Origin: Candidatus Omnitrophota bacterium
GTDB taxonomy: Bacteria > Omnitrophota > Gorgyraeia > Aquiviventales > Aquiviventaceae
Direction: 5' to 3'
DNA: 64,000 nucleotides
Assembly: GCA_016180575.1 (NCBI GenBank)
Contig: JACPAY010000006.1
Location: 10,165-74,164, forward strand
The notes under the pieces: model-generated
The model's input: only the letters and a program-made list of their open reading frames with translations
What the model was told of the DNA's origin: nothing
Database searches by the model: none
Part shown: in pieces, positions 1 through 64,000 of the stretch
Position numbering within the stretch: position 1 is the stretch's first letter
How the letters are laid out: the number at the start of each line of letters is the position of its first letter
Made by a program: the position numbers and the translations under genes

Positions 1-69
1 GCGCGCCAGATACCGATCCAGGCGCAACCCGGTCTCAGCCGTCCCGACGGAAAATTGGTACATGCGCAT
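1..69 (-). CDS. pseudouridine synthase (RluD/RluA-like), 5' end only; gene runs off the window
   Basis: ATG at 69..67, one nt after the lgt stop. Hand translation MRMYQFSVGTAETGLRLDRYLAR has the RLDRYLA S4-type N-terminus of RluD-family enzymes. Only 23 codons are visible. Confidence 0.4.
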   Translation of the reverse strand, partial: MRMYQFSVGTAETGLRLDRYLAR

Positions 70-70
70 C

Positions 71-823
71 TCACCTGCGCGGCGTCCGCAGCAGCAGCCA
101 GCCGCCAAAGACGAACACCGCGATGCTGATCACTTGCTGGAGCGTCAGCCCCATCCACCAGGGTGACTGGTCTCCCCGCGTGAACTCGAGGGCAAACCGC
201 AGGACCGCGTACCCCGCCAGGTAGGCCCCGAACACCCGTCCGGGATATTGTAGCAGACTGGGCCGCTGCAGCGCCCGGAGGATGCAATACAGCAGCAGGA
301 GCCCAAGGGATTCGAGGAGCTGGGTGGGAAACACCGCACGACTCTGGCCGGGGAACGTGAGGCCGCACCAGGCGTCCGTCGGTTTCCCGTAGCAGCAGCC
401 GTTCAACAGGCAGCCGGCCCGCCCGATGGCGTGGCCCAGCGCCCCGAACGGGATGAACTGGTCAAGCACCCGCAGGAACTCCAACCGCTGCGCCCGCACG
501 TAGAGCGCGCCGCCAATCAAGCCGCCCAGGAACCCGCCATACCACACGAGGCCGCCGTGCCACACGGCCAGGATCTCCAGCGGATCGCTCGAAAAGTCGT
601 CCCAGTGCAGCGCCACGAAGAGCGCCCGCGCCCCCACGAGGCCGCCCACCAGCGACAGGCTGGCGAAATCCAGGAGCTGGTCGGCTCCAATCGCCCGCAA
701 CGTGGGGGGCAGCTGGCGAGCCGCTCGTGCGGCCAGCCACGTTGCCGTCACGAACGCCAGGACCAGCATGGCCCCGTAGGAATAGAGCGTCAGCGGCCCC
801 ACTTGGAAAAGGATCGGGTGCAT
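71..823 (-). CDS. lgt: prolipoprotein diacylglyceryl transferase
   Basis: 250-aa polytopic membrane ORF with Lgt-type motifs (WHGGLVWYGG, GRAGCLLNGCCYGKPT). Directly follows lspA. Confidence 0.9.
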   Translation of the reverse strand: MHPILFQVGPLTLYSYGAMLVLAFVTATWLAARAARQLPPTLRAIGADQLLDFASLSLVGGLVGARALFVALHWDDFSSDPLEILAVWHGGLVWYGGFLGGLIGGALYVRAQRLEFLRVLDQFIPFGALGHAIGRAGCLLNGCCYGKPTDAWCGLTFPGQSRAVFPTQLLESLGLLLLYCILRALQRPSLLQYPGRVFGAYLAGYAVLRFALEFTRGDQSPWWMGLTLQQVISIAVFVFGGWLLLRTPRR

Positions 824-824
824 G

Positions 825-849
825 AAAAAAGGTACCGGTACCTTTTTTT
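825..849. repeat. AT-clamped palindrome A6-GGTACCGGTACC-T7 (REP-like family 1)
   Basis: Perfect palindrome filling the 29-nt lspA-lgt spacer. On the coding strand its T-tract ends 1 nt before the lgt ATG. Confidence 0.85.
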
Positions 850-852
850 AAT

Positions 853-1287
853 TCAACGTTTCGTTGCGAGGGCGCGCCAGATGAGGAGGGCGACGCCGAT
901 GGTGATCGCCGAATCGCCGAGGTTGAAGACGGGCCAGACCCGCACGTCGATGAAATCGACCACGTAGCCGAATCGCAGCCGGTCAATGAGGTTGCCGGCC
1001 GCCCCGCCGAGCACGAGGGCGTAGGCCCACAGGGCCGTCGCGGTCAGGGGGCGCTCGGCGAGGAACTGTCGGGCAATCCAGGCGATGACGGCGAGCGACA
1101 GGACGATGAAGAGGACCTGCGCGCCCTTGAGGAGGCCGAACGCCGCGCCGGTGTTCTGGACGTACGTGAGATGGAGGGCGCCAGGCACGAGCGGCAGGCT
1201 CTCTCCGGGATGGAATGCGGCGGCCACGACGAACTTGGTGAGCTGGTCAACCGCTAGGATGAGCCCCGCGATCAGCCACGGCCGCAT
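853..1287 (-). CDS. lspA: lipoprotein signal peptidase II
   Basis: 144 aa with LspA motifs (NTGAAFG, GGAAGNLIDR, VDFIDV, FNLGDSAI). Confidence 0.9.
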   Translation of the reverse strand: MRPWLIAGLILAVDQLTKFVVAAAFHPGESLPLVPGALHLTYVQNTGAAFGLLKGAQVLFIVLSLAVIAWIARQFLAERPLTATALWAYALVLGGAAGNLIDRLRFGYVVDFIDVRVWPVFNLGDSAITIGVALLIWRALATKR

Positions 1288-1296
1288 AGAAAAGAA

Positions 1297-1351
1297 GGGA
1301 CACTATACCTATTTCCTGCCAGTCGTGTGCGAGAAATAGGTATAGTGTCCC
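1297..1351. repeat. 19-bp perfect-stem hairpin (GGGACACTATACCTATTTC / 17-nt loop / GAAATAGGTATAGTGTCCC)
   Basis: Read directly. Occupies most of the 70-nt dksA-like/lspA spacer and is AT-richer than its surroundings. Confidence 0.85.
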
Positions 1352-1357
1352 CCTATT

Positions 1358-1741
1358 TCAGCGCTTGCTCTTCTGCTCTTTGGCGCGCTGGCAGGTGATG
1401 CACAGCGACGCGTAGGGCACCGCCTTGAGGCGGCTCATGGTGATCGGGGTGTTGCACTGCTGGCAGATCCCGTACGAGCCGTCGTCGAGCCGCTTGAGCG
1501 CATCGTCGATCTGGTAGAGGATCCGCTGCTCGCTGGAGACGAGGTCCATCGAGAGCTCGCGCTCGTAGGTGTCGGCCGCCATGTCCGCCATGTGGACCGT
1601 GTAGGCGGAGAGATCCCCCGAGGCCTCGCGGGGGCTGGTGGACGCGTCGCGCGCGATAGACTTGATCTCATCCGCCAGCTTCGCCCGCTCGGTGATGAGG
1701 AGTTGCCGGAACTGCTTGATCTGCTCCTTGGTCAAGGCCAT
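1358..1741 (-). CDS. DksA/TraR-family C4 zinc-finger protein
   Basis: 127 aa. Coiled-coil N-terminal half plus a C-terminal CQQC...CITC zinc finger. Confidence 0.8.
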   Translation of the reverse strand: MALTKEQIKQFRQLLITERAKLADEIKSIARDASTSPREASGDLSAYTVHMADMAADTYERELSMDLVSSEQRILYQIDDALKRLDDGSYGICQQCNTPITMSRLKAVPYASLCITCQRAKEQKSKR

Positions 1742-1751
1742 ACGTTCCCCT

Positions 1752-4526
1752 TCACTTCGTGCGCTCCATCACGACGCGCGCGCATCGCTCGCACAGCCCC
1801 GGATGCGCCGCCTGCGACCCCACGCTGCCCAGGTGCTTCCAGCATCGCTCGCACTTCTTCCCTGGCGCGCGCTCGACCGTCACCCGGACCGGCGAGCCTT
1901 CACCCGATGGGGCGCCGTCCCGCTGGATCTCCACCCCGGAAACGACGAACGCCTCGGCCAGCGTCTCGCGGTGCGCCTCGCACCATTGCCGGAAGTCCGG
2001 CTCGCCCACCGCCAGGGTGACCCGCGCCTCCAGGGGGCTGCCGATGACGCCGCGGCCCCGCTGTTCCTCCAGCGCCTTCATGACGGCCTCCCGCATCGAG
2101 AGGACCGCCGCCCATCGGCGCTCGCCGTCGCCATCCAGCCGGCGCTGGAGCCCCGCGTCCCATGTCGCCAGGTGCACCGACGGTTCCTGGACCCAGCCGG
2201 CGCCCCGCATGAGCTGCCACACCTCGTCGGTCGTCGCGACCAACACCGGCGCCAGCGCCCTCACGAGGGCGCTCAGTATATCATACAAGACCGTCTGCGC
2301 ACAGCGGCGCTTGGCGAGGGCCGTCGCCTCGGTGTAGAGCCGGTCCTTCAAGGCGTCGAGGTAGAACGCGGAGAGATCGAGCACGCAATACTGGTAGATG
2401 ACCCGCACCAGCTCATGGAACTGGGAGGTTTCATAGGCGGTGGTGGCCGCCTCCCAGACCTCCCAGGCCCGATGGAGCGCCCATCGGTCCAGCTCCGTGG
2501 CCTGCGATGGGTCCGCCCGGTCCGTGCGCGGGTTGAAGTCGTAGAGGTTCGCCAGCAGGTAGCGAAAGGTGTTCCGGAGCTTGCGGTACGACTCGGCCAC
2601 CTGGACGAGGATCGCCTCGGAGAGCCGCACATCCTCCCGGTAGTCGCAGGACGCCACCCAGAGGCGCAGGATGTCAGCCCCGTAGCGCTCCATGACCTCC
2701 TGGGGCGCGACGACGTTGCCCAGGCTCTTGGCCATCTTGCGCCCTTCTCCGTCCACGACGAAGCCGTGGGTGAGCACCTGCTCATACGGCGGCTGTCCAT
2801 GCAGCGCGACCGAGGGGATGAGCGAGACCTGAAACCATCCGCGGTGCTGGTCCGAGCCTTCCAGGTAGAGCTGGGCCGGCCAGGCGAGGTCCTTGCGCGT
2901 CTTGAGGACCGCCTCGTGGCTGACGCCGGAGTCGAACCACACATCGAGGATATCGGGGTCCTTGCGCAGCTTCCCTCCCCCGCACTTCGGGCAGCGCGCG
3001 CCGGGCGCCAGCTCCTCGGGCGAGGCGGTGAACCAGCTTTCGATGCCGTGTGACGCCAGGAACTGCTCGATGCGTTGGATGACGGCGGGATCGTCAAGTG
3101 GTGTCTCGCACGCCTGGCAGTGCAGCACCGGGATCGGTGTCCCCCAGTAGCGCTGGCGGGAGAGGCACCAGTCCGGACGGCTCTCCAGCATCCCGGCCAT
3201 CCGGTTTGCGCCGGCCGGGGGGATCCACGTCACGCCGCGCGCGGCCTCGAGCAGCCGCCGGCGCAGCCCCTGTTGCTCGACGCTGAGGAACCACTGCGGC
3301 GTCGCGCGGAAGATGACCGGCTCCTTGCACCGCCAGCAGTGCGGGTAGGAGTGGGTGATCGGCTCCTCGGCGAGCAGCAGGCTCCGCCGGCGCAGGTCCT
3401 CCACGATCTTCGGATTGGCGTCGAACACCCGCTGTCCCTTGAACTGCGGGATGTCGTCGGTGAACTTTCCCTGATGATCGACGGGAGAGAGCGTCTCGAG
3501 TTTCTCGCGCTGGCCGATGACGTAGTCCTCATGGCCGTGCCCCGGCGCGATGTGGACGATCCCGGTGCCCTCGGTCAGGCTCACCCCTGCATCGGTCACG
3601 CCCACCGACTCGCTCCCAAAGGGCCGCTGGCAGACGAGGCCTCGCAGCGTCTTCCCCTCGACCGACTGGACCGTCTTGATGAGCTCGAGCCCCATCTTTG
3701 CCAGCACGGCCTCAGCGAGATCAGCCGCAAGGACAAGGCGCTTCGCTTCGCCGCGCGTCGTCTTCGCGAGGACCAGTGAGTAGCTGGCCTCCGGATGGAA
3801 ACACAGCGCGACGTTGGCCGGCAGCGTCCAGGGCGTCGTCGTCCATGCCACCACGCTTGCCCCATTCCACTCCCCTCGCATGATGGGAAACTCCAGGTAA
3901 ATCGAGGTGTCCTGGCGGTCGGCGTACTCGACCTCGGCCTCGGCGAGCGCGGTCTCGCAGGCGGCGCACCAGTAGACCGGCTTCTTGCCTCGATAGATGT
4001 AGCCGGCCTGCACCAGCTCCCGGAAGACGCGGAGGATGGTCAGCTCATAGTCCGGCGCCATCGTCAGGTAGGGGTGGCCCCAGTCGCCCAGCACGCCGAG
4101 CCGCTTGAACTGCTCCCGCTGGATGTCGACATAGCGCTGCGCGTACGCCCGGGCCTTCTGCCGGAACTCGCCCTGCTGGATCTCGTGCTTCGTCTTGCCC
4201 AGCTCCTTGAAGAGCTGGTGCTCGATGGGCATCCCGTGGCAGTCCCAGCCCGGCACGTAGGGGGCGTCGAAGCCCCGCATCGTCTTGTAGCGGACGATGA
4301 GGTCCTTGAGGATCTTGTTGAGCGCGTGGCCGATGTGGATGTCGCCGTTGGCGTAGGGCGGCCCGTCGTGGAGGATGAACCGCGAGGCCCCATTGCGCGC
4401 CTTGCGGATCTCGGCGTAGAGGTCCATCGCCTGCCACCGCGCGAGCGCCTCAGGCTCCCGCTTGGGCAGCTCCGCCTTCATGGGGAAGCTGGTCTTCGGG
4501 AGGTTGAGCGTCGCTTTATAATCCAT
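1752..4526 (-). CDS. ileS: isoleucyl-tRNA synthetase
   Basis: 924 aa. Class I HIGH (PYANGDIHIGHA) and KMSKS (GRKMAKSLGN) motifs, editing-domain region, C-terminal Cys-rich zinc-binding tail. Confidence 0.95.
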   Translation of the reverse strand: MDYKATLNLPKTSFPMKAELPKREPEALARWQAMDLYAEIRKARNGASRFILHDGPPYANGDIHIGHALNKILKDLIVRYKTMRGFDAPYVPGWDCHGMPIEHQLFKELGKTKHEIQQGEFRQKARAYAQRYVDIQREQFKRLGVLGDWGHPYLTMAPDYELTILRVFRELVQAGYIYRGKKPVYWCAACETALAEAEVEYADRQDTSIYLEFPIMRGEWNGASVVAWTTTPWTLPANVALCFHPEASYSLVLAKTTRGEAKRLVLAADLAEAVLAKMGLELIKTVQSVEGKTLRGLVCQRPFGSESVGVTDAGVSLTEGTGIVHIAPGHGHEDYVIGQREKLETLSPVDHQGKFTDDIPQFKGQRVFDANPKIVEDLRRRSLLLAEEPITHSYPHCWRCKEPVIFRATPQWFLSVEQQGLRRRLLEAARGVTWIPPAGANRMAGMLESRPDWCLSRQRYWGTPIPVLHCQACETPLDDPAVIQRIEQFLASHGIESWFTASPEELAPGARCPKCGGGKLRKDPDILDVWFDSGVSHEAVLKTRKDLAWPAQLYLEGSDQHRGWFQVSLIPSVALHGQPPYEQVLTHGFVVDGEGRKMAKSLGNVVAPQEVMERYGADILRLWVASCDYREDVRLSEAILVQVAESYRKLRNTFRYLLANLYDFNPRTDRADPSQATELDRWALHRAWEVWEAATTAYETSQFHELVRVIYQYCVLDLSAFYLDALKDRLYTEATALAKRRCAQTVLYDILSALVRALAPVLVATTDEVWQLMRGAGWVQEPSVHLATWDAGLQRRLDGDGERRWAAVLSMREAVMKALEEQRGRGVIGSPLEARVTLAVGEPDFRQWCEAHRETLAEAFVVSGVEIQRDGAPSGEGSPVRVTVERAPGKKCERCWKHLGSVGSQAAHPGLCERCARVVMERTK

Positions 4527-4535
4527 GCGGGAACT

Positions 4536-4838
4536 TCAGCGGATCCGGGCGGCGATGTCGATGAGCGAGTTGACGAGGAAGAGCCGCATGAACCAGATGG
4601 CGAAGAAGACGAGGATGGGCGAGAGGTCCATCATCCCGACCATGGTGAACGGCAGGCGGCGCCGCACCCATGCGAAGACCGGCTCGGTCGCCGAGCGCAG
4701 GAACCGGATGATCGGGTTGTAGGGATCCGGGTTGACCCAGGAGATGAGCACCGCGACCAGGACGACGAAGCTGTAGATCTGCAGGAGCCGGTCGAGGATC
4801 AGCGCGACCGCCTGCAGGAAGTTTCCGAGGATGAACAT
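4536..4838 (-). CDS. yggT: YggT-family membrane protein
   Basis: 100 aa, YggT-like (LISWVNPDPYNP...). GGAGG Shine-Dalgarno 6 nt upstream of the ATG. yggS-proC-yggT synteny. Confidence 0.8.
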   Translation of the reverse strand: MFILGNFLQAVALILDRLLQIYSFVVLVAVLISWVNPDPYNPIIRFLRSATEPVFAWVRRRLPFTMVGMMDLSPILVFFAIWFMRLFLVNSLIDIAARIR

Positions 4839-4851
4839 GGCGTCCTCCTTC

Positions 4852-4890
4852 CGGTATCAGATACCGTTACCCGATTGGTATCTGATACCG
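4852..4890. repeat. hairpin repeat CGGTATCAGATACCG / GGTATCTGATACCG (family 2)
   Basis: Inverted arms separated by ~10 nt. The right arm supplies the last codons (..SRYQIPIG) and lies beside the proC stop. The same arm sequence recurs at 59601-59650. Confidence 0.85.
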
Positions 4891-5730
4891 ACTGCTCAAT
4901 TCTCTCGAGCGGCGGGCGGCGGCCCGGAGCGCCTCGGCGAACTGCGCCGGCATGCGCCGTCTCGCCAGCACCTTGAGCGCCGCCTCCGTCGTGCCGCCCT
5001 TGGACGCGACCTTGGCGATGAGCGCCTCGGCCGGCTCGCCGGATGCCAGCAGCAGCCGCACGCTGCCCTCCAGCGTCCGCCGGACCGCCTCGGACGCCGC
5101 GGCCCGCGGCAGCCCAAGCTTCCTTGCCGCCTCTTCCCAGATGCGGGCGAGATAAAACACGTAGGCGGGGCCCGAGCCGCTCACCGCCGTGACCGCGTCC
5201 AGCTGCCGCTCCGGCAGCTCCACGACCGTCCCCACCGCGCCGAACAGCGCGCGGGCCATCGCCCGGTGGCGCCGCGTCGCGGTCCGACCCGCCGCCAGCG
5301 CCGCGAACCCGCAGCCGACCGTCGCCGGCAGGTTGGGCATGACGCGGACGAGCGGCACGCCCGGCAGCCGGACCTGCAGCCAGCGCAGCGTGATGCCGGC
5401 GGCGATGGTGACGACTAGCGGCCGGCTTGCCCCGCCACCACGTGTGGTGGCGGGGCGGGTGAGGTGCCGCGCAAGCGGCGGCACCGCCTCAGGAAACTGC
5501 TGCGGCTTCACCGCGAGGATGACAAGGTCCGACCGGCGCGCGACCTCACGGCCATCCGCCTCCACCGGCAGGCGGAAGCGGCGCTCAACCAGGCGCCGCG
5601 TCTGGGGATTCGCGTCGGCCACCCGCAGCGCGCGCCGCGGGATGCCCTGGGCGAGCAGTCCCCTGAGCAGCGCCTGTCCCATCGTCCCGGCGCCGATGAT
5701 CCCAATCGTCAACCCGCGCAGGACGCCCAT
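4867..5730 (-). CDS. proC: pyrroline-5-carboxylate reductase
   Basis: 287 aa. N-terminal GxGxxG (IGIIGAGTMG) and a P5CR C-terminal domain (GGTTEAAL). Confidence 0.9.
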   Translation of the reverse strand: MGVLRGLTIGIIGAGTMGQALLRGLLAQGIPRRALRVADANPQTRRLVERRFRLPVEADGREVARRSDLVILAVKPQQFPEAVPPLARHLTRPATTRGGGASRPLVVTIAAGITLRWLQVRLPGVPLVRVMPNLPATVGCGFAALAAGRTATRRHRAMARALFGAVGTVVELPERQLDAVTAVSGSGPAYVFYLARIWEEAARKLGLPRAAASEAVRRTLEGSVRLLLASGEPAEALIAKVASKGGTTEAALKVLARRRMPAQFAEALRAAARRSRELSSRYQIPIG

Positions 5731-6446
5731 GTCCCCTGTCCCTTGTCTCCTGTCCCAAAAATGGCCGTTCCCACTCGCACGAGGTCCGCCCCCTCCTCGA
5801 TGGCGACCTCGAAATCCTGGGACATCCCCATGGAGAGCTGCCCCGCGGCGGGCGGCAGGCCGCAGGCGGCCAGCACCTCATCGCGGAGCTGGCGCAGCCG
5901 GCGGAAGTGCGGCCGGACGTCTTCAGGGTTGTCGACGAACGGGGCGATCGTCATGAAGCCTCGCAGCGTCAATGCCGTGGACCGCTGGACCGCGCGGGCC
6001 AGTCCCGCGGCGTCCTCCGGACGGCAGCCGAACTTGGCGGGCTCGCCCGAGACGTTCACCTGGATGAGCACGTCAAGCGGTTTGGGGCGCGCCTGGCTCA
6101 ACCGGTTGAGCGTCTCGACCAGCGCCCACGAATCCACCGAATGGATGACATCAAAGAGCTCCAGGGCCAGCTTGGCCTTGTTGCGCTGCAGGTGGCCGAT
6201 GAGATGCCAGCGCGCTGCCTGCCGGTCGCCGAGCGCCGCGCGCTTCACGCGGGCCTCCTGGACGCGGTTTTCCCCCACGTCGGCGAGGCCGAGCCGCACC
6301 GCCTCCCGGACCGCCTCAGCACTGATCCCCTTCGCGACCCCGACCAGCGTCACCGCCGTCTCGGGGCGGCCCGAGCGCCGTGCCGCCGCCTGCATCCGCT
6401 GCCGCACGAGGTCCAACCGGTCTCGCAGTCCGTCGGGGGAAGACAC
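5709..6446 (-). CDS. yggS: PLP-binding YggS-family protein (alanine-racemase-fold)
   Basis: Conserved VGVAKG Lys, HLIGHLQRNKA, LSMGMSQDFEVAIEEGADLVRVGTAIFG. The ORF-track N-terminus (to 6716) crosses the REP hairpins, so the GTG at 6446 (VSSPDGL...) was chosen. Confidence 0.85.
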   Translation of the reverse strand: MSSPDGLRDRLDLVRQRMQAAARRSGRPETAVTLVGVAKGISAEAVREAVRLGLADVGENRVQEARVKRAALGDRQAARWHLIGHLQRNKAKLALELFDVIHSVDSWALVETLNRLSQARPKPLDVLIQVNVSGEPAKFGCRPEDAAGLARAVQRSTALTLRGFMTIAPFVDNPEDVRPHFRRLRQLRDEVLAACGLPPAAGQLSMGMSQDFEVAIEEGADLVRVGTAIFGTGDKGQGTWASCAG

Positions 6447-6489
6447 GCCGGGTACTCTAACACAGCGACTTGCGAGGGTCAACGACTGG

Positions 6490-6539
6490 GAAAAGTACCG
6501 GGTACTTCTCAAAGCAGAAAAAGTACCGCGTACTTTTTC
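6490..6539. repeat. REP doublet (two AAAAGTAC-NNN-GTACTTTT hairpins)
   Basis: GAAAAGTACCGGGTACTTCTC (6490-6510) and GAAAAAGTACCGCGTACTTTTTC (6517-6539), about 140 nt upstream of the RAYT gene. Confidence 0.85.
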
Positions 6540-6678
6540 TGGTGCGGGAGTCGGGTCTGGTATTATACAATAAGTTGGTTTCGGGTCTCCCTTCCGTACC
6601 ACGCTCCCATCAGACCCTCCGTTGTCGCTGCTGCCCAAAGTAGCCGGTATTTTTGGGTTGATGAAAGGGGGGGTTGGA

Positions 6679-7374
6679 ATGCCACGGCGCCATCGAGACT
6701 GGCTTCCAGGAGGCATCTACCATATCACTGTGCGAGGGAATAATCGTCAAGCTATTTTCCTCGACGACATCGACTACCAGCAATACCTCCTGGAACTTCG
6801 TCGCAGTCGGGACGAATACCCCTACCGACTTTTGGCGTTCGCGTTGATGCCGAATCACGTGCACCTGGTCATGGAGGCCTTGCCGGATGCCTGCCTCTCT
6901 GACGTCATGCATCAGGTGGGTAAGAGCTACACGCGCTACTTCAACGGACAGCACGATCGCGTCGGCCATTTGTATCAGGGCCGCTTCTACAGCAACCTGG
7001 TCAATCGAGAATCTTATCTGCTCGAGGTCACCCGTTACGTCCACCTCAATCCATTTCGAGCAAGCCTTGTGCGCCGACCTGCCGAGTACCTCTGGAGCAG
7101 CTATCGCACCTACCTTGGGCTGGAGCGTGATCTGCTGGACCTCGTGAGCCCTCAACGAATTTTGGAGTTGTTCGGCACTACGTTTGCCGAACAGATTGAG
7201 CGATACCGAAGCTTTGTCGAGCAGCTTGTAACCGAGGAGGAGAAGGCGCGGGCGTGGCTACGGAAGTTGTACCGCGAGAAGCTGATCCCCCCACAACGCT
7301 GGCTCTTTCCTCGACCATCACCTCAAAAAGTACCGGGTACTTTTTCCGCTTTGGGAAGTACCCGGTACTTTTAG
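6679..7374 (+). CDS. REP-associated tyrosine transposase (RAYT; IS200-like Y1/HUH transposase)
   Basis: HUH motif MPNHVHLVM and catalytic Tyr context TRYVHLNP. ATG at 6679. The C-terminal 17 codons run through the downstream REP doublet. The only clear plus-strand gene in the window. Confidence 0.8.
   Translation: MPRRHRDWLPGGIYHITVRGNNRQAIFLDDIDYQQYLLELRRSRDEYPYRLLAFALMPNHVHLVMEALPDACLSDVMHQVGKSYTRYFNGQHDRVGHLYQGRFYSNLVNRESYLLEVTRYVHLNPFRASLVRRPAEYLWSSYRTYLGLERDLLDLVSPQRILELFGTTFAEQIERYRSFVEQLVTEEEKARAWLRKLYREKLIPPQRWLFPRPSPQKVPGTFSALGSTRYF
7324..7374. repeat. REP doublet (inverted pair)
   Basis: CAAAAAGTACCGGGTACTTTTTC (7324-7346) and GGAAGTACCCGGTACTTTTAG (7354-7374). The loop is CGG in one and CCG in the other, i.e. 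opposite orientation. Overlaps the RAYT and ftsA stop codons. Confidence 0.85.
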
Positions 7375-8507
7375 AAATACTCGGTGAGGATGGTGCGGGT
7401 GCGGTCGATCAACCGGTTGAAGAGATGCGCGGAGCGAAGTGCTGTGCGCCCATCGCCCCGGGTCGCCAGCTCCAGGAGGCCGATGGCGGCGCTCAGGCCC
7501 ACCTGGCGGCCGAGGTCCGCCGCTTGGCTCATGCGCGCGCTGCGCCCCACCGACGTGGGGATGCCGACGGCCCGCTCCACCCACTCGGCGAAGCCGTCAA
7601 GCAAGGCGCCCCGTCCGGTCACGAGGACCGCGTCCGGCCGCGGGCCCTCCTGGAGGAGCTGCTCAAGCGCCGGCTTGAGCAGGCCCCAGTGCTGCTCGAC
7701 GAGGGTGCGCACCGCCGGCTTGCGGCAGGCGGCGCCCTCCAGGCTCCAGGCCAGCGCCTGCTCCATCGTCGCCTTCAGCTCATTCGCGATGGCGGACGCG
7801 AGCTTGAGGCCGCCCCAGGGGAGGACGTGGGCCGCGTGCAGCGCGCCTTCGACGAAGAGCCCAAGGTCGGTCGTCAGACCGCCGACGTCCATCACGACGA
7901 CGCGCTGGTGTCGGAGCTCCTCGTCCGCCAGGCCGGCCAGCGCCGCGGGGAGCGTGTAGGTGATTCGGGACACCTCGAGGCCCGCGGACTCCACCGCCTG
8001 AATCAGCGTGCGGCGGGCCGCCATCGGGATGGTGATCACGTGGACCGTGCCGAGCAGCCGGGTCGCGGACAGGCCCCGCGGGTCGCGCACCCCGGTGAAG
8101 CCGTTCCCGTCGCAGCCGAGCCGCTCGATGAGGAGCGGGTCCCGGTCGACTCCCAGCACCTGATGGAGGGCGCTCGCATGCAGGCGCTCGAGATCCTGCG
8201 CCCGCACGGGGACCGGCTCATCGCCCAGCGCCACCGCCACGCGCGCCCGCTCGCTCGCCAGCGCCGGGTGGCTCGCGGTGACGAGCGCGCGGTCCATCTC
8301 CGCCTGCACCGCGGTCGCCTCCAGGGCCTGCTCGATCGTCCGGCTGACGAGCAGCGGGTCGCCGAGCCAGACCTCGGAGAGCGCGGGGTACGGGACGAGG
8401 CTCGTGCCCAGGAGCTCGAAGCCCGCGGCGTGCTCATGCGGCAGGCCGATCGCGCAGGCGACTTTCGTGGAGCCGATGTCCAAGGCGATGAGCGGGCGGG
8501 CGGTCAT
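7371..8507 (-). CDS. ftsA: cell division protein FtsA
   Basis: 378 aa actin-like ATPase (LIALDIGSTKVACAIG, VVVMDVGGLTTD). Follows ftsQ. Confidence 0.9.
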   Translation of the reverse strand: MTARPLIALDIGSTKVACAIGLPHEHAAGFELLGTSLVPYPALSEVWLGDPLLVSRTIEQALEATAVQAEMDRALVTASHPALASERARVAVALGDEPVPVRAQDLERLHASALHQVLGVDRDPLLIERLGCDGNGFTGVRDPRGLSATRLLGTVHVITIPMAARRTLIQAVESAGLEVSRITYTLPAALAGLADEELRHQRVVVMDVGGLTTDLGLFVEGALHAAHVLPWGGLKLASAIANELKATMEQALAWSLEGAACRKPAVRTLVEQHWGLLKPALEQLLQEGPRPDAVLVTGRGALLDGFAEWVERAVGIPTSVGRSARMSQAADLGRQVGLSAAIGLLELATRGDGRTALRSAHLFNRLIDRTRTILTEYF

Positions 8508-9331
8508 CAGGTGCGGGGGTGGATCACCGGCTCCTGAAACCGCACGTCGATGTAGCCGACGTCAACGGGATGCCGGGCGATCACCCTCAACGCCGCCTGC
8601 AGCCGCGAAAGGTGGGCGCTCAGTTCGGCCTCCGAGCCGCAGCGCACCTCGGTGTCCCCATCGAGGAGGAACCGGATCTGCTGCGGGTCCGACACGTTCA
8701 GCTCCTTGAGGCGCCGCGCGATCGCCGGCGCTTCGCGGCGCAGCGACACCGCGACGCGCAGGGCGAGCTTGAGCCGCTCATCGGCGTTCTCCCGTCCCGC
8801 CCGCAGCGCGGCGGTCCCGGCCCCGAATCCGACCACGCGGAGGAGGCTGTCGGCGGGCTCGGCGCGGCCATCCGGGAGGATGAACCCGTCGCGGTCCACG
8901 GGATACCAGCGGCCTGCCTGCGCCGCGGACGCGGCAGGCAGGTCCAGGCGCACCTGCGCGACCGGCAGGCGCGGCACAAGCTCCAACCGAAGCGTGTCGG
9001 GCAGCCGCCGCACCACGCGGACCTGCTTCATGCCCGGCTGCTGCCGCGTGACCTCATCAGCGAGGAGGCGCAGATCCAGCGTGAGCAGGTTCTTCCCCAT
9101 GAGCGACTCCGTCACCCGGAGGGAGGAGTCCGCGGGAAGCTCCACGTGCGCGACGCGGAAGATGTCGGCGCGCTGCGCGTACTGGCTCATCCCCCACAGG
9201 CCGGCTGCCAGCCCGCTGACCGCGAGGAACGGCCCCGGATGCGTCAGCGCCCAGCGCGCCGCCGTCCAGACCGCGCGGCCCGCGCTCGGGAAGAGCCCGA
9301 TGATCCGCCGCCTGCGCCGTCGTTTCGCCAT
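8507..9331 (-). CDS. ftsQ: cell division protein FtsQ
   Basis: 274 aa. Basic N-terminus, one TM helix, POTRA-like region (FRVAHVEL...). Position between ddl and ftsA. Confidence 0.8.
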   Translation of the reverse strand: MAKRRRRRRIIGLFPSAGRAVWTAARWALTHPGPFLAVSGLAAGLWGMSQYAQRADIFRVAHVELPADSSLRVTESLMGKNLLTLDLRLLADEVTRQQPGMKQVRVVRRLPDTLRLELVPRLPVAQVRLDLPAASAAQAGRWYPVDRDGFILPDGRAEPADSLLRVVGFGAGTAALRAGRENADERLKLALRVAVSLRREAPAIARRLKELNVSDPQQIRFLLDGDTEVRCGSEAELSAHLSRLQAALRVIARHPVDVGYIDVRFQEPVIHPRT

Positions 9332-9335
9332 GCCC

Positions 9336-10295
9336 CTACCGCGAAGCGGCCGCGTGGGGGACCCCGCGCGCCGCCATCAGGACGAGCTGCTCGCACAGCT
9401 CATCGTAGAAAAGCTTGACGCAGGCCGCCGCCTTCGGCAGGAGGCTGGTCGGGGTCAGCCCCGGAATCGTGTTGACCTCGAGGACGACGGGGACGCCGTC
9501 GGGGCGCAGGATGAAGTCTGTGCGCGAGAGGTGCCGGCAGCCCAGCGCCCGATGGGCCGCAAGGCCCGCCGCCTGGACCGACGCGGCGGCCTCCGGCGGA
9601 AGCGGCGCCGGCACAAGATACTCGGTCGCGCCGGGGGTGTACTTGGCGGTGTAGTCGAAGAAGGGGTGGGTGGGACGGACCTCGATGACGGGCAGCGGAT
9701 CCTCGCCGAGCACGCCTACGGTGACCTCGCGCCCCGCCACGAATTCCTCCACCAGGATCGCCGGCCCATACCGGCCCGCCTCGGCGAGCGCGGCCGGCAG
9801 CTGCTCTTCCCTGCCGACGATGGACACCCCGAGGCTCGACCCTTGGCTGACCGGCTTCACGACAAGGGGGTAGGCGCATCGAATCAGGCGGACCGGCTGC
9901 GCTGAGCCGTCGAGGAGTTCCCAGCGCGGGACCGCCAGGCCCGCCGCGGCGAACCGTTTCCGCGAGGCCACCTTGTCGATCCCCAGGCGGCTGGCGCGGG
10001 CGGTCGAACCGGTGTAGGGGACGCGGAGCTCCTCGCAGAGCGACTGGATGGTCCCGTCCTCTCCGAACGGCCCGTGCAGGGCGAGGAACGCCACCTCGGC
10101 GCCGCAGGCCCGCAGCGCGTGCCGGGCCGCCTCGCAGGCCTCGTCGGCGGTGGACGCCTTGGGGATCACGATCGGCTCGACCGGCCAGCCGCGGCGCGTC
10201 AGCGCCTCGACGACGCCCTGGCCGCTCTTCAGCGACACCTCGTGCTCGCCCGAGGGTCCGCCCATCAGCACCGCGACCTTCAGCGAACCGCGCAT
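9336..10295 (-). CDS. ddl: D-alanine--D-alanine ligase
   Basis: 319 aa ATP-grasp protein (VAVLMGGPSGEHEVSL, LHGPFGEDGTIQ, LEVNTIPGLT). Confidence 0.9.
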   Translation of the reverse strand: MRGSLKVAVLMGGPSGEHEVSLKSGQGVVEALTRRGWPVEPIVIPKASTADEACEAARHALRACGAEVAFLALHGPFGEDGTIQSLCEELRVPYTGSTARASRLGIDKVASRKRFAAAGLAVPRWELLDGSAQPVRLIRCAYPLVVKPVSQGSSLGVSIVGREEQLPAALAEAGRYGPAILVEEFVAGREVTVGVLGEDPLPVIEVRPTHPFFDYTAKYTPGATEYLVPAPLPPEAAASVQAAGLAAHRALGCRHLSRTDFILRPDGVPVVLEVNTIPGLTPTSLLPKAAACVKLFYDELCEQLVLMAARGVPHAAASR

Positions 10296-11197
10296 CAGCC
10301 GAGCCGCTCGCCGATCATCCGGACCTCCGGCTCCAGGGTGACGTGGAAGACCTGCCGGACGCGCCGCTGGATGTGCTCCATGAGCGAGAGGACGTCATCG
10401 CAGGTCGCCCGGCCGAGGTTCACGATGAAGTTGGCGTGCCGCGAGGACACCTGCGCATCCCCGATGCGCGCGCCCTTCAGGCCGGCCTGGTCGATGAGGC
10501 GCCCTGCGCCTGTGCCGGGCGGGTTCTTGAAGGCGCAGCCCGCCGACGGCAGCCGGACCTCCTGCGTGCTGTTCCGGTAGGTCAGCGTCTGGCGGATGCG
10601 CTCGTAGGCCTCGGCCGGCGGCACCTTCGGGAACTGCAGCACCACCTCCGTGATGATGCCGGGCGCAAGCGCCGTGTACCGGTAGCTGAACCGCAGCCGC
10701 TCCCGGGGGACCTGCCGCACCGTCCCGTCGGGGGCGACCAGGCTGAGCTGCCGGATGAACCGTCCGATCCCCTGCGCGTTCATGGCCACCGCCCCGCCGA
10801 GGTGGCCGGGCAGCCCCGCGAGCGTCTCCAGGTCGCCCCAGCCGTGCCGCGCGGCGAGATACACGAGCCGCTGCGTCAAGAGCGAGGCGCCGCAGACGAG
10901 CGTGGCCGTCGGGGAGTCGGGGTGGCTCACATCCTGCACCGTGCGGAACCCGCGGCCCAGGTGGACGACGAGGCCGCGGATGCCGCGGTCCGCGGCGAGG
11001 GTGTTGGTCCCGCCCCCCACCACGGACACCGGCAGGCCCCGGACTGAGGCCTCCCGGAGCACCTCGACCAGCTCCTCCACCGTCGCGGGCTCGGCGAACC
11101 ACTCCGCCGGGCCCCCGATGCGGAAGCTCGTGTGGTCAGCCAGCGATTCGTGCCGGCGTACGCAAGCGTGCGGCCACGTCATGGCACAGCTCTCCAA
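10295..11197 (-). CDS. murB: UDP-N-acetylenolpyruvoylglucosamine reductase
   Basis: 300 aa with an FAD-binding domain (FRIGGPAEWF, VVGGGTNTL) and a MurB C-terminal domain. The start may be the internal ATG at 11182. Confidence 0.9.
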   Translation of the reverse strand: MESCAMTWPHACVRRHESLADHTSFRIGGPAEWFAEPATVEELVEVLREASVRGLPVSVVGGGTNTLAADRGIRGLVVHLGRGFRTVQDVSHPDSPTATLVCGASLLTQRLVYLAARHGWGDLETLAGLPGHLGGAVAMNAQGIGRFIRQLSLVAPDGTVRQVPRERLRFSYRYTALAPGIITEVVLQFPKVPPAEAYERIRQTLTYRNSTQEVRLPSAGCAFKNPPGTGAGRLIDQAGLKGARIGDAQVSSRHANFIVNLGRATCDDVLSLMEHIQRRVRQVFHVTLEPEVRMIGERLG

Positions 11198-12527
11198 TGT
11201 CTCCCGCTCCGAGGAAGAAGATCGTGTCGCCGGAACGGGCGATCCGCGTGACGAACACGGGCAGCTCCTGCTTCGAGACGTAGCGGACGCACGGGTGGCC
11301 GTGGGCCTTGATGAGGCCGGCCAGCCGCTCGCCGGAAATCCCCGGGATGGGGGATTCGAACGCCGGGTAGATGTCCGTCACGATGACCCCGTCGGCCCGG
11401 TCGAAGCACGCGGTGAGCTCCCGCTCGAGCGACTGCGTGCGGGAAAACCGGTGCGGCTGAAACACCACCACGCGATGGCGCTCCGGCAGCGCGTCTGCGG
11501 CGAGCGTCGCCTGGATCTCGGAGGGGTGGTGCGCGTAGTCCTCCACGAACCAGATGTCGCCCGGCAGCCGCACGACCTGGAAGCGGCGCCCCGTGCCCTG
11601 GAACCGCCGCAGCGATTCCCGGATGGTGACGAGCGGCAGCTCCAGGGTGAGCCCCAGGCTGATGACGGCCAGCGCGTTGAGCACGTTGTGCCGCCCCGGC
11701 ACCTGGAGGGCGAACGTCCCCAGCGATCGGCCGCGGAACGCCGCCCGGAACCGGCTGCCGAACCCGTGCAGCTCGACATGAGTCGCCGTCACCTCGGCGC
11801 CCGGCCCGAAGCCATAGCTCACCTGCGAGGGATGGGAGAGCCGCTCCCGGACGACCGGGTCATCGGCGCAGCGGATCAGCGTCCCGCCCGGCTGCAGGCG
11901 GCCGACGAACTGCTCAAACGCCTCGACCAGCCGCGCGAACGTCCCATAGTAGTTCAGGTGCTCGCGGTCGATGTTCGTGACGATCGCGATGTCGGGGGCG
12001 AGGTGCAGGAACGACCCGTCCGATTCATCGCTTTCCGCGACGAGGTACGCGCCGGCGCCCGAGCGGGCATTGGTGCCGAGCGAGAGCACGATCCCGCCGA
12101 CGACGACGGTGGGATCCCACCCGGCCTGGATCAGCAGCTGGGAGGCCATGCCGGAGGTGGTCGTCTTCCCGTGGGCGCCGGCCACCGCCACCAGGCGCCG
12201 CTCGGCGGCAAGCGCCGCCAGCAGCTCGCCGCGCGTGATGGTGCAAAGCCCCGCCGCGCGCGCCTCGAGCAGCTCAGGCTCCTGCCCCGATATGGCGGAG
12301 CTGTGGACGACGAGGTCGAACCCTCCGCCCACGTGCTCGACCGCGTGGCCCGCCAAGACGGTCGCGCCGCTCCGCTGGAGCCGCTCGATCGCGCCGTTTC
12401 GCTTCGCATCGCATCCCGACACCGCGCAGCCGCGCTCGAGGCAGATCGCGGCAAGGCCGCTCATCCCGATCCCGCCGATGCCGAGGAAGTGGAGGCGCAT
12501 GCCTGGGGTGATGCGCGGGAGGCTCAT
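11136..12527 (-). CDS. murC: UDP-N-acetylmuramate--L-alanine ligase
   Basis: 463 aa Mur ligase (HFLGIGGIGMSGLA, AGAHGKTTTS). Confidence 0.9.
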   Translation of the reverse strand: MSLPRITPGMRLHFLGIGGIGMSGLAAICLERGCAVSGCDAKRNGAIERLQRSGATVLAGHAVEHVGGGFDLVVHSSAISGQEPELLEARAAGLCTITRGELLAALAAERRLVAVAGAHGKTTTSGMASQLLIQAGWDPTVVVGGIVLSLGTNARSGAGAYLVAESDESDGSFLHLAPDIAIVTNIDREHLNYYGTFARLVEAFEQFVGRLQPGGTLIRCADDPVVRERLSHPSQVSYGFGPGAEVTATHVELHGFGSRFRAAFRGRSLGTFALQVPGRHNVLNALAVISLGLTLELPLVTIRESLRRFQGTGRRFQVVRLPGDIWFVEDYAHHPSEIQATLAADALPERHRVVVFQPHRFSRTQSLERELTACFDRADGVIVTDIYPAFESPIPGISGERLAGLIKAHGHPCVRYVSKQELPVFVTRIARSGDTIFFLGAGDIGELCHDVAARLRTPARIAG

Positions 12528-13651
12528 GCGGGACCTTCCGTTCCCCGCCCGACGTCGAGGATCATTTCGGTGAGCCGCTCCGTGGCGTCAGCGCACTGCA
12601 GCCCCTGAACCTGGGCGCCCATCATGCTCCGCAGCCGCCCGTCCGCCAGGATGGACCGCATCACGGACAGCAGCCGTTCCGGGGTCGCCTCCGGCTCTTC
12701 GAGCACCACCCCGCCGCCGATCGCCTCCACGAGCCGCGCATTGGCCCGCTGGTGGCCGCCCGCAAACGGATAGGGGATGAGGACCGCGGGCTTCCCGCAC
12801 CGGGCCAGCTCCGCGACCGTCGAGGCGCCCGCCCGGGCGATGACCAGATCCGCCTGGGCGTAGGCCGCTTCCATCTCCACAAGCGAAGGCGCCACCCAGG
12901 CGGCCACGCCGGCTGCTGCGTAGGCGTCGGCGACCGCCTCCTCATCGGTGGCCCCTGTCAGATGGATGACCTGCCAGGTCCGCCGCTCGTCGGGTGAAAG
13001 CCCGGCCGCGACAGCCATCATGAGCCGATTGAGCGTCCGCGCGCCCTGGCTGCCGCCGAGCACCAGCGCCGTCGGCCGCGCCGGCTCCAGGCCGAACCGC
13101 GCCGCTCCGTCCGCCCGCGAGACACGGCCGATGCGGTTGCGCACCGGCAGGCCCGTGACCACCGCCGGCGCCCCGTCCAGCGCGCGCTGGGTCTCAGGGA
13201 AGGACACGGCGACGCGGTCCGCCCACCGCGTGAGCCAGCGGTTCGCCCGCCCCAGCATGACGTTTTGCTCATGGAGCATGCAGCTGATGCGGCGCATCCG
13301 GGCCGCCAGGATCACCGGGATGGACACCCATCCCCCGAACCCGACCACCACGTCAGGCGTGAAGGCATCGAAGCCCCGCTGCGCGAGGCGCCAGATCCGG
13401 CCGCACTGCCGCAGCCGCCCCAAGGGGAAGGCCGTTGACGCGACCGGGATGGGGTCGACGCTCACGTCGGCGCGCCGCGCTTCCTCGATCAGGGTTCGGG
13501 CGAGCGGCGCCGCCTGCCGGCGCTGCGCGTACCAGACCGTGGCGCGCGCCCCCCGCCTGGCGAGGGCCGTGGCGGCTTCCAGCGCGGGGATCAGGTGGCC
13601 TCCGCTGCCGTCAGCGATCAAGAGCACGCTCAACGGATGCCCGTTCTCCAT
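12524..13651 (-). CDS. murG: UDP-GlcNAc:lipid I N-acetylglucosaminyltransferase
   Basis: 375 aa GT28 protein (ADGSGGHLIPALEAA). dcw position. Confidence 0.9.
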   Translation of the reverse strand: MENGHPLSVLLIADGSGGHLIPALEAATALARRGARATVWYAQRRQAAPLARTLIEEARRADVSVDPIPVASTAFPLGRLRQCGRIWRLAQRGFDAFTPDVVVGFGGWVSIPVILAARMRRISCMLHEQNVMLGRANRWLTRWADRVAVSFPETQRALDGAPAVVTGLPVRNRIGRVSRADGAARFGLEPARPTALVLGGSQGARTLNRLMMAVAAGLSPDERRTWQVIHLTGATDEEAVADAYAAAGVAAWVAPSLVEMEAAYAQADLVIARAGASTVAELARCGKPAVLIPYPFAGGHQRANARLVEAIGGGVVLEEPEATPERLLSVMRSILADGRLRSMMGAQVQGLQCADATERLTEMILDVGRGTEGPA

Positions 13652-14726
13652 GCCGGCTCCCCTGAAAGATCAACGCGCAGGCGATCAGGTTGATCGCCAT
13701 GGACGTGCCCCCGTACGACATGAGCGGCAGCGGCAGCCCCTTCGTGGGCAAGAGGCCCGTGACGACCGCGATGTTGATGATCGCCTCCAGCCCGATCATC
13801 CCCACGAGGCCGCACACGAGGTACTTGCTGAAGAGGTCCTGGGCCGCCACGGCGATCCGGAATCCGAACAGCAGGAAGAGCGCCAGCAGGAGGAGGACGG
13901 CGGTGGTCCCGAGGAGCCCCAGCTCTTCCCCGACGATGGCGAAGAGGAAGTCGGTGTGGGCGCCCGGCAAAAAGAACAGTCGCTGCAGCGACCCCCCGAT
14001 ACCCACGCCGAGCAGCCCGCCGCTGGCCAGGGCGAAATACGACTGGAGGATCTGATAGCCGCTGCCGAGCGGGTCCGCCCATGGGTCGAGGAAGGCGAGG
14101 ATCCGCCGCCGGCGGTATTCCGCGCCCGCGATCAGGACCATGAGCACCGCGAGGGCCACGGCCGCGACCGCTGCCAGGTGCTGCCAGCGGGCCTTCGCGA
14201 CGTAGAGGAGCAGCATCGAGACCGCCCCCATCGCGATGGTTGTCCCCAGGTCCGGCTGAATCAGGACCAGACCCGCCATCAGGCCGGTCGCGAGCAGGGG
14301 CGGCAGCAGGCCGCGCCAGAAGTGCTGCAGCTCGCCGGTCCGGCGGGCGAGCAGGTCCGCGAGATACAGGACGAGGGAGAGCTGCGCCAGCTCCGACGGC
14401 TGGAGGCTCCACCGCCCGATCCGGAACCACCGCCTGGCGCCGCTGACCTCCGGGCCGAGCAGGAACACCAGGACCAGCGAGATGACGCTGAAGACGAACA
14501 GCCACCGCCCGGCCCGGCGGAGCTGCGGGTACGGAATGGCGAGGCACCCCAGCGCCAGCGCCGCCCCGCAGGCGATCGCGATCAGGTGGTGCAGCAGGAA
14601 CCTGAGGCTCGCGCCGTAGGTCGCCGCGGCGGCCATCGCGCTCGCCGAGTAGACGGCCACCAGCCCCAAGCCGAGCAGCGTCAGGATGACGACCAGCAGG
14701 CACCGCCGCAAGGTCCTCGGGCTCAT
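13611..14726 (-). CDS. ftsW: SEDS-family lipid II flippase/peptidoglycan polymerase FtsW
   Basis: 371 aa, about 10 TM helices, FtsW/RodA motifs (QPSELAQL, HTDFLFA, LPTKGLPLPLMSYGGTS). Confidence 0.9.
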   Translation of the reverse strand: MSPRTLRRCLLVVILTLLGLGLVAVYSASAMAAAATYGASLRFLLHHLIAIACGAALALGCLAIPYPQLRRAGRWLFVFSVISLVLVFLLGPEVSGARRWFRIGRWSLQPSELAQLSLVLYLADLLARRTGELQHFWRGLLPPLLATGLMAGLVLIQPDLGTTIAMGAVSMLLLYVAKARWQHLAAVAAVALAVLMVLIAGAEYRRRRILAFLDPWADPLGSGYQILQSYFALASGGLLGVGIGGSLQRLFFLPGAHTDFLFAIVGEELGLLGTTAVLLLLALFLLFGFRIAVAAQDLFSKYLVCGLVGMIGLEAIINIAVVTGLLPTKGLPLPLMSYGGTSMAINLIACALIFQGSRHGERASVERALDR

Positions 14727-14763
14727 ATCGGAATGAAGATGAGGTAGGGGAGCGCGATGCCGA

Positions 14764-16080
14764 TCATGGAGCGGTCATGGTCCTCACGATGGCCTTGAAG
14801 GCCCTTCCCCTCTCCTCGAAGTCGCGGAACATGTCGAAGCTGGCGCAGGCGGGCGAGAAGAGGATGGTCGTGCCGGGGGCGGCGAGCTCCGCCGCCGTCC
14901 GGACCGCCTCCTCGAGCGTGCCGCGCTCCCTCACGATGGTGGAGCCGTTCAGCAGCGGGCGCAGCCGCGCCCGCACCTCCCCGATGAGCACGATGCCTTT
15001 CACGCGCTCCTCATGGAGCCGCGCCGCCAGCCCGGAGAAGTCCAGTCCCTTGTCGCGCCCCCCGACGATCACCACGATCTGGCCGGGGGTCTGCGACAGC
15101 GCGTAGAGGGTGCTCTCGGGCGTCGTGGATTTGGAGTCGTTGATGAAGTGGAGCCCCCGAAGGGTGGCCACGCGCTCCAGCCGGTGCTCGAGGCCGGGGA
15201 AGGCCCGGAGCACCTGCCACGCCAGCGGGTCGGCAATCCCCGAGAGCCGCGCGACCTGCAAGACCGCCTGGGCGTTGTCGGTCAGCGCCCGCCGCGTTTC
15301 CGGCGCGAGGCGAAACGCCGGGGGGTTCGACCCGCCGTCGCCGAACCAGATGCGTTGGGCGTGCAGCCGCTCGCCGAGCGCCGCGATGCGGGGGTCGGAG
15401 CCATTGAGCACCGCCCAGTCCGCCGGGGTCTGGCGCGTGAAGAGCCGCGCCTTCGCCGCCAGGTAGGCGGAGGGGTCGGGATGGCGGTCCAGGTGGTTCA
15501 TCCCGATGTTCAGGAGGACGCCGACCCTCGGCCGGAACCGCTCGCAGCCCAGGAGCTGGAAGGAGCTGACCTCGACGACGGCCACCGCATCGGACGCCAA
15601 GCGGTCGAGGACGGAGGCAAACGGCGTGCCGATGTTGCCGCAGGCGACGGCCGGCCGGCCGGCGGCGCGCAGCACCTCCGCGATGAGCGACACCGTGGTG
15701 CTCTTGCCGTTGGTGCCGGTCACGGCGACGATCGGCGACCGGCAAAAATGGAAGGCGAGCTCGATCTCGCTGATGACGGGGACGCCGCGCTCCTGGGCCC
15801 ATCGGAGCGGGGACGCCGTCTCCGGGACGCCGGGGCTGGCGACCAGCAGGTCCGCGCCTTCCAGCGCCTCACGCGAATGTGCGCCGAGCTCGACCCGCTC
15901 GGCGCCCAGCCCAAGCAGCGCGGCCTGCGCGGCCCGGAGGTCATCGCTCTCGCGGGCATCGGTCGCCTGCACCCGCGCGCCGACGCGGCAGAGCAGGCGC
16001 GCGGCGGCCAGACCGCTGCGGCCGAGGCCCACCACCCCGACGCGGCGGCCGGACCAGGAACGGCCGAACACGTCGCTCAT
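14764..16080 (-). CDS. murD: UDP-N-acetylmuramoylalanine--D-glutamate ligase
   Basis: Start ATG at 16080 overlaps the mraY stop (ATGA). MSDVFGRSWSGRRVGVVGLGRSG..., VTGTNGKSTT. The ORF-track extension to 17016 is a shadow over mraY. Confidence 0.9.
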   Translation of the reverse strand: MSDVFGRSWSGRRVGVVGLGRSGLAAARLLCRVGARVQATDARESDDLRAAQAALLGLGAERVELGAHSREALEGADLLVASPGVPETASPLRWAQERGVPVISEIELAFHFCRSPIVAVTGTNGKSTTVSLIAEVLRAAGRPAVACGNIGTPFASVLDRLASDAVAVVEVSSFQLLGCERFRPRVGVLLNIGMNHLDRHPDPSAYLAAKARLFTRQTPADWAVLNGSDPRIAALGERLHAQRIWFGDGGSNPPAFRLAPETRRALTDNAQAVLQVARLSGIADPLAWQVLRAFPGLEHRLERVATLRGLHFINDSKSTTPESTLYALSQTPGQIVVIVGGRDKGLDFSGLAARLHEERVKGIVLIGEVRARLRPLLNGSTIVRERGTLEEAVRTAAELAAPGTTILFSPACASFDMFRDFEERGRAFKAIVRTMTAP

Positions 16081-17066
16081 GGCAGTCCCAACGTGGTGAG
16101 GCCCAGCATCGCCAGCAGCAGCCCGACGATCCAGAACCGGATGATCAGCTTCGGCTCGCTCACGCCTCCCAGATGGAAATGGTGGTGGATGGGCGCCACG
16201 CGGAAAACCCGCCGCTTCCCCCGCCACTTGTAGGAGGCCACCTGCAGCATGACCGAGAGCGCCTCCGCCACGAACACGGCCCCGATGACCGGCAACCAGA
16301 GCGACGTGTGGGTCAGCAGGCTCAGCGCCCCCAGCGCGCCGCCGAGGCCCAGCGCCCCGACGTCCCCCAGCACGATGGAGGCCGGATACGCGTTGAACCA
16401 GAGGAACCCCACGCACGCGCCGGAGAGGCTGGCGCACCAAGGAACCAGCGCGCGGCTCCTCGGGTCGCCTTCCAGCGCCAGGAAGCCGATCGCCGTCAGC
16501 GCGATGGTCACGCAGCCGGCCGCCAGGCCGTCCATCCCGTCGGCCAGGTTGACCGCGTGCGCGCATCCGGCGACCACCAGCATCGAGAACGGCACCCATG
16601 CCCAGCCGAGCTCGACCGTCCGGTGCAGCCATGGCAGCTCCAGCGTGCTGAAGCTGTTGGCGCCGAGCGCGCCGATCCCCACCATGGCGCCGACCGCCAA
16701 GGCGGTGAGGAGCTTCGGCCACCCCCGGACGCCCGCGGCGTTCGGACCGCGGAATTTCAGATAATCGTCGCACAGCCCGATCGCCGCCAGGCCCACCACG
16801 GCCCCCAGGACGAGCCACCCCTCCCGCCGGCTGAGCCCGCCGGCGGCCACGGCCATCAGGACGCCCGTGGCGAGGACAAAGAGCCCCCCCATCGTGGGCG
16901 TCGCGCGCTTCGTCTCCTGGTAGGCCAGGAGCGGCGGGCAGTCCTTGTAGCGAACCGGAGCGACAAACTGGGCGCGGCCCAACGCTCGGATCGCGAAACG
17001 GCCCGCCACGAGACACACCCCGGCGCTGGCCGCGAAGACCAGCGCCGACTCACCCACCGAGTTCAC
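16077..17066 (-). CDS. mraY: phospho-N-acetylmuramoyl-pentapeptide transferase
   Basis: GTG at 17066 overlaps the murF stop (GTGA). Motifs KRATPTMGG and NLADGMDGLA. About 329 aa. Confidence 0.9.
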   Translation of the reverse strand: MNSVGESALVFAASAGVCLVAGRFAIRALGRAQFVAPVRYKDCPPLLAYQETKRATPTMGGLFVLATGVLMAVAAGGLSRREGWLVLGAVVGLAAIGLCDDYLKFRGPNAAGVRGWPKLLTALAVGAMVGIGALGANSFSTLELPWLHRTVELGWAWVPFSMLVVAGCAHAVNLADGMDGLAAGCVTIALTAIGFLALEGDPRSRALVPWCASLSGACVGFLWFNAYPASIVLGDVGALGLGGALGALSLLTHTSLWLPVIGAVFVAEALSVMLQVASYKWRGKRRVFRVAPIHHHFHLGGVSEPKLIIRFWIVGLLLAMLGLTTLGLP

Positions 17067-18514
17067 GAGGGCTTCCCGGATCCGTACTGACGCAAGAGGA
17101 AATCGGTGACCTGTTCGAGGTTGAGCCGCCTGGATCCCTTCACCAGCAGGCCGTCGCCGTGCTGCAGCACCGAGGGGAGCTGTTCGATCAGCTCCCGGAC
17201 CGACTGGTAGACCGTCACCTCGCCGCCGTCCGCCTCGCGGACTCCCTCGGCGACCGCGCCGGCGTACTCGCCGACCGCGAGCACCGCGTCGATGCCCATC
17301 TGCGTCGCCATCCGCCCGATCGCCTGATGGGCCGAGGGGGCGTACTCCCCCAGCTCCAGCATGTCGCCCACAATGGCGAGCTTGCGGCGCACCTGCAGAT
17401 CGCGCAGCGTTTCCAGCGCCCGGGCGAAGGAGAGCGGGTTGGCGTTGTAGCAGTCGTTCAGGATCGTCAGTCCGTTGCACCGGACCACCTGTGAGCGCAG
17501 CGGGACCGCCTCGAACGACAGGAGCCGCTCCTGGGCGACAGAGAGCGGGACCCCCATCGCCCACGCGCAGGCCACGGCGGCCAGCGCGTTCTCGACGTTG
17601 TGATAGCCGATCAGCGGGACCAGCCACTGGCTGAGGCGGTCGCGCAGGCGCATGAGCATGCCGTCCGGCGCGCGCTGGATGTCAAGCGCCTGAAGATCGC
17701 AGCGGTCCGATGTCCCGAACGTCACGACCCGGGTCGTGGGCAGGAGATGCCGCGGGGCCTCCAGGCAGACGTCGAGCTGGTCGCCGGGCAGCACGACGCA
17801 GCCCTCCGGCGACACGGCATCCAGGAGGGAGATCTTCTCCTTGAGGACCCCCATCAGCGAACCGAAGAACTCAAGGTGCACCGGCCCGATGTTGGTCAGG
17901 ACGGCCGCATCGGGCTCCGCGATGGAGGCCAGGTAGGCGATCTCGCCCGGATGGTTCGAGCCCAGCTCCACCACCGCGAGCCGCTGGCGCGGCGTCAGGC
18001 GCAGCAGGGTGAGCGGGACGCCGATGTGGTTGTTCTGGGTCCCGAAGGTCTTGAGCACGGCGGCGGGCTCGCCCAGGAGATGGGCGATCAGCTCCTTGGT
18101 CGTCGTCTTGCCGCAGGACCCGGTGACGGCGATGACGGATGGATCCAGCCGCCGCCGGTGGAACCGGGCGAGGTCGCCCAGCGCCTGCGCGGTGTCCCGG
18201 ACCAGCACCAGGGGCAGCGCGGCGGATCCGTTGGCGGAGGCGGGGATCTGCGACAGGACGAGGCAGGAGGCGCCGTGGCGGGCGGCGTCCTCGATGAAGC
18301 GGTGGCCGTCCCAGCGCCTGCCCTGGATCGCCACGAACGCCTCGCCCGCCTCCAGGTGGCGCGAATCGATGGCGATGCCGCTGATCGCCGTCTCGGGGCT
18401 TCCCCGCACGAGCCGGCCGCCCGTCGCCTCCACGATGTGGCGCACGCTCCACAGGCTCATCGAATCATGCGGGGTGGTCACGACATCGCCACGCTGTGAC
18501 GCGTGCTGAGCCAT
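17063..18514 (-). CDS. murF: UDP-MurNAc-tripeptide--D-alanyl-D-alanine ligase
   Basis: 483-aa ORF, Mur ligase (VTGSCGKTTTKE). The true start may be the ATG at 18460. Confidence 0.85.
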   Translation of the reverse strand: MAQHASQRGDVVTTPHDSMSLWSVRHIVEATGGRLVRGSPETAISGIAIDSRHLEAGEAFVAIQGRRWDGHRFIEDAARHGASCLVLSQIPASANGSAALPLVLVRDTAQALGDLARFHRRRLDPSVIAVTGSCGKTTTKELIAHLLGEPAAVLKTFGTQNNHIGVPLTLLRLTPRQRLAVVELGSNHPGEIAYLASIAEPDAAVLTNIGPVHLEFFGSLMGVLKEKISLLDAVSPEGCVVLPGDQLDVCLEAPRHLLPTTRVVTFGTSDRCDLQALDIQRAPDGMLMRLRDRLSQWLVPLIGYHNVENALAAVACAWAMGVPLSVAQERLLSFEAVPLRSQVVRCNGLTILNDCYNANPLSFARALETLRDLQVRRKLAIVGDMLELGEYAPSAHQAIGRMATQMGIDAVLAVGEYAGAVAEGVREADGGEVTVYQSVRELIEQLPSVLQHGDGLLVKGSRRLNLEQVTDFLLRQYGSGKPS

Positions 18515-20004
18515 CGCTCCACGATGTCCCGGTCCGAAAAAGGGATGGTGATGTGGTCGAACTGCTGGTAGGCCTCGTGGCCCTTGCCGGCAATCAGCAC
18601 CGTGTCGTCGCGCCGCGCCGCCGACAGCGCCGACACAATGGCCTGCTCCCGGTCAGGCGCCACCTCGAACTGCTGGAAGCCTGGCGGGAAGCCCGCTTGG
18701 ATCTGGCGGATGATCTCCATGGGATCCTCCCGCCGCGGGTTGTCGGAGGTCAGCACGACGTGGTCGGCGAGGAGGCTGGCCATCTTGCCCATGACCGGAC
18801 GCTTGGTCTGGTCGCGGTTTCCGCCGCAGCCGAAGACCGCGATGAGCCGGCCCCGCGTCAGCTCGCGCAGCGAGAGCAGCGCCAGGCGCAAGGCATCGGC
18901 GGTGTGGGCGTAGTCGACCACGATGTTGAAGTCGGCGTCGCTGAGGATGCGCTCCAGCCGGCCCGGCACCCCTTCAAGCGCCGCCAGGCCATGCTGGATC
19001 GCGTCGGGGGGGACGCCGAGGGCGAGCAGCGTCGTGGCGGCGGCGGCGATGTTCCAGACGTTGTGCCGTCCCGCCAGCGGGGTCGTCACCGGCACGACGC
19101 CCCACGGCGTGTCGAGGACGAGGGCGGTTCCCTGCCACGTGCAGGTGACGTGCTGCACCGAGACCTTGGCGGGACGCTCCATGCCGTAGGTGACGACCGT
19201 TTGCTGCGGGATGGTCTCGGCGAGCACGCGGCCGTAGGCGTCGTCCGCGTTGATGACCGCGACCCCGTCCGGCCGGAGGAATTCGAACAGGCGCCGCTTG
19301 GCGGCCGCATAGGCATCGCGCGTCCGGTGGTAGTCCAGGTGGTCCGACCCGAGGTTGGAGAAGACCGCCGCCTCAAACTCGAGGCCCGCCACGCGTCCCT
19401 GGGCCAGGGCGTGGGAGGAGACCTCCATCGCGCACCACTGCAGCCCCTCGCCCGCCATCTGGGCGAAGAGCCGCTGCAGCTCGAGCGGCCCGGGGGTGGT
19501 GTTGGTGGACGGCACCAGCCGGTCGCCGATCTGGTAGACGATCGTCCCCAGCAGGCCGGCGCGGTATCCGGCCGTCTCCAGGATCGCCTTGAGCAGATAG
19601 GTCGTCGTGGTCTTCCCGTTCGTGCCCGTGACGCCGACCAGGCGCAGCTTCCGCGAGGGGTGCCCGTAGAACCGGGTCGCAATCTGCACCAGCGCCTCCC
19701 GGCTGTCCCGGACGAGCACGCAGGGGCATGGGCGCGATGAGGACGCAGGCGCTCCGTGGATCCGCAGCACCGAGGCACCGGTCCCGGAACGGGAGAGGAT
19801 GGGGAGCCGCTGCTGGGCAATCACGGCCGCCGCGCCCCGCGCCACGGCCTCCTCGATGAACCGGTGGCCGTCCGTCGTCTCGCCGTCGATCGCGACGAAG
19901 AGATCCCCCGGACGGACCTGTTTCGAGTGGCAGGCGATCCCCGCGATGGGGATGGCCGCCACCGGGTCAGCCGTGACGCCGTGCAGCAGATCCCGCAGAT
20001 TCAT
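18478..20004 (-). CDS. murE: UDP-MurNAc-L-Ala-D-Glu--2,6-diaminopimelate ligase
   Basis: ATG at 20004 (MNLRDLLHGV...). GVTGTNGKTTT, and DNPR motif (TSDNPRREDP) typical of meso-DAP-adding MurE. Upstream ORF-track residues are a shadow over ftsI. Confidence 0.9.
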   Translation of the reverse strand: MNLRDLLHGVTADPVAAIPIAGIACHSKQVRPGDLFVAIDGETTDGHRFIEEAVARGAAAVIAQQRLPILSRSGTGASVLRIHGAPASSSRPCPCVLVRDSREALVQIATRFYGHPSRKLRLVGVTGTNGKTTTTYLLKAILETAGYRAGLLGTIVYQIGDRLVPSTNTTPGPLELQRLFAQMAGEGLQWCAMEVSSHALAQGRVAGLEFEAAVFSNLGSDHLDYHRTRDAYAAAKRRLFEFLRPDGVAVINADDAYGRVLAETIPQQTVVTYGMERPAKVSVQHVTCTWQGTALVLDTPWGVVPVTTPLAGRHNVWNIAAAATTLLALGVPPDAIQHGLAALEGVPGRLERILSDADFNIVVDYAHTADALRLALLSLRELTRGRLIAVFGCGGNRDQTKRPVMGKMASLLADHVVLTSDNPRREDPMEIIRQIQAGFPPGFQQFEVAPDREQAIVSALSAARRDDTVLIAGKGHEAYQQFDHITIPFSDRDIVERWLSTRHSVAMS

Positions 20005-21682
20005 AGGCAGACTCCAGCTCCCAATAGCCGGTGAGCCGCTCGACCAGGCGCTTGAACAGCGGCGCGGCCACGACGCCGCCGAAGTACAAGGGCCGCGGCT
20101 CATCCATGGACACGACGATGACAAACCGTGAGTCAGGCACCGGCCCAAAGCCGACGAATGAGGCGACGAAACGGCTGTGGGAGTAGCGGCCGGTTGGCTC
20201 CAGCTTCTGAGCCGTCCCGGTTTTACCGGCCACCGTGAGGCCATCGGCCTTCGCCAGCTGGCCGGTGCCTGACTCAACGACTGCCACGAGAAAGCGTTGG
20301 AGGGTGCCCGCCGTCTCCGGGCTGATGATCCGGACGCGCTCCGGATCCCCGTGCGATCGGACGAGGAGGCCGTCGGGCGTCTGGATGCGGTCCACGAGGT
20401 AGGGGCGGACCCGCAGGCCGCCGTTCGCGACGACCGCGATCATCACGGCGAGCTGAATCGGCGTGGCGGCAATCTCCTGTCCGATGGGGATGATGTACGG
20501 GGACAGCCTGGACCACTTCGCCGGCGGGCTCAGCAGGCCCCGGACCTCCCCCGGAAAGTCGATGCCGGTCCGCTCGCCGAACCCGAAGGCCCGGATGTAG
20601 CGGTAGAGCTCATCCGGCGAGAGGCGCTGGGCCGCCTTGGAGGTCCCAATGTTGGACGAGAGCTTGATGACGTCGTGGAATGTCAGGAGCCCGTGCGGCC
20701 GGTGGTCGTGGAGCACGTGGCGGGCCACCGTGGGCCAGGCGCCGTCCTCGCAGAAGATCTCATCATCGGGCGTGATCCGCCCTTCCTCCAACAGCGCCGA
20801 GGCGGTGACGATCTTGAAGATGCTCCCCGGCTCAAAGACGTCCGTCACGGCGCGGTTGCGGCGGTGCTCAGGCGGGGAGTCGGCCGGGGCGTTGGCATCG
20901 TAGGCCGGGGCATTGGCCATGGCGAGGATCGCCCCCGTCGCGGGCTCCATCACGATGATGGAGCCGCCCTTGGCATGGTACTGCGCAACACCCCAGGCCA
21001 GCGTCTCCTCGGCGACCTGCTGGACGACGCTGTCGATGGTCAGCACCAGGTCGTTCCCGTCCACCGGCTCGGCCTGGGACGTCCAGGGCCCGATGAGCCG
21101 CTCGCCTCTCGCATCCCGCAGCGTCGAGCGCCAGCCATTCTGCCCCTGCAGCATCCCATCGAACGCCAGCTCCAGGCTCTCCAGGCCGCGTTGATCGATG
21201 TCCACGAAGCCCATGAGGTGGCTGGCCAACCGCCCCTGCGGATAGACCCGCTTGGATTCCTCCATGATGCCCACGCCTTCCTTGCGGAGGGCCTGCAGCT
21301 GCGGGGCCATGCTCAGGTCCACCTGGCGGGCGACCCACACGAAGCCTTTGTCCTTCTCAAGCCGCCGCTGGATCATCCGGGCGTCCCGGTCCACGACCTT
21401 GGCCAGGCGCTTCGCCAAGTCCCCTTTGGCCGTGATCTGGCGCGCGTTGGCGAACACGGATGGCACTGAGGCGCTGACGGCCAGCACCCGCCCGCTCCGG
21501 TCCAGGATGGCGCCGCGGCGCGCCCGGAGCGTCTCGGTGACCTGGTGCTGGGAGCGCGCGAAGGCGGCGTACCGGGGACCGGCCAGGACCTGGAGCCACA
21601 CGCAGCGCGCCCACAGGACGCCGAGGCAGACCAGCCCCACCAGCAGGGCCCCGATGATCCGGTCGTTCGTCGGGCGCGCCAT
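19967..21682 (-). CDS. ftsI: penicillin-binding protein 3 (division transpeptidase)
   Basis: 571 aa. N-terminal TM helix, PBP dimerisation domain, SxxK (SIFK), SSN, KTGT. Confidence 0.9.
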   Translation of the reverse strand: MARPTNDRIIGALLVGLVCLGVLWARCVWLQVLAGPRYAAFARSQHQVTETLRARRGAILDRSGRVLAVSASVPSVFANARQITAKGDLAKRLAKVVDRDARMIQRRLEKDKGFVWVARQVDLSMAPQLQALRKEGVGIMEESKRVYPQGRLASHLMGFVDIDQRGLESLELAFDGMLQGQNGWRSTLRDARGERLIGPWTSQAEPVDGNDLVLTIDSVVQQVAEETLAWGVAQYHAKGGSIIVMEPATGAILAMANAPAYDANAPADSPPEHRRNRAVTDVFEPGSIFKIVTASALLEEGRITPDDEIFCEDGAWPTVARHVLHDHRPHGLLTFHDVIKLSSNIGTSKAAQRLSPDELYRYIRAFGFGERTGIDFPGEVRGLLSPPAKWSRLSPYIIPIGQEIAATPIQLAVMIAVVANGGLRVRPYLVDRIQTPDGLLVRSHGDPERVRIISPETAGTLQRFLVAVVESGTGQLAKADGLTVAGKTGTAQKLEPTGRYSHSRFVASFVGFGPVPDSRFVIVVSMDEPRPLYFGGVVAAPLFKRLVERLTGYWELESAYESAGSAARRHG

Positions 21683-21686
21683 CGCA

Positions 21687-21995
21687 TCAATCGGACAGTT
21701 CGTCGCCGGCCGCCAGCCGGATCGGCCGCTCGGCGCGCGCCGAGAACGCGGCCAGCGTCGAGCGGGCGACCAGCTTGAGCCGCCGCTCCTCCGCTACCTG
21801 CGCCAGATGCGTCGGCGAGGCGAGCCCATCCACTCGGGCGGTCAGCCACGTCACGTCCGTCTCTTTCGCATGGACGCGCTGCAGCCGCTGCCCGACGGCG
21901 TATCCCTGCAGCATGAGCGCATTGCGCTGGCTGACCCGCAGCAGGCCGATCCCGACCGTCAGGGCGAGCAGCGCGATCCAATGGCTCAGCCGCAT
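21687..21995 (-). CDS. ftsL: FtsL-like division protein
   Basis: 102 aa with a single TM helix (WIALLALTVGIGLL) followed by a coiled coil. Sits between rsmH and ftsI. Confidence 0.6.
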   Translation of the reverse strand: MRLSHWIALLALTVGIGLLRVSQRNALMLQGYAVGQRLQRVHAKETDVTWLTARVDGLASPTHLAQVAEERRLKLVARSTLAAFSARAERPIRLAAGDELSD

Positions 21996-22915
21996 CAGCG
22001 CTTCTCGATGGCGCGGAGCTTCGCGGACCGCGCCCGGGGGTTGCGCGCCACCTCCTCGGCGGATGGGCGGGCCGGCTTCTTGGTCAGCACCGTCCAGCGG
22101 CGCTCGCGCGCGCCCGAAAGGAACGCGCGCTTGACGAGCCGGTCTTCAAGCGAATGGAAGGTGATGATGACGGCGCGCCCGCCGGGGCTCAACACCGCGT
22201 CCAGGTGCCCCAGGAGGGTCTCCAGCGCGCCCAGCTCGTCATTGACCGCCATCCGCAGCGCCTGGAAGGTGCGCGTCGCCGGGTGCAGTCGGCCGTGCCG
22301 CGCGGCGGGGGGCACGGCCCCGGCCACCACACGCGCCAGCTGGGTGGTCGTGGTCAGGCGGCCGTCTTCCCTGGCCCGCACGATGGCGCGTGCGATCCGC
22401 CTGGCGAACCGCTCTTCGCCCAGCGTCTCCAGGAGCAGCGCCAGCTCGTCGGCCGCCAGCTCGTTGACGACCGCTTCGGCGGTCTCCTCCTGCTCGCGGT
22501 CCATCCGCATGTCCAGCGGGCCTTCCCTGGAAAAGCTGAAGCCCCGCTCGGCCCGATCCACCTGGAGGCTGGATATGCCGAGGTCCAGCAACAGGCCGTC
22601 CGCGCGGGGGATTCCCAGCTCCTGAAGGATGGCGGGCAATCGGCGGTAGTTCCCGTGGAGGAGGGTCGCCTGCGGCTCAAAATCGGCCAGGCGCTTCCGG
22701 GCCAGCTCGAGCGCGTCCTGGTCACGCTCAATCCCCACCAGCCTGCCGTCCGGCAGGAGGCGGGGCAGGATCATCAGGCTGTGGCCTCCCGTCCCCACCG
22801 TTCCATCCACCACGGTCGCGCCCGGCCGGGGGTTGAGCGCCTCAAGGACCTCCGCGCCCATCACCGGCTGGTGCCATTGGAGAGCCGCCGCCTCGCTCAT
22901 CAGGACGGCATGCAT
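21995..22915 (-). CDS. rsmH: 16S rRNA m4C1402 methyltransferase
   Basis: ATG at 22915 overlaps the mraZ stop (TAATG). HQPVMGAEVLEAL, DGTVGTGGHS. About 306 aa. The ORF-track extension to 23458 was rejected. Confidence 0.9.
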   Translation of the reverse strand: MHAVLMSEAAALQWHQPVMGAEVLEALNPRPGATVVDGTVGTGGHSLMILPRLLPDGRLVGIERDQDALELARKRLADFEPQATLLHGNYRRLPAILQELGIPRADGLLLDLGISSLQVDRAERGFSFSREGPLDMRMDREQEETAEAVVNELAADELALLLETLGEERFARRIARAIVRAREDGRLTTTTQLARVVAGAVPPAARHGRLHPATRTFQALRMAVNDELGALETLLGHLDAVLSPGGRAVIITFHSLEDRLVKRAFLSGARERRWTVLTKKPARPSAEEVARNPRARSAKLRAIEKR

Positions 22916-23352
22916 TATTCCAGCATCACGCGCTCGGCGATCTCTTCGAAGCTCTGGCGGGACGACTCGTAGAAGGCCTGCCACTTCTCTTTCGCCCAAA
23001 TCTCTATGCGAGTCGACACCCCGATGATCATCACGTCCTGCTTGATCTCTGCGAAATCTTTCAGATGTTTCGGGATCAGGAGCCGCCCCAGGCGATCGAC
23101 CGTCACTTCCGACGCGCCGGAGAATAGGAGCCGATTGAACTTCCGGCCCTCGGCCTTGGTGAAGGAGAGCTGCTTGAAGCGGCTCTCGTCGGTGCGCCAC
23201 TGCGATTCGGGAAACAAGAAGAGGCACACGTCGAGGCCCCGGGTCAGGAAGAGTGTTTTGATGTCGTGCTGTTTGAATGCCTGGCGGAGTTTGGAGGGAA
23301 CGATCAGGCGGCCTTTGCGGTCCATGGTGTGCGCGTACTCGCCGTAAAACAT
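22915..23352 (-). CDS. mraZ: division/cell-wall cluster transcriptional regulator MraZ
   Basis: 145 aa, MFYGEYAHTMDRKGRLIVPSKLR..., two SpoVT/AbrB-like halves. First gene of the dcw cluster. Confidence 0.9.
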   Translation of the reverse strand: MFYGEYAHTMDRKGRLIVPSKLRQAFKQHDIKTLFLTRGLDVCLFLFPESQWRTDESRFKQLSFTKAEGRKFNRLLFSGASEVTVDRLGRLLIPKHLKDFAEIKQDVMIIGVSTRIEIWAKEKWQAFYESSRQSFEEIAERVMLE

Positions 23353-23390
23353 CGGCCATCCTATCGCCTAGACCCTGAGGCGTTAGAAGT

Positions 23391-23420
23391 AATCCACTTC
23401 GCTCCACTTTGCGCCACAAC
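23391..23420 (-). promoter_or_regulatory. putative MraZ operator: three GTGG boxes at exact 10-bp spacing
   Basis: CCAC on the plus strand at 23394, 23404 and 23414 (GTGGcgcaaaGTGGagcgaaGTGG on the coding strand), immediately downstream of the predicted -10. Confidence 0.55.
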
Positions 23421-23428
23421 GTGACCAA

Positions 23429-23458
23429 ACTATACCCGTCCCACCCCCTGGTTGTCAA
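23429..23458 (-). promoter_or_regulatory. sigma70-type dcw promoter (TTGACA-18-TATAGT)
   Basis: -35 TTGACA (23458..23453), 18-nt spacer, -10 TATAGT (23434..23429). An A/T-rich UP-like tract lies upstream. Confidence 0.6.
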
Positions 23459-23558
23459 GGCAAAAACGACAAATTTTACGCAGGATTATGCTTTGCTAAG
23501 CGCCTGGGATGAGCGGAGATGGAAACGCCCCGGATAGGAGCGCTGAAGGGGAAACGAA

Positions 23559-24506
23559 CTAGGTGCGCCGCGAAAACAGCCGGCGCGCGCGAATGAGGTC
23601 CCGGCGGACCTGCCGGTAGAGCGCCTCGGGGCTGGGGAAACAGCGCTCGCTGCGCAGGCGAGCCAGCAGCGACACCGAAACGGAGCGGCCCGTGAGCGCG
23701 CCGGAAAACCCCAAGAGGTGCACTTCGCAGACGAGCGGGCTTGCCCCGAAGGTCGGGCGGGTGCCGAGGTTCATCACGCCGCGAAACGCGCCGGGGCGGC
23801 CGGCGCAGCGGAGGAGGACCGCGTACACGCCGGTGGGCGGCAGCACGTGCGGTGAAAGCCTCACGTTCGCCGTCGGGACGCCGAATCGGCGCCCGCGCCC
23901 GGCGCCGCGGACGACCCGGCCGTACAGCGCCGGCGCGCGGCCGAGCAGCCGCCGAGCCGTCCCGAGCTGCCCAGCCGCAATGGACCGCCGGATGCGCGAG
24001 CTGGAGATCGGCTGGCCGCCGTTGGTCATCTGCCGGATCGGGACCACCCGCATGCCGCAGCGGGGCCCGAGCGCGCGCAGCACCGCCATGTCCCCCCGGC
24101 GGTTTCGGCCGAACGCAAACGTCTCCCCGACGACCAGCGTCTCGGCGCGCAGGCGGTCGATCAGGATCCGCCGGATGAACTGCGCGGCCGTCAGCCGGGC
24201 GAACCGCTTCGTGAACGGGATGACCCACACGACGTCCGCGCCAAGCCGCTGCAGGTGGCTGATCCGCTCGCGGAGCGGCATGAGCGCAGGCTGGGCGCGG
24301 CCCGGGCTCAGGACGGCCTGCGGGTCGGGATCAAAGGTGAGGACAACGCTGGTGCCCCGACGGAGGCGCGCCATCCGGACGGCGGAACGGATGAGGCGCT
24401 GGTGGGCGCGGTGGACCCCATCGAACATGCCGATGGCGACGACGGCGCGCGGGGGCGGCTGCGTCAGCGCGCGCAGTCCGCGGAGCACGCGCCCGCGCCC
24501 CTTCAT
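23559..24506 (-). CDS. ribF: bifunctional riboflavin kinase / FAD synthetase
   Basis: 315 aa (VAIGMFDGVHRAHQ, C-terminal riboflavin kinase domain). Confidence 0.9.
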   Translation of the reverse strand: MKGRGRVLRGLRALTQPPPRAVVAIGMFDGVHRAHQRLIRSAVRMARLRRGTSVVLTFDPDPQAVLSPGRAQPALMPLRERISHLQRLGADVVWVIPFTKRFARLTAAQFIRRILIDRLRAETLVVGETFAFGRNRRGDMAVLRALGPRCGMRVVPIRQMTNGGQPISSSRIRRSIAAGQLGTARRLLGRAPALYGRVVRGAGRGRRFGVPTANVRLSPHVLPPTGVYAVLLRCAGRPGAFRGVMNLGTRPTFGASPLVCEVHLLGFSGALTGRSVSVSLLARLRSERCFPSPEALYRQVRRDLIRARRLFSRRT

Positions 24507-25213
24507 GAGCGGCGGCCCGCGGCGCCGAGGCCCGGCGTCACCGGACGCAGCTCGCGCGCCAGGGCCTTTGCATCCTGCTGGGCGATCCAGTCAAGAGGCC
24601 TGGCCTCCTCGAGGCTCCAGGTCCCGACGCGCAGCCGCACCAGGCCCGCCAGATGGCCCACCGTGCCCAGCCGCTCGGCGATGGATTCGGCGAGGCTCCG
24701 GACGTACGTGCCGGAGGAGCAGCGGATCCGAAACGTGATGGTGTCGCGGTCGCAGGCGATCAGGACGATCTCGGAGAGCTGCACCGGCCGCGCCGCGAGC
24801 GTGACCGGCCGCTGCCGGCGCGCCCACCAGTACGCCGGGCGTCCCCGGACCTTCACCGCGCTGTAGGCGGGCGGGGTCTGCAGCAGCGTCCCCTCGAACG
24901 AGGCGAGGACCTCGGCGACGCGGGAGCGGTCCAGCGCGGGCACGGCGGCGGTGCGCACCACTCGCCCTGCGGCATCGCCGGTGTCCGTCTGCGCGCCCAG
25001 CCGGACCACCGCTTCGTACACCTTGTCATGCCCCTGGAAGGCCTGCTGGTGCTTCGTGGCCGGCCCGACGAGCAGGATGAGGAGCCCGCGGGCGATCGGA
25101 TCCAGCGTGCCGGTGTGGCCGATCCGCCTGATGCCGAGCTTGCGGCGGACCACCTGCACGACGTCGTGCGAGGTGACTCCCGCAGGCTTATTGACGAGCA
25201 GGGCGCCTTCCAT
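24503..25213 (-). CDS. truB: tRNA pseudouridine-55 synthase
   Basis: ATG at 25213 (MEGALLVNKPAGVTSHDVV...GHTGTLDP). The ORF-track N-terminal 75 aa were rejected. Confidence 0.9.
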   Translation of the reverse strand: MEGALLVNKPAGVTSHDVVQVVRRKLGIRRIGHTGTLDPIARGLLILLVGPATKHQQAFQGHDKVYEAVVRLGAQTDTGDAAGRVVRTAAVPALDRSRVAEVLASFEGTLLQTPPAYSAVKVRGRPAYWWARRQRPVTLAARPVQLSEIVLIACDRDTITFRIRCSSGTYVRSLAESIAERLGTVGHLAGLVRLRVGTWSLEEARPLDWIAQQDAKALARELRPVTPGLGAAGRRS

Positions 25214-25220
25214 TTGCGGC

Positions 25221-25574
25221 TCACCCGTCGGGAGGCTGTTTGAGCTTCTCAAACGTCTCGGACAAGGCCACCGACCCCTCGATGGAGGCGTCATACCGGA
25301 AGGCCAGCTCAGGGATGATCTTGAGGCGAAACCGCTTCTTGAGCAGGCCGTGGATGAATCTTGCGGCATGATCCAGCGCATCCTGCGAGCTCGCGCGCTC
25401 CTCCGCTCCGCCCAGGCAGCTGAACAGCACCTTGGCATGCCGCAGATCGTTGGACAGCTCGATCCGGGTGATCGTCACGAACCCCAGCCGCGGATCCTTC
25501 AGCTCCTGATGGATGATCGTCGCGATCTCCTGCCGGAGCTGCCCGGCCAGGCGCGCCGTTCGGGTGTTCTGCAT
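25221..25574 (-). CDS. rbfA: ribosome-binding factor A
   Basis: 117 aa, RbfA-like (LKDPRLGFVTITRIELSNDLRHAKV). Confidence 0.85.
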   Translation of the reverse strand: MQNTRTARLAGQLRQEIATIIHQELKDPRLGFVTITRIELSNDLRHAKVLFSCLGGAEERASSQDALDHAARFIHGLLKKRFRLKIIPELAFRYDASIEGSVALSETFEKLKQPPDG

Positions 25575-25575
25575 C

Positions 25576-25857
25576 TCACCAGCACTCCTGTTGGACCCGG
25601 CTCAATTCCACGAGGCGGGTGGCCCGCAGCCATTCCGTCACCTCGGTGAGGAGCCCTTCGACGTACGCCCGCTGCTCGCCGATCGCCGAGACGCCGATGG
25701 TCGCGCGCTGCCAGGTCTCGTTTGCGTCGAGCTCCGCCACCGCCACATTGAACCGGCCCCGGAGCTGGTCCTTGAGGCGCTTGATGACCGACCGCTTGTC
25801 CTTGAGCGATTGGGCGGTCGGCACGTGCACGTCGAGCTGCAGGACGCCGATGACCAT
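25576..25857 (-). CDS. DUF503 (YlxP-like) protein
   Basis: 93 aa. MVIGVLQLDVHVPTAQSLKDKRSVIKRLKDQLR is typical of DUF503. Confidence 0.7.
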   Translation of the reverse strand: MVIGVLQLDVHVPTAQSLKDKRSVIKRLKDQLRGRFNVAVAELDANETWQRATIGVSAIGEQRAYVEGLLTEVTEWLRATRLVELSRVQQECW

Positions 25858-25859
25858 CG

Positions 25860-26624
25860 TCAGGCCGCGCCCACCGACGAGTTGAGCAGCGCGGCCAGCG
25901 CCTCAAAGCACGCGAGCGGATCCGGCTCCCCGCGCATCCGAGCAAGCTCCCGGCGCAGCCGCCCCGCATTGAGCCACCCCAGCGCCCCGGCGGCCACCGC
26001 CTCCTCCGCGGCGCGCCGCGTGAGCGGCTCCCATCGCAATCCGAAACGCTGGGCAAACCGGATTCCCCGCAGCAACCGGCTGGGATCATCCAGGAAGCTT
26101 CGGCCGTGCAGGACGCGCAGGCGCCGCTGCTCGAGGTCCCGCGCGCCGTGAAACGGGTCCACGAGCGCCCCGAATCGGGCGGGGCTCAGGGCGGCCGCCA
26201 TCGCATTGACGGTGAAGTCGCGGCGGAAGAGGTCATCCTTCAGCGTCCCCGCGGCGATCTTCGGGTAGGCCGCGGGCCTGGCGTAGGTCTCCCGCCGGCA
26301 GGTGGCGAAGTCCACCCGCAGCGGCCCTGACGGCCGGCCGCCGTCCGCTCGCCGGCGCAGCCGCTGCGTCGCGGTCCCGAACTGCTGGTGGACCGTCAGC
26401 GTGCCGCCGAGGGCGTGTCCTGCGGCGCGGGCCACCGCGATGCCGTCGCCTTCCACCGTCACATCGAGGTCCGGCGTGTCGATGGGGAGGCCGAGCAGCC
26501 AGTCGCGGACGCAGCCGCCGACCGCATACGCCCGCATGCCGCGCTGGTCGGCGAGCCCGCCGATTGCGCGCAGGAGCGGCTCAACCCGCCTGGGGATCGG
26601 GACCTGGGTCGCCATGCGGGTCAT
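25860..26624 (-). CDS. tRNA nucleotidyltransferase / poly(A) polymerase family protein (short form)
   Basis: ATG at 26624. AVGGCVRDWLLG...DLDVTVEG head-domain motifs. Only about 254 aa, shorter than canonical CCA-adding enzymes. Confidence 0.7.
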   Translation of the reverse strand: MTRMATQVPIPRRVEPLLRAIGGLADQRGMRAYAVGGCVRDWLLGLPIDTPDLDVTVEGDGIAVARAAGHALGGTLTVHQQFGTATQRLRRRADGGRPSGPLRVDFATCRRETYARPAAYPKIAAGTLKDDLFRRDFTVNAMAAALSPARFGALVDPFHGARDLEQRRLRVLHGRSFLDDPSRLLRGIRFAQRFGLRWEPLTRRAAEEAVAAGALGWLNAGRLRRELARMRGEPDPLACFEALAALLNSSVGAA

Positions 26625-27504
26625 GGCCGCGGGTGGTACTTCTCGTGCACCGCCTTGAGCCGCGAGCGGTCCACATGGGTGTAGCGCTGCGTGGTGCTGA
26701 TGTTGGCGTGGCCCAGCAGCTCTTGGACGATCCGCAGATCGGCGCCCCGCTCCAGCAGGTGCGTCGCGAAGGAATGGCGCAGCGTGTGGGGACTGATGCC
26801 GTTTCCCAGCAGGCCCGACGCGGCGTACCGGCGCAACACCTGCCAGACCCGCTGGCGGGTCAGCCGCCCGCCCCGGCGGCTGACGAACAAGGCCGGCGTC
26901 TCCGACCGGCCGGCCATCAGCCGCGGGCGCTCCGTCTGCAGGTACCGGCTCATCGCGGCCGCCGCCTGGCGGCCGAGGGGCATGATGCGCTCCTTGTTCC
27001 CCTTCCCGATGCACCGGAGGAAGCCCGCCTCGAAGTTGCAATGGCCAAGGTCCAGCGACACCAGCTCCGAGACGCGCAGGCCGGCGCCGTAGAGCAGCTC
27101 GAGCATGGCCAGGTCGCGCAGCCCGAGCCCCTCGGCCTTGACGCTGCGCAGCAGCCGCTCCACCTCCTCGACGTTGAGCGTCCTCGGCAGGCGGCGCCAG
27201 AGCCGCGGCGTCTCGATGAACGCCGTCGGGCTGCGGAGGACCACCCGCTGGCCCTCGAGGAACCGGAACAGCCCCTTCACTGCCGCCAGCTTCCGGGCCA
27301 CCGTCGCGGGGCTGCGCCTCTCGCGCAGCGATTGGAGGAACTCCCGCACGTGCAGCGGCCGCACGCGCGCAAGGCCCCCGATGCGCCTCGCCTTGAGAAA
27401 CGCCTCGAAGAGCCCCAGGTCCTGGCGGTAGCTGGCTCTCGTCGTCGGGCTGAGGCCGCGCTCCAGCTCCAGGTAGGTCAGGAACCCGTCAATCTGCTCG
27501 CGCA

Positions 27505-27505
<1 letters not shown>
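26621..27505 (-). CDS. tyrosine recombinase, XerC/XerD type
   Basis: 294 aa. N-terminal SAM-like domain plus catalytic R...HxxR...Y (HTLRHSFATHLL, LGHANISTTQRYTHV). Confidence 0.85.
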
Positions 27506-30874
<3,369 letters not shown>

Positions 30875-30895
30875 GACCGAGGGCGGGCCCCTCAG

Positions 30896-31201
30896 CTAAT
30901 AATAGCGGATCTCGAAGTCGTCAAAGGCCTCGGTGGCGCCGCTCCAGGAGATGTCGGCCCGCTGGATGAAGTTCTTCATCGGCCCGTTCTGGACCGCCTC
31001 GAGGAACCGCTTCAGCGCCGCCTCCTCGGCCTCGGCCACGATCTCCACCCGCCCGTCGCGGAGGTTCTTGACCCAGCCCATGACGCCAAGGCTCTTGGCT
31101 GTCTCCTCCGCCGTCATGCGGAAGCCGACCCCCTGCACCCGGCCCGAGTAGAAGACATGAACCCGCTGCTGCATCGCCACCTGTTGGGACTGCCCTGCCA
31201 T
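30896..31201 (-). CDS. acyP: acylphosphatase
   Basis: 101 aa (VHVFYSGRVQGVGFR..., GWVKNLRDGRVE). Confidence 0.8.
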   Translation of the reverse strand: MAGQSQQVAMQQRVHVFYSGRVQGVGFRMTAEETAKSLGVMGWVKNLRDGRVEIVAEAEEAALKRFLEAVQNGPMKNFIQRADISWSGATEAFDDFEIRYY

Positions 31202-31232
31202 AAAACCCTATTCTAATCATTTTCGCCGTCGA

Positions 31233-32042
31233 TTACCACCGCCGCAGCGCCGCGCAGACAGCCAGGCTGACCCCGAACGCGCACACGACGGTGGCGCCGG
31301 TCGGCAGGTCCCAGACGTAGGAGCCCGTGACCCCGCCCACGCTGGTCAGGATCCCCACCGCCCAGCCCACGAGGAGCCGCTGGCCGACGGTGCGGGCGAG
31401 CAGCACCCCGCAGACGGCCGGCACAATGAGGAAGGAAAAGACGAGCAGCACGCCCGCCATCTCCACGGAGCTGGTCACCACGAAGCCGAAGGTCGCATAG
31501 AACAGGAAGTCCCACCACCGCACGCGCAGCCCGCGGGCGAACGCCCCCTCCGGGTCCTGCGAGATGGCCAGGAGCGGCCTGCGGGCCAGCCAATGGGCCA
31601 GCCCGATCACGCTATAGAGCAGCAAAATCTTGACGACCTCCGGCCACTCGACGAACAGGAGATGGCCGACGAGCAGCGCCTTCAGCTCCTCCCCGCCCTC
31701 CGCGGCGCGGCTCAGGACGAGGATCGAGGCCGCCGCGGCCACCGCGTAGACGACGCCGATGAGCGCCTCCTGCGGCACGACCGGCTTGCGCAGCCGGGTG
31801 AGGGCGAAGACGGCGGCGCCGAGCAGCGTGAAGGCCAGCGAGACGAAATACCCGGCGGTGGAGTGCAGCCCAAAGCCCCAGAGGAACCCCACCGTTGCCC
31901 CGAAGGCGGCGACCTGGGCCAGCGCGAGGTCCACGAAGATCACCCCGCGCTCAATGACGTGGAGCCCCAGGTACGCGTGGATCCCGGTCAGGATGAGGCA
32001 CGCGACGAAGGGCCGGGCCATCAGTTCCCAAAAGCCGGTCAT
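31233..32042 (-). CDS. metal (Zn/Mn-type) ABC transporter permease, ABC-3 family
   Basis: 269 aa polytopic membrane protein, ZnuB/MntB-like. Overlaps the stop of the upstream binding-protein gene. Confidence 0.8.
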   Translation of the reverse strand: MTGFWELMARPFVACLILTGIHAYLGLHVIERGVIFVDLALAQVAAFGATVGFLWGFGLHSTAGYFVSLAFTLLGAAVFALTRLRKPVVPQEALIGVVYAVAAAASILVLSRAAEGGEELKALLVGHLLFVEWPEVVKILLLYSVIGLAHWLARRPLLAISQDPEGAFARGLRVRWWDFLFYATFGFVVTSSVEMAGVLLVFSFLIVPAVCGVLLARTVGQRLLVGWAVGILTSVGGVTGSYVWDLPTGATVVCAFGVSLAVCAALRRW

Positions 32043-32959
32043 GGGCGCAGCGCCTCAACGAGCTGGTTCACGTTATAGTCCAGCATGGCGATGTAATCCG
32101 AGCACGCCGGTATTTCGCGGACGCTCTGGCACAGCAGCACGACCTTCGCCCCGGTGCGCTTGGCCAGCGATTCGGCGGCCCCCGGCGGAAAGTAGCCCGC
32201 CCGCACGATGGCGGGGATGCGCCGCTCCCTGATGTACTGCTCCAGGAACTCGATCTGCCGCGGGGTTGGCGGGATCCCGGGCTTCGGCTCGAGGTGCTGC
32301 TCCATCTGCAGGCCCAGAAAGCGCATCAGGTAGGGCCAGGCCCGATGGTCTCCAACGAGCTCCCGGCCGCGGTAGGGGGCCAGGCGGCTTTGCCACTCGG
32401 GGATCTTCTGGTCCAGGCGCGCCAGAAACGCCTGCAGATTGCGGCGGTAGTCGCCTGCATGCTCCGGATCGAGCGCGGAGAGTTTCTCCGCGATCGCCGT
32501 CGCCATCCGCTTGGCGTTCTCCGGATCGTGCCAGTAGTGGGGGTTCCCGTAGAGGTGGAGATCCCCCTGCGCGCGGCTTGCCCCGCGTCCCGGCACCTCC
32601 AGCAGCTCAAGGCCCTGCGAGAGGTCCAGCTCCCCGGGTCCGCCGGGAAAGAGCCTCGCATTGCCCGCCGCATCCAGCAGCGGCCCGCGCCACAGCTCGA
32701 GATCCAACCCGGCATCGATGAACAGATCCGCCCGCTTGACCTTGAGCACGTCGCTTGGTTTGGGCTCGATGAAGTGCGGGTTGAACTTCGGCGAGGCGAC
32801 CGCCGAGACCTCCACGCGGTCTCCCCCAACCGTCTTGGCGAGATCCGCGAAGGTCGACAGGGTGGCCGCGACCTTGACCGGTTTGGCGGCGGCGGCCGCC
32901 GGGAAGACGCCGACCGCGCCGCACATGCACGCAACGAGGATACTCAGACGTCGTCTCAT
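32039..32959 (-). CDS. metal ABC transporter substrate-binding protein (ZnuA/TroA-like)
   Basis: 306 aa with a signal peptide and cluster A-I SBP features (NPHFIEPKPSD, NPHYWHDP). AAGGAG Shine-Dalgarno upstream. Confidence 0.8.
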   Translation of the reverse strand: MRRRLSILVACMCGAVGVFPAAAAAKPVKVAATLSTFADLAKTVGGDRVEVSAVASPKFNPHFIEPKPSDVLKVKRADLFIDAGLDLELWRGPLLDAAGNARLFPGGPGELDLSQGLELLEVPGRGASRAQGDLHLYGNPHYWHDPENAKRMATAIAEKLSALDPEHAGDYRRNLQAFLARLDQKIPEWQSRLAPYRGRELVGDHRAWPYLMRFLGLQMEQHLEPKPGIPPTPRQIEFLEQYIRERRIPAIVRAGYFPPGAAESLAKRTGAKVVLLCQSVREIPACSDYIAMLDYNVNQLVEALRP

Positions 32960-32986
32960 GGATCGATCTCCTTCGGTGGCGATTCG

Positions 32987-34291
32987 TCACTGCAACGGAT
33001 GCCGGTCCACCCCGATGATGAACGTGCCTTGCGCGAAGACCGTATTGTCATCGCCGCCCAGAGCGAAGTTCGTGTGGCGGTACTGCAGGCGCCACCGCGC
33101 GAACTCGCTCTGGTAGAGCGTCACGTAGCCCGACCAGGCGGTATCGGCGTGCCGGACGAGGTGCAGCGGGTCAATGTCCACCGGCTCCACGTAGTCCAAC
33201 CGCCCCCCGACGCCGAGCCGCGGGCTGAGCCGGTAATCCAGGAGCGAGTAGAACCCCCAGGGGTTGTCGTGGAAGTTCGTCCGCGTCCCGTCCTCCGCGA
33301 TGCTGAACGCCTCGTCCCGGTCCTGGAGGTACAGCTCGTTCTGCCACTTGACCTTGTTCGTGGGCGTCGCGTAGTGGACGAACGTGGCATCCAGCCCAAG
33401 CGCGTTCACCTCGAAGCGGGCATCGTCATCCCTGGATCCCACGAGATAGGTCGCACCGAGTTCCGCGTTGGTGGTGTCCGAGATGTCCCAGAAGTTCTTC
33501 AGGTGGGCGTAGAACGACGGCCGCCGCAGGGTCTCGCCGAACAGCGCGCCGCCCTCTCCCACGCCGCCCTCCATGGTGCCGACGGCCAGCTCATGGGTCA
33601 CCGCCGTCCACGGGACCGGGAGAAACCCGTTGAGCTCCAGCCCCGTGCGGAAGAGCCCCTCATTGCCGAGATAGCGCTGGACGACCAGGGGGTAGTCCAC
33701 CGTGTCCAGCCGCTCGCCGTGGGTGGTCGTCGCCTTGCCGATCGTCGGCCGCATGCGCCCCAGCCTGGCCCGGAGCTCCCCCGGCAGGTCGTAGCGCGTC
33801 AGGTAGGCCTCTTCAAGCGCGGCCGCTTCGAAGTCGGAAAACGTCGCCGTCACATCGAGGCGGGAGTACGGGTCGACCGGGTGCGCGAACACCAGCTCGA
33901 CCTCCCTTGCGCTGAGCTTGTCGTTGCCTTCGCCGTCCGCTGAGCTCTCGGAGAGCTGCCCCACCACGTCAGCCACCACGCCGATCTCGGGGTTGAAGGC
34001 CGACAGGTTTCCGCCTGAGATTTGGCTCGCGAGCGCGCCGACCGACGGCGCGCCTGCCTGCGCCGCGGACGTAGGCGGCTGGACGGTCGCAGGCTCCGGC
34101 TGGGGGCCGGTCTGCTCGAGCTGCGCGATCCGCTGCTGCTGCGCATGGACCGTGCCCTGCAACTCTTCAACCAGCTGGCCCAGCCGCTGCACGGATTGAT
34201 GCAGTTGGGCGACCTGCTGTTCGGACACTTCCGCCCAGCCCGCCTGGGCAAAGCCGACGCACGCGATGAGGAAGATGATGAGCGATGACAT
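32987..34291 (-). CDS. putative outer-membrane beta-barrel protein with N-terminal coiled coil
   Basis: 434 aa. Signal peptide, Gln-rich coiled coil, alternating beta-strand pattern, C-terminal aromatic-rich end. GGAGG Shine-Dalgarno. Family not recognised. Confidence 0.5.
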   Translation of the reverse strand: MSSLIIFLIACVGFAQAGWAEVSEQQVAQLHQSVQRLGQLVEELQGTVHAQQQRIAQLEQTGPQPEPATVQPPTSAAQAGAPSVGALASQISGGNLSAFNPEIGVVADVVGQLSESSADGEGNDKLSAREVELVFAHPVDPYSRLDVTATFSDFEAAALEEAYLTRYDLPGELRARLGRMRPTIGKATTTHGERLDTVDYPLVVQRYLGNEGLFRTGLELNGFLPVPWTAVTHELAVGTMEGGVGEGGALFGETLRRPSFYAHLKNFWDISDTTNAELGATYLVGSRDDDARFEVNALGLDATFVHYATPTNKVKWQNELYLQDRDEAFSIAEDGTRTNFHDNPWGFYSLLDYRLSPRLGVGGRLDYVEPVDIDPLHLVRHADTAWSGYVTLYQSEFARWRLQYRHTNFALGGDDNTVFAQGTFIIGVDRHPLQ

Positions 34292-34359
34292 TGGTGCCTC
34301 CTAGAGAGCGCGGCGCTGCCAAAGCGGCAGCGGCGCGCGGGTGTCGTGTGCGACGAACC

Positions 34360-34656
34360 CTAGAAGGCTGCGGGAGGGGCGCGGGAGGAAGGGCGAGCGG
34401 TGACGAGGAGAAGAGGAGCGGCGTCAGGAACGAGCGGATTGGCAGCCACCCAACCGTGCGGGAGCGGCGCGATCGCAACTGACGGCCGATCCGCTGAAAA
34501 GCCGTCCTGGATCTTGCACGCCCGGCATTGATGGGCGGGGTGGGAAACGGACGAGGGGTCGTGCTGGTGGGGAACGGCGACCGCCAGCGCAAACGCGAGG
34601 GCGCATGCGCCGAGCATGAGGGTGCGGATGCGTTGAGCGATCAGTCGCTGCTTCAT
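34360..34656 (-). CDS. small secreted His/Cys-containing protein (hypothetical)
   Basis: 98 aa with a signal peptide, then HQHDPSSVSHPAHQCRAC. Upstream of the metal-uptake genes. Coding status uncertain. Confidence 0.35.
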   Translation of the reverse strand: MKQRLIAQRIRTLMLGACALAFALAVAVPHQHDPSSVSHPAHQCRACKIQDGFSADRPSVAIAPLPHGWVAANPLVPDAAPLLLVTARPSSRAPPAAF

Positions 34657-34679
34657 CTGTAACGAAATATTATAGCGGC

Positions 34680-35357
34680 TTATTGCGCCCGGGTGTAGCG
34701 GATCTCCATTGACTTAAATTCGCGGCCTTCCGGGGTGCGGGAGTAGCTCTCGTAGGTGGTGTGGTCCGAGTCCGACACCGTCCATGCCGTCCGGTACCAC
34801 CGGTGCGTCTCACCGGTGACGGGGCAGCTGAAACTCCCCTCGTCGGCGAGCGTCTTGGTCGAGGCGTCGAACTGGCCGGTGCCCGTCATCATTCCGGTCA
34901 TCATGTTGTCGAACCAGACCGTCTGATACTCCTTGCGGATATTGTCGTAGCCGATGAAGCCAGTGCCCTCAAATGGCGGGTGGCCTTCCTCCATCGGTTG
35001 GCCATTGACCTCTTGCTTCAGGAAGCGGCCGCCGAAGATCAGCGTGTTGACGGCGGTCCCCGTCATGGACTCGGGCGCCTCATCGGGGGACATCCAGAAC
35101 TGCGCCGCGTAGCCCCAGGTGCCGGCGAGCGGCTCAAGCGCCTTGTGGCCTTCGCTTGGGCTGCCGAACTTCTGCATCGCCTCCATCATCGCCTGCTTCG
35201 CATCCGGCACCGCCGGCTTGGCGGTCGTCCCCTGCTCCGCCTGCGCCAGTCCGGTGCCCATCGCAAGCATCCACGCGCCTGCAACCACTGACCATCCCGC
35301 TGTTCGCATCTGCCGTCTCCTTGTGCTGTGCTGCGCCATCATAGACGTTACAACCAA
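34680..35357 (-). CDS. DUF1579-family secreted protein
   Basis: 225-aa ORF with a signal peptide. Matches my recollection of DUF1579 (FGGRFLKQEVNG, GFIGYDNIRKEYQTVWFDNM). The start is probably the ATG near 35342. Confidence 0.65.
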   Translation of the reverse strand: MVVTSMMAQHSTRRRQMRTAGWSVVAGAWMLAMGTGLAQAEQGTTAKPAVPDAKQAMMEAMQKFGSPSEGHKALEPLAGTWGYAAQFWMSPDEAPESMTGTAVNTLIFGGRFLKQEVNGQPMEEGHPPFEGTGFIGYDNIRKEYQTVWFDNMMTGMMTGTGQFDASTKTLADEGSFSCPVTGETHRWYRTAWTVSDSDHTTYESYSRTPEGREFKSMEIRYTRAQ

Positions 35358-35803
35358 TACTGACGATACTCGGGGCTCAAGAGCTGACGAACGAGCTTTT
35401 CCTCTAAGAACTCAGGGAGTTCTTCAATACTGCGCAAATCATACTCATCGTTTTCAACATCATATAACCACAATCGGTAAGCATCCCTTGGTTCGCCTTC
35501 AACCGCGATGACTGCCCAAACACCACCGAAGCTATTGGGGGAGACACCGACCACAAGAAATTTCTTGGTGTACAGACCAATGAACTTTTCTCCGTCAAGA
35601 ACACCCAAGTGGCATTCAGGACATGTGTCATGAATACGAATCGTGCGATCAAAGTTTCTCCGAATCTCGGCAGGAATGGGTGTCGTGTAGATCTCTTGCA
35701 ACTCCGTGACCCCGTCACCAAAAGTTGAGGGACAACACGCAAGCAGCGCAACCAGCAATAATAGCTTGCGGGGTTGCAAGCGATACATGGCTTTTAATCG
35801 CAT
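35348..35803 (-). CDS. hypothetical lipoprotein (candidate immunity partner)
   Basis: 151 aa. Signal peptide with a lipobox-like LLAC(C). Lower GC. Overlaps the upstream transglycosylase gene by 10 nt. Confidence 0.5.
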   Translation of the reverse strand: MRLKAMYRLQPRKLLLLVALLACCPSTFGDGVTELQEIYTTPIPAEIRRNFDRTIRIHDTCPECHLGVLDGEKFIGLYTKKFLVVGVSPNSFGGVWAVIAVEGEPRDAYRLWLYDVENDEYDLRSIEELPEFLEEKLVRQLLSPEYRQYWL

Positions 35804-36492
35804 ATAAATACGGGCCTGTCGTCAATCGTCACCCAGTGCCCTTCCGTGCAGCGATATTCTCCTTTCCTTGGCGGTTCCTTGTGTTTGATGGTCTTGTCGG
35901 CCGGTGACTTTGCTGCGAATTCAGCTTGGTAGGAGAGAACGCGTTCAACGTATTGTCTGATCTCGTCGGCCTTAGATAGGCTGGTGTCCTCCGATTCAAG
36001 AAACTTTTCCACGTTCATCCATAAGATAGGATCTGTTCCGGCCTGCTTGGCGCGTTGTTGAGCATCAGCGATGCGCCTTGGGCCGCCGTTGTAAGCTGCG
36101 AGGGCGAACTTTTGCCGCTCTACGGCATTCTTTACACCAATAATCGTTTTTGCGTCTTCACTAAACCTGTTGTCAAGATCTTTGAGGTATCTTGCCGCCG
36201 CGGAAGAGGCGTACTCAATGTCAAACCGTTGATCGTTATTCTTCGAAGTGTTTAAACCGTACTCTCTCGCGGTATCCGGCTTGAAGTGAAAGTGGCCGGC
36301 GGGAACAGTGGAACCACGCTCTCTCAACATGGTACCGAAGCTGCTCTCACGCCCATACACAGCCTCGAGCGTATTTACCGTCAGGTCATCGTTCGCGTCA
36401 AAATACCTCGAGGCGCTTTCCAGCGCTTTGCGCACCCGAGGGGTTTCCCGCTCAAGCCATTGATCCACGTTGGACGGCTGTTTCTCTGCCAT
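35794..36492 (-). CDS. lytic transglycosylase (SLT-domain) without signal peptide
   Basis: 232 aa. Catalytic E-S context (YGRESSFG) and AYNGGP motif. No N-terminal signal. Lower GC than neighbours. Confidence 0.7.
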   Translation of the reverse strand: MAEKQPSNVDQWLERETPRVRKALESASRYFDANDDLTVNTLEAVYGRESSFGTMLRERGSTVPAGHFHFKPDTAREYGLNTSKNNDQRFDIEYASSAAARYLKDLDNRFSEDAKTIIGVKNAVERQKFALAAYNGGPRRIADAQQRAKQAGTDPILWMNVEKFLESEDTSLSKADEIRQYVERVLSYQAEFAAKSPADKTIKHKEPPRKGEYRCTEGHWVTIDDRPVFICD

Positions 36493-36523
36493 CCCTGGTT
36501 TCCCCTACCGCATCACGAAAGAA

Positions 36524-36600
36524 TGGTCGGGGCGCTGGGATTTGAACCCAGGACCTCCTGGTCCCGAACCAGGCGCTCTACCAAACTGAGCCACGCCCCG
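36524..36600 (-). tRNA. tRNA-Pro (anticodon CGG), CCA encoded
   Basis: Hand-folded cloverleaf. Acceptor CGGGGCG/CGCCCCG, D arm GCTC/GAGC, anticodon stem CCTGG/CCAGG with loop TTCGGGA, T arm CTGGG-TTCAAAT-CCCAG, then ACCA. Confidence 0.9.
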
Positions 36601-36611
36601 TTATCGCATAG

Positions 36612-36800
36612 CTATTGACGTATCAGGCGGTCGGCGGACACCCTCACGACCTTGCCGGCGCGCCAGAGGGCAACGGGTTGGCCGAGCCGTTTATGCTCTT
36701 CGAGGACCCGCCGGAAAGCCCGTCTCATGGCCTTTTCAGCCTTCACGGATAATGAGGCTCCGTTGCCCTTTTTGTTTTTGATAGCTATGACTACCCTCAC
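36612..36800 (-). CDS. small hypothetical protein, third gene of the mazEF unit
   Basis: GTG at 36800, 5 nt after the mazF stop. 62 aa ending ...AMRRAFRRVLEEHKRLGQPVALWRAGKVVRVSADRLIRQ. The ORF-track start (36860) overlaps mazF and was rejected. Confidence 0.4.
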   Translation of the reverse strand: MRVVIAIKNKKGNGASLSVKAEKAMRRAFRRVLEEHKRLGQPVALWRAGKVVRVSADRLIRQ

Positions 36801-36804
36801 TAAT

Positions 36805-37164
36805 TCAGAGGATCGCTGATTCAACGATGAGGGGTGCCAGTTTCCGCAGCACCTCAGCAAGTGTCACCGTTGGCGCCGCGCAACAAAAACGAGCTCTCCT
36901 CGCCTTCCAATCCAGACTCTTGACTTGGTCCGCTAACACGACTCCCGATACCTCTAACCCTTTAGGAATGGGCACCTCAAACGGATAGCCTTTGACTTGG
37001 GTCGTAATGGGACAAACGAGCGCAAGTCCAACCTTCTTATTGTATAGTTCTGGAGACAAGATCAGGGCGGGTCGATGGCCAGCCTGCTCATGCCCTGCTT
37101 GAGGGGTAAATATCAGCCACACAATATCGCCTCGCTTGGGGTAATACGGGCCAGACATTACCAC
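36805..37164 (-). CDS. mazF: MazF/PemK-family endoribonuclease toxin
   Basis: 119 aa (PKRGDIVWLIFTPQAGHEQAGHRPALILSP, VCPITT). Confidence 0.85.
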   Translation of the reverse strand: MVMSGPYYPKRGDIVWLIFTPQAGHEQAGHRPALILSPELYNKKVGLALVCPITTQVKGYPFEVPIPKGLEVSGVVLADQVKSLDWKARRARFCCAAPTVTLAEVLRKLAPLIVESAIL

Positions 37165-37415
37165 GCTTCCTGTCCCACCCGCCCTCCCCAGTCAAGTTCC
37201 GTGTGACGATTGCCCTTTGTCACCCCTCGGAGTAATTGCGTCAAGGTATAGTGCTGGCGCCGTGTTGGCTTCACTACGATCTTACCTGCGATCAGCGCAA
37301 TATCCACCACCGACCCCTGGCGGAGATGGATATCCCTTGCCACCGACCGGGGAATCCGCAAGGCCAGGCTATTGCCCCACTTTTGGACCATCGTGTTCAT
37401 GTCATTCCTCCTCAC
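37158..37415 (-). CDS. mazE: MazE/AbrB-type antitoxin
   Basis: SpoVT/AbrB fold signature (VQKWGNSLALRIPRSVA). Overlaps the mazF start by 7 nt. GTG at 37415, or an ATG 5 codons in. Confidence 0.8.
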   Translation of the reverse strand: MRRNDMNTMVQKWGNSLALRIPRSVARDIHLRQGSVVDIALIAGKIVVKPTRRQHYTLTQLLRGVTKGNRHTELDWGGRVGQEAW

Positions 37416-37424
37416 GTAGTGTAT

Positions 37425-37913
37425 CTACAATGAGTATACATATCTTGCCAACCCATTGCAAACTTTAGCGGCGGGGCTATCCGGTGCTGTCTCAATTTGG
37501 CGGGTCCTGCCGCGCCGCCACCCCGTCGGCTGTCCTCGGCCTTCGCCTGCGGGCAGGCGACGGGGTCCCCGGCTCTGCGTCAGGAAGATGAAACAGAGCA
37601 GCACGGCGGGCTCGCCGTGATTCTGAATGGGCCAGAACCCTTTGGGCTGATGGAACTGAAAGTAGGCCACCGCCATTTCCCCTGACAGCACGAAGGCGAT
37701 GGGCCGCGTGAAGAGCCCCAGCATCACCGCGGCACCGCCGTAGAACTCGAGCGCCCCCCCGATCCACGTCTGCGACAGGAACGAGGGGTGGCCGCCGAAC
37801 TCGGACGGGATGCCGCCGAACCAATCGAACAGCTTCATGCCTCCGGCCTGGAGGAACAAGAGGCCCGCGACGATGCGGAGCAGGAAGTGCGTGACCTGTC
37901 TGGCCCGGTCCAT
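37425..37913 (-). CDS. DoxX-family membrane protein with repeat-derived C-terminal tail
   Basis: The first ~113 aa are DoxX-like (LRIVAGLLFLQAGGMKLF...). The last ~50 aa are encoded by the GC-rich repeat and the sequence beyond it. Confidence 0.75.
   Translation of the reverse strand: MDRARQVTHFLLRIVAGLLFLQAGGMKLFDWFGGIPSEFGGHPSFLSQTWIGGALEFYGGAAVMLGLFTRPIAFVLSGEMAVAYFQFHQPKGFWPIQNHGEPAVLLCFIFLTQSRGPRRLPAGEGRGQPTGWRRGRTRQIETAPDSPAAKVCNGLARYVYSL
37483..37582. repeat. GC-rich long-hairpin repeat, copy 1 (left TIR only)
   Basis: GGTGCTGTCTCAATTTGGCGGGTCCTGCCGCGCCGCCACCCCGTCGGCTGTCCTC-ggccttcgcc-TGCGGGCAGGCGACGGGGTCCCCGGCTCTGCGTCA. Aligns with copies at 44911, 53120 and 63652. Confidence 0.9.
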
Positions 37914-37916
37914 TCG

Positions 37917-38525
37917 CTATCCCTCCCTGTGGTTGCGGAACCTGAGGAACTGGTGGACGAGCTTGGCAAAGTGGTCCAGCTCGAGGTTGACGCGGTCCCC
38001 GGCCTGCGCAGCACCCAGTGTCGTGAGCCGCAGCGTCTCCGGGATGAGGTGGATGCTGAATGTCGAGGCGGTCGGTGAGCCGCCCACGGTGAGGCTGACC
38101 CCGTCCACCGCCACCGGTCCTTTGGGCACGAGGAACTTCCGCAGCGCGGGCGGGACCCGGATGTCGAGGGCAAGCTCGCCTGGCCGCTGGCGCCGCCTGA
38201 CGACGGTGCCCACGCCGTCCACGTGGCCGAACAGGATGTGGCCGCCCAGCCGGTCGGACACCGAGAGGCTTGGCTCCAGGTGGACGCGCGACCCGGCGCG
38301 CAGCGACCCCAGCGACGTCAGCCGCAGCGTCTCCGGGATGGCCTCGAACACAAGCGTTCCCGGCCGGAGGTCGATGACGCTGAGGCACACGCCATGGACC
38401 GCCACGCTCTCCGCCCGCCGCACGCGCGAGGCGGTGTTCGGCGCCTGGATGGCGAGGCGCACCAGCCCCTTGCGCCGCGAAAGGTCCGCGACCGTGCCCA
38501 GTTCCTGGACGATGCCGGTGAACAT
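37917..38525 (-). CDS. ribE: riboflavin synthase (alpha chain)
   Basis: ATG at 38525 (MFTGIVQELGTV...). Two lumazine-binding repeats. Start overlaps the ribD stop by 1 nt. Confidence 0.9.
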   Translation of the reverse strand: MFTGIVQELGTVADLSRRKGLVRLAIQAPNTASRVRRAESVAVHGVCLSVIDLRPGTLVFEAIPETLRLTSLGSLRAGSRVHLEPSLSVSDRLGGHILFGHVDGVGTVVRRRQRPGELALDIRVPPALRKFLVPKGPVAVDGVSLTVGGSPTASTFSIHLIPETLRLTTLGAAQAGDRVNLELDHFAKLVHQFLRFRNHREG

Positions 38526-39655
38526 CAATGTCTCGGGTACACGACGCGCGCCTCGACGCACAGGTCCGGCCCGGCGCGGCGGTACGTGATGTCGGCCAAT
38601 CGGACCGCCTGCGAGAGGCGCCTGGCCCCTACGCCGCCGAGCGAGCCGGGCGCCTGGCGGCCGCCGATGAGGAGGGGCGCGATGAAGAAGACGATGCGAT
38701 CAACCAGCCGCTCCGCGAATGCGCTGGCCAATACCTCTCCGCCCCCCTCGATGAGGACCGACTGGACGCCCCGCCGCGCAAGCTGCCGGCAGAGGCGCCG
38801 GAGCGGCACGCGCCCCCGGCGGGGTGGCAGCGTGAGCACTTCCGCGCCGCGCCGCCGCAATGATGCCCGCTTGCGCCCTGCGCGCACCGTGGTGGCGATC
38901 AGCGTCGGCGCGTGCGGCTGGGCCGAGAGGCATTTGGCGCGCAACGGGATGCGCAGGCGGCTGTCCACGATGACCTTGAGCGGCCGGTCGAGCCGGCGCG
39001 GCACCCCCCGCGCCGTGAGCCGTGGATCGTCCCGCAGGACGGTGTTGACGCCGACGAGGATGGCGTCCACGCGGCTGCGCCACTGGTGGGCGAGGCGCCT
39101 CGCGGCCGGGGAGGTGATCCAGCGCGATTCGCCGCGCGCGGTGGCGATCTTCCCGTCGAGGCTCTGGCCGACCTTGGCGATCACCAGGGGCATGCGGGAG
39201 CGCATGGCTTTCCAGAACGGCTCGTTGAGCCGCCGGGCCTCCTGCTCAAGGACGCCGGCGACGACCCGGACACCCGAGCGCCGAAGGCGCGCGAGACCGC
39301 GGCCGTTGGTGATGGGGTTGGGGTCCTTGGCCGCGATCACGACCCGCGAGACGCCCGCCGTGAGGATGGCGTCGCAGCAGGGCGGGGTGCGGCCGGTGTG
39401 GTTGCACGGCTCGAGCGTCACGTACAGCGTCGAGCCGCGGGCGCGGGCGCCGGCGCGGCGCAGCGCCTCGACCTCGGCATGCGGCAAGCCGGCGCGCCGG
39501 TGGTAGCCCTGCCCGATGACGCGCCCGCCCTTGACGACCACCGCGCCGACCGCCGGGTTGGGCGAGGTGCGCCCGAGCGCCCGGCCCGCCAGACGCAGGG
39601 CCAGGCGCATGCGCCGCTCATGGGCCGGGCCTAGCGAACCGTTGCGGCTTGCCAT
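38525..39655 (-). CDS. ribD: bifunctional riboflavin biosynthesis deaminase/reductase
   Basis: 376 aa. CMP/dCMP deaminase zinc motif (HAEVEAL...PCNHTGRTPPC) plus a RibD C-terminal reductase domain. Confidence 0.9.
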   Translation of the reverse strand: MASRNGSLGPAHERRMRLALRLAGRALGRTSPNPAVGAVVVKGGRVIGQGYHRRAGLPHAEVEALRRAGARARGSTLYVTLEPCNHTGRTPPCCDAILTAGVSRVVIAAKDPNPITNGRGLARLRRSGVRVVAGVLEQEARRLNEPFWKAMRSRMPLVIAKVGQSLDGKIATARGESRWITSPAARRLAHQWRSRVDAILVGVNTVLRDDPRLTARGVPRRLDRPLKVIVDSRLRIPLRAKCLSAQPHAPTLIATTVRAGRKRASLRRRGAEVLTLPPRRGRVPLRRLCRQLARRGVQSVLIEGGGEVLASAFAERLVDRIVFFIAPLLIGGRQAPGSLGGVGARRLSQAVRLADITYRRAGPDLCVEARVVYPRH

Positions 39656-40467
39656 TGTTTGAGCGCCTCGACGAGCGCGTAGGGCACCTTGACCGCGCCG
39701 ACCGGTAGCCCCTCCTTCGCGTTGCCGTGATAGTCGCTGCCGCCGGTCTTGAGCAGCTTGAGCTGGTCGGCAAGCTGCACGTAGTGCCGCACCATGTCCG
39801 GGTTATGGCCCGAGTGGTAGGCCTCAAGGCCCGCCAGCCCCTCCTTCACAAACCCGGCAATGAGCGCATCGCGCTTCAGGTACACCGGATGCGCGAGGAC
39901 CGGCACCCCGCCGGCCTCCCGGATCACGCGGATGACCTGCGCGGGGGCGAGCGGTGAGCCGGGCACGAAGCCGGGGTTGTCGGGCCCGATGTACTTGGCG
40001 AACGCCTCCGAGAGCGACGTGATGTAGCCATGCGCCAGCAGGACGCGCGCCACGTGCGGCCGGCCGACCGTGCCCGGGCCGGCCACCCGGAACACCTCCT
40101 CCGCGTCGATCCGGACCCCGACGCGCGCAAGGCGCTTGACCATCTCATGGACCCGCTCGACCCGCCGGGCCTGCTGCTCCTGCAGATGCCGGGAGAGGCC
40201 CGGATGGCCGGGGTCGAAGAGGAACCCCAGCACGTGGACCTCCTCGCCCTCGGCGCTGGCCGACATCTCGATGCCCGGGATGAGCTCGATGCCGAACCCG
40301 GCGGCGACCGTCCGGGCGATCGGGATCGCCTCGACGTTATCGTGGTCCGTGATGGCGATCGCCGAGAGGCCCGCCTGCCTGGCCAGCTCGACCACGCGCT
40401 CCGGGCTGTCGGTCCCGTCGGAGAACGTCGTGTGGAGGTGGAGGTCAGCGCTTTTTGTGGATGGCAT
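39631..40467 (-). CDS. PHP-domain metal-dependent phosphoesterase
   Basis: ATG at 40467 (MPSTKSADLHLHTTFSDGT...ITDHDN). About 278 aa. The ORF-track N-terminal extension was rejected. Confidence 0.8.
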   Translation of the reverse strand: MPSTKSADLHLHTTFSDGTDSPERVVELARQAGLSAIAITDHDNVEAIPIARTVAAGFGIELIPGIEMSASAEGEEVHVLGFLFDPGHPGLSRHLQEQQARRVERVHEMVKRLARVGVRIDAEEVFRVAGPGTVGRPHVARVLLAHGYITSLSEAFAKYIGPDNPGFVPGSPLAPAQVIRVIREAGGVPVLAHPVYLKRDALIAGFVKEGLAGLEAYHSGHNPDMVRHYVQLADQLKLLKTGGSDYHGNAKEGLPVGAVKVPYALVEALKQWQAATVR

Positions 40468-40849
40468 CCAGGATCCCGTTGATGAACTTGCCCGACTCGG
40501 CGTCGCCGAACCGCTTGGCGAGCTCGATGGCCTCATTGAGGCACACCTTCGCGGGGGTGCCCTCCCCGTAGAGCAGCTCAAAGACGCCCAGGCGGAGGAT
40601 GTTCCGGTCGATGACCGCCATCCGGTTGATGTCCCAGTTATCCGCGTGGGCGGCGATCAGCGCATCGATCTCCTGCAGATGCTGCATGGTGCCCTGCACG
40701 AGCGCATCCGCATAGGTCCGCACCTCCGCAGGCGCCGGCTCATGGGCCTGCCAGAACTCCTCCGGGGTGGATGGGGAGCCTGCGCGGCGGATATCCGCCT
40801 GGTAGAGCATCTGGAGCGCGCACTCCCGGGATTTCGACCGGCTGCGCAT
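40445..40849 (-). CDS. nusB: transcription antitermination factor NusB
   Basis: 134 aa (SRECALQMLYQ..., DRMAVIDRNILRLGVFELLY). Confidence 0.9.
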   Translation of the reverse strand: MRSRSKSRECALQMLYQADIRRAGSPSTPEEFWQAHEPAPAEVRTYADALVQGTMQHLQEIDALIAAHADNWDINRMAVIDRNILRLGVFELLYGEGTPAKVCLNEAIELAKRFGDAESGKFINGILDAIHKKR

Positions 40850-41340
40850 CAGAGGCGGGCGCGCTGAAAGAGCCGCAAGACGGCCAGGGCCGCTTCCGCC
40901 GCTTCCGCCCCGCGGTTCCCCATGGCGCCGCCAGCGCGGGCGCGCGCCTGGGCGGCCGTCTGTGCCACGATGACGCCGAACGTCACGGGGATGCCCGTCT
41001 TCACCGCCACCTGCGAGAGGCCGTCGGCGGCCGCATGGGCGAGGACCTCGTACTGCGGCGTCTCGCCGCGGATGAGCGAGCCGAGGGCGATGATGGCGTG
41101 CGGCCGAGGACGGCCTCCGGCCGCGCGGGCGGCGATGACCGGCAGCTCAAAGGCGCCCGGCGCCCACAGCAGGCGGATCCGCGACCGGGCCGCCCCGGCC
41201 CGGATGAGGGTGTCGGTCGCGCCGCGCACGAGCGAACGGGCGATGGCGGGATGGAACTGCGAGGCGAGGAGGACGAACCGCTTGCCCCTGGCGATCCGAT
41301 CCGATCCCTGGGCGCGGCGGGGCCTAGCTTGCGTGCGCAT
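40849..41340 (-). CDS. ribH: 6,7-dimethyl-8-ribityllumazine synthase
   Basis: ATG at 41340. [14 protein letters not shown]..., [15 protein letters not shown]. About 163 aa. Confidence 0.9.
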
Positions 41341-42541
41341 CGAGCAGATGGCCGAGCTTGTCGCGCTTGGCCTCGAGGTACTTCGCGTTCTCAGGACGCG
41401 GAGCGACCTCGATGGGGACGCGCTCGACCACCCGCAGGCCGTAGCCCTCAAGCCCCACGATCTTCCGGGGGTTGTTGGTGAGCAGCCGCAGGTCCTTCAG
41501 GCCCAGGTCGACGAGGATCTGGGCGCCGATCCCGTAGTCGCGCAGGTCCGGCCCGAACCCGAGCGCCAGGTTGGCCTCGACCGTGTCCAGCCCCTGCTCC
41601 TGAAGCGCGTAGGCCTTCAACTTGTTGGCCAGCCCGATCCCCCGCCCCTCCTGGTTGATGTAGAGGATGACCCCGCGCCCCGCGTCCGCGATCTTCTCCA
41701 TCGCCCGCCGCAGCTGCGGCCCGCAGTCGCAGCGCAGGCTGCCGAACACATCGCCCGTCAGGCACCGGGAGTGGACGCGCACGAGCACGGGGCTGCCGTC
41801 GTCCACCGCGCCCCGCACCAGCGCCACGTGCTGGCGGTCGTCGATGCTCGTCTCGTAGAGCATCAGGTCGAACTCGCCCGCCTCGGTGGGCAGCTTGGCG
41901 GTCACCACGCGCTGCACGAGCTTCTCGAACCGCCGGCGGTACTCGATGAGGCTCGCGATGGTGCAGATCTTGAGCCCCTGCCGCGCGGCGAACGCCATCA
42001 GGTCGGCGGTGCGCGCCATCGTCCCGTCGTCGCGCATGATCTCGCAGATGACGCCCGCGGGGAAGACGCCGGCGAGCCGGGCCAGATCCACCGCCGCCTC
42101 GGTGTGCCCCGCCCGGCGCAGCACCCCGCCCCCCTTGGCGCGCAGAGGGAAGACGTGGCCCGGGCGGGTCAGGTCCTCGGGGCGGGAGGCCGGGTTGATG
42201 AGCACCTGGATCGTGCGGGCGCGGTCATGGGCCGAGATGCCCGTCGTGACGCCGCGCCGGGCGTCCACCGAGATGGTCCAGTCGGTCTTCATCGGGTCCT
42301 CGGAGGGGCTCACCATCGGCCGCAGGCCCAGCGCGTCGAGGGCGCTCCCCGCCATCGGGACGCAGACGATGCCCCGGCCGTGCGTCACCATGAAGTTCAC
42401 GTGCTCGGGGGTCGAGAAGGGGGCGGCCATCACGAGGTCGCCCTCGTTCTCGCGGTCGCCGTCATCCACGACGATGACGATCCGCCCCTCGCGGATCTCC
42501 TCGAGGATTTCGGGGATGGGATGGAAGGTCGGTTCGCTCAT
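41324..42541 (-). CDS. ribBA: bifunctional DHBP synthase / GTP cyclohydrolase II
   Basis: ATG at 42541 ([36 protein letters not shown]). RibA half with CDCG and NQEGRGIGL. The ORF-track TTG at 42583 lies inside the predicted promoter. Confidence 0.9.
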
Positions 42542-42554
42542 GGGGTAGCTATGC

Positions 42555-42583
42555 AGTATAGCCTCTCCGGGCGGGGCGGTCAA
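42555..42583 (-). promoter_or_regulatory. sigma70-type promoter of the rib operon (TTGACC-17-TATACT)
   Basis: -35 at 42583..42578 and -10 at 42560..42555. The ATG is only 13 nt downstream of the -10, implying a very short or absent leader. Confidence 0.55.
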
Positions 42584-42713
42584 TCCGCCGGGCCGGGGGG
42601 TACTGTCCTAATTTGCCCCCACCTTTCTTTGAATCTTATCAAGCATTTTAGCCATGTTCCATAACATACCCATCTGACCAATCGTAAGAATAAGTATTAC
42701 GCCTACGATCTTT

Positions 42714-43541
42714 TCAATTGCCATTTTCCCTCCAGGTTAACGCCCCCTTCACTAATTTCTCCAAACTCCAGATATGGTCAGTTATACCAGCCGCCATTGC
42801 CGGTGTCATCTTCAACGTACGGTGTACCCTGCACAGGTTGTAGTGACCGAAATGCAAGGCTAAAGCAGCTACCAAGTTCTCGGATTTCTTGCTGAACGCA
42901 TTGGTTTTACGGGCAATCCGTCTGACGCTCATCCGCATCGTGAGGTTGTTGCGCTCCACATACGAGGTTGAAATCTTGTCGAGCTTCGGATAACCAGCCA
43001 CCACGCTAGGCCGCGCCCCGATACACTCATCCCCTGAGTAAATTTTCACTAACTGCCCGAAGTGTACCTCTGTCCCGAATGCGACCTCAGCCGCGTCCAC
43101 ATAGGCAGGGAAGCCGTCGGTCGAAAGCTGAAACTCCCCCACGATGCGCTTGCGGAGATCGCTCATCAGCCGCAAGGCGGTGTAGCCGTTGCGGTGGCCG
43201 GTCGTGTGGCTGATGACTAGCTTGCTCTCAGCATCGAGGGCGACAAAGACCCACACCTCTCCGCTGTAGCCGTTCATCACCAAGCCGTGATACTCAGGGT
43301 TGTTTTTCTTTCCTATGAACGTGCAAAGCTCGTCTGCTTGGACATAGTTGACCTTCAAACCCTTGATCTGTTCGTCCAACATCTTCTGTGCTGCCTGACC
43401 TGCCCGAACGTGCCAGCGCATGATCGTATCACGGTGAACGCCTGTAATGCGCTCTAGGGAGCGAATGGACTGGCCTTCAACGAGACCATTCAGCAAGATT
43501 AAGATTTTCTCTTTACTCAGCACATTCATATGAGAACACAT
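42714..43541 (-). CDS. IS1-superfamily DDE transposase
   Basis: 275 aa. N-terminal HTH (SIRSLERITGVHRDTIMRW) and DDE-region landmarks (ADELCTF, STDGFPAY, SYVERNNLTMRM...KTNAFSK). The likely start is the ATG at 43529. Confidence 0.85.
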   Translation of the reverse strand: MCSHMNVLSKEKILILLNGLVEGQSIRSLERITGVHRDTIMRWHVRAGQAAQKMLDEQIKGLKVNYVQADELCTFIGKKNNPEYHGLVMNGYSGEVWVFVALDAESKLVISHTTGHRNGYTALRLMSDLRKRIVGEFQLSTDGFPAYVDAAEVAFGTEVHFGQLVKIYSGDECIGARPSVVAGYPKLDKISTSYVERNNLTMRMSVRRIARKTNAFSKKSENLVAALALHFGHYNLCRVHRTLKMTPAMAAGITDHIWSLEKLVKGALTWRENGN

Positions 43542-43558
43542 ATGTTCATTTAATAGGC

Positions 43559-43584
43559 AAAAAAATATCCCTCAGCGCTGAGGG
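43559..43584 (-). terminator. intrinsic terminator after the HTH gene
   Basis: 16-nt perfect palindrome CCCTCAGCGCTGAGGG (43569-43584, includes the stop codon), followed on the coding strand by AUAUUUUUUU. Confidence 0.6.
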
Positions 43585-43760
43585 AGAATGCCCTTTGATT
43601 GAAGTATGACTTGGTACGCCCTAGAAACCTTGGTCTTGCCTGTCAGCCACCGATTAACCGTCTGGACAGGTGCACCAATCTCGGCGGCAAACTCGTATTG
43701 CTTCTTGTCGTGACGAGCGAGGTAGACGTTGATCTGGCGAATAAGTTCCTTGTCGCCCAT
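43572..43760 (-). CDS. Cro/XRE-type helix-turn-helix protein
   Basis: 62 aa (KKQYEFAAEIGAPVQTVNRWLTGKTKVS). Confidence 0.8.
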   Translation of the reverse strand: MGDKELIRQINVYLARHDKKQYEFAAEIGAPVQTVNRWLTGKTKVSRAYQVILQSKGILPQR

Positions 43761-43806
43761 TGCGATACGATACTATCATATGTGTTCTCATGTGTCGATA
43801 TCAATT

Positions 43807-44136
43807 TTATTCAAATGCATCGACAATTTGAACTGGCAATGTAATTGGTTTGACGTTCTCTGGCGCTGGTGGCGGCGCAATAGTATCTACCTTTGGTTTT
43901 GTTGGTCGAGTGATCGGCTCAAGAGAAAGTCTATTTCTGATGATATAGTGTATATTTTTTTCTTTTTCGGGTGTGAAAAGTATTCCTCGAAATCTACCTT
44001 GCAAATCCCAAACAAGCTCTCCTTCAATCCAACCAAGATGATCGCCGTCTCTAGAAAACAAAAGTCCCTCTTTGAAGAACCCAAGGTAATTTCCGTTCGT
44101 CTTATAAACATGCTTTATGGTTATAGTGACAGTCAT
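43807..44136 (-). CDS. small beta-rich hypothetical protein
   Basis: 109 aa with Gly-hydrophobic beta-hairpin-like repeats (NGNYLGFFKEGLLFSRDGDHLGWIEGELVWDLQGRFRGILF) and a Pro-rich tail. ATGA overlap with the protease gene stop. Confidence 0.5.
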   Translation of the reverse strand: MTVTITIKHVYKTNGNYLGFFKEGLLFSRDGDHLGWIEGELVWDLQGRFRGILFTPEKEKNIHYIIRNRLSLEPITRPTKPKVDTIAPPPAPENVKPITLPVQIVDAFE

Positions 44137-44810
44137 GGGGTAATTATTTTATGATCAGGAATATAGTTAGCAGGTACAGCATAACCCATACCTAGATTAA
44201 CGTTACTCACTAGAGCCTTATATATTTCAACTATATCGATACCATGTAAGGACAATGCCCCTACGCTCATATTTTCAATTGCTTCCAACAACCGGTTATG
44301 TTGCCTTCTCTTCAGGTTAACAACTCCCAAAACTTTCCCTTCTGTGTCCATTAAAGGACAACCGCTATTGCCAGAGTTAACTGTTCCATCGATAGCATAA
44401 GTAGTTATGCCAGCCGCATCTTTAATTATTGCAGAAATGATTCCTTGATGGGTTGTAAGGTGCTCGGAACTAAATGGATAACCTGAAAAAATTACACGCA
44501 GCCCCTCGGTAACTGGATTGATAAGACTAATTGGTAGAGGATTTCGTGTGGAGTCATCAAACTTTAGAAGCGCTAGATCGTGTTCCTCGTCCTTTATAAT
44601 AACTTTGCTTGTAATCGCGGCATTTGTGTCAGGAAATTTTATAGCAACAGCGCTGGCATCTTTTACGACGTGATTACAGGTTACCAAAATATTCTTGGTT
44701 CCAAAAACGAACCCGCTTCCAGTGCTGAAGAGTTTTTGGGCAGGGTCGAGTACGGCAAGAACAAGAGCAATGCTCGGCTTGACCTGCTTGATAACGGGGG
44801 AGTGATCCAT
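44133..44810 (-). CDS. cytoplasmic trypsin-fold (S1/Trypsin_2-like) serine protease
   Basis: Start at internal ATG 44810 (MDHSPVIKQVK...). Triad contexts TCNHVV / EHDLALLKF / GNSGCPL. No signal peptide. The upstream ORF-track residues cross the TIR and GC repeat and were rejected. Confidence 0.8.
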   Translation of the reverse strand: MDHSPVIKQVKPSIALVLAVLDPAQKLFSTGSGFVFGTKNILVTCNHVVKDASAVAIKFPDTNAAITSKVIIKDEEHDLALLKFDDSTRNPLPISLINPVTEGLRVIFSGYPFSSEHLTTHQGIISAIIKDAAGITTYAIDGTVNSGNSGCPLMDTEGKVLGVVNLKRRQHNRLLEAIENMSVGALSLHGIDIVEIYKALVSNVNLGMGYAVPANYIPDHKIITP

Positions 44811-44910
44811 CGGGATGAGGTGATAATATAGCACTAGGAAGCATGAAAGGTAAGCGAATTTTGAGCTTCGGTTGGATTGCCAAATTAGGACACTACCGGC
44901 CGGGGGGTGC

Positions 44911-45028
44911 TGTCTCAATTTGGCGGGTCCTGCCGCGCCGCCACCCCGTCGGCTGTCCTCCCCCGCCATGGCGGGGTGCGGGCAGGCGACGGGGTCCCCG
45001 GCTCTGCGTCACCCGCCAAATTGAGACA
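44911..45028. repeat. GC-rich long-hairpin repeat, copy 2 (complete, perfect 18-bp TIRs)
   Basis: TGTCTCAATTTGGCGGGT ... ACCCGCCAAATTGAGACA enclose the conserved arms and a CCCCGCC-AT-GGCGGGG apex. Ends 13 nt from the smc stop. Confidence 0.9.
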
Positions 45029-45041
45029 CGATCGGCCGGGG

Positions 45042-48000
45042 TCAGGCCGGCACGGGCGCGGCGGGTTGGGCCCCGGGCGTGAGCTTGGCGGAGAGGATCT
45101 TGGAGATGCCGGCCTCCTCCATGGTGACGCCATAGAGCGAGTCGGCCTTGGTGATGGTCTTCTTGTTGTGGGTGACGAGGATGAACTGGGAGAGCGCCAG
45201 GAACTCCTCAAGCACCCGGGTGAAGCGGTCCACGTTCGCCTCATCGAGCGGCGCATCGATCTCATCCAGGATGCAGAAGGGCGAGGGGCGGACCTTGAAG
45301 AGCGCAAAGAGGAGCGCCACCGCCGTCAGCGCCCGCTCGCCGCCGGAGAGGAGGCTGATGCTCTGGAGCCGCTTGCCTGGCGGGCGCGCCACGATGTCGA
45401 TGCCGGACTCAAGGACCTCCTCCTCATCCAGGAGGATGAGGTCGGCCTCGCCGCCGTTGAAGAGCCGCGCGTAGTAGTGCTTGAACTCCTCGGTGATGCG
45501 CGCGAAGGTCTCGCGGAACTGCGCGCGCGCCGTGCGGTTGATCTGGGTGATGGAGGCCTTGAGGTCATCGCGCGCCTGGACGAGGTCCTGCTGCTGCGTC
45601 TGGAGGAACTCGAAGCGCCGCTTCAGCTCGTCGTACTCCTCGACCGAGCCCAGGCTCACCGGGCCGATGCCCTCGAGCTTGGCCCGGAGCTTCTGGATCT
45701 GCTCGGCGTCGAATGCGCGCTGCTCCTCGGTGAGCGGCGAGGGGTTGGCCTGCTGCTCGGTCTGCACCGCCGCCTCGTCGATCTGGTAGAGCTCCCGCAG
45801 GCGCTCCACCAGGTGCGAGCGGCGGAACGCCCGCTCGGAGAGCTGCTGAGCCTGCTCCTGGATCTCGCGCATCAGGGCGGAGAGCTGCTGCTCCACCGCC
45901 AGGAAGTGCGGCAGGAGCTGGTCGCGCTTGGCTTCCTCCTCGCGCAGCGCCTGGCCGACGGTCGCGGCCTCCGCTTCGACGCGCGCGCGCTCCTCCTGGA
46001 GCTGGCGGCCGCCCGCCTCATGGGCCTCCACCTGCTGCGCAAGCTCCGCGGAGCGCGCCTGCGCATCAACCCGCTGCTTGGCCTTCGCCTCAAGCTGCTG
46101 GGCGAGCTGCGCGCGGTCTGATTCCACCTCATGGACGCGGGCCTCGAGCGCGCCGAGCCGCTCGGTCAGCGACTGCAGGCTCGCCTCGACCTGCGCCCGG
46201 GCGATCAGCAGCTCCTGCTTGCGCTGCTCGGACGCCTCGCGCGAGGCCTGTGCCTCCGCGAGCGAGCGCTCAAGCGTCTGCTGGCGGCGCTCCGCCTCCT
46301 CGACCGCCTGCCGCGCCGCCGCAAGCGACGCCTGCAACTCCGCCTGCCGCGCGGCGAGCTCCTGCATCTCGAGCTCGCCCGCCGCGCGCTCCTCATCGAG
46401 CCGCTGCATCTCCCGCGCGAGCTGCCCAAGCTGCGCATCGAGCTTGTGCAGGGCAGGCAGAGCCTGCGCAAAGCGGCCCCTGGCCGACTCCTGCTCCGTC
46501 AGGCACGTCTGCCAGGCCTGCTCCGCCTCCGCCGCCTCCGATTCGAGCCGCAGGAACTCCAGCTCCCGCGCCTGAAGCGCCGACTGTCCCTGCTCCCAGC
46601 GCTGCTTCCGTCCGAGCCGCCCGTGCGCCGGCGCGCGGGTCCCGCCGAAGCGCCACGACCGGCGGTCCCACCGGTCGCCGCGAACGCTCACGAGCCGTCC
46701 CTGCGGCGCGGCGCGGCCGGCGAGCAGCCGCTGGATGTCATCGATGACCCAGGAATCGTTCAGGAGCCAGTCCACGAGCGGCTGGTACTCCGGCTCGGCG
46801 CGCACGAACTCCTTCACGGCGCCGGTGACCCCCTCGCTGACCTCCACCCGCTCCATCGAGAGCGCCACGGGGCAGTCGGAGAGGACGAGGAATCGGCATC
46901 CCGCCAGCTGCTGCGTGCTCATCGCCTGGCGGCAGCGCGAGAGCGCCGCGCGGTCGCGCACCACGAGCGCGTCGGCCAGCGGCCCCAGCGCGGCCTCCAC
47001 CACCTCTTCATAGCCGGGCTGCGCCTGGACGAGGTCCACGAGCGGGCCGATGAGCCCGTCGATGGATTGCGTCATCAGCGACTTCACCGTGTCCGGAAAC
47101 CCTTCATAGCGCCGCCAGAGGTCCTCCCAGAGCGCGACCTGGGCGCGCTCGCTCGCCAGCTGGTCGCGCACCTGGTGGAGCCGCCCGGCCAGCTCATGGC
47201 GCCTGGCCCCGGATGCGTCGAGCGACCGCTGGGCGATGGCGAGGCTGCTTTGGAGCTCATCGTGCTGCTGCTGGAGCGTCTCGCGCTCCTGCTGGATGGC
47301 CTGGTGGCGGCGCCGCGTCTCTTCCGACTGGGCCGCCCGCTGCGCGCGGCCGGCATCGAGGCGCGCGAGCTGCGCCTCCAACCCCTGCAGCTGCGACGTC
47401 AGCTCCGCGAGCTCGTTCCGCTGGCGGGACGCCTCGGCGGCCGCCTCGAAGAGCTCGGCCTTGGCGCCGGTGAGGGCGCGCAGCGCCGCCTCGACCGCCG
47501 CGGCCAGCGTCGAGAGCTCCTCGCCGCCCTGGCTGAGCTGCCCCTGGACAGCCGCAAGCTGCGCGCGGATCTCCGATTCGGCCCCGCCGAGGCGCGAGCG
47601 CTGCTCCTCAAGCTGCCCGAGCCGCGCGCGCAGCTGGAGCTCCTCCTGCTCCAATCCCTGTGTCTGCGCCCCCAGCTCCCCGATCCAGCGCGCCTTGAGG
47701 GCGCGCTGGCTCTCGTGCTGCTCAATCTGGCTTGCGCACTCGACCGCCTTGGTGCGCAGCGCCTGGAGCTGCTGCTGGACCGCGGAGACGGCGCTGTTGG
47801 CCGCTTCAAGCGAACTCATGTGCGCGGTCTTCTGGGCCTCCCGCTCGTCGCGCTCGCGCTGCAGCGCCTGCACGCGCGCCTCGAGCTCCTTGTGGCGGCT
47901 CTCGCCGCCGCACAGCTCATCCACCGCCAGGCGCAGCTCGAGCGACTTGAGCTGCTCCCATTGCGTCTTGTACTGGCGCGCCTTGTTCGCGGCCCGCTCC

Positions 48001-48620
48001 AGCGCCCCCACCTGCCGGCGGACCTCGCCGATGATGTCCGCGATGCGGACCAGGTGCTCCTCCGTCTCGTCGAGCCGCCGCGTCGTCTCCTGCTTCTTCG
48101 CGAGGTACTTGGCGACGCCGCTCGCCTCCTCGAACACCACGCGCCGCTCCTCGGGCTTCGAGGAGAGGATCATGTCGATGTGGCCCTGCTCGATGATGGC
48201 GTACGTGCCGCCCCCGAGGCCGGTCCCCAGGAAGAGCTCATGGATGTCCCTGAGGCGGCACGGGCTCTGGTTGATCAGGCACTCGCTCTCGCCGGAGCGG
48301 AAGACGCGTCGGGTGATCGTCACCTCGGAAAACGAGATGGGCAGGAGCCCCTGCTCGTTGTCGATGGTGAGGCTCACCTCAGCCATCGAGAGGGGGGCCT
48401 TCTGGTCGGTGCCATTGAAGATGACGTCCTCGAGGCGGGGGGCGCGGACGTCGCGCGGGTTGTGCTCGCCGAGGACCCAGCGGATCGCGTCGACGATGTT
48501 GCTCTTGCCGGAGCCGTTCGGGCCGACGATGGCGGTGACGCCGTGCTCAAAATGGATCGCCGTCTTCTGCGCGAACGACTTGAACCCGACTAACTCAAGC
48601 TTCCTGACTCGCATACACAA
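45042..48620 (-). CDS. smc: chromosome partition protein SMC
   Basis: 1192 aa. Walker A (GPNGSGKSN), long coiled coils, hinge, signature LSGGE and Walker B (FCILDEIDAPLD). Confidence 0.95.
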   Translation of the reverse strand: MCMRVRKLELVGFKSFAQKTAIHFEHGVTAIVGPNGSGKSNIVDAIRWVLGEHNPRDVRAPRLEDVIFNGTDQKAPLSMAEVSLTIDNEQGLLPISFSEVTITRRVFRSGESECLINQSPCRLRDIHELFLGTGLGGGTYAIIEQGHIDMILSSKPEERRVVFEEASGVAKYLAKKQETTRRLDETEEHLVRIADIIGEVRRQVGALERAANKARQYKTQWEQLKSLELRLAVDELCGGESRHKELEARVQALQRERDEREAQKTAHMSSLEAANSAVSAVQQQLQALRTKAVECASQIEQHESQRALKARWIGELGAQTQGLEQEELQLRARLGQLEEQRSRLGGAESEIRAQLAAVQGQLSQGGEELSTLAAAVEAALRALTGAKAELFEAAAEASRQRNELAELTSQLQGLEAQLARLDAGRAQRAAQSEETRRRHQAIQQERETLQQQHDELQSSLAIAQRSLDASGARRHELAGRLHQVRDQLASERAQVALWEDLWRRYEGFPDTVKSLMTQSIDGLIGPLVDLVQAQPGYEEVVEAALGPLADALVVRDRAALSRCRQAMSTQQLAGCRFLVLSDCPVALSMERVEVSEGVTGAVKEFVRAEPEYQPLVDWLLNDSWVIDDIQRLLAGRAAPQGRLVSVRGDRWDRRSWRFGGTRAPAHGRLGRKQRWEQGQSALQARELEFLRLESEAAEAEQAWQTCLTEQESARGRFAQALPALHKLDAQLGQLAREMQRLDEERAAGELEMQELAARQAELQASLAAARQAVEEAERRQQTLERSLAEAQASREASEQRKQELLIARAQVEASLQSLTERLGALEARVHEVESDRAQLAQQLEAKAKQRVDAQARSAELAQQVEAHEAGGRQLQEERARVEAEAATVGQALREEEAKRDQLLPHFLAVEQQLSALMREIQEQAQQLSERAFRRSHLVERLRELYQIDEAAVQTEQQANPSPLTEEQRAFDAEQIQKLRAKLEGIGPVSLGSVEEYDELKRRFEFLQTQQQDLVQARDDLKASITQINRTARAQFRETFARITEEFKHYYARLFNGGEADLILLDEEEVLESGIDIVARPPGKRLQSISLLSGGERALTAVALLFALFKVRPSPFCILDEIDAPLDEANVDRFTRVLEEFLALSQFILVTHNKKTITKADSLYGVTMEEAGISKILSAKLTPGAQPAAPVPA

Positions 48621-49424
48621 TCAGCCGACGATGTCTTCCCCGCCGTCGGCGCCGATGACGTTGCCCGTCACCCAGTCGGCGCCGCCCACGGACAGGACCG
48701 CGATGGCCTGGGCGACGTCCTCCGGGGTCGTGAGGCGGTGGTGGGGGTTGCGCAGCTTCGAGAACTCCATCATCTGCTCGTTGCCCGGGATCTTGCGCAG
48801 CGCCGGCGTGTCGGTGACGCCCGCGCGGATGCAGTTGGCGGTGGCCCCGTGGGGGGCCAGCTCCATCGCGAGCTGGCGGATGTGCGATTCGAGCGCCGCC
48901 TTCGCCGCGGAGACCGCGCCGTAGGTCGGCCAGACCCGCGTGCCGCCCGAGCTCGTCATGGCATAGATCCGCGAGCCCTTCCCCAGCAGCTTGCGGGTGA
49001 GCAGGTCCTGGACCCAGTAGACGAGGCTGTTGGCCATGACGTCCAGCGTCATCTCCATTTGGTCCTTGGTCAGCTGCTCCTTGGGGTCGGCGGCGAGGTA
49101 GGGCTTGAGCGTCCCGAAGGCGAGCGAGTGCATCAGCACGGTGACGGGTGCACCCCCCAGTTTAGGCTGGACCGCCTCCAGCACCTCCTGCCGCTTGACC
49201 GGGTCCGCCGCGTTCACGTTGAAGAAGATGGCCTGGACCCCGCTGCCCTGGAGTTCCTTGACGAGCTGCTCGATGCCGGCCAGCGCCGCCCGCCGGTCCA
49301 GATGCACCCCGATGATGTGCATGCCGCAGCGGGCCAGTTCCCGCGCCGTCGCGGCGCCGAACCCGCTGGAGGCACCCAGGATCAGCGCCCATTTGCCCTT
49401 CAGATCGCCGGATGCCGTCGTCAT
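48621..49424 (-). CDS. SDR-family oxidoreductase, FabL-like enoyl-ACP reductase candidate
   Basis: 267 aa. GASSGFG cofactor motif and YxxxK (YGAVSAAKAA). Overall pattern resembles FabL as I recall it. Confidence 0.6.
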   Translation of the reverse strand: MTTASGDLKGKWALILGASSGFGAATARELARCGMHIIGVHLDRRAALAGIEQLVKELQGSGVQAIFFNVNAADPVKRQEVLEAVQPKLGGAPVTVLMHSLAFGTLKPYLAADPKEQLTKDQMEMTLDVMANSLVYWVQDLLTRKLLGKGSRIYAMTSSGGTRVWPTYGAVSAAKAALESHIRQLAMELAPHGATANCIRAGVTDTPALRKIPGNEQMMEFSKLRNPHHRLTTPEDVAQAIAVLSVGGADWVTGNVIGADGGEDIVG

Positions 49425-49472
49425 GCGTGAACCGGTAGCTTAGCATCGAGGCTGCAGGGGCGCAACGACATT

Positions 49473-51290
49473 TTACGGCTCATATTCGACCGCCATCCGG
49501 AACCGCATCTCGCTCGCGGGCGCGCCTTCGGGGAACGGCGGAAACGGCTGCGCCTGCCCGATGGCCTCCGTCGCGGCGAGGACGAACGGCTCGCCCTGGG
49601 GGCTGGTGATGTCCTGGTCCCCAATCAGCCGCCCGTCATGGCTCAGGGTGAACGAGACGATGGCCGAGCCCTGCGGCAGGGCGGCGGCCCGGAACTGGCT
49701 GATGAGGGCGGCCTGCAGGCGGCTGCGCACCGCATCGCGGTAGCTGGCCGGCAGCGGCTCCTGGAGCACCACCGCCGGCTCCGCCTCGACGGGCGGCCTT
49801 CCCGCCGACTGCGAGCCGTCCGGCAGGACCACTTGCGGCGTCAGGAAGACCACCAGCTCCGTCTTCTTCTTCGTGCCCGTCGAGCCCCGGAACGGCACCC
49901 CCAGGAACGGGATGTCGCCCAGGACCGGCACGCGCGAGTCGGTCTTGCTGTCCTTCGTCTCGATGAGCCCCCCGATGATGAGCGTGACACCGCTTTTCAC
50001 GAGCACGTTCGTCTCGGCCTCGGTGGAGGTCACAATGGGGATGCGGTTGTTCTGGAAGGTCGCGATCTCGGAGCTGCTCACCTCGGGGCGGATCTTCATC
50101 TGGACGTGGCCGTCGGGCTTGACGCTCGGGGTGACGTAGAGCTTCGTGCCGACGTCCACGAATTGGATCTCCGGGGCGGTGACGGTCGAGCCGGTGGCGG
50201 GCACCGTCGTCGTGGTCGTCACCACCGCCTCGCGGGTGCCGACCAGGATCTTCGCTTCCTGGTTGTTGGACACCATGATGCGCGGGTTGGAGATCGTTTC
50301 TGTCGTGGTCAGCTTCTTCAGCGCCTCGATGATGAGCTGCGAGTTGCCGGTGCCCGAGACGAGCTTCAGCGCGCCGCCGGTGGCCGTTCCTCCGACAATG
50401 TCGCTCAGCACCCGGAAGTTTGAGCGGGCGGTGGCATCCAAGCCGCCCAGCACCTTGGTCCAGTCGACGCCGAGGTCCATCTGGTTGGTCAAATCCACTT
50501 TGAGAATCTTGGCGTCGATGAGCACCTGGCCGTCGGGCACGTCGAAGGCACGCACGACCTGGTCCGCCTTCTGCAGCACCTCTTCCAGGTCCGAGATGAC
50601 CGCCTTGTTCGTGCGCGCGTCGAAGGTGAACGTCCCCACCGGCGAGAGCAGCTCCTGCACCTTCTCCTTGAGCTTCTCGGCATCCGCGTAGTTGAACGAG
50701 TAGACGCGGGTCTGGGTCGGCCGGTCGAGCGTCTTCAGCAGGCGCTGCATCTCCTCAAGGCGAAGCGGCACGTCGGTGAGGATCACCGTGTTGGTCCCCT
50801 CGTCCACCACGATGAGCCCGACCGTCGATTTGACCTGGTTGAGGACGGTGGCCACCTGGACCGCCTTCGCGTACCGCAGCGGGTGGATGAGGTTGCGCGT
50901 GCGCGCCTGGAACTTCTCGCCGTAGATGAGCTCGTAGTCGCGCGCCGTCATGACGGTCACGATGTCGCCCCGCTGCTCGTAGGCCAAGTCGTTTGCGCCG
51001 ATGATGAGCTCGAAGGCGTCCCAGACGTCGACGTCGTTCACGAAGATGGTGATGCGCCCCGTCACGTTGCGGCCGGCGACGAAGTTGAGCCCGCTCTTCT
51101 GCGAGAACAGCTTCAGGACGTCGAGGATGTCCACGCCTTTGAGGTCGAGTGAGATGCGCTGGCCCGTCCGCGCGGGGCTCTCGGCGCCCGGAGGGGCCGC
51201 CGGCGCCTGCGCCTCCGCCGCGCCCGCCAGACTGATCACAACGGCCATGGCCGCGCCGACCGCTCCCCGACCTCTACGCATCCGTCCCAC
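49473..51290 (-). CDS. gspD: secretin (GspD/PilQ/MshL-type) with C-terminal TonB_C-like extension
   Basis: 605 aa. Signal peptide, secretin N-domains, secretin core (VPVLGDIPFLGVPFR), then an ~89-aa tail resembling a TonB/TolA C-terminal domain. Confidence 0.85.
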   Translation of the reverse strand: MGRMRRGRGAVGAAMAVVISLAGAAEAQAPAAPPGAESPARTGQRISLDLKGVDILDVLKLFSQKSGLNFVAGRNVTGRITIFVNDVDVWDAFELIIGANDLAYEQRGDIVTVMTARDYELIYGEKFQARTRNLIHPLRYAKAVQVATVLNQVKSTVGLIVVDEGTNTVILTDVPLRLEEMQRLLKTLDRPTQTRVYSFNYADAEKLKEKVQELLSPVGTFTFDARTNKAVISDLEEVLQKADQVVRAFDVPDGQVLIDAKILKVDLTNQMDLGVDWTKVLGGLDATARSNFRVLSDIVGGTATGGALKLVSGTGNSQLIIEALKKLTTTETISNPRIMVSNNQEAKILVGTREAVVTTTTTVPATGSTVTAPEIQFVDVGTKLYVTPSVKPDGHVQMKIRPEVSSSEIATFQNNRIPIVTSTEAETNVLVKSGVTLIIGGLIETKDSKTDSRVPVLGDIPFLGVPFRGSTGTKKKTELVVFLTPQVVLPDGSQSAGRPPVEAEPAVVLQEPLPASYRDAVRSRLQAALISQFRAAALPQGSAIVSFTLSHDGRLIGDQDITSPQGEPFVLAATEAIGQAQPFPPFPEGAPASEMRFRMAVEYEP

Positions 51291-51296
51291 CTCCTC

Positions 51297-51932
51297 TCAC
51301 AGGCCCAGCTCGACCCGTTCCCCTGCCAGGTTCAAGACGACGCGGTTGTCCAGGACCTGCTCCAGCACCGCGCCGTCCACGACCATCTGCCCCTCGGTCA
51401 CGAAATAGGTCTTCTGCGTCGTTGAATCCTCGATGATCGCCTGCGCCGGATGGCCGGCGACGATGCCCATGAGCGTCAGCCGGGACGCCAGCTGCGCCGC
51501 CGACCCGCTGGGCTTCGAGGGCTCGGCGGCGGCGGACGCGGCGGGGGGCGCAAAGAGCGGCCGGGAGGCCGCGGCGGCGAGCGAGGGGATCTCCGGCGCC
51601 TCCGGCTCGGCCGGCGCCACGGCGGGCGTGGCGCCGCCGGCCGGGAACGCCATGACGGCCGGCATCGTCACCGTCACCGCGGGAAGCGGGCGGAGCGCCT
51701 GCACGAGCAGGATGACGAGCTCGACGCCCAGGACCACGCCGAGGAGCCCGATGGCCGTCCGGAGCGACGGGAGCCTCCGCGCGCGGCCGGATGAGCCGAG
51801 AGGCGGGCGAATCGCCGCGGCGGCTCCGCCGGCCGGCGCGGCATCCTCCGCCGCCCCCGCGGCGATCGGCCGGGGCGATGCCCCCTTGCCGCGGATCAGC
51901 TTGAGCAGCTTCTCTTCAGGCGGTGGCTTCAT
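51297..51932 (-). CDS. GspC/PilP-like inner-membrane secretion component
   Basis: ATG at 51932 (MKPPPEEKLLKLI). One TM helix, Ala/Pro-rich linker, C-terminal beta domain (TLMGIVAG..AIIED...YFVTEGQ). Sits immediately upstream of the secretin. Confidence 0.45.
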   Translation of the reverse strand: MKPPPEEKLLKLIRGKGASPRPIAAGAAEDAAPAGGAAAAIRPPLGSSGRARRLPSLRTAIGLLGVVLGVELVILLVQALRPLPAVTVTMPAVMAFPAGGATPAVAPAEPEAPEIPSLAAAASRPLFAPPAASAAAEPSKPSGSAAQLASRLTLMGIVAGHPAQAIIEDSTTQKTYFVTEGQMVVDGAVLEQVLDNRVVLNLAGERVELGL

Positions 51933-52767
51933 GCGGAGGCGCCTCGCGGGCCCAGTGGACCTCGTCCTGGAGGAGGGCGTCAATCATCGCCTCGTCCGCC
52001 AGCGATTTGTCGTGCATCACCAGCGACTCCAGCGTGTTGTGGCACAAGAGCGCGATCCGGCGGGGATAGCCCTGCGTGGCATGGTGGATGGCGCGGACCG
52101 CCTCCGGCGTAAACAGGACCTGCCCGTCGGCCAATCCGGCCGACTGCAGCCGGAACTGGATCATCTCCGCGGTCTCCTGCTCGCTGAACGGGTTGATGAT
52201 GTACTTCATGGCCGCGCGGTCCATGAAGTTCCGGATCCGCCCGATGCGCGCGAGGAGCTCCATCTGCGCGAAGATGACGAGCTGGAGGAGCTTGAACTCG
52301 TTCGTCTCGTAGTTGAGGAGCATGCGGAGGTTCTCCAGCATGTCGAGCGAGAGCTTCTGGCCCTCATCCACGATGAGCACCGTGGTCTTCCCCTCCATCA
52401 CCCCGCCCTGGAAGAGGTGGTGCTCGATCGCCTCGCGGCAGTCGAGCGTGGACTTGCCCGGGGCCTGGACGCCGAAGAGGCGGGAGAGGTGCGTGAGGAA
52501 CTGGTACTCGGATTCGAACGAGGGATCCAGGATCATGTGGAAGGCGAAGCCGTCCTCCTGCGGCACGTTGGCCAGGAGGGTGCGGGCGAGCGTCGTCTTG
52601 CCGGTCCCCACATCCCCCAGGATCAGGGAGAGCCCGCGGCGAAGCCGGATGGCGATCTCAAGGCGCGCGAGCGCCTGCATGTGGGAGCTGGAGCGGAAGA
52701 AGAAGGCGGGGTCCGGGCTCGTCGAAAACGGCTCCTTCGTCAATCCCAGCGCCTGGTAGTAGCTCAT
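51916..52767 (-). CDS. ExeA/GspA/MshM-type AAA ATPase
   Basis: 283 aa (MSYYQALGLTKEPFSTSPDPAFFF, GDVGTGKTTL). Confidence 0.8.
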   Translation of the reverse strand: MSYYQALGLTKEPFSTSPDPAFFFRSSSHMQALARLEIAIRLRRGLSLILGDVGTGKTTLARTLLANVPQEDGFAFHMILDPSFESEYQFLTHLSRLFGVQAPGKSTLDCREAIEHHLFQGGVMEGKTTVLIVDEGQKLSLDMLENLRMLLNYETNEFKLLQLVIFAQMELLARIGRIRNFMDRAAMKYIINPFSEQETAEMIQFRLQSAGLADGQVLFTPEAVRAIHHATQGYPRRIALLCHNTLESLVMHDKSLADEAMIDALLQDEVHWAREAPPHEATA

Positions 52768-53041
52768 TGGCTGCTGGAGGCTGGCCCGCCCCGGCGCTCG
52801 CCAGGGTCGGGCCGGGGAGGCTGGAGGCGATCTCAGCGAGGCTCTTCTGCTGCTTGCGCCACGCGCGGATCTGTGAGAGGCGGCTCAACGTCGAGTCGTC
52901 GAAATAGCGGAAGCGGGTCTGGGGGCTTCTGCCGGTCTCTTGGATGAGGCCGAGCTTGAGGTAAAACTTGATGGTATGAATCGACTGGCCGCTGAGACGT
53001 GATAAGTCTTTTATGAGATAGATATTAGCGCTGACTGGCAT
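52658..53041 (-). CDS. MerR-family HTH regulator
   Basis: N-terminal MerR HTH (YLIKDLSRLSGQSIHTIKFYLKLGLI...RFRYFDDSTLSRLSQIRAWRK). ATG at 53041 (ORF-track TTG at 53044). The tail overlaps the exeA-like start by ~110 nt in another frame. Confidence 0.6.
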   Translation of the reverse strand: MPVSANIYLIKDLSRLSGQSIHTIKFYLKLGLIQETGRSPQTRFRYFDDSTLSRLSQIRAWRKQQKSLAEIASSLPGPTLASAGAGQPPAANELLPGAGIDEGAVFDEPGPRLLLPLQLPHAGARAP

Positions 53042-53047
53042 CAACCA

Positions 53048-53063
53048 CTCTCTATATAGAGAG
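53048..53063. promoter_or_regulatory. 16-bp perfect palindrome CTCTCTATATAGAGAG
   Basis: Lies between the predicted promoter and the MerR-like ATG, 6 nt upstream of it. Candidate operator. Confidence 0.5.
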
Positions 53064-53074
53064 TAGATGGTGCA

Positions 53075-53102
53075 AGCATAGCACGAAACACTTCCATGTC
53101 AA
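53075..53102 (-). promoter_or_regulatory. sigma70-type promoter (TTGACA-16-TATGCT) for the MerR-like/exeA/gspC/gspD unit
   Basis: -35 at 53102..53097 and -10 at 53080..53075. An A-tract plus half a family-1 motif (AAAAAAGTACCGCGG) abuts the -35. Confidence 0.45.
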
Positions 53103-53119
53103 GAAAAAAGTACCGCGGG

Positions 53120-53212
53120 TGACGCGGAGCCGGGGACCCCGCCGCCTGCCCGCAGTCCCGCCGATGGCGGGACGAGGACAGCCGGTGGGGTGGCGGCGCG
53201 GCAGGACCCGCG
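53120..53212. repeat. GC-rich long-hairpin repeat, copy 3 (inverted orientation)
   Basis: TGACGCGGAGCCGGGGACCCCGCCGCCTGCCCGCA-gtcccgccgatggcgggac-GAGGACAGCCGGTGGGGTGGCGGCGCGGCAGGACCCGC. Ends 4 nt from the pilO-like stop. Confidence 0.9.
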
Positions 53213-53216
53213 GGCG

Positions 53217-53741
53217 CTACTGGGTGGTGAGCTGTTGGAGGACGAGGTTGGCGCGCAGCAGGTCCGGTTTCGCCGGCGTGGCCGCGATCCGGACCCGCTC
53301 GACGGTGATCAGCTTCGGCAGGCGCAGGAGCGCATCGAGGAACGCCAGGACCTCCTGCTGGGACCCCTCCGCGTCCAGCTCCACCTCGAAGCGGCTCAAC
53401 GCGCCGTCCTGCCGGGACGGCCGCGGCTTGAGGTTCAGGCGGACGCTCGCGCGGCGCGAGAGCGATTCGAGCTCGTCCAACAGCGCCCCCTGCGCCGATT
53501 CCGCGTCGCCGGTCTGGAGGTACGGCGCCGCGTCGAGGTACTCGCGCTCGATGGAGGGGGCCCGCGCCAGCAGGCGGTTGAACCCGTCGAGCTTCTGCGC
53601 CTGGGTCTCGACGCGGAGCCGCAGGTCCCGGACGCGCCCCCAGAGCGGCTGGACCAGCCATGAGAGGAAGACCCAGCAGCCGATGAGGACGCCCGCGACG
53701 AGCGCCAGGCGCCGCTCGCGCGGCCGCAGCGCCGCCGTCAT
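53217..53741 (-). CDS. PilO/GspM-like bitopic assembly protein
   Basis: 174 aa. N-terminal TM helix, coiled coil, C-terminal alpha/beta domain. Overlaps the stop of the PilM/N-like gene. Confidence 0.55.
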   Translation of the reverse strand: MTAALRPRERRLALVAGVLIGCWVFLSWLVQPLWGRVRDLRLRVETQAQKLDGFNRLLARAPSIEREYLDAAPYLQTGDAESAQGALLDELESLSRRASVRLNLKPRPSRQDGALSRFEVELDAEGSQQEVLAFLDALLRLPKLITVERVRIAATPAKPDLLRANLVLQQLTTQ

Positions 53742-55168
53742 CCGGCCTCCCCCTGGCGCAGGATGAGCTCAAACTCCGTGCGCTCGCCCGACGGGCTTGA
53801 GCGCCGCGTGGAGTGCTTCAGCTGCGCGGCGCCGATGCCGTCCAGCTGCTCCAGCTGCTTGAGGTACTCCAGCACCGTCTGCGTGGAGGCCGCATGGCCG
53901 CGCACCCCGACCTCCTGCCTGGCGCGCTCGAACGTCAGCGCCTCCAGCGTCACCTCGGGCGGCGTTGCGGCCAGCACGCCGGCAAGATGCCGCGCCAATT
54001 GGCGGCGGTTGCCGATCACGGTCTCGACGAGCTGGGCGGAGCGCGTCTTGTCCTGCAGTCCGCGGGCGGCCGGCTCAACCGCGGCCAGCGCCTGGTCAAG
54101 CTCCCGCGCCTGCCGCCGTTCCCGGAACGTTTGCAGGCCGAGGAGGCCGGAGCCCAGCGCCAGCACGCTCAATAAGAGGATTCCCACCGCCACCAGCTCT
54201 CGGACCTGCGCGCGATGCCGCACATGCGCGCGGACCTCCGGCGGGCTGAGGTTGAGCAGCCCGCGCAGCTCTCCGCACGCAAGCCCCCCGACCACCACGG
54301 GCGATCCCGCGGGGGGTACTGCGGCCGGCCAGCGTCCCAGCGGCGCCGCCCCATCGACCGCGGTGACCGGCAGCCCCAGCCGCTGCGCCAGCGGCTCGCG
54401 CCAGGCCGCGACGCCCGCGCCGCCGGTCAGCACGACCGAGCGCACCGACACACCCGGCAGCTCTTTCTGGATCGACGACTGGCTCCGCTCCACCTCCGCG
54501 TGGAGCAGCTCCGCGACGTCGCCTCCGGCTCCCCACTCCGCGGTCCCCTGCCCGACGCCGCGGCTCGACACGATGCGGTCCTCGCTGATCAGGACGAGGT
54601 CCGTCCGCGTGTCATCGACATGGATGACCAGCGCCGGCTCCAGGGCCGCCGCAGCGCCGAGGGCCTTCCCCGAGCGGCGGAACAGGCGGTACCACTCCAG
54701 CACCCCCCACGAGCTGAGCGTCAACAGGTCCGGGGAGAGCCCGGCCTCGCGCAGCGCGGCGACGGAGCGCTCGACGACCTCGCGCTGGCAGGCGACGACC
54801 GCCACCATGCTGAACTCCCCCTGCCGCTTCAGGACATGGAAGTCCACCACCGTCTGCTCCCGGGGATACGGCAGCTGCGCCTTGGCGTAGAGCTCGACCA
54901 TCTGGGAAAGCTCCGCGGGCTCGGCGGATGGGAACGTGACCAGCCGGCTGATGGCTTGTTCGCGCGGCACGATCCCGATGACCTGGGCCGCCGCGGTCTT
55001 GGTCGTCCGGAGCAGCCCGCGCAGCGCCGTGCCGACGCCGCTTGCGCCGAGCGGCTGGCTGTGGACGGCGCGGAGGCGAAGGTTCCGCTCGGCCCCCTCG
55101 GCCACCGCCACGCGCAGCGTCGAGCGCGTCCACTCAATCACGAGCCGACTACTCATCTTCTTGGTCAC
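53738..55168 (-). CDS. PilM-PilN fusion (GspL-like) assembly protein
   Basis: 476 aa. Actin-like ATPase-fold N-terminal region, TM helix (LVAVGILLLSVLALG), PilN-like C-terminal region. GTG at 55168 or ATG at 55156. Confidence 0.7.
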   Translation of the reverse strand: MTKKMSSRLVIEWTRSTLRVAVAEGAERNLRLRAVHSQPLGASGVGTALRGLLRTTKTAAAQVIGIVPREQAISRLVTFPSAEPAELSQMVELYAKAQLPYPREQTVVDFHVLKRQGEFSMVAVVACQREVVERSVAALREAGLSPDLLTLSSWGVLEWYRLFRRSGKALGAAAALEPALVIHVDDTRTDLVLISEDRIVSSRGVGQGTAEWGAGGDVAELLHAEVERSQSSIQKELPGVSVRSVVLTGGAGVAAWREPLAQRLGLPVTAVDGAAPLGRWPAAVPPAGSPVVVGGLACGELRGLLNLSPPEVRAHVRHRAQVRELVAVGILLLSVLALGSGLLGLQTFRERRQARELDQALAAVEPAARGLQDKTRSAQLVETVIGNRRQLARHLAGVLAATPPEVTLEALTFERARQEVGVRGHAASTQTVLEYLKQLEQLDGIGAAQLKHSTRRSSPSGERTEFELILRQGEAG

Positions 55169-55192
55169 ATGTCACAGGGTCACAACGTCACA
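55164..55192. repeat. four direct TGTGAC repeats at 7-8 nt spacing
   Basis: GTCACA on the plus strand at 55164, 55171, 55179 and 55187. Fills the gspK-pilM/N spacer and overlaps the GTG start. Confidence 0.8.
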
Positions 55193-55205
55193 GGACACGG
55201 CGTCA

Positions 55206-56150
55206 TCACAGCTCCCGCCACGCGATGATGCACGGCTCAGGCCTCCCCTCGCCGCATCCCGCGCGCCGGACGACCGCTGCGACACGCGCCCGCGCCGCCG
55301 GGCGGGCCGTCACCCCTTCCGCGGCCACCGTGAACACCGTCGAGGCGACGCCGAACAGATTCGAGCTCAACAGGCTGCCGTCCTCCGTGCCGGTCAAGTC
55401 CACCCCCGCGGCATCCTTGAGCGTCTGGAGGATGGCCAGCCCCGATTCGGTGAAGATGCCGTCCTGCTCGTGTGACGCGGTCCCATCCGGGCCCTCCCGG
55501 TACGCCAGGACAAGCTGCACGGCGTTCTCGGTGAGCCCCGCCGCACGGAGCACCTCCGGTGTCGCGGTGTTCAGGTTCAGCGGCTCGGTCGCTGCCGCAT
55601 ACGGGCTCGTGTGCCCCTCCAGGATCTCGTAGCGTTCCTGCGTCATGCCGGGCAGGTCGGCCAGCTCCTCGGGCGCCGTGAACGGTCCGTTCTTCGCGAA
55701 ATACGGCGGGGTTCCCGCCGGTGAGTCCTCGGCGGGGTCCGGCTCATCGCGCGCATCGACGATGGCCTGCGCCAGGGTGTCATCCCCCGTCAGCCGGCCC
55801 AGCTGCTCGCGCGTCGCGTCGTTCAGGCGCAGCTTGCGCCCCTCGTCGCTGATCTCCACCCTGATCTCCGCCTCGTTCGGAGCGGGCGCGATCCACTCCC
55901 CGGACCACTCATCCCCCAGCCAATCATACACCTTGCCGTCCGATTCCGCCGCGTCGCGGGCCAGCCGCTCGCTCGCCAGATAGACCCCGCTCCTCGCCAG
56001 GGCCATCGCCCGCTCGCGGGCGAGGCGATGTTTCGTCAGCCGCACGTCGAGCGAGAGCTGCCGGCCGACCGACACCGCCAGCACCGAGAGCACCGCGACG
56101 AGCGACAGGCTGATGATGAGGACGGAGCCGCAACACCCGGCGCGTCTCAT
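55206..56150 (-). CDS. gspK: type II secretion minor pseudopilin GspK
   Basis: ATG at 56150 (MRRAGCCGSVLIISLSLVAVLSVLA). HhH region (LNLNTATPEVLRAAGL). The ORF-track N-terminal 47 aa were rejected. Confidence 0.75.
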   Translation of the reverse strand: MRRAGCCGSVLIISLSLVAVLSVLAVSVGRQLSLDVRLTKHRLARERAMALARSGVYLASERLARDAAESDGKVYDWLGDEWSGEWIAPAPNEAEIRVEISDEGRKLRLNDATREQLGRLTGDDTLAQAIVDARDEPDPAEDSPAGTPPYFAKNGPFTAPEELADLPGMTQERYEILEGHTSPYAAATEPLNLNTATPEVLRAAGLTENAVQLVLAYREGPDGTASHEQDGIFTESGLAILQTLKDAAGVDLTGTEDGSLLSSNLFGVASTVFTVAAEGVTARPAARARVAAVVRRAGCGEGRPEPCIIAWREL

Positions 56151-56854
56151 GACGGCGGCGGACCGGGAGAAACCGCGCTGCCGGTGGGGAGGCTCATCCG
56201 GCGCGCGACCTCGCCGCCGGCTCCCAGGTCGAGCGTCACCTCGACGAGGCGAGGCAGCGCGCGCTCCGGCTGCTCCCAGCGATCGCGCCATTCAAGCGGC
56301 GCCGTGGCGTCCGGCGGCAGCTGGGCGTAGCGGAGAATCATCTGCTCGCAGCCGGACAGGATCAGCTCCGGCGCGGGCGAGAACCGCGCGCGCGACTCCC
56401 CGAGCGACTGGCTCGTCCGCCACAGGCCGCGGACGCCGCCGCGCTCCTCGCACCGGTAGGTCACGAACCGGACCGCGGGCAGCGGCCGGCGGCTTGTGGG
56501 GGGCAGCACCGTGAACCAGGCCAGCGCCGCCTCGTCGAACCGGGGCCGCGGCAGCGTGCCCGCCTCCTCCCCGTAGGACGATTCCCGGGTGTCGTAGATG
56601 GCCGCGTTCGCCAGCTCGCGAGAAAGGCGGCTCAACGCAACGTGCCGCCGCTGCACCGCTTCCCCGCTCGCCGCGGCGCGCCGCCAGACGGTGACGCCTC
56701 CGCGCAGGTGCGCCCCCAGTCCGACGACCAGCACCGCGATCATCACCGAGGCGATGAGCAGCTCCACCAGCGTGAACGCCAGAAATCGGGGACAGCCACT
56801 AATTTTCCCGTGACCCGGCTGTAGAAAATTAGTGGCTGTCCCCGATTTTCGCAT
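56147..56854 (-). CDS. gspJ: type II secretion minor pseudopilin GspJ-like
   Basis: 235 aa with a prepilin-type hydrophobic N-terminus (FTLVELLIASVMIAVLV). An unusually long 26-aa leader is encoded by the 25-bp-stem hairpin. The ATG directly abuts the gspI stop (TAGATG). Confidence 0.65.
   Translation of the reverse strand: MRKSGTATNFLQPGHGKISGCPRFLAFTLVELLIASVMIAVLVVGLGAHLRGGVTVWRRAAASGEAVQRRHVALSRLSRELANAAIYDTRESSYGEEAGTLPRPRFDEAALAWFTVLPPTSRRPLPAVRFVTYRCEERGGVRGLWRTSQSLGESRARFSPAPELILSGCEQMILRYAQLPPDATAPLEWRDRWEQPERALPRLVEVTLDLGAGGEVARRMSLPTGSAVSPGPPPS
56782..56850. repeat. 25-bp perfect-stem hairpin (family 3: AAATCGGGGACAGCCACTAATTTTC)
   Basis: Left arm 56782-56807, 16-nt loop, right arm 56824-50. 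A single arm copy recurs at 62444-62469. Confidence 0.9.
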
Positions 56855-57271
56855 CTAGTCGAGCCACTCGTTGAGCCACACCGCGTCCACCGTCAGCGAG
56901 GTGCCGCGCGCCTGGTCCCGCGCGACGGTCAGCGACACGTCGCTGGCGAGCGGGGCGCCGGCCTCATCCGTCAGGTCCGCGCGCAATACCGCCTCGAGGG
57001 TCCAGCGGTAGTCCTCGTGCGGCGGGTCAAACGTCCCGGCGCGATCCGTGGGGAGCGGGCGGCCGGCGAGCAATTCGGCCTCCAGCTCGAGCAGCTTCCC
57101 CTGCGCCAAGGCGAGGAGCGCCTCATGCGCTTCCACCGCCCGGATCGCGCCGAGCTGGCTGGCGAACCCGCGGCTGATGAAGGCGAGGCCCACCGCGATG
57201 ACGACGGCGGCGAGCGTCGCCTCAACGAGCAGCAGGCCCTGGCACGAGCCCCACGTGGCCGGTCGTCTCAT
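56855..57271 (-). CDS. gspI: type II secretion minor pseudopilin GspI-like
   Basis: 138 aa with a prepilin N-terminus (QGLLLVEATLAAVVIAVGLAFI). Confidence 0.7.
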   Translation of the reverse strand: MRRPATWGSCQGLLLVEATLAAVVIAVGLAFISRGFASQLGAIRAVEAHEALLALAQGKLLELEAELLAGRPLPTDRAGTFDPPHEDYRWTLEAVLRADLTDEAGAPLASDVSLTVARDQARGTSLTVDAVWLNEWLD

Positions 57272-57710
57272 CCACTGTCGCGGTCATGGCATGCGCCTGG
57301 AAGCTCACCGTGAGCGTCGCCGGCTCGCTCGTCCCTTCGGGGAAGAAGCGCACGCAGCTGCACTCGACCGGCGCATCGTCGAGCAAGAGCTGGACGGAGA
57401 AGTCCTCCGGCAGCGCACTACTCCGAAACAGCTCCGTGGCGGGCGCGGTCTCCTCGGGAACCTCCTCGACGCGGGCGCGGCGCGCAGCGGCATCCCAGAC
57501 CCAGACCGTCTCCCCGCCGCTTGCCACCGCCTGCTCATGGGCCGCGCGCAGCAGCTGGGCCAGCTCGGAAGCGGCCTGCTCCACGCGCAGCCGGAGCGCC
57601 GTCTGCTGCAGCCTCGGGGCGGCGGCCGCCACGAGGATGATGAGCACCACCGCGACCAGCGCAAGCTCGATGAGGGTGAACCCGGGCCGGCTCAGAGTTG
57701 GCTTCAACAC
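57222..57710 (-). CDS. gspH: type II secretion minor pseudopilin GspH-like
   Basis: GTG at 57710 gives a canonical leader, (M)LKPTLSRPG|FTLIELALVAVV. The ORF-track start at 57971 crosses the structured spacer and was rejected. Confidence 0.6.
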   Translation of the reverse strand: MLKPTLSRPGFTLIELALVAVVLIILVAAAAPRLQQTALRLRVEQAASELAQLLRAAHEQAVASGGETVWVWDAAARRARVEEVPEETAPATELFRSSALPEDFSVQLLLDDAPVECSCVRFFPEGTSEPATLTVSFQAHAMTATVDETTGHVGLVPGPAAR

Positions 57711-57975
57711 CTCGCGCGAGCCGCGTTGCGTGCGCCACGGGCCAGGGCCAAGGAACGACGACGAAGGCGTATCAGGAACCGCGATACGTCGAGGAGGAGT
57801 GACGCCGGCCCTGGCCCCGTGCCGCCGCAACCCGAAGGGCTGGGCGAACTGGCGTCGCCGTGCATCGTTGCTCGTCGTCGCCGTATCGCTCCCTGCTGAT
57901 ACGGCTTCCTCCTCGCGCCTCGCGCGGCTCGCCATTGCGCCCAGCGCGGCCGCGGGAGGTGTTGAAGCCAACTCT
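57694..57975 (-). other. 282-nt rod-like imperfect palindrome closed by a perfect 20-bp stem (gspG-gspH intercistronic)
   Basis: AGAGTTGGCTTCAACACCTC (57694-57713) is the exact reverse complement of 57956-57975. The interior shows further arm-to-arm complementarity, e.g. CGTATCAG/CTGATACG. Confidence 0.85.
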
Positions 57976-58387
57976 AATCCCAGTTGGTCACGTCGTCCTT
58001 CCCCGCCTGCCCGTCGGAGCCCAGCGAGAAGAGATCGTAGTCCTGGTTGTGCTGCGAGGCTTTCTTATACTCGTAGGGGCGGCCCCAGGGATCCTTCGGC
58101 AGCCCCCGCTTCAGGTACGGGCCGTTCCACTTCGCCCGCGCCTCATCGCTGAGGTGCGACGGCGCCTCGCGGGCGGTCAGCGCCTCCAGGGAATCGGGGT
58201 ACTGGCCGGCGTCCAGCTCGTAGAGGTCGAGCGCCACGCCGATCGAGGCGATGTCCGACTTCGCGCGGGCGATCTTCGCCTGCTCGGTCCGGCCGGCGAG
58301 GCGCGGGACCACCATCGCCGCCAGCACGCCGATGATGACGACCACCAGCATCAACTCGACCAGCGTGAACCCCCGCTTCTGCGTCAT
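57974..58387 (-). CDS. gspG: type II secretion major pseudopilin GspG
   Basis: ATG at 58387 overlaps the gspF stop (ATGA). MTQKRG|FTLVELMLVVVIIGVLAAMVVPRL...DPWGRPYEY. 137 aa. Confidence 0.9.
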   Translation of the reverse strand: MTQKRGFTLVELMLVVVIIGVLAAMVVPRLAGRTEQAKIARAKSDIASIGVALDLYELDAGQYPDSLEALTAREAPSHLSDEARAKWNGPYLKRGLPKDPWGRPYEYKKASQHNQDYDLFSLGSDGQAGKDDVTNWD

Positions 58388-59601
58388 TGGACCCCCAATC
58401 CGATTTGAAAGACCGGCAGCAGCATCGCCAGCACGATCCCCAGCACCATCGTGCCGACGAGGAGCAGGAGGACGGGCTCCAGGATTGTCGTCAGCGTCCG
58501 CATCGTCCGGTCGAGCTCCCGCTCGTAGGCGGCGGCGACCTTCAGGAGGGCGGCGTCCACCGTCCCGGACTCCTCGCCGACCGCCACCATGTTGCTGACG
58601 AACACCGGGAACTTGCGCGTGGCGGCCAGCGCCGCCGCGAGGCTGGAGCCGTCGCGCACCGCGTCGTGGACCCGCCCGACCGCCGCGCGCAGCGTCACGT
58701 TGGCGAGGTTCTCGGCCACGACCTCGAGGGCCTGGAGGATGGGCACGCCCTGTCCGAGCAGGACCCCGAGGTTGCGCGCAAACCGCGCCGTCTCCACCTG
58801 GCGCACCAGGGCGCCGAGCGCGGGGATGCCGATGAGCGCGCGGTCGACCGCCGCCCGGCCGGCGGGGCTGGCGTGCCAGAGGCGCAGCGCCCAGGCCGCC
58901 GCGGTCCCGCCAAACAGCAGCGCCCACCACCACCGCGTCACCGCCCCGCTCACCGCCAAGAGGACCCGCGTCGGCAGCGGCAGCACCTGGCCGGTCTCGA
59001 GCAGGACGAGCGAGAGCTTCGGGATGACGTACGCCATCAGGAAGGCGGTCATCGCCACGGCGACGCCCAGCACGAAGAGCGGATAGGCCGAGGCGCTCGC
59101 GATGCGGCTGCGCAGCTCGGCATCGGATTCCCCCAGCTCGGCGAGCCGGTTCAGCGCCCGCTCAAGCCCCCCGCCCACCTCGCCGGCCCTGACCAGGCTG
59201 CGGTAGAGCGGCGGGAAGACGCGCGGGTGGTCGCCGAGGGCGTCGCTCAGCGGCCGGCCGTCGCGCACGGAGGCGGCGAGCGACTCGATGACTCGCCGCA
59301 GCGCCGCGTGCTCGGTCTGCTTGGCCAGGAGCGTCAGCGCGCTGAGGAGCGGCAGCCCGCCGCCCAGGAGGTCGGCGAGCTGGTGCGTGGTGTAGGCGAG
59401 GGTGCGGGAGGAAATCCGGCGGGGCAAGGTGCCCAGCGGCGAACCGGCCGGGGCGCCGACTTCCGCGATGGAGATGGGGAAGACCCCTTCACGGCCGAGC
59501 CGGCTGAGCGCCGACGCTTCGGTGTCGGCCTCGATCGTGCCTTCGCGGAGGTGCAGGGCGTGGTCCTTGGCTCGATACGCGAACCGCGGCATACCTCTCA
59601 T
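58384..59601 (-). CDS. gspF: type II secretion / type IV pilus platform protein GspF
   Basis: 405 aa, two T2SF repeats, three TM segments. Start is ATG at 59601 or 59592. Confidence 0.9.
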   Translation of the reverse strand: MRGMPRFAYRAKDHALHLREGTIEADTEASALSRLGREGVFPISIAEVGAPAGSPLGTLPRRISSRTLAYTTHQLADLLGGGLPLLSALTLLAKQTEHAALRRVIESLAASVRDGRPLSDALGDHPRVFPPLYRSLVRAGEVGGGLERALNRLAELGESDAELRSRIASASAYPLFVLGVAVAMTAFLMAYVIPKLSLVLLETGQVLPLPTRVLLAVSGAVTRWWWALLFGGTAAAWALRLWHASPAGRAAVDRALIGIPALGALVRQVETARFARNLGVLLGQGVPILQALEVVAENLANVTLRAAVGRVHDAVRDGSSLAAALAATRKFPVFVSNMVAVGEESGTVDAALLKVAAAYERELDRTMRTLTTILEPVLLLLVGTMVLGIVLAMLLPVFQIGLGVQ

Positions 59602-59650
59602 GGTATCAGATACCTACGATATGGGGAAGCGTTGTAGGTATCTGATACCA
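59601..59650. repeat. 16-bp perfect-stem hairpin (family 2: TGGTATCAGATACCTA)
   Basis: Arms 59601-59616 and 59635-59650 with an 18-nt loop. Fills the gspE-gspF spacer. The arm end coincides with the A of the gspF ATG. Confidence 0.9.
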
Positions 59651-59654
59651 TGCC

Positions 59655-61157
59655 TTACGTGACGCGGAGGACCTCTTGGGGGGTGGTGAGCCCCTGCACG
59701 ATCCTCTGCCACCCGTCCTGCCGGAGCGTCCGCATCCCGCCGAGGCGCTGGGCGGCCTGCGCGATCTCGTGGGACGAGGAGCGCTTGAGGACGAGCTCCT
59801 GGATCGGCTCGCTGACGAGCAGGAACTCGTAGATGGCGGTCCGGCCCTTGTAGCCGGTGCCCTTGCAGGCGGGACAGCCGCGCCCGTACTGGAGCGCGCG
59901 CGGCAGCTCGGCGACGCCGAACTCCTCCAGCAGCCCGGGCTCCGGGGGACGCTCCTCCCGGCAGGCGAGGCAGACGAGGCGCACGAGGCGCTGCGCGACG
60001 AAGCACAGGACCGAGGAGGCGACAAGATACGGCTCGATGCCCATGTCCAGGAGCCGCGTCACCCCGCCCGCCGCGTTGTTCGTGTGGAGCGTGGAGAAGA
60101 CGAGGTGCCCGGTCAGGGCGCTGCGGATGGTGATCTCGGCGGTCTCCGGGTCCCGGACCTCGCCCACCATCATGATGTCGGGGTCGTGGCGGAGCATCGA
60201 CCGCAGCCCCTGGGCGAAGGAGAAGCCGATCTTCGTGTGGACCTGGAGCTGCGTGATGCCGGCGAGCTGGTACTCGATGGGGTCCTCGATCGTCAGGATC
60301 TTCACGTTCGGGGCGTTGAGCTTCGAGAGGCAGGCATAGAGCGTCGTCGTCTTGCCGGAGCCGGTGGGGCCGGTCACGAAGATGATGCCGTGCGGCTTCT
60401 GGATGAGCTGGACGAGCTGCTCCCGGTGGTCCGGGCCAAGGCCCAGCTGCTCGAGGCTGAAGAGCATCTGGGAGGACAGCAGCCGGATCTCCACCGCCTC
60501 GCCGAAGCTCGTCGGCAGCACCGAGATGCGCAGGTCCAGGTCCTCCCCGTCGAGGCCGACCTTGATGCGGCCGTCCTGCGGCAGCCGCCGCTCCGCGATG
60601 TCGAGCTGCGCCATCACCTTGATCCGGGAGACGATCGCCTGGTGGAGCCGCACGAGGTCCGCCGGGGTCGAGATCTCGTACATGACCCCGTCGATGCGCT
60701 GGCGCACCCGGAGCGTCTGCCCGAACGGCTCGATGTGGATGTCGGTCGCGCGGTCGCGCGCCGCGGAGAGGATGAGCTGGTTGACGAACGAGATGACGGA
60801 GGCGTCGTCGGGCTTGGCGGTCAGGTCCTCCGTCGCGGCCGAGGCCGGGGCGGCGGCCTCGTGCAATCCGGTGTCGAGGAGCCGCTCCACCGCCGAGGCC
60901 CCGATCCCGTAGTGCCGCTGGATGGCCTCGCGGATCTCGACGGGGTCGGCGAGCGCGGGCCGGACCTCGCAGCCGAGGAGCAACTTCAGCTCATCGAGCG
61001 TCTGCACGTCGAAGGGGTCGGCGACGGCGATCTGCAGCGCGCCGTCCGCGAAGGCGACCGGCATGAGCTGGTAGTGGCTGGCGAACCTCGGCGACACCTT
61101 GGCCAGCACCTCGGGAGGGATCCGCGCGCCGGCCAGGCGCACCCGCTCAATTGACAT
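59655..61157 (-). CDS. gspE: type II secretion / type IV pilus assembly ATPase GspE
   Basis: 500 aa. T2SSE N-domain, Walker A (GPTGSGKTTT), Asp/His boxes, tetracysteine motif (CLAC...CPAC). Confidence 0.9.
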   Translation of the reverse strand: MSIERVRLAGARIPPEVLAKVSPRFASHYQLMPVAFADGALQIAVADPFDVQTLDELKLLLGCEVRPALADPVEIREAIQRHYGIGASAVERLLDTGLHEAAAPASAATEDLTAKPDDASVISFVNQLILSAARDRATDIHIEPFGQTLRVRQRIDGVMYEISTPADLVRLHQAIVSRIKVMAQLDIAERRLPQDGRIKVGLDGEDLDLRISVLPTSFGEAVEIRLLSSQMLFSLEQLGLGPDHREQLVQLIQKPHGIIFVTGPTGSGKTTTLYACLSKLNAPNVKILTIEDPIEYQLAGITQLQVHTKIGFSFAQGLRSMLRHDPDIMMVGEVRDPETAEITIRSALTGHLVFSTLHTNNAAGGVTRLLDMGIEPYLVASSVLCFVAQRLVRLVCLACREERPPEPGLLEEFGVAELPRALQYGRGCPACKGTGYKGRTAIYEFLLVSEPIQELVLKRSSSHEIAQAAQRLGGMRTLRQDGWQRIVQGLTTPQEVLRVT

Positions 61158-61182
61158 ACCGATACCTTACCACACCTCGACG

Positions 61183-61210
61183 GAAAAAAGGCACCGGTTC
61201 CTATTTTTTC
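61183..61210. repeat. AT-clamped palindrome variant (A6-GGCACCGGTTCCTA-T6)
   Basis: GGAAAAAAGGCACCGGTTCCTATTTTTTC starts at the fabF stop codon, in the 51-nt fabF-gspE spacer. Confidence 0.8.
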
Positions 61211-62462
61211 AACCGCTGAACTTCCGGAACACCACGGTGGCGTTGTGGCCCCCGAAGCCGAGCGAGTTGGAGACCACCGCTTCCACCGGCGCCTTGCGCG
61301 CCTCATTGGGGATGTAGTCGAGGTCGCAGGCCGGGTCCGGGTGCTCGTAGTTGATGGTCGGCGGCATCACGCCGTCCCGGATGGCGAGCACGGAGATGAC
61401 CCCCTCGACCCCGCCGGCCCCCCCGATGAGGTGGCCCATCATCGATTTGGTGGAGGAAACCGCCACCCGCTTGGCGGCGTCCTTGAACGTCGCCTTGATG
61501 GCCAGCGTCTCGATCTTGTCGTTGAGGTCCGTGGAGGTCCCGTGCGCGTTGAGGTAGCTCACCTGGTCGGGGCGCATCCGCGCGTCCTCCAGCGCCATCG
61601 CCATCGCCTTGGCCGCCCCCGCCCCCTCCGGGTCGGGCGCGGTCATGTGGAAGGCGTCCGCCGTCGCCCCGTAGCCGGCCATCTCGGCGTAGATTCTGGC
61701 CCCCCGCCGCTTGGCGTGCTCCAGCTCCTCCAGGACCAGGACGCCGGCGCCCTCGCCGATGACGAAGCCGTCCCGCTCCTTGTCGAAGGGGCGGCTCGCC
61801 TTGGCCGGCTCGTCGTTGCGGCGGGAGAGCGCCATGAGGGCGCAGAATCCGCCCACCGTCAGGGGCGTGATGCAGCTTTCGGTGCCGCCGCCCAGCATGA
61901 CGTCGGCGAGGCCCCGCTGGATGATGCGGAACGCCTCCCCGAGCCCGTGCGCGCCCGAGGCGCAGGCGCTCGTCGTGCAGAAGTTCGGGCCCTTCCATCC
62001 CAGGTCCATCGCCACCTGGCCCGGCGCCATGTTGCAGATGAGCATCGGGATCATGAAGGGGCTGAGCCGCTTCGGCCCCTTCGCCACGAGGGTGCTGTGC
62101 TGCTGCTCGATCAAATGCATGCTCCCGATGCCGGTGCCGATGACGACCCCGAACCGGAAGGGATCGGCGGGTGCTCCCGTGAGCCCGGCGTCCGCCACCG
62201 CCTGCTTGCCGGCGGCGATGGCGAACTGCACGAACCGCTCGCTCCGCTTGATCTCCTTGGGGCTGAGGTACTGCGCCGGGTCGAACCCCTTCACCTCGGC
62301 GGCGATTCGGGATTCAAGGGCGCCCGCATCGAAGCAGCTGATGGGGCCGACGCCGCTCGTCCCGGCCAGCAGCGAGCGCCACATGGCGGGCACGTCGTTG
62401 CCCACCGGCGTCACCGCCCCAAGCCCTGTCACCACCACTCGTCGAAAATCGGGGACAGCCAC
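61209..62462 (-). CDS. fabF: 3-oxoacyl-ACP synthase II
   Basis: 417 aa. KAS II active-site Cys (TSACASG) and His motifs ([17 protein letters not shown]). GTG start preceded by GGAG. Confidence 0.9.
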
Positions 62463-62469
62463 TAATTTC
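62444..62469. repeat. single arm of family-3 repeat overlapping the fabF start
   Basis: GAAAATCGGGGACAGCCACTAATTTC matches the arms at 56782-56850, one T short in the T-run. The fabF GTG (62462) and first 6 codons lie inside it. Confidence 0.85.
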
Positions 62470-62483
62470 TCCTTGGCTTCGCT

Positions 62484-62517
62484 CTAAAACACGAACGTCC
62501 GCTCACAAGCGGACGTC
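62484..62517 (-). terminator. hairpin + U-run downstream of acpP (terminator/attenuator)
   Basis: 9-bp stem ACGTCCGCT/AGCGGACGT with a 4-nt loop (62495-62516), followed on the coding strand by CGUGUUUUAG. Confidence 0.55.
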
Positions 62518-62544
62518 CGCACACTGCACAGATTGTACGGCTGG

Positions 62545-62793
62545 CTACTTCGCGCCGGCAGTCTTCGACTCGATGTACTTGATGGCCTCGCCCACCGAGC
62601 TCATCTTCTCGGCGTCCTCGTCGGGGATCTCGATGCCGAACTCCTCCTCCAGCGCCATGACGAGCTCGACCGTGTCGAGCGAATCCGCCCCGAGGTCCTC
62701 GATGAAGGAGGCCGCGTCCGTGACCTCCTCCAGCTTGACGCCCAGCTGCTCGGCGATGATCGCCCGCACCCGATCCGCGACAGCCTCTGCCAT
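62545..62793 (-). CDS. acpP: acyl carrier protein
   Basis: ATG at 62793. 82 aa with the phosphopantetheine site [13 protein letters not shown]. Confidence 0.9.
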
Positions 62794-62829
62794 ATACAAC
62801 CCTCCTTGTTTCGGCCTGAGCAAATGCCC

Positions 62830-63588
62830 TTACATCGCGAGGCCGCCGTCCACCACCAGCACGTGGCCGGTGATGTACCGCGCGGCATCGCTGACCAAGA
62901 AGAGCGCGGCGCGCGCCACGTCCAGCGGCTCGCCCAGCGTCCCCATCGGGATCGCCTCAAGCAGCCGCTGCCTCGCCTGCTCCGGCAGCGCCTCGGTCAT
63001 CTCGGTCTTGATGAAGCCCGGCGCGATGGCGTTGCAGGTGATGCCCCGCCTCGCCAGCTCCTTGGCCACGGCCTTGGTCAGCCCGATGATGCCGGCCTTG
63101 GAGGCGGCGTAGTTCGCCTGGCCGGGATTCCCAATGAGCCCCACGATGGAGGCGATGCTGACGATCCGGCCCCGCCGGGCTTTCAGCATGTGCTTGGCCA
63201 CGGCCCGGGTGCAGAGGAAGGTGCCCTTCAGGTTGATGGCGAGCACCCGATCCCACTGCGCATCATCCATGCGGATGAGCAATCCATCCTTGGTGATGCC
63301 CGCGTTGTTGATGAGTATATCGATTCTCCCCAGCTTGTCAAGCACTTTTGCCACGCCGTCCTCGACCTGTTTTCCGTCGGTGACATCGACGGAAAGCCCC
63401 TCGGCCCGCCGGCCCAGGGCGCGCAGCTCCTGGGCGGTTTGTTCCAGCAGCTCGGGGTTCACGTCAAAGAGCGCCACGTCCGCCCCGGCCTGGGCAAACA
63501 CCAGGGCGATCTCCCGCCCGATCCCCCGGGCGCCCCCGGTCACGATGGCGACCTGGCCGGTGAGGGGGGTGGTTGTCGCGTCACTCAT
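62830..63588 (-). CDS. fabG: 3-oxoacyl-ACP reductase
   Basis: 252 aa SDR (VTGGARGIG, YAASKAG, NAIAPGFI). Confidence 0.9.
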   Translation of the reverse strand: MSDATTTPLTGQVAIVTGGARGIGREIALVFAQAGADVALFDVNPELLEQTAQELRALGRRAEGLSVDVTDGKQVEDGVAKVLDKLGRIDILINNAGITKDGLLIRMDDAQWDRVLAINLKGTFLCTRAVAKHMLKARRGRIVSIASIVGLIGNPGQANYAASKAGIIGLTKAVAKELARRGITCNAIAPGFIKTEMTEALPEQARQRLLEAIPMGTLGEPLDVARAALFLVSDAARYITGHVLVVDGGLAM

Positions 63589-63624
63589 GTCGGCGCATTA
63601 TAGCGAAAAATGGTACCGGTTGCT

Positions 63625-64000
63625 CTATCGAAAACGTTGTCTGGCCGCGGGTGACGCGGAGCCGGGGACCCCGCCGCCTGCCCGCAGGCCGACGAGGCCG
63701 AGGACAGCCGGCGGGGTGGCGGCGCGGCAGGACCCGCGGCGGGCGGCCGGCTCCGGCAGATGGGCGGGCTTCAGCGTCCCCTCCTCATAGAGGCCGATGA
63801 TGGCGTCCACCACGATGGGGTCGAACTGGACGCCCCGGTTGCGCCGCAGCTCCCCGATCGCCCCCTCGATCGGCATCCCCTTGCGGTAGGGGCGGTCGGT
63901 GACCATCGCGTCAAAGGCGTCCACCACCGTGGCGATGCGCGCCCCGATGGGGATCTGCTCGCCCTTGAGCCCTTCCGGGTAGCCGGAGCCGTCGTACGCC
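63625..64000 (-). CDS. HD-GYP domain protein, 3' part (gene enters from beyond the window)
   Basis: Hand translation from 64000: AYDGSGYPEGLKGEQIPIGARIATVVDAFDAMVTDRPYRKGMP...FDPIVVDA. The last ~37 codons are repeat-derived. Confidence 0.75.
   Translation of the reverse strand, partial: AYDGSGYPEGLKGEQIPIGARIATVVDAFDAMVTDRPYRKGMPIEGAIGELRRNRGVQFDPIVVDAIIGLYEEGTLKPAHLPEPAARRGSCRAATPPAVLGLVGLRAGGGVPGSASPAARQRFR
63652..63737. repeat. GC-rich long-hairpin repeat, copy 4 (inverted orientation)
   Basis: TGACGCGGAGCCGGGGACCCCGCCGCCTGCCCGCA-ggccgacgaggcc-GAGGACAGCCGGCGGGGTGGCGGCGCGGCAGGACCCGC. Lies inside the 3' end of the HD-GYP ORF. Confidence 0.9.

Follow-up and report, generated by a model that had tools for sequence, protein, structure and literature searches.

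A dcw cluster ending at ftsA in an Omnitrophota genome, with a retained FtsA that appears to lack its FtsZ-docking elements

The dcw cluster in the window (the whole 64-kb stretch of DNA that was analysed) runs from mraZ to ftsA and stops there, leaving the canonical ftsZ position empty. Comparison with related loci shows that this empty slot is a trait of the lineage and not a local event. Alignment and structural modeling further indicate that the FtsA retained in the UBA9649 sub-lineage lacks the part of the protein that normally holds FtsZ. The lack of ftsZ is already on record for the whole phylum and is not in itself a new finding; what may merit further work is the remodeling of FtsA.

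Genomic setting and host

The window has a GC content of 68%, with nearly all genes on the minus strand. Its FtsA has an identical entry at NCBI, HYT90_02840, from a MAG labelled 'Candidatus Omnitrophica bacterium'. A scan of GTDB species representatives, with one genome per species, placed the same FtsA variant in 14 species at 51–92% identity, the best match to the window protein being 92%; beyond these 14 species, matches were to canonical FtsAs from many phyla, at 22–30% identity. One of the 14 is SBAZ01 (locus L020), which also has the synteny of the window. In GTDB, the genus SBAZ01 is classified as p__Omnitrophota;c__Koll11;o__UBA9649;f__UBA9649; it belongs to the Aquiviventia/Aquiviventaceae of Seymour 2023, where it is listed beside genus 2-02-FULL-67-20. 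This placement agrees with the high GC content and groundwater origin of the loci studied here. The nearest FtsAs of canonical length are likewise from Omnitrophota, and have a C-terminal ...[DE]YF in common with the window clade. An NCBIfam scan of 10 otherwise unassigned window ORFs recovered neither of the PVC markers TIGR04137 and TIGR04138. The NCBI label, together with the FtsA variant and synteny of SBAZ01, points to Omnitrophota (PVC superphylum) as the host phylum; assignment to the high-GC groundwater order UBA9649 ('Aquiviventales') forms part of the explanation that we consider probable below.

Other genes in the window include a xerC/D-type recombinase, ligA, znuA with an ABC-3 permease, riboflavin genes, SMC, fabF-acpP-fabG, and a type II secretion/pilus-like cluster with a secretin; genes of this kind, the secretin cluster among them, indicate that the organism is diderm. 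Window ORFs with no family assignment include those at 27505–28050, 32987–34291, 34360–34656, and 56855–57271.

The dcw cluster and downstream gene block

Family searches recovered a complete and ordered dcw cluster on the minus strand, from 23367 to 7371, with the genes in the canonical order mraZ-mraW-(ftsL position)-ftsI-murE-murF-mraY-murD-ftsW-murG-murC-murB-ddl-ftsQ-ftsA; the terminal ftsZ is missing. Start codons within the murD-to-ftsI stretch are approximate, having been set from gene lengths in relatives. The features, in the order in which they would be transcribed, are as follows.

22915–23367, minus strand: mraZ (family search)
21995–22900, minus strand: mraW/rsmH (family search)
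21687–21995, minus strand: 102-aa ORF in the ftsL position (no family match)
19967–21682, minus strand: ftsI (family search)
about 18478–19971, minus strand: murE (family search)
17063–18514, minus strand: murF (family search)
about 16077–17070, minus strand: mraY (family search)
about 14764–16120, minus strand: murD (family search)
13611–14726, minus strand: ftsW (family search)
12524–13651, minus strand: murG (family search)
11136–12527, minus strand: murC (family search)
10295–11197, minus strand: murB (family search)
9336–10295, minus strand: ddl (family search)
8507–9331, minus strand: ftsQ (PF03799 and PF08478)
7371–8507, minus strand: ftsA, divergent, 378 aa (PF14450 and PF02491 above cut-off)
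5709–6446, minus strand: yggS, PLP-binding YggS family, GTG start (TIGR00044, 173.6 bits; cut-off 106)
4867–5730, minus strand: proC (TIGR00112, 238 bits)
4536–4838, minus strand: yggT (PF02325, 66.6 bits)
1752–4526, minus strand: ileS (TIGR00392, 916 bits)
1358–1741, minus strand: dksA/traR-type zinc-finger protein (PF01258)
853–1287, minus strand: lspA (family search)
71–823, minus strand: lgt (family search)

The preliminary description had listed mraZ through ftsA as all present and tightly packed, with yggS, proC, yggT, and ileS as the next genes on the same strand, and the Pfam and other family searches bear out both statements. Within the downstream block, the dksA/traR zinc-finger gene is the most conserved across relatives (76–88% identity).

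Searches for ftsZ and sepF in the window

Querying the whole window by tblastn with FtsZ from E. coli and B. subtilis and SepF from B. subtilis gave no match below E = 2.7. A second search used a profile HMM that combined 57 FtsZ proteins of other loci; it recovered control loci at 1e-154 to 1e-179 and found no match at E ≤ 10 in the six-frame translation of the window. Family scans (Pfam, NCBIfam) that took in nearly every window ORF identified no tubulin, SepF, or Min family. These searches uphold, across the 64 kb, the earlier observations that ftsA is not followed by ftsZ and that sepF is absent. The absence of sepF is to be expected in the host's part of the bacterial tree, because SepF is found mainly in Terrabacteria (Pende 2021). 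The possibility that the spacer between ftsA and yggS holds remains of a decayed ftsZ was likewise rejected, since neither tblastn nor the profile HMM detected any there.

The ftsZ slot in related genomes

FtsZ was sought up to 10 kb from ftsA in 26 related loci, which span FtsA identities of about 25–100% and GC contents of 40–71%. None has ftsZ after ftsA (0/21 loci of the high-GC clade and 0/5 more distant Omnitrophota), versus 61 of 65 out-group loci in which tblastn of the fetched sequence placed ftsZ directly after ftsA. Of the four remaining out-group loci, three have sequence ending less than 1 kb from ftsA; at a locus from the Fimbriimonadales (L044), no ftsZ lies up to 10 kb from ftsA. 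Applied to about 400 kb of related loci, the FtsZ profile HMM returned nothing better than E = 0.49.

In most related loci yggS follows ftsA immediately, and the synteny is common to nearly all loci of the clade. Relatives from groundwater metagenomes, with FtsAs 59–63% identical to that of the window, carry ftsQ-ftsA-yggS-proC-yggT-ileS-dksA-lspA-lgt with a gap of 46–66 bp between ftsA and yggS. The order ddl-ftsQ-ftsA-yggS-proC-yggT-ileS-dksA-lspA-lgt is kept down to 33% FtsA identity, in a 66% GC locus (L087) whose protein is annotated as FtsA of 'Ca. Omnitrophica'; this locus and a 52% GC locus with a 44%-identity FtsA both retain the ftsA-yggS synteny and lack ftsZ. Among Omnitrophota MAGs of lower GC content, one (L090; 46% GC) has ftsA followed by yggS-proC-PNP-ileS-dksA-lspA-lgt and another (L091; 40% GC) has gltB after ftsA, again without ftsZ. 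Even in a clade locus where lipid-A/Lpt genes, tig, and clpP follow ftsA (L016), ftsZ is still absent.

The family itself is well delimited. The window FtsA has more than 200 close homologs, almost all of 375–380 aa, and a HMMER search covering 1.84 billion representative proteins returned 26 FtsA-family representatives at E < 1e-30, followed by canonical FtsAs at 1e-23 and weaker.

A RAYT/REP cassette in the spacer

Because ftsA ends at 7371 and yggS starts at 6446, the spacer that constitutes the canonical ftsZ slot (6447–7370) is exactly 924 bp long. The preliminary description held that this gap contains only an opposite-strand RAYT and its REPs. The present searches agree, identifying a RAYT (REP-associated tyrosine transposase) and five REP copies.

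6679–7374, plus strand: RAYT, 231 aa (NF047646 REP_Tyr_transpos, 93.2 bits; cut-off 80)
6491–6544, no strand assigned: REP doublet at the left of the RAYT cassette, forming a 54-nt arm with 89% complementarity to 7319–7372
7319–7372, no strand assigned: REP doublet, right arm, inside the 3' end of the RAYT ORF; 54-nt inverted arm
6636–6652, no strand assigned: degenerate fifth REP just upstream of the RAYT start, with two mismatches

The RAYT ORF converges on ftsA, whose stop codon it overlaps with its final 4 nt. Its sequence contains an HVH (HUH) motif and a YVHLNP tyrosine motif. REP copies (AAGTACCSGGTACTT) occur at 6493, 6521, 6638, 7328, and 7356, as compared with none in shuffled sequence, and are confined within the 64 kb to the surroundings of RAYT. 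The cassette thus has the makeup of a RAYT/REP element, a Y1 (HUH) transposase with flanking inverted REPs. Relative to other members of the RAYT/TnpA-REP group (IS200/IS605-related), with which it shares the family match, both motifs, and inverted REP doublets, it differs in being a single cassette with no dispersed REPs in 64 kb, and in having an ORF that reads through the right-hand REPs into the ftsA stop codon.

The ftsA-RAYT junction is found at 100% identity in an independently assembled Logan contig (L001). Apart from this copy of the window's own junction, RAYT is absent from the relatives, both from a 92%-identical one (L008) and from all the others. In L008 the ftsA-yggS spacer is about 117–140 nt, and homology between it and the window is interrupted from the ftsA stop codon itself (7371) down to 6466; the approximately 0.9-kb cassette is therefore an insertion, private to this genome, into what was a short spacer. 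The relatives that lack RAYT have only 46–550 bp between ftsA and yggS. The cassette is a recent, strain-private insertion and has no bearing on the missing ftsZ.

The retained FtsA

The window protein scores above cut-off for PF14450 (40.1 bits; cut-off 31.8) and for PF02491, SHS2_FTSA (31.4 bits; cut-off 25.4). It falls short of the NCBIfam equivalog TIGR01174 (92.5 bits vs. a cut-off of 175.85), with only residues 6–251 aligned. An AlphaFold (AF2) model (pLDDT 87.8, pTM 0.85) shows an actin-like ASKHA fold with the FtsA-specific 1C (SHS2) subdomain. In a Foldseek search with this model, the top 15 matches were all FtsA (TM 0.66–0.79), with solved FtsA structures at best 0.78–0.79 and PilM at 0.57–0.68; phmmer against the PDB returned only FtsA (7Q6G, 7Q6D, 7Q6F) and, weakly, EutJ. 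PilM was considered as an alternative identity for the gene and rejected on the Foldseek ranking, the SHS2_FTSA domain, and the position after ftsQ. The dN/dS of 0.17 against the 92% relative indicates that ftsA is under purifying selection and is not decaying.

The last 15 residues (NRLIDRTRTILTEYF) are near-invariant in the family and align with the membrane-targeting helix of E. coli FtsA; the hydrophobic moment is 0.55 (0.57 in E. coli), and the model places a helix at 360–377. These features suggest that an amphipathic, putative membrane-targeting helix is retained at the C terminus.

In E. coli FtsA, R300 and E303 are taken here to be FtsZ-contact residues, as Pichoff and Lutkenhaus in 2007 and Szwedziak in 2012 are said to have described them. 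The alignment compared the window protein with 13 canonical-type FtsAs, namely that of E. coli and 12 others, 9 of the 12 from out-group loci with ftsZ directly after ftsA. Both residues are invariant in the canonical-type proteins (13/13) and variable in the clade (H/Q/E/A at the first position; L/S/A, among others, at the second), the equivalents in the window protein being H273 and L276. The S12-S13 hairpin of subdomain 2B (E. coli 257–290) is reduced to 10 residues from the canonical 34, a deletion of about 24, and the AF2 model contains three helices and no strands across residues 233–286. The window FtsA accordingly has neither the subdomain 2B hairpin nor the conserved Arg/Glu pair. Published work describes the S12-S13 strands as essential for the FtsA-FtsZ interaction (PMC4281207, citing deletion analyses) and reports that FtsA holds the FtsZ tail via salt bridges (PMC3418248).

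Two further motifs distinguish the clade: the phosphate-2 motif reads DxGG[L/C/T] versus canonical DxGGGT, and 'GRGAL' stands where the canonical protein has 'GGxA'. The shortfall against TIGR01174 is explained by these motifs together with the hairpin reduction and the change at R300/E303. FtsAs from low-GC Omnitrophota are intermediate: they retain the hairpin and have S, K, A, or Q in place of R300. The sampled loci thus suggest stepwise decay of the dock, with the R300 equivalent perhaps lost first, while the hairpin was kept, and the S12-S13 deletion following in UBA9649.

Discussion

The explanation that we consider probable for these observations as a whole is that ftsZ was lost ancestrally in the phylum, leaving a dcw cluster that ends at ftsA, with FtsA kept and its FtsZ dock decayed. 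The loss would have occurred at or near the base of Omnitrophota; the dcw cluster would have stayed intact and come to abut the yggS block (yggS-proC-yggT-ileS), and such an ancestral loss would account for a cluster that runs straight from ftsA into that block. FtsA would have been retained for an FtsZ-independent role, presumably as a membrane-bound scaffold or activator; its likely partners would be FtsQ, the protein encoded at the ftsL position, and the septal peptidoglycan synthases FtsW/FtsI. The FtsZ dock on FtsA, having become dispensable, would then have decayed and, in the high-GC lineage, been excised. Under this explanation the Omnitrophota FtsA could be a natural 'FtsZ-orphan', an actin-like division protein long without its tubulin partner; we put this forward tentatively, with a little less than even confidence.

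The published record bears directly on this explanation. Omnitrophota have been reported to lack ftsZ, with a single exception that looked archaeal, being 89% identical to an archaeal protein (Seymour 2023, Nat Microbiol, Suppl. Note 1). A second survey grouped Omnitrophica with Planctomycetes and Chlamydiae as FtsZ-less phyla and tabulated FtsA without FtsZ in 3/5 Omnitrophica genomes (Pende 2021, Nat Commun); 'Omnitrophica bacterium OLB16' carries FtsA and FtsZ in the same survey, and is the only Omnitrophica genome with FtsZ according to Rivas-Marin 2016. More recent accounts are at odds with these surveys: Henriques 2025 places Omnitrophota among the phyla that conserve dcw genes, calling these genes 'highly conserved' with no separate mention of ftsZ and with Omnitrophota rows absent from its supplements, and a 2025 review names Planctomycetes as the sole free-living FtsZ-less bacteria. 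The absence of FtsZ in Omnitrophota is therefore known but not widely absorbed.

Relocation of an ordinary ftsZ to a site elsewhere in the genome, outside both the 64-kb window and the dcw cluster, is the alternative that survives best, though we consider it improbable. The window covers 64 kb of the genome, and MAG-based surveys can miss genes. Lineages in which ftsZ lies apart from ftsA do exist, as at the Fimbriimonadales locus noted above, and the dcw conservation described in Henriques 2025 would fit relocation. The FtsA-FtsZ pair of OLB16 weighs against ancestral loss. Against relocation, two independent surveys of Omnitrophota report no ftsZ, one of which included SBAZ01, with the same FtsA variant; moreover, an FtsA without the docking hairpin and R300/E303 is hard to square with a working FtsA-FtsZ pair. 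The preliminary description had left relocation and loss side by side and had judged that loss would be notable. Given the count of 0/26 related loci versus 61/65 out-group loci, the two surveys, and the missing hairpin, genuine loss of ftsZ in the window genome is the favored reading, drawn from relatives and literature; as a published phylum-level trait, however, that loss does not set this genome apart.

PVC bacteria are known to have divergent FtsZ and BtubA/B. By this precedent, a very divergent tubulin/FtsZ-like protein or another cytoskeletal protein could replace FtsZ and still work with FtsA, and the window ORFs without family assignment listed above offer nominal candidates. We regard such a replacement as slightly less probable again than relocation: the FtsZ HMM was empty at E ≤ 10 in the window and reached no better than its best value of E = 0.49 in the approximately 400 kb of relatives, and nothing new stands beside ftsA in those relatives, whose spacers measure 46–550 bp. 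An assembly or binning artefact, in which ftsZ was lost by contig mis-join at the RAYT/REP repeat, can be set aside as scarcely credible, since, although repeats are classic short-read break points, the 100% identity of the junction in the independent Logan assembly excludes a mis-join, REP occurs in the window only around RAYT, and 25 other loci from unrelated samples have neither RAYT nor ftsZ.

With ancestral loss as the preferred explanation, the window can be compared with three known systems. The FtsZ-less Omnitrophota already described (Seymour 2023; Pende 2021) belong to the same phylum, and one of these genomes to the same order (UBA9649/Aquiviventales); they too lack ftsZ and keep FtsA with the full peptidoglycan/dcw set. 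Those surveys give presence and absence only, and do not treat the ftsA-yggS architecture or the remodeling of FtsA; the window also adds a private RAYT/REP insertion in the slot. Planctomycetota and Chlamydiota are likewise PVC lineages that have lost ftsZ and kept many dcw/peptidoglycan genes (Phycisphaerae, Brocadiia, Planctomycetales, Chlamydia). In contrast to the window, where the cluster is contiguous and ftsA is under selection, they also lack ftsA, with few exceptions, and their dcw clusters are fragmented. The canonical FtsA-FtsZ system (E. coli, T. maritima; PDB 7Q6D, 4A2A) shares with the window protein its fold (TM 0.72–0.79), the 1C/SHS2 subdomain, the position after ftsQ, and a C-terminal amphipathic helix. 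The window differs from it in having no partner ftsZ and in an FtsA without the S12-S13 hairpin (approximately 24 residues) or the conserved R300/E303, with DxGG[L/C/T] and 'GRGAL' motifs and a score below the NCBIfam cut-off.

FtsZ is near-universal in bacteria, and the division of peptidoglycan-walled cells in its absence calls for explanation. The window is a further example of a known Omnitrophota trait and not a discovery in itself. The lineage is nonetheless useful, as it combines an intact and contiguous dcw cluster and retained FtsQ/FtsW/FtsI with an FtsA that is under purifying selection and from which the FtsZ-binding hairpin is cleanly excised, and so offers a concrete protein for testing FtsZ-independent FtsA function. 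If the more tentative 'FtsZ-orphan' reading is true, a third way of dividing without FtsZ, not described in any literature found, would join those of Chlamydia and Planctomycetes: FtsA on its own, held at the membrane by its conserved C-terminal helix, would organize septation by FtsQ/FtsW/FtsI.

Sequence features of the divergent FtsA

In the divergent FtsA of high-GC Omnitrophota (UBA9649; 378 aa in the window protein), two nucleotide-binding motifs depart from the usual form throughout the clade:

7371-8507, (-) strand, ftsA; phosphate-2 and adenosine motifs at FtsA residues 207-214 and 296-305

The phosphate-2 motif reads DVGGLTTD, as compared with the usual DxGGGTxD, and the adenosine motif reads TGRGALLDG, with an invariant arginine, in place of TGGxA. 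Degeneration of phosphate-2 is stronger still in the low-GC Omnitrophota FtsAs, the nearest canonical-length homologs outside the clade (e.g., DIREDTTE and DVGMGLTE). Judged from these residues, ATP binding or hydrolysis may be altered in the FtsA variant.

Genes adjoining ftsA

The spacer between ftsA and yggS holds a REP-associated tyrosine transposase (RAYT) cassette, and a zinc-finger gene lies further along the downstream block:

6467-7374, RAYT cassette, a single insertion, with REPs at both ends
1358-1741, (-) strand, dksA/traR-type zinc-finger protein of 127 aa, between ileS and lspA

The cassette is one insertion, apparently of recent date; no REPs were found beyond its two ends across the 64 kb. 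The RAYT ORF (231 aa) continues across the right-hand pair of REPs and ends in a 4-nt overlap with the ftsA stop codon; its last ~90 aa are not covered by the RAYT family model. No other protein of the block is as well conserved as the dksA/traR-type one, with 76-88% identity to relatives whose FtsA shows 51-68%, and the position of the dksA/traR-type gene is kept in nearly all related loci of sufficient length, including that of a 46%-GC Omnitrophota MAG (L090).

Out-group exception and lineage context

A single out-group locus, L044, lacks ftsZ after ftsA despite ample downstream sequence (10 kb); it may represent an Armatimonadota case of an ftsZ sited elsewhere. L044 derives from a Fimbriimonadales MAG (JAXLTH010000038.1; ftsA at 3947-4732).

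The literature on Omnitrophota is inconsistent: besides ftsZ, ftsY and ribosomal protein L30 are described as missing lineage-wide (Seymour 2023, PMC10066038 Suppl. Note 1), whereas in reviews from 2025 Planctomycetes still figure as the sole free-living bacteria lacking FtsZ, and the dcw genes of Omnitrophota as conserved (PMC12673574; PMC12283558). Two deposit names occur within the one FtsA clade (L014, L015, L019, L021; L020): several submitters chose "Candidatus Omnitrophota bacterium," while TPA co-assemblies and Bin_23_1_1 carry "Planctomycetales bacterium." NCBI labels of the lineage are therefore inconsistent.

Other features of the window

42584-45041, poorly coding stretch of 2.4 kb flanked by ribBA and smc
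42714-43541, (-) strand, IS1-family transposase-like ORF (74.6 bits to NF033558, under its cut-off of 100)
44133-44969, truncated-looking HtrA/DegP-type protease ORF in the same region
32987-34291, 27505-28050, 34360-34656, and 56855-57271, all (-) strand, four family-less ORFs
49473-51290, (-) strand, secretin of a type II secretion/pilus-like cluster

Pfam and NCBIfam searches returned no match for the four family-less ORFs, whose codon bias is gene-like (GC3 0.73-0.93); they include a 434-aa protein adjoining znuA and a 181-aa protein flanked by ligA and an xerC/D-type recombinase. The secretin C-terminus shows a weak TonB_C-like match (residues 540-604; 21.9 bits, below cut-off); if real, this pairing of secretin and TonB_C would be unusual.

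What the first reader, a model, noticed from the sequence alone, without database searches (positions are those of the whole stretch)
6490..7374. REPtron-like unit: RAYT (Y1/HUH transposase) flanked on both sides by doublets of the same short hairpin
The only clear plus-strand gene encodes an IS200-like Y1 transposase, with HUH motif MPNHVHLVM and Tyr context TRYVHLNP.

Two AAAAGTAC-NNN-GTACTTTT hairpins precede it (6490-6539). Two more follow it (7324-7374) and run into its last codons. The downstream pair is in inverted orientation (loop CGG versus CCG).

Related AT-clamped ACCGGT-centred palindromes are scattered through intergenic spacers in this window. This is the arrangement described for RAYT/REP (REPIN) systems, but the REP sequence here is very different from the enterobacterial and pseudomonad types.
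Basis: partly seen in the sequence, partly recalled or inferred. Interest (0 to 1): 0.62.

Follow-up and report, generated by a model that had tools for sequence, protein, structure and literature searches.

The report
RAYT-type transposase gene between hairpin doublets
A single gene for a REP-associated (RAYT-type) tyrosine nuclease sits between pairs of its own short DNA hairpins in an uncultivated Omnitrophota genome; this is a real but already described kind of unit (REPtron/TIRtron), here in a new lineage with a new hairpin type.

Summary
ORF 6679-7374 (+) encodes a 231-aa HUH/Y1 protein (H60-V-H62, Y120). It passes NCBI's curated RAYT model (93 bits, cut-off 80) and fails the IS200 model. 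Its predicted fold best matches E. coli TnpA-REP bound to a REP hairpin (4ER8).

Four AAGTAC-NNN-GTACTT hairpins (none expected by chance) form two doublets with 28-bp spacing. The doublets are 48/54 inverted repeats of each other, and the downstream one supplies the last 18 codons.

Six distinct relatives (60-84% identity) carry the same doublets with locus-specific compensated stems: GTACC/GGTAC, GTGCC/GGCAC, GTGTC/GACAC.

By its motifs the protein belongs to TnpA-Y1 subclass 2.1 (Bertels Group 1; the TIRYT/TIRtron of Di Nocera 2013). It lacks that group's C-terminal DnaA-like HTH.

The ~885-bp block fills the ftsA-yggS spacer here and in one distant relative. It is absent from the three other relatives examined, including the two closest.

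No further exact copy lies in the 64 kb. Related hairpins do: two GGTATC-type doublets and one singlet. A sister genome has a doublet inserted in murD.

Verdict: a real REPtron/TIRtron-like unit and a new member of a known kind. Genome-wide hairpin abundance was not testable.

The parts
6486..7373 (.). Whole unit: the block that fills the ftsA-yggS spacer (left doublet, leader, gene, right doublet); about 55% GC against about 72% in the flanks
   Evidence: Composition profile. Relatives L211, L212 and L213 lack the block; their homology to the window stops at the ftsA stop codon on one side and at TCGTTGACC (the yggS -35) on the other.
6491..6509 (.). Hairpin 1 of the upstream doublet (AAAAGTAC CGG GTACTTCT)
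   Evidence: model R1 30.2 bits; DNA fold.
6515..6541 (.). Hairpin 2 of the upstream doublet (12-bp perfect stem, loop CGC)
6491..6544 (.). Left inverted repeat, which is the upstream doublet with its spacer
   Evidence: 48/54 identical to the reverse complement of 7319-7372.
6566..6571 (+). Candidate -10 element (TACAAT) of the gene's own promoter, just inside the upstream doublet. This is an inference.
   Evidence: TACAAT, TATAAT, TATGAT or TATACT sits at the same place in L203, L210, L204, L209 and L206. The consensus scan did not call it.
6583..6623 (+). Conserved non-coding block (GGGTCT...CCGTACCACGCTCCC...AGACCC) of unknown role
   Evidence: Conserved in six of seven aligned upstream regions.
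6637..6654 (.). Decayed hairpin (AAAGTAGCCGGTATTTTT), a relic of the proximal doublet that L203, L205 and L209 still carry just before the start codon
   Evidence: It no longer folds better than shuffled sequence (z -1.1).
6679..7374 (+). RAYT-type HUH/Y1 nuclease gene, 231 aa. HUH codons are at 6856-6864 (H60, H62); the catalytic Tyr120 codon is at 7036-7038.
7325..7345 (.). Hairpin 3 (AAAAAGTACC G GGTACTTTTT), inside the coding region (KVPGTF)
7353..7372 (.). Hairpin 4 (GGGAAGTAC CCG GTACTTTT). It encodes the last residues and abuts both stop codons.
7319..7372 (.). Right inverted repeat, which is the downstream doublet. As a single strand it folds into one long REPIN-like hairpin.
   Evidence: Fold -18.5 kcal/mol, z -6.6.
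7371..7373 (-). ftsA stop codon (TAA), overlapping the A/T foot of hairpin 4 and the stop codon of the RAYT gene (7372-7374)
   Evidence: L203 has the same junction.
6454..6482 (-). Promoter-like site for yggS-proC (TTGACC-17-TAGAGT) that abuts the unit. This is host sequence, not part of the unit.
   Evidence: Conserved in L203, L211, L212 and L213.
825..848 (.). Possibly related dispersed singlet (AAAAAAGGTACCGGTACCTTTTTT). It fills the spacer between two genes.
   Evidence: Model R1 21.3 bits, E 0.005.
4847..4889 (.). Possibly related dispersed doublet GGTATCAGATACC / GGTATCTGATACC. Its stem differs from the gene-flanking stem by one compensated pair.
   Evidence: A homologous copy is present in L212 and absent in L211.
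59596..59655 (.). Second GGTATC-type doublet, a 20-bp REPIN-like hairpin
   Evidence: Model R1 E about 0.05 for each unit. The exact 13-mer occurs 4 times. Fold z -7.1.

Best explanation
This is a REPtron/TIRtron. It consists of a single gene for a RAYT-type HUH/Y1 single-strand DNA nuclease-ligase and the hairpin doublets that are its cognate DNA sites. The protein belongs to TnpA-Y1 subclass 2.1, in a short branch that has lost the C-terminal DnaA-like HTH.

Shown:
- the protein class and fold;
- the intact HUH and Tyr motifs;
- strong purifying selection on the gene;
- the anatomy of the doublets;
- their conservation around orthologues, with compensated stem changes;
- the fact that the unit is present or absent as one block bounded by its outer hairpins.

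Inferred, by analogy with E. coli TnpA-REP (4ER8) and IS608:
- The hairpins extrude in single-stranded DNA.
- The protein reads the invariant AAGT...ACTT foot and the variable inner three base pairs.
- Tyr120 cuts next to the hairpin with metal held by H60 and H62, possibly in the conserved spacer CCGCTTTG.
- The cut strands are rejoined, which moves hairpin doublets (REPINs) in trans to other spacers.

The doublets next to the gene also lie on its likely promoter, just before its start codon and across its 3' end. They could therefore give autoregulation and serve as a shared terminator with ftsA. That too is inferred.
For: Protein:
- Pfam Y1_Tnp.
- NCBIfam REP_Tyr_transpos 93.2 bits against a cut-off of 80. 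All 41 clade members match that model.
- The motifs NHVH, YQ, YVHLNP and WSSY fit subclass 2.1 of Quentin 2018.
- 4ER8 is the best match by sequence (E 1.3e-6) and by fold (E 1.2e-9, TM 0.77 normalised to the target). The model has pLDDT 90.5.
- dN/dS is 0.08 against the syntenic copy in L203, with dS 1.10. The neighbours yggS and proC give dS 1.04 and 0.71.

DNA:
- Four hairpins against none expected.
- The two doublets are inverted repeats at 48/54.
- Fold z-scores are -4.9 and -6.6.
- L203, L204, L205, L206, L209 and L210 carry the same doublets with a 19-28 bp period, up to three per gene. The stems are GTACC/GGTAC, GTGCC/GGCAC or GTGTC/GACAC, uniform within each locus.
- Three base pairs change on both sides, and GT..AC is invariant.
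- The hairpin also shows up as conserved C-terminal tails (KVPGTF, KVPRTF, VSDT) in many homologues.

Mobility of doublets:
- L081 encodes a 231-aa HTH-less homologue at 34% identity. It has flanking doublets plus two more, 3 and 5 kb away.
- L211, whose housekeeping proteins are 85-92% identical to the window's, has an AAAAAGTGACAGTCACTTTT doublet inserted at the murD start. The window and L212 lack it.
- The window holds a related singlet and two GGTATC-type doublets.
Against: - The exact flanking motif has no other copy in the 64 kb. The relatives' motifs have none within 16.6 and 14.9 kb of their genes. Abundance, the hallmark of REP systems, is therefore unproven here. Subclass 2.1 is reported to lack REPs in general.
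- The dispersed GGTATC doublets differ from the gene-flanking hairpin. They may belong to another RAYT.
- The unit is absent from the two closest relatives.
- GC3 of the gene is 0.64 against 0.83-0.95 for neighbours, as expected for a mobile or transferred gene.
- The covariation count is partly circular. Units were picked for perfect inner stems, and symmetric covariation would also arise from a dimeric double-strand DNA binder.
- There are no biochemical data.
Confidence: 0.7

Rival explanations
1. The ~885-bp block is an autonomous insertion sequence. The Y1 transposase uses the two terminal doublets as its own ends and moves the whole unit. The hairpins are IS ends, not a dispersed REP family.
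For: - The block is present or absent as a whole, with edges at the outer hairpins.
- Its terminal inverted repeats match at 48/54.
- GC is 55% and GC3 0.64 in a 72% GC context.
- It sits in different genomic contexts in different lineages: ftsA-yggS, or upstream of T2SSE genes.
- No exact dispersed copies occur in 64 kb.
- In two unrelated contexts the outer hairpin abuts a TAA stop codon, which could reflect a target preference.
Against: - There is only one copy in 64 kb.
- The IS200 model scores below its cut-off, and the Y motif is YVHLNP rather than the Y---Q of IS200.
- There is no tnpB.
- The copy in L203 is syntenic, has dS like its neighbours and dN/dS 0.08. This pattern is unlike a short-lived IS.
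- Doublets without a gene exist in L081 and L211.
- The orientation of the upstream doublet relative to the downstream one is not conserved: inverted in the window, direct in L205 and L209.
Confidence: 0.2
2. The palindromes are ordinary regulatory DNA or RNA elements: bidirectional terminators, or operator sites for a dimeric double-strand DNA binder. The Y1 protein is a domesticated gene that no longer moves any DNA.
For: - Each unit has an A-tract, a stem and a T-tract, like a bidirectional terminator. The consensus scan calls three terminator-like sites in and near the doublets.
- The downstream doublet lies between the convergent RAYT gene and ftsA.
- The upstream doublet touches the yggS promoter and the gene's own likely promoter.
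- Symmetric covariation fits a dimeric binder.
- Similar A/T-clamped palindromes fill other short spacers.
Against: - A terminator is not needed between the divergent yggS and RAYT genes, nor just before the start codon, where L203, L205 and L209 keep a doublet.
- Stems change in step with the protein clade and are uniform across all 4-7 units of a locus.
- The catalytic HUH and Tyr motifs are invariant across 41 homologues, and dN/dS is 0.08.
- There is insertion polymorphism of a doublet inside murD.
Confidence: 0.1

Closest known systems
TIRtron / TIRYT (Di Nocera, De Gregorio and Rocco 2013, PMC3733652), i.e. TnpA-Y1 subclass 2.1 of Quentin et al. 2018 (PMC6006769) and Bertels Group 1 RAYT
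   Same: - The key motifs are the same: NHVH, [FY]Q, Y[IV]HLNP, SS.
- Identity over residues 1-189 to a 316-aa member is 44%.
- The gene is bounded by inverted repeats, and the right one overlaps the 3' end of the ORF.
- Di Nocera's Figure 9 already lists 'double palindromic TIRs', and TIR repeats organised as dimers.
   Different: - It lacks the C-terminal Bac_DnaA_C/HTH domain that the described subclass 2.1 TIRYTs carry.
- The repeats are two perfect short hairpins with an AAAAGT...ACTTTT foot, not the GGGGWSAS repeat that I found around most of the 80 distant relatives.
- There are up to three doublets per gene, built on a conserved 28-bp module.
- The host phylum is Omnitrophota.
E. coli TnpA-REP with REP/BIME (REPtron; Nunvar 2010, Ton-Hoang 2012, Messing 2012; PDB 4ER8)
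   Same: - It is the best structural and sequence match.
- It passes the NCBIfam RAYT equivalog.
- The gene is flanked by its hairpins in inverted orientation.
   Different: - Identity is about 19%.
- The hairpin has no GTAG tetranucleotide; the invariant bases are GT..AC inside an A/T-clamped stem.
- The protein has about 60 extra helical residues and a hairpin-encoded disordered tail.
- Abundance of the hairpin in the genome is not shown.
Pseudomonas REPIN-RAYT systems (Bertels and Rainey 2011, PMC3116915; Groups 2 and 3)
   Same: - Units come as inverted doublets that fold into one long hairpin.
- The copy in L203 is syntenic and under purifying selection.
- Gene-less doublets occur at polymorphic sites in relatives.
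   Different: - It belongs to a different RAYT group (Group 1).
- The gene is missing from the closest relatives.
- Its GC3 is atypical.
- Density of the exact motif in 64 kb is zero outside the locus.
IS200/IS605 family (IS608, ISDra2)
   Same: - It has the HUH/Y1 fold.
- Hairpins lie at both ends of a roughly 0.9-kb block.
- No target-site duplication is visible at the junctions (sequence reading).
   Different: - It scores below the IS200 cut-off.
- The Y motif is not Y---Q.
- The ends are repeated doublets that are near-identical inverted repeats, not distinct LE/RE subterminal hairpins.
- There is no tnpB.
- There is a single copy with dN/dS 0.08.

Membership tests
RAYT (REP-associated tyrosine transposase, TnpA-REP) | HUH motif plus a single catalytic Tyr in a Y1 fold closer to TnpA-REP than to IS200 TnpA | tested here: met
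   H60-V-H62 and Y120 are present. NCBIfam REP_Tyr_transpos scores 93.2 against a cut-off of 80; IS200 scores 25.7 against 55. 4ER8 is the top hit by sequence and by fold.
RAYT (REP-associated tyrosine transposase, TnpA-REP) | Gene flanked on both sides by the same palindromic repeat, in inverted orientation | tested here: met
   Four hairpins in two doublets; 48/54 inverted identity. The same holds in six relatives.
RAYT (REP-associated tyrosine transposase, TnpA-REP) | Flanking repeat (16-mer) over-represented genome-wide, mostly extragenic | tested here: inconclusive
   Only 64 kb of the genome is available. It holds no extra exact copies, one related singlet and two related doublets. The genome collection scan was swamped by chance matches and did not return the source genome.
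RAYT (REP-associated tyrosine transposase, TnpA-REP) | Single copy, vertically inherited, housekeeping-like evolution | tested here: inconclusive
   One copy in the window. The L203 copy is syntenic, with dS like its neighbours and dN/dS 0.08. But the unit is absent from the closest relatives L211 and L212, and GC3 is atypical.
RAYT (REP-associated tyrosine transposase, TnpA-REP) | Protein binds and cleaves its REP in single-stranded DNA | not testable with these tools
   This needs biochemistry.
TIRYT / TIRtron (subclass 2.1, Bertels Group 1) | Subclass 2.1 key motifs (NHVH or NH[YF]H; W[EQ] or FQ; YIELNP or Y[IV]HLNP; SS) | tested here: met
   PNHVHLV, HLYQGRF (Y in place of F/W), YVHLNP and WSSY were read in the translation and compared with Table 1 of PMC6006769.
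TIRYT / TIRtron (subclass 2.1, Bertels Group 1) | Terminal inverted repeats bracket the gene, the 3' one overlapping the ORF end | tested here: met
   The same layout is seen in most of the 80 distant relatives.
TIRYT / TIRtron (subclass 2.1, Bertels Group 1) | GGGGWSAS motif in the repeat (the majority type, not universal) | tested here: not met
   The repeats read AAAAGTACCGGGTACTT. A similar string, GGGAGTCGGGTCT, lies inside the unit at 6547-6559; this is by eye only.
TIRYT / TIRtron (subclass 2.1, Bertels Group 1) | C-terminal HTH (Bac_DnaA_C, HTH_23 or HTH_28) | tested here: not met
   No such Pfam hit even at E up to 10 on residues 146-231, whereas P0083 has Bac_DnaA_C at residues 227-291. 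The alignment with P0083 ends at residue 189.
IS200/IS605 | TnpA matching the IS200 model; Y---Q motif | tested here: not met
   25.7 bits against a cut-off of 55. The motif is YVHLNP, against Y[IV]ENQ in Table 1 of PMC6006769.
IS200/IS605 | Several near-identical copies per genome; often tnpB alongside | tested here: inconclusive
   There is no second copy and no tnpB-like ORF next to it in the 64 kb. The rest of the genome was not seen.

The most novel reading that the evidence does not exclude
An HTH-less branch of subclass 2.1 RAYTs, a subclass reported to have no REPs, runs an active REPIN system in Omnitrophota and some other phyla. On this reading:
- Doublets of AAAAGT-N7-ACTTTT hairpins still move; a sister genome has an in-frame insertion in murD.
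- The gene block itself is gained or lost at the ftsA-yggS spacer.
- Hairpin specificity has shifted repeatedly through compensated swaps of the inner three base pairs.

This would give a natural series for working out how a Y1 nuclease reads its hairpin.
Probability: 0.35. Interest if true: 0.5.

Novelty: new member of a known kind. Interest (0 to 1): 0.35.

Why it matters
RAYT/REP systems are the best-studied case of a transposase kept by its host while it spreads short hairpins. Nearly all the work is on Proteobacteria. Subclass 2.1, the second largest Y1 subclass, is listed as having no REPs.

This locus and its relatives show a 2.1 branch with clear hairpin doublets. The stems co-vary with the protein, and the doublets are polymorphic between close genomes. 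That offers three things:
- material for specificity-swap experiments (GTACC, GTGCC, GTGTC and GTGAC stems);
- a check on whether TIRtrons behave like REPIN-RAYT systems;
- a practical caution for annotation, because the last 15-20 residues of these proteins are simply translated hairpin.

It does not change how these systems are understood.

Tried and rejected
- Genome-wide count. It did yield L008, L081 and L063, which hold homologues, by luck.
These proved useful for showing the family-wide GGGGTCAGGTCTT repeats. Close relatives were fetched one by one instead.
- Extending the window. A look-up of the NCBI protein P0001 found nothing on record. P0036 had no DNA.
- Short Logan contigs. Those spanning exactly 6450-7400 looked like a sign of a multi-context repeat. 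They run 25-40 bases into the unique flanks, so I read them as coverage loss in the GC-rich flanks. That is not proven.
- Restriction-site avoidance. GTAC is not depleted: 106 observed against 111 expected. Relatives use stems without GTAC.
- Known RNA families. Rfam gives only tRNA-Pro.
- A C-terminal domain. There is no Pfam hit, and the tail beyond residue 210 is predicted disordered.
- Terminator-only reading. Rejected because doublets also lie upstream of the gene and co-vary with the protein clade.
- Vertical inheritance as settled. Rejected after the empty sites were found in the closest relatives. Two losses and two same-site gains are equally parsimonious.
Full report
**1. What is in the sequence**

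The window has 68% GC and nearly all its genes lie on the minus strand. Between the start of a yggS-like gene (minus strand, upstream of proC) and the stop codon of ftsA (7371-7373, minus strand) lies a block of about 885 bp. The block has about 55% GC, against about 72% on either side.

The block holds one plus-strand ORF, 6679-7374, of 231 aa. Four copies of AAGTAC-NNN-GTACTT flank it, centred at 6500, 6528, 7335 and 7363. These are the only matches in 64 kb, and shuffles gave none. In both pairs the centres are 28 bp apart. 6491-6544 equals the reverse complement of 7319-7372 at 48 of 54 positions.

As single-stranded DNA the upstream pair folds into two hairpins (-14 kcal/mol, z -4.9). The downstream pair folds into one long hairpin (-18.5 kcal/mol, z -6.6). 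The downstream pair lies inside the ORF, so the last 18 codons are translated hairpin. A decayed fifth hairpin lies at 6637-6654.

**2. The protein**

- Pfam finds Y1_Tnp.
- The curated NCBIfam equivalog for REP-associated tyrosine transposases is passed (93.2 bits, cut-off 80). The IS200 model is not (25.7 bits, cut-off 55). All 41 clade members match the RAYT model.
- The best solved relative by sequence is E. coli TnpA-REP, 4ER8 (E 1.3e-6). That alignment places the HUH motif and Tyr120 at the corresponding positions.
- An AlphaFold model (pLDDT 90.5) has a confident core and helical extension to about residue 205, and a disordered tail over the hairpin-encoded residues.
- Its best fold match is again 4ER8 (E 1.2e-9). 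IS608, ISDra2 and IS200 transposases score about 1e-5.

The motifs NHVH, YQ, YVHLNP and WSSY are those of TnpA-Y1 subclass 2.1 in Quentin et al. 2018. That paper equates subclass 2.1 with Bertels' Group 1 and with the 'TIRYT' proteins of Di Nocera et al. 2013.

The protein is 44% identical over residues 1-189 to a 316-aa member, P0083. P0083 goes on to a Bac_DnaA_C helix-turn-helix; the window protein has no such domain.

**3. Relatives**

About 2,300 homologues exist. The source is a Candidatus Omnitrophica MAG, protein MBI2104505.1. I read the DNA around six distinct relatives at 60-84% identity (L203, L204, L205, L206, L209, L210). All have the same hairpin doublets:
- a distal upstream doublet;
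- often a second doublet just before the start codon;
- one doublet over the 3' end.

The two units of a doublet are usually mutually inverted: their centres are complementary. In most doublets of the window, L203, L204, L205 and L209 they are separated by a conserved spacer close to CCGCTTTGNG.

The inner stem is uniform within a locus but differs between loci: GTACC/GGTAC, GTGCC/GGCAC, GTGTC/GACAC. GT..AC is invariant. On 32 units, three pairs change on both sides with no unpaired cells. That count is partly circular, because I picked units with perfect inner stems. The uniformity within each locus is the stronger argument.

The hairpin also explains the odd conserved C-terminal tails of many homologues: KVPGTF, KVPRTF, VSDT.

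The 80 more distant relatives (37-49% identity, mostly 280-340 aa) are instead bracketed by 25-30-nt inverted repeats starting GGGGTCAGGTCTT. This is the GGGGWSAS repeat of the published TIRtrons.

**4. Is the unit fixed or mobile?**

L203 is collinear with the window across proC, yggS and the RAYT gene (71% nucleotide identity), and its outer hairpin meets an ftsA-like stop codon at the same junction. Against L203:

| Gene | dS | dN/dS |
|---|---|---|
| RAYT | 1.10 | 0.08 |
| yggS | 1.04 | 0.23 |
| proC | 0.71 | 0.30 |

. This looks like co-divergence under strong constraint.

However, three genomes found through FtsA lack the unit. Their housekeeping-protein identities to the window are 84-92% (L211), 83-89% (L212) and 60-76% (L213). 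Their ftsA-yggS spacers hold something else:
- L211: an unrelated 105-bp palindrome;
- L212: a DUF2442 gene;
- L213: another palindrome.

Homology to the window resumes exactly at the ftsA stop codon and at the yggS -35.

The window, L211 and L212 are about equidistant from one another, and L203 is an outgroup at about 70%. Two losses and two same-site gains are therefore equally parsimonious.

GC3 of the gene is 0.58-0.72 in all relatives, against 0.83-0.95 in their neighbours. I cannot explain this if the gene is old and vertically inherited.

The unit therefore behaves as one discrete indel block bounded by its outer hairpins. Whether it moves by itself is open.

**5. Are the hairpins dispersed?**

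The exact motif is not dispersed in these 64 kb. The relatives' own motifs have no further copies in the 16.6-kb locus L205 or the 14.9-kb locus L206.

A covariance model of the unit finds one further site at E 0.005, 825-848. It also finds two sites at E about 0.05 that form a doublet at 59596-59655. The same 13-mer, GGTATC(A/T)GATACC, forms a second doublet at 4853/4877. Both doublets fill short spacers and fold as long hairpins (z about -7). Their stem differs from the gene-flanking stem by one compensated pair. L212 keeps one of them at the homologous spacer and L211 does not.

L211 has a doublet, AAAAAGTGACAGTCACTTTT, in a roughly 60-bp in-frame insertion at the start of murD. The insertion is absent from the window and from L212.

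L081, a Rhodospirillaceae MAG, has a 231-aa HTH-less homologue with flanking GTACC doublets and two more doublets 3 and 5 kb away.

Gene-less doublets of this hairpin family therefore exist and are polymorphic. Their link to this particular gene is an inference.

**6. Mechanism**

I commit to a RAYT-type nuclease acting on its own hairpins in single-stranded DNA. This is by analogy with 4ER8 and the IS608 family, with the doublets as the mobile substrate (REPIN-like).

The gene-adjacent doublets may double as control elements:
- The upstream doublet ends about 25 bp before a conserved TACAAT-type -10.
- A second doublet, decayed here, sits before the ribosome-binding site.
- The third lies between the convergent RAYT gene and ftsA.

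The rivals are an autonomous IS moving as a whole (0.2) and purely regulatory palindromes around a domesticated protein (0.1).

**7. Comparison and novelty**

The arrangement is the one published as REPtron/TIRtron. Di Nocera et al. already noted TIRs that overlap the 3' end, 'double palindromic TIRs' and TIR repeats in dimers.

What differs here:
- the loss of the HTH;
- the hairpin type (A/T-clamped, GT..AC, no GTAG);
- the three-doublet layout on a 28-bp module;
- the host phylum;
- the clear compensated stem series, in a subclass that Quentin et al. list as lacking REPs.

I file it as a new member of a known kind, of moderate interest.

Noticed in passing
window 4847-4889 and 59596-59655: Two REPIN-like inverted doublets of the exact 13-mer GGTATC(A/T)GATACC lie in short spacers between co-directional genes. 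Each folds into a 14-20 bp hairpin. L212 has the first at the homologous proC-yggT spacer; L211 has a different palindrome there.
   Followed up: partly
window 825-848, 30039-30063, 30094-30118, 61184-61209, 63606-63625: A-tract/T-tract clamped palindromes centred on CCGG fill short intergenic spacers. 14 of the 33 runs of five or more A or T in the window lie in such palindromes, counting the gene-flanking hairpins. 30035-30122 folds as one long hairpin (z -6.6).
   Followed up: partly
window 37500-37575 (+), 44923-45004 (+), 53127-53211 (-), 63660-63737 (-): A GC-rich repeat of about 90 nt (GCGGGTCCTGCCGCGCCGCCACCCC...GGGGTCCCCGGCTC) occurs four times with a variable central hairpin. It matches no Rfam family. 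Two copies sit at the right edges of low-GC islands.
   Followed up: no
window 35000-37500 and 42500-45000: Two more low-GC islands, at 50-57% and 39-56% GC against about 70% around them. The first contains tRNA-Pro (36524-36600). They may be integrated foreign DNA.
   Followed up: no
window 6583-6623: A conserved non-coding block (GGGTCT..CCGTACCACGCTCCC..AGACCC) lies between the upstream doublet and the gene. It is kept in relatives down to 60% protein identity. It could be a 5'-UTR stem-loop or a DNA site.
   Followed up: partly
L211 2414-2481 (GCA_023247155.1, JAHFGZ010000012.1): A roughly 60-bp insertion at the start of murD carries a doublet of AAAAAGTGACAGTCACTTTT hairpins, in frame (MurD is 458 aa, against 442 aa in L212). 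It is absent at the homologous site of the window (16068-16077) and of L212.
   Followed up: yes
window 6486-7373 compared with L211 11138-11367, L212 11138-11670, L213 11138-11267: The ftsA-yggS spacer is a hot spot. Five related genomes hold four different fillers: the RAYT unit (twice), a 105-bp palindrome, a DUF2442 gene and another palindrome.
   Followed up: yes
window 7371-10295; L211, L212 and L213 around 8200-12000: The cell-wall/division cluster runs ddl-ftsQ-ftsA and then goes straight to yggS-proC-yggT. No ftsZ follows ftsA in any of the four genomes.
   Followed up: no
window 6679-7374; L203-L210 homologues: GC3 of the RAYT gene is 0.58-0.72 in every lineage, while neighbouring genes are at 0.83-0.95. 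This holds even though the window and L203 copies are syntenic and as diverged at synonymous sites as their neighbours.
   Followed up: partly
window 7371-7373; L203 about 2185; L210 about 766; L204 about 348: The outer hairpin of the unit starts at, or within a few bases of, a TAA stop codon of the neighbouring gene. This is seen in two unrelated genomic contexts: ftsA, and a large surface-protein gene ending ...IY*.
   Followed up: no
L029 and L109 (Candidatus Uhrbacteria), L068 and L108 (MAG nzgw370), L050 (Planctomycetota): Other genomes picked up by the motif scan carry several copies or doublets of AAAGTACC-N-GGTACTTT palindromes on different contigs. For example, CTGTGGATAAAAGTACCTGGTACTTTTATCCACAG occurs four times. 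No RAYT homologue lies within the 8 kb fetched.
   Followed up: no

Follow-up and report, generated by a model that had tools for sequence, protein, structure and literature searches.

The question raised by this locus is whether a low-GC segment located between smc and the riboflavin genes arrived there as a single mobile element and, if so, which kind of element it is and what it carries. In the window (the whole 64,000-nt stretch of DNA that was analyzed), the 2,299 bp at 42599-44897 very probably constitute one transposable element, a "transporter IS" (tIS) of the IS1 family in its single-ORF type, with a core that consists of an HTH gene followed by the gene of a 271-aa DDE transposase. 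The element is clearly a fairly ordinary member of a widespread cargo-carrying IS group, and this type of transposon is already established.

Boundaries and composition of the element

The 2,299-bp element was bounded by 17-bp terminal inverted repeats (IRs) that were 16/17 complementary. The transposase-distal end (42599-42615, + strand, GGTACTGTCCTAATTTG) showed the family motif, and the cargo-proximal end (44881-44897, - strand, CAAATTAGGACACTACC) reads GGTAGTGTCCTAATTTG on the - strand. The ends begin GGTACTG... and GGTAGTG..., and the degenerate end motif was found at 5 sites in the window, as compared with 0.2 expected in shuffles. An exact 8-bp duplication, GGCCGGGG, abutted both ends on the outer side (copy 1 at 42591-42598 and copy 2 at 44898-44905). 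The second copy is common to the IS and to an adjacent MITE and forms the 8-bp spacer of the junction between their IRs. At the host base composition, an 8/8 match of this kind would occur by chance with a probability of ~4e-5. Both the inverted repeats and the target duplication that the earlier note had described were thus confirmed at these positions.

The GC content of the unit was 46%, whereas that of the remaining window was 69%, and the proposal of a low-GC 2.3-kb unit foreign to the host was borne out. For ribBA and smc, GC3 amounted to 0.93-0.96; it fell to 0.62-0.68 for the transposase (Tnp) and HTH genes and to 0.33-0.36 for the protease and beta-flower pair. The cargo very probably originated from a low-GC donor once the core had diverged, and this gives the three tiers.

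The insertion point was between the smc stop codon and the ribBA promoter, and the host genes and promoters were all unbroken. The distance from an intact promoter-like site of ribBA (TTGACC-17-TATACT; 42555-42583, - strand) to the 8-bp duplication was 7 bp, and that to the IS end was 15 bp. The empty junction of promoter and hairpin repeat that had been proposed can indeed be reconstructed, as ...CCGCCGGGCCGGGG joined directly to GGTGCTGTCTCAATTTGG..., but it is a reconstruction only: neither a natural empty site nor a second copy of the unit was found in exact-protein contig look-ups of the transposase, RibBA, and the protease or in one metagenome scan with the MITE end. The single match of that scan was an unrelated MITE, and only one copy of the exact unit was seen. 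A look-up of the beta-flower protein matched just two short Logan contigs, both identical to the window and representing the same locus, not independent copies. An Rfam search of the window returned tRNA-Pro only and nothing at the locus.

Mobility of the whole unit is presumed from a single target duplication, together with analogy to the family. Judging from family behavior, the transposase would bind the 17-bp IRs and would have carried the whole 2.3 kb, in a single event, to GGCCGGGG, where the cuts would be staggered by 8 bp.

Conserved core, relatives, and classification

All four main genes of the element (transposase, HTH, beta-flower, and protease) were on the - strand. The transposase gene (42714-43529, - strand) is a single ORF that encodes 271 aa from MNVL, with an N-terminal HTH. 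Its product scored 40.9 bits against PF03400 (DDE_Tnp_IS1; cut-off 24.1), and the DDE triad (D70/D142/E196 in the numbering of the 275-aa ORF) was invariant in 12 relatives; the IS1-superfamily DDE transposase previously placed at one end of the unit was confirmed by these two results. The best NCBIfam match was IS1 (E 9.5e-21). The NCBI IS1 equivalog NF033558 scored 74.6 bits, under its cut-off of 100, and the IS1595 model NF033547 gave a weaker score of 38.8 bits, also under its cut-off (75). On sequence grounds, the transposase clade is divergent within the IS1 family, and PGAP calls its relatives at 40-43% identity "IS1 family transposase."

The second core gene encodes a 62-aa Cro/C1-type HTH protein (HTH_3; 43572-43760, - strand) that was ~85% identical in one relative (L035) and was also present in two others (L034 and L036). 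A promoter-like site of the HTH-Tnp module (43770-43804, - strand), located at the boundary between cargo and core, was conserved in L035 and L036. Because this gene and its promoter were conserved with the transposase in relatives whose cargo differs, the HTH gene belongs to the IS core. Thus, of the three passenger genes claimed in the earlier note, the protease and the small beta-rich (beta-flower) gene are cargo, but the HTH gene is not. In the relatives at 69-91% identity, DNA homology was limited to the HTH and Tnp genes, and the cargo was different (HNH_2 with MT-A70; PIN and NYN).

The promoter-like site contains an operator-like arm (43777-43794), an inverted copy of which (17/18) overlaps the start of the transposase gene (43527-43544); these repeats carry GAGAACACATATG. 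A terminator-like hairpin (TCCCTCAGCGCTGAGGGA) followed by a T-run (43568-43585, - strand) overlaps the HTH stop codon and was conserved in L034 and L035; the operator-like repeats were conserved as well. Via these two repeats, the HTH protein probably keeps both its own promoter and the transposase repressed, and read-through into the transposase gene is probably limited by the hairpin and T-run at the 3' side of the HTH gene; conservation is what points to these regulatory roles. A hydrophobic ORF of 38 aa, located between the stop codon of Tnp and the IR (42608-42724, - strand), also called in a Logan contig, is a putative gene that had no family match and was not conserved in the relative at 91% identity.

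Fifteen bounded relatives showed the same GGTAGTG...TTTG ends and perfect 8-bp target-site duplications (TSDs) of differing sequence. They were 2.05-4.2 kb in size and had variable cargo or extra genes inside the IRs. Cargo is the rule in this IS1 clade, although a multi-gene cargo had been regarded as atypical for simple IS elements. The relatives include elements on plasmids of two cultured isolates, Hoeflea sp. IMCC20628 (NZ_CP011481; 4,224 bp) and Acidiphilium multivorum (NZ_CP041717; 2,634 bp). Both share with the window element the end motif (clade consensus GGTAGTGTCTCAGTTTG; the window IRs differ at 3-4/17 positions), perfect 8-bp TSDs, and an IS1-family transposase accompanied by several extra genes inside the IRs. 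In contrast, the identity of their transposases was only 40-43%, their cargo consisted of an XRE regulator and hypotheticals, and no small HTH gene was located directly upstream of the transposase.

Members of the IS1 family reportedly have target duplications of 8-9 bp and ends of the form GGnnnTG. The element resembles them in its DDE transposase above the Pfam IS1 cut-off, in its ends that start with GGT..TG, and in its 8-bp duplication. It differs from the classical IS1 of E. coli (768 bp) in being three-times as large, in having neither an InsA/InsB frameshift nor an N-terminal zinc finger (there was no cysteine in the first 70 residues), and in having a separate upstream HTH regulator gene and passenger genes. 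In classical IS1, insA and insB are linked by a -1 frameshift and InsA contains a zinc finger, whereas ISAba3 is a single-ORF member of the family. A single 271-aa ORF with an HTH at its N-terminus fits the single-ORF type, not the classical organization.

The tIS category was defined for the IS1595 family and others by Siguier, Gagnevin, and Chandler 2009, according to the passages that cite their work in PMC3129680, PMC7986276, and PMC9330008. As in a tIS, the IRs and transposase are of the IS type, passenger genes unrelated to transposition (protease and beta-flower) are located inside the IRs, and a TSD of 8 bp brackets the whole 2,299 bp. This TSD length is as in the IS1595 family and is compatible with either IS1 or IS1595, but the transposase fits the IS1 profiles over those of IS1595. 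The term "compact unit transposon" that had been applied to the element is therefore better replaced by the tIS category, the Tn3-type unit transposon being a different entity. Unit transposons of the Tn3 type have a large Tn3-family transposase, a resolvase with a res site, ~38-bp IRs, and a 5-bp TSD; neither such a transposase nor a resolvase was present here, and the IRs were 17 bp and the TSD 8 bp long.

The adjacent MITE and the alternatives

The GC-rich hairpin repeat that had been noticed downstream of smc was present and was strong (z = -6.6), but it is actually a 128-bp MITE with ends of the same family (44906-45033). Ends of the IS1 clade (GGTGCTGTCTCAATTTG ... CAAATTGAGACACGATC) surround a host REP-like hairpin core, and the MITE is short and non-coding, with clade-type IRs, a TSD, and further copies. 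A third GGCCGGGG (45034-45041), which represents the right-hand duplication of the MITE, was located directly before the smc stop codon, and the layout of the locus is DR-IS-DR-MITE-DR.

The same triple arrangement was repeated in a relative (L031) as CGATTTTT-MITE-CGATTTCT-IS-CGATTTCT, and this suggests that insertion was targeted next to a resident end. To our knowledge, IR-targeted insertion is undocumented for IS1; the two cases, in the window and in L031, suggest it here. Most likely, the transposase would have recognized the MITE end and inserted the element exactly one duplication length away, by analogy with the IR targeting of IS30 and IS911. For these two elements, the literature describes IR-targeted transposition in which the new element comes to lie beside a resident end. 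The likeness lies in the IR-IR junction, whose spacer is as long as the duplication (2 or 3 bp in IS30 and IS911 and 8 bp here). The differences are that IS30 and IS911 belong to other IS families, with presumably other chemistry (theirs involves circular copy-out intermediates), that the targeted end here is of a heterologous MITE subtype, and that the present arrangement is known from sequence comparison alone. Either the IS or the MITE may have arrived first. A composite transposon, with the IS and MITE moving together, was considered and rejected: the internal 8 bp would equal the outer duplication only by chance.

The threefold occurrence of the 8-bp repeat admits other readings. Just two tandem cases were found among ~17 bounded elements and GGCCGGGG is common in the genome, so that the repeat shared by the IS and the MITE might reflect a preference for GGCCGGGG-like targets, or coincidence, instead of recognition of a resident end. 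We consider this unlikely, since the TSDs of the clade had no consensus and were mostly AT-rich, the chance of the same 8-bp register is ~1 in genome length, and in L031 the register was again the same, with a TSD of unrelated sequence. It is very improbable, and already largely refuted, that GGCCGGGG belongs to a longer repeat already present in the host and that the IRs are pieces of this repeat split by an unrelated insertion. A longer repeat, which the earlier note had named as evidence against a duplication, was found superficially: the direct repeat reached 25 nt at 88% identity (42591-42615 vs. 44898-44922) and 27 nt at 85%. In addition, GGCCGGGG occurred 22 times in the window (14 expected), three of them at the locus, and the hairpin core represents a host repeat with multiple copies. 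However, the direct repeat lengthens because the abutting MITE has homologous ends; the added similarity corresponds to the IR, a feature common to the whole IS clade in unrelated genomes. Copies of the REP-like hairpin at 53115, at 63647, and in L036 had neither IS-type ends nor GGCCGGGG, and a truncated second MITE copy at 37483 had a different left flank. A 60-bp mini-MITE in L043 had a perfect 8-bp TSD of another sequence (TGCTCATG), and because of this difference GGCCGGGG is a true target duplication.

Two further alternatives concern the complete unit. The sequence comes from a MAG and shows an extreme step in composition, and another MAG of the same sample series contained a related IS; a metagenome mis-assembly could thus have joined a low-GC fragment of another organism to a high-GC contig via a shared repeat. 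Such an origin is extremely improbable, given that Logan assemblies of two other runs (SRR12113431 and SRR12113385) reproduced the junctions at 100% identity, one contig spanning both junctions and the other the right junction. Moreover, the IS and MITE ends share no exact match longer than ~11 nt, which is too short for bridging a de Bruijn graph, and the precise geometry of the IRs and the 8-bp TSD is a product of transposition, not of a chimera. It is also quite improbable that only the ~1.2-kb core (HTH and Tnp) was mobile, with the protease and beta-flower genes forming a separate low-GC insertion and the right IR belonging to another element (a solo end or a MITE cluster). No IR-like sequence was found at the core/cargo boundary, the exact duplication brackets the whole 2,299 bp, and the right IR was of the TCCTAATTTG subtype, like the left IR and those of the closest relatives, and did not match the MITE subtype. 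The relatives also have the order IR-cargo-core, and their TSDs enclose the complete element. The points on the other side are the two GC3 tiers inside the unit, the absence of IS ends from the protease pair elsewhere, and the solo and tandem ends known in the family (L011, L015, and L031).

Cargo genes and their significance

The first cargo gene (44133-44810, - strand) encodes a 225-aa stand-alone trypsin-like serine protease (Trypsin_2, E 1.5e-22) with an invariant H/D/S triad. It overlaps by 4 bp the second cargo gene (43807-44136, - strand), which encodes a 109-aa 4-fold beta-flower protein (PF21784, 38.6 bits; cut-off 25). The beta-flower fold was reportedly described in 2023, without known function. 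The tail of the protein is rich in Pro, and an LPVxxxDAF motif is conserved at its C-terminus. In the AlphaFold model, residues 8-67 formed strands (pLDDT 83-88) and the tail was coil (54-66). The model thus did not support the idea that the conserved C-terminus simply plugs the center of the barrel, but with only 3 sequences in the alignment this evidence is weak.

In 5 independent contexts that lacked IS ends, the protease and beta-flower genes were again next to each other. The neighboring genes were SMODS and SLATT, type III R-M and RVT, HicA, or PLDc_2 and BsoBI R-M, and the pair elsewhere is located in defense islands. Near these other loci, IS1-type ends were represented only by chance-level 4-mismatch matches inside genes; therefore, nothing suggested that this IS is the usual vehicle of the pair. 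With PADLOC v2, the cargo as a set matched no described system. The only domain-level matches were those of the protease (RT-Protease_XI, LmuA, HamA, and Avs1b), and the beta-flower protein had no significant match.

Most likely, the two cargo genes form a self-contained conflict module (anti-phage defense or addiction) that hitch-hikes on the IS, guilt by association being the basis of this putative function. Pairings of a trypsin-like protease with some partner are found in the antiviral systems Hachiman, AVAST, Lamassu, and DRT protease-MBL nuclease (PMC12799240). The cargo resembles these systems in that its protease domain is related to the fused proteases there, the two genes are tightly paired, and the neighborhood is that of a defense island. 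It differs in that the protease is stand-alone and has no sensor component, the partner is a downstream beta-flower (Tubby-clan) protein and not an MBL nuclease, and the defense role is proposed from the genes alone. A broader reading, which we regard as doubtful although conceivable, would make the IS1 clade a dedicated shuttle for small conflict modules (such as R-M, MazF, PIN, NYN, and RHH) that uses IR-targeted insertion and nests by resident MITEs. The pair would then be an undescribed two-gene abortive-infection or defense system, in which the protease would act on the apparently flexible beta-flower tail (...LPVxxxDAF) and thereby activate a membrane-directed effector.

For the organism, a high-GC groundwater MAG labelled Candidatus Omnitrophica, the element represents a clean, well-bounded case of horizontal transfer into its genome. 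For the beta-flower fold, the locus provides a genomic handle, since in defense islands at least one subfamily occurs strictly as the partner of a cytoplasmic trypsin-like protease. Passenger genes amounting to 1-3 kb are routine in a widespread IS1-related clade, whose elements public records annotate only as "IS1 family transposase," and many of these genes are of restriction-modification, toxin, or nuclease types. Annotation of the clade elements with their true boundaries would change the view of how small "defense" genes spread.

The insertion between smc and ribBA

The 2,299-bp element (42599-44897) was bounded by the terminal inverted repeats (IRs) GGTACTGTCCTAATTTG (42599-42615) and CAAATTAGGACACTACC (44881-44897), which were complementary at 16/17 positions. 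The octamer GGCCGGGG was present directly outside both IRs (42591-42598 and 44898-44905), and the chance of such an 8/8 match was approximately 4e-5 at host composition. The degenerate end motif had five sites in the window (0.2 expected from shuffles). GC content was 46% in the element vs. 69% in the remaining window, and GC3 formed three tiers: 0.93-0.96 in the host genes ribBA and smc, 0.62-0.68 in the transposase and HTH genes, and 0.33-0.36 in the protease and beta-flower genes. Thus, the terminal repeats, 8-bp target duplication (TSD), and low GC content claimed in the earlier note were all borne out.

The source record (MBI2104548.1, locus tag HYT90_03055) is labeled as a Candidatus Omnitrophica MAG. 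An assembly chimera at the junctions is very unlikely, because junction-crossing contigs in two Logan assemblies (other sequencing runs) were 100% identical to the window and the IS end shared no exact match longer than approximately 11 nt with the adjacent repeat. On one side of the insertion is the smc stop codon (45042), and on the other is an intact ribBA promoter-like site (TTGACC-17-TATACT, 42583-42555), the -35 hexamer of which is 7 bp from the duplication and 15 bp from the IS end. No host gene was disrupted by the insertion; read-out into ribBA is possible because all IS genes face it.

A separate low-GC patch (6.5-7.5 kb) contained a 250-aa IS200-like, RAYT-like Y1 transposase gene (6622-7374, plus strand; PF01797, E 1.5e-13). 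The ORFs on either side encode the same peptide (KVPGTFSAL.STRYF), which suggests REP-type repeats around this gene.

Core genes and passengers

All genes of the element were on the minus strand. Starting from the IR at 44897, they encoded a stand-alone trypsin-like protease of 225 aa (44133-44810; Trypsin_2, E 1.5e-22), a 4-fold beta-flower protein of 109 aa (43807-44136; PF21784, 38.6 bits, cut-off 25), a Cro/C1-type HTH protein of 62 aa (43572-43760), and a transposase of 271 aa (42714-43529). A doubtful 38-aa hydrophobic ORF, MAIEKIVGVILILTIGQMGMLWNMAKMLDKIQRKVGAN (42608-42724), was located between the transposase stop codon and the IR and ended within the IR; at its position, the relative at locus L034 had another, longer spacer with a different hydrophobic ORF.

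The transposase passed the Pfam IS1 model (40.9 bits, cut-off 24.1). Its best NCBIfam score was for IS1 (74.6 bits, under the cut-off of 100), with a lower score for IS1595 (38.8 bits). Alignment with 11 relatives showed that it was full-length and that its D70/D142/E196 triad was invariant, which upholds the proposed IS1-superfamily DDE assignment. Its organization is unlike that of classical IS1, because the whole enzyme is encoded by one ORF, begins with an HTH, and lacks a zinc finger. An unannotated relative (H16, 31% identity) was found in the 321-kb jumbo phage genome of Brevundimonas phage vB_BpoS-Gurke (ON529850.1, 174803-175666).

The closest relatives by protein identity were at loci L034 (91%), L035 (80%), and L036 (69%; a complete element of 3,027 bp with TSD GACCCCTT), and DNA similarity to them was limited to the HTH and transposase genes. 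In L035, the HTH protein was approximately 85% identical; the promoter-like region of its gene (-35, operator-like GAGAACACATATG, -10) was kept in L035 and L036, and a hairpin plus T-run over its stop codon was kept in L034 and L035. Judged by this conservation, the HTH gene belongs to the IS. The operator-like arm recurred in inverted orientation across the transposase start (17/18 match). The HTH protein is probably an autoregulated repressor, and read-through into the transposase gene would probably be attenuated at the hairpin. Of the three passengers claimed previously, the protease and the small beta-rich protein are the real ones, and the HTH gene is not.

The adjacent MITE and insertion history

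The "GC-rich hairpin" beside the element is a 128-bp MITE (44906-45033) with ends of the same IS clade (GGTGCTGTCTCAATTTG and CAAATTGAGACACGATC), and a third GGCCGGGG lay directly beyond it (45034-45041). Because this MITE adjoins the element, the direct repeat around the latter reaches 25 nt, as it might if the flank belonged to a longer pre-existing repeat. The hairpin core by itself is a host REP-like repeat, copies of which (approximately 53115-53211, 63647-63737, and L036 6712-6813) had neither IS ends nor GGCCGGGG, and a 60-bp mini-MITE on a JGI metagenome contig had the same ends with a perfect yet different duplication, TGCTCATG. The left flank of a truncated MITE copy at 37483 also differed. 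Therefore, a pre-existing repeat is very unlikely, the 25-nt extension being MITE end similarity, and GGCCGGGG is a genuine target duplication in three copies (DR-IS-DR-MITE-DR).

Joint movement of IS and MITE as a composite was rejected because the internal GGCCGGGG would match the outer copies by chance only. In the simplest history, one element would have inserted into the 8 bp already flanking the other. Locus L031 showed the same layout (CGATTTTT-MITE-CGATTTCT-IS-CGATTTCT), with the MITE likewise at the end upstream of the transposase, and this agreement points to end-directed targeting. Such targeting is documented for IS30 and IS911, in which the spacer between the two IRs is as long as the duplication; from the window and L031 as the two cases, we lean toward insertion next to a resident IR as in those families. 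Neither a second copy nor a natural empty site of the element was found in look-ups that included an exact-sequence search and a metagenome scan, so mobility of the whole unit is argued from its single exact TSD together with consistent family behavior.

The truncated MITE (37483-37585) retained the left IR and core without the right IR, and its first 55 nt were identical to the copy at 44906. The 3′ end of a DoxX-like ORF (37425-37913, minus strand) reads through it, so that the MITE supplies the C-terminus and stop codon. A second low-GC island (approximately 34600-37470), encoding DUF1579, an unknown 151-aa protein, an SLT transglycosylase, tRNA-Pro(CGG) (36524-36600), and a MazF/MazE pair (36805-37415), stopped a few bp short of this copy; thus, MITE ends adjoin foreign DNA twice in 8 kb. 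The REP-like host repeat was also present in another Omnitrophica-labeled MAG (GCA_016192545.1); in that MAG, a related transporter IS was found with other cargo.

The clade and the protease/beta-flower pair

Transposase homologues were abundant, and the end motif GGTAGTGTCyyArTTTG was common to the clade (genome, plasmid, and IMG/VR loci). Fifteen bounded relatives had perfect 8-bp duplications, each different in sequence and mostly AT-rich, and measured 2,052-4,224 bp vs. the approximately 1.2 kb needed for the core. Among them were plasmid-borne elements from cultured Hoeflea and Acidiphilium, the sole annotation of which was "IS1 family transposase." Cargo varied between elements: HNH_2 with MT-A70, PIN and NYN, MazF, a methylase-REase fusion, P63C, an XRE regulator, membrane and secreted proteins, and many unknowns. 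The window element and its clade are transporter ISs, an established category that three reports mention (PMC3129680, PMC7986276, PMC9330008), and multi-gene cargo is therefore typical of the clade rather than atypical. The "compact unit transposon" does carry cargo, but as a transporter IS and not as an unusual unit transposon; the earlier reading was essentially right, refined to two passengers, a transporter IS, and an adjacent MITE sharing the duplication.

At locus L032 (3709-5982), clade IRs and a perfect TSD, AATGTGCC, surrounded a 599-aa methylase-REase fusion; this element resembles a mobile insertion cassette because just a transposase remnant accompanies the cargo. In two unrelated relatives, the IS end was duplicated in tandem as 24 bp (17-bp IR plus 7 bp; L011 2338-2385 and L015 2411-2458).

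The beta-flower gene overlapped the protease gene by 4 bp, and the pair recurred in five independent contexts: in each, the gene for a protease with 55-68% identity was directly followed by a beta-flower gene, overlapping or ≤17 bp apart, in genomes of 31-50% GC. No IS1-type ends were found around the pair in any of these five contexts, in which the neighbors were HicA, SMODS and SLATT, type III R-M plus a reverse transcriptase, and PLDc_2 plus a BsoBI R-M system. Among the named homologues of the protease, many were annotated Patescibacteria, and the H/D/S triad was invariant across homologues. The beta-flower fold was described in 2023, without function. The beta-flower proteins of these pairs had a Pro-rich linker and a conserved C-terminal LPVxxxDAF motif in common; a shallow AlphaFold model placed strands at residues 8-67 (pLDDT 83-88), with the tail as low-confidence coil. 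PADLOC matches were confined to the protease at the domain level and were to proteases that occur as fusions in Hachiman, Lamassu, Avs, and DRT systems and are now known as activators of partner pro-nucleases. A defense or addiction role of the pair is plausible because of this resemblance. The more novel aspects are an uncharacterized protease/beta-flower module and, within an IS1-type clade, insertion that may be IR-targeted.
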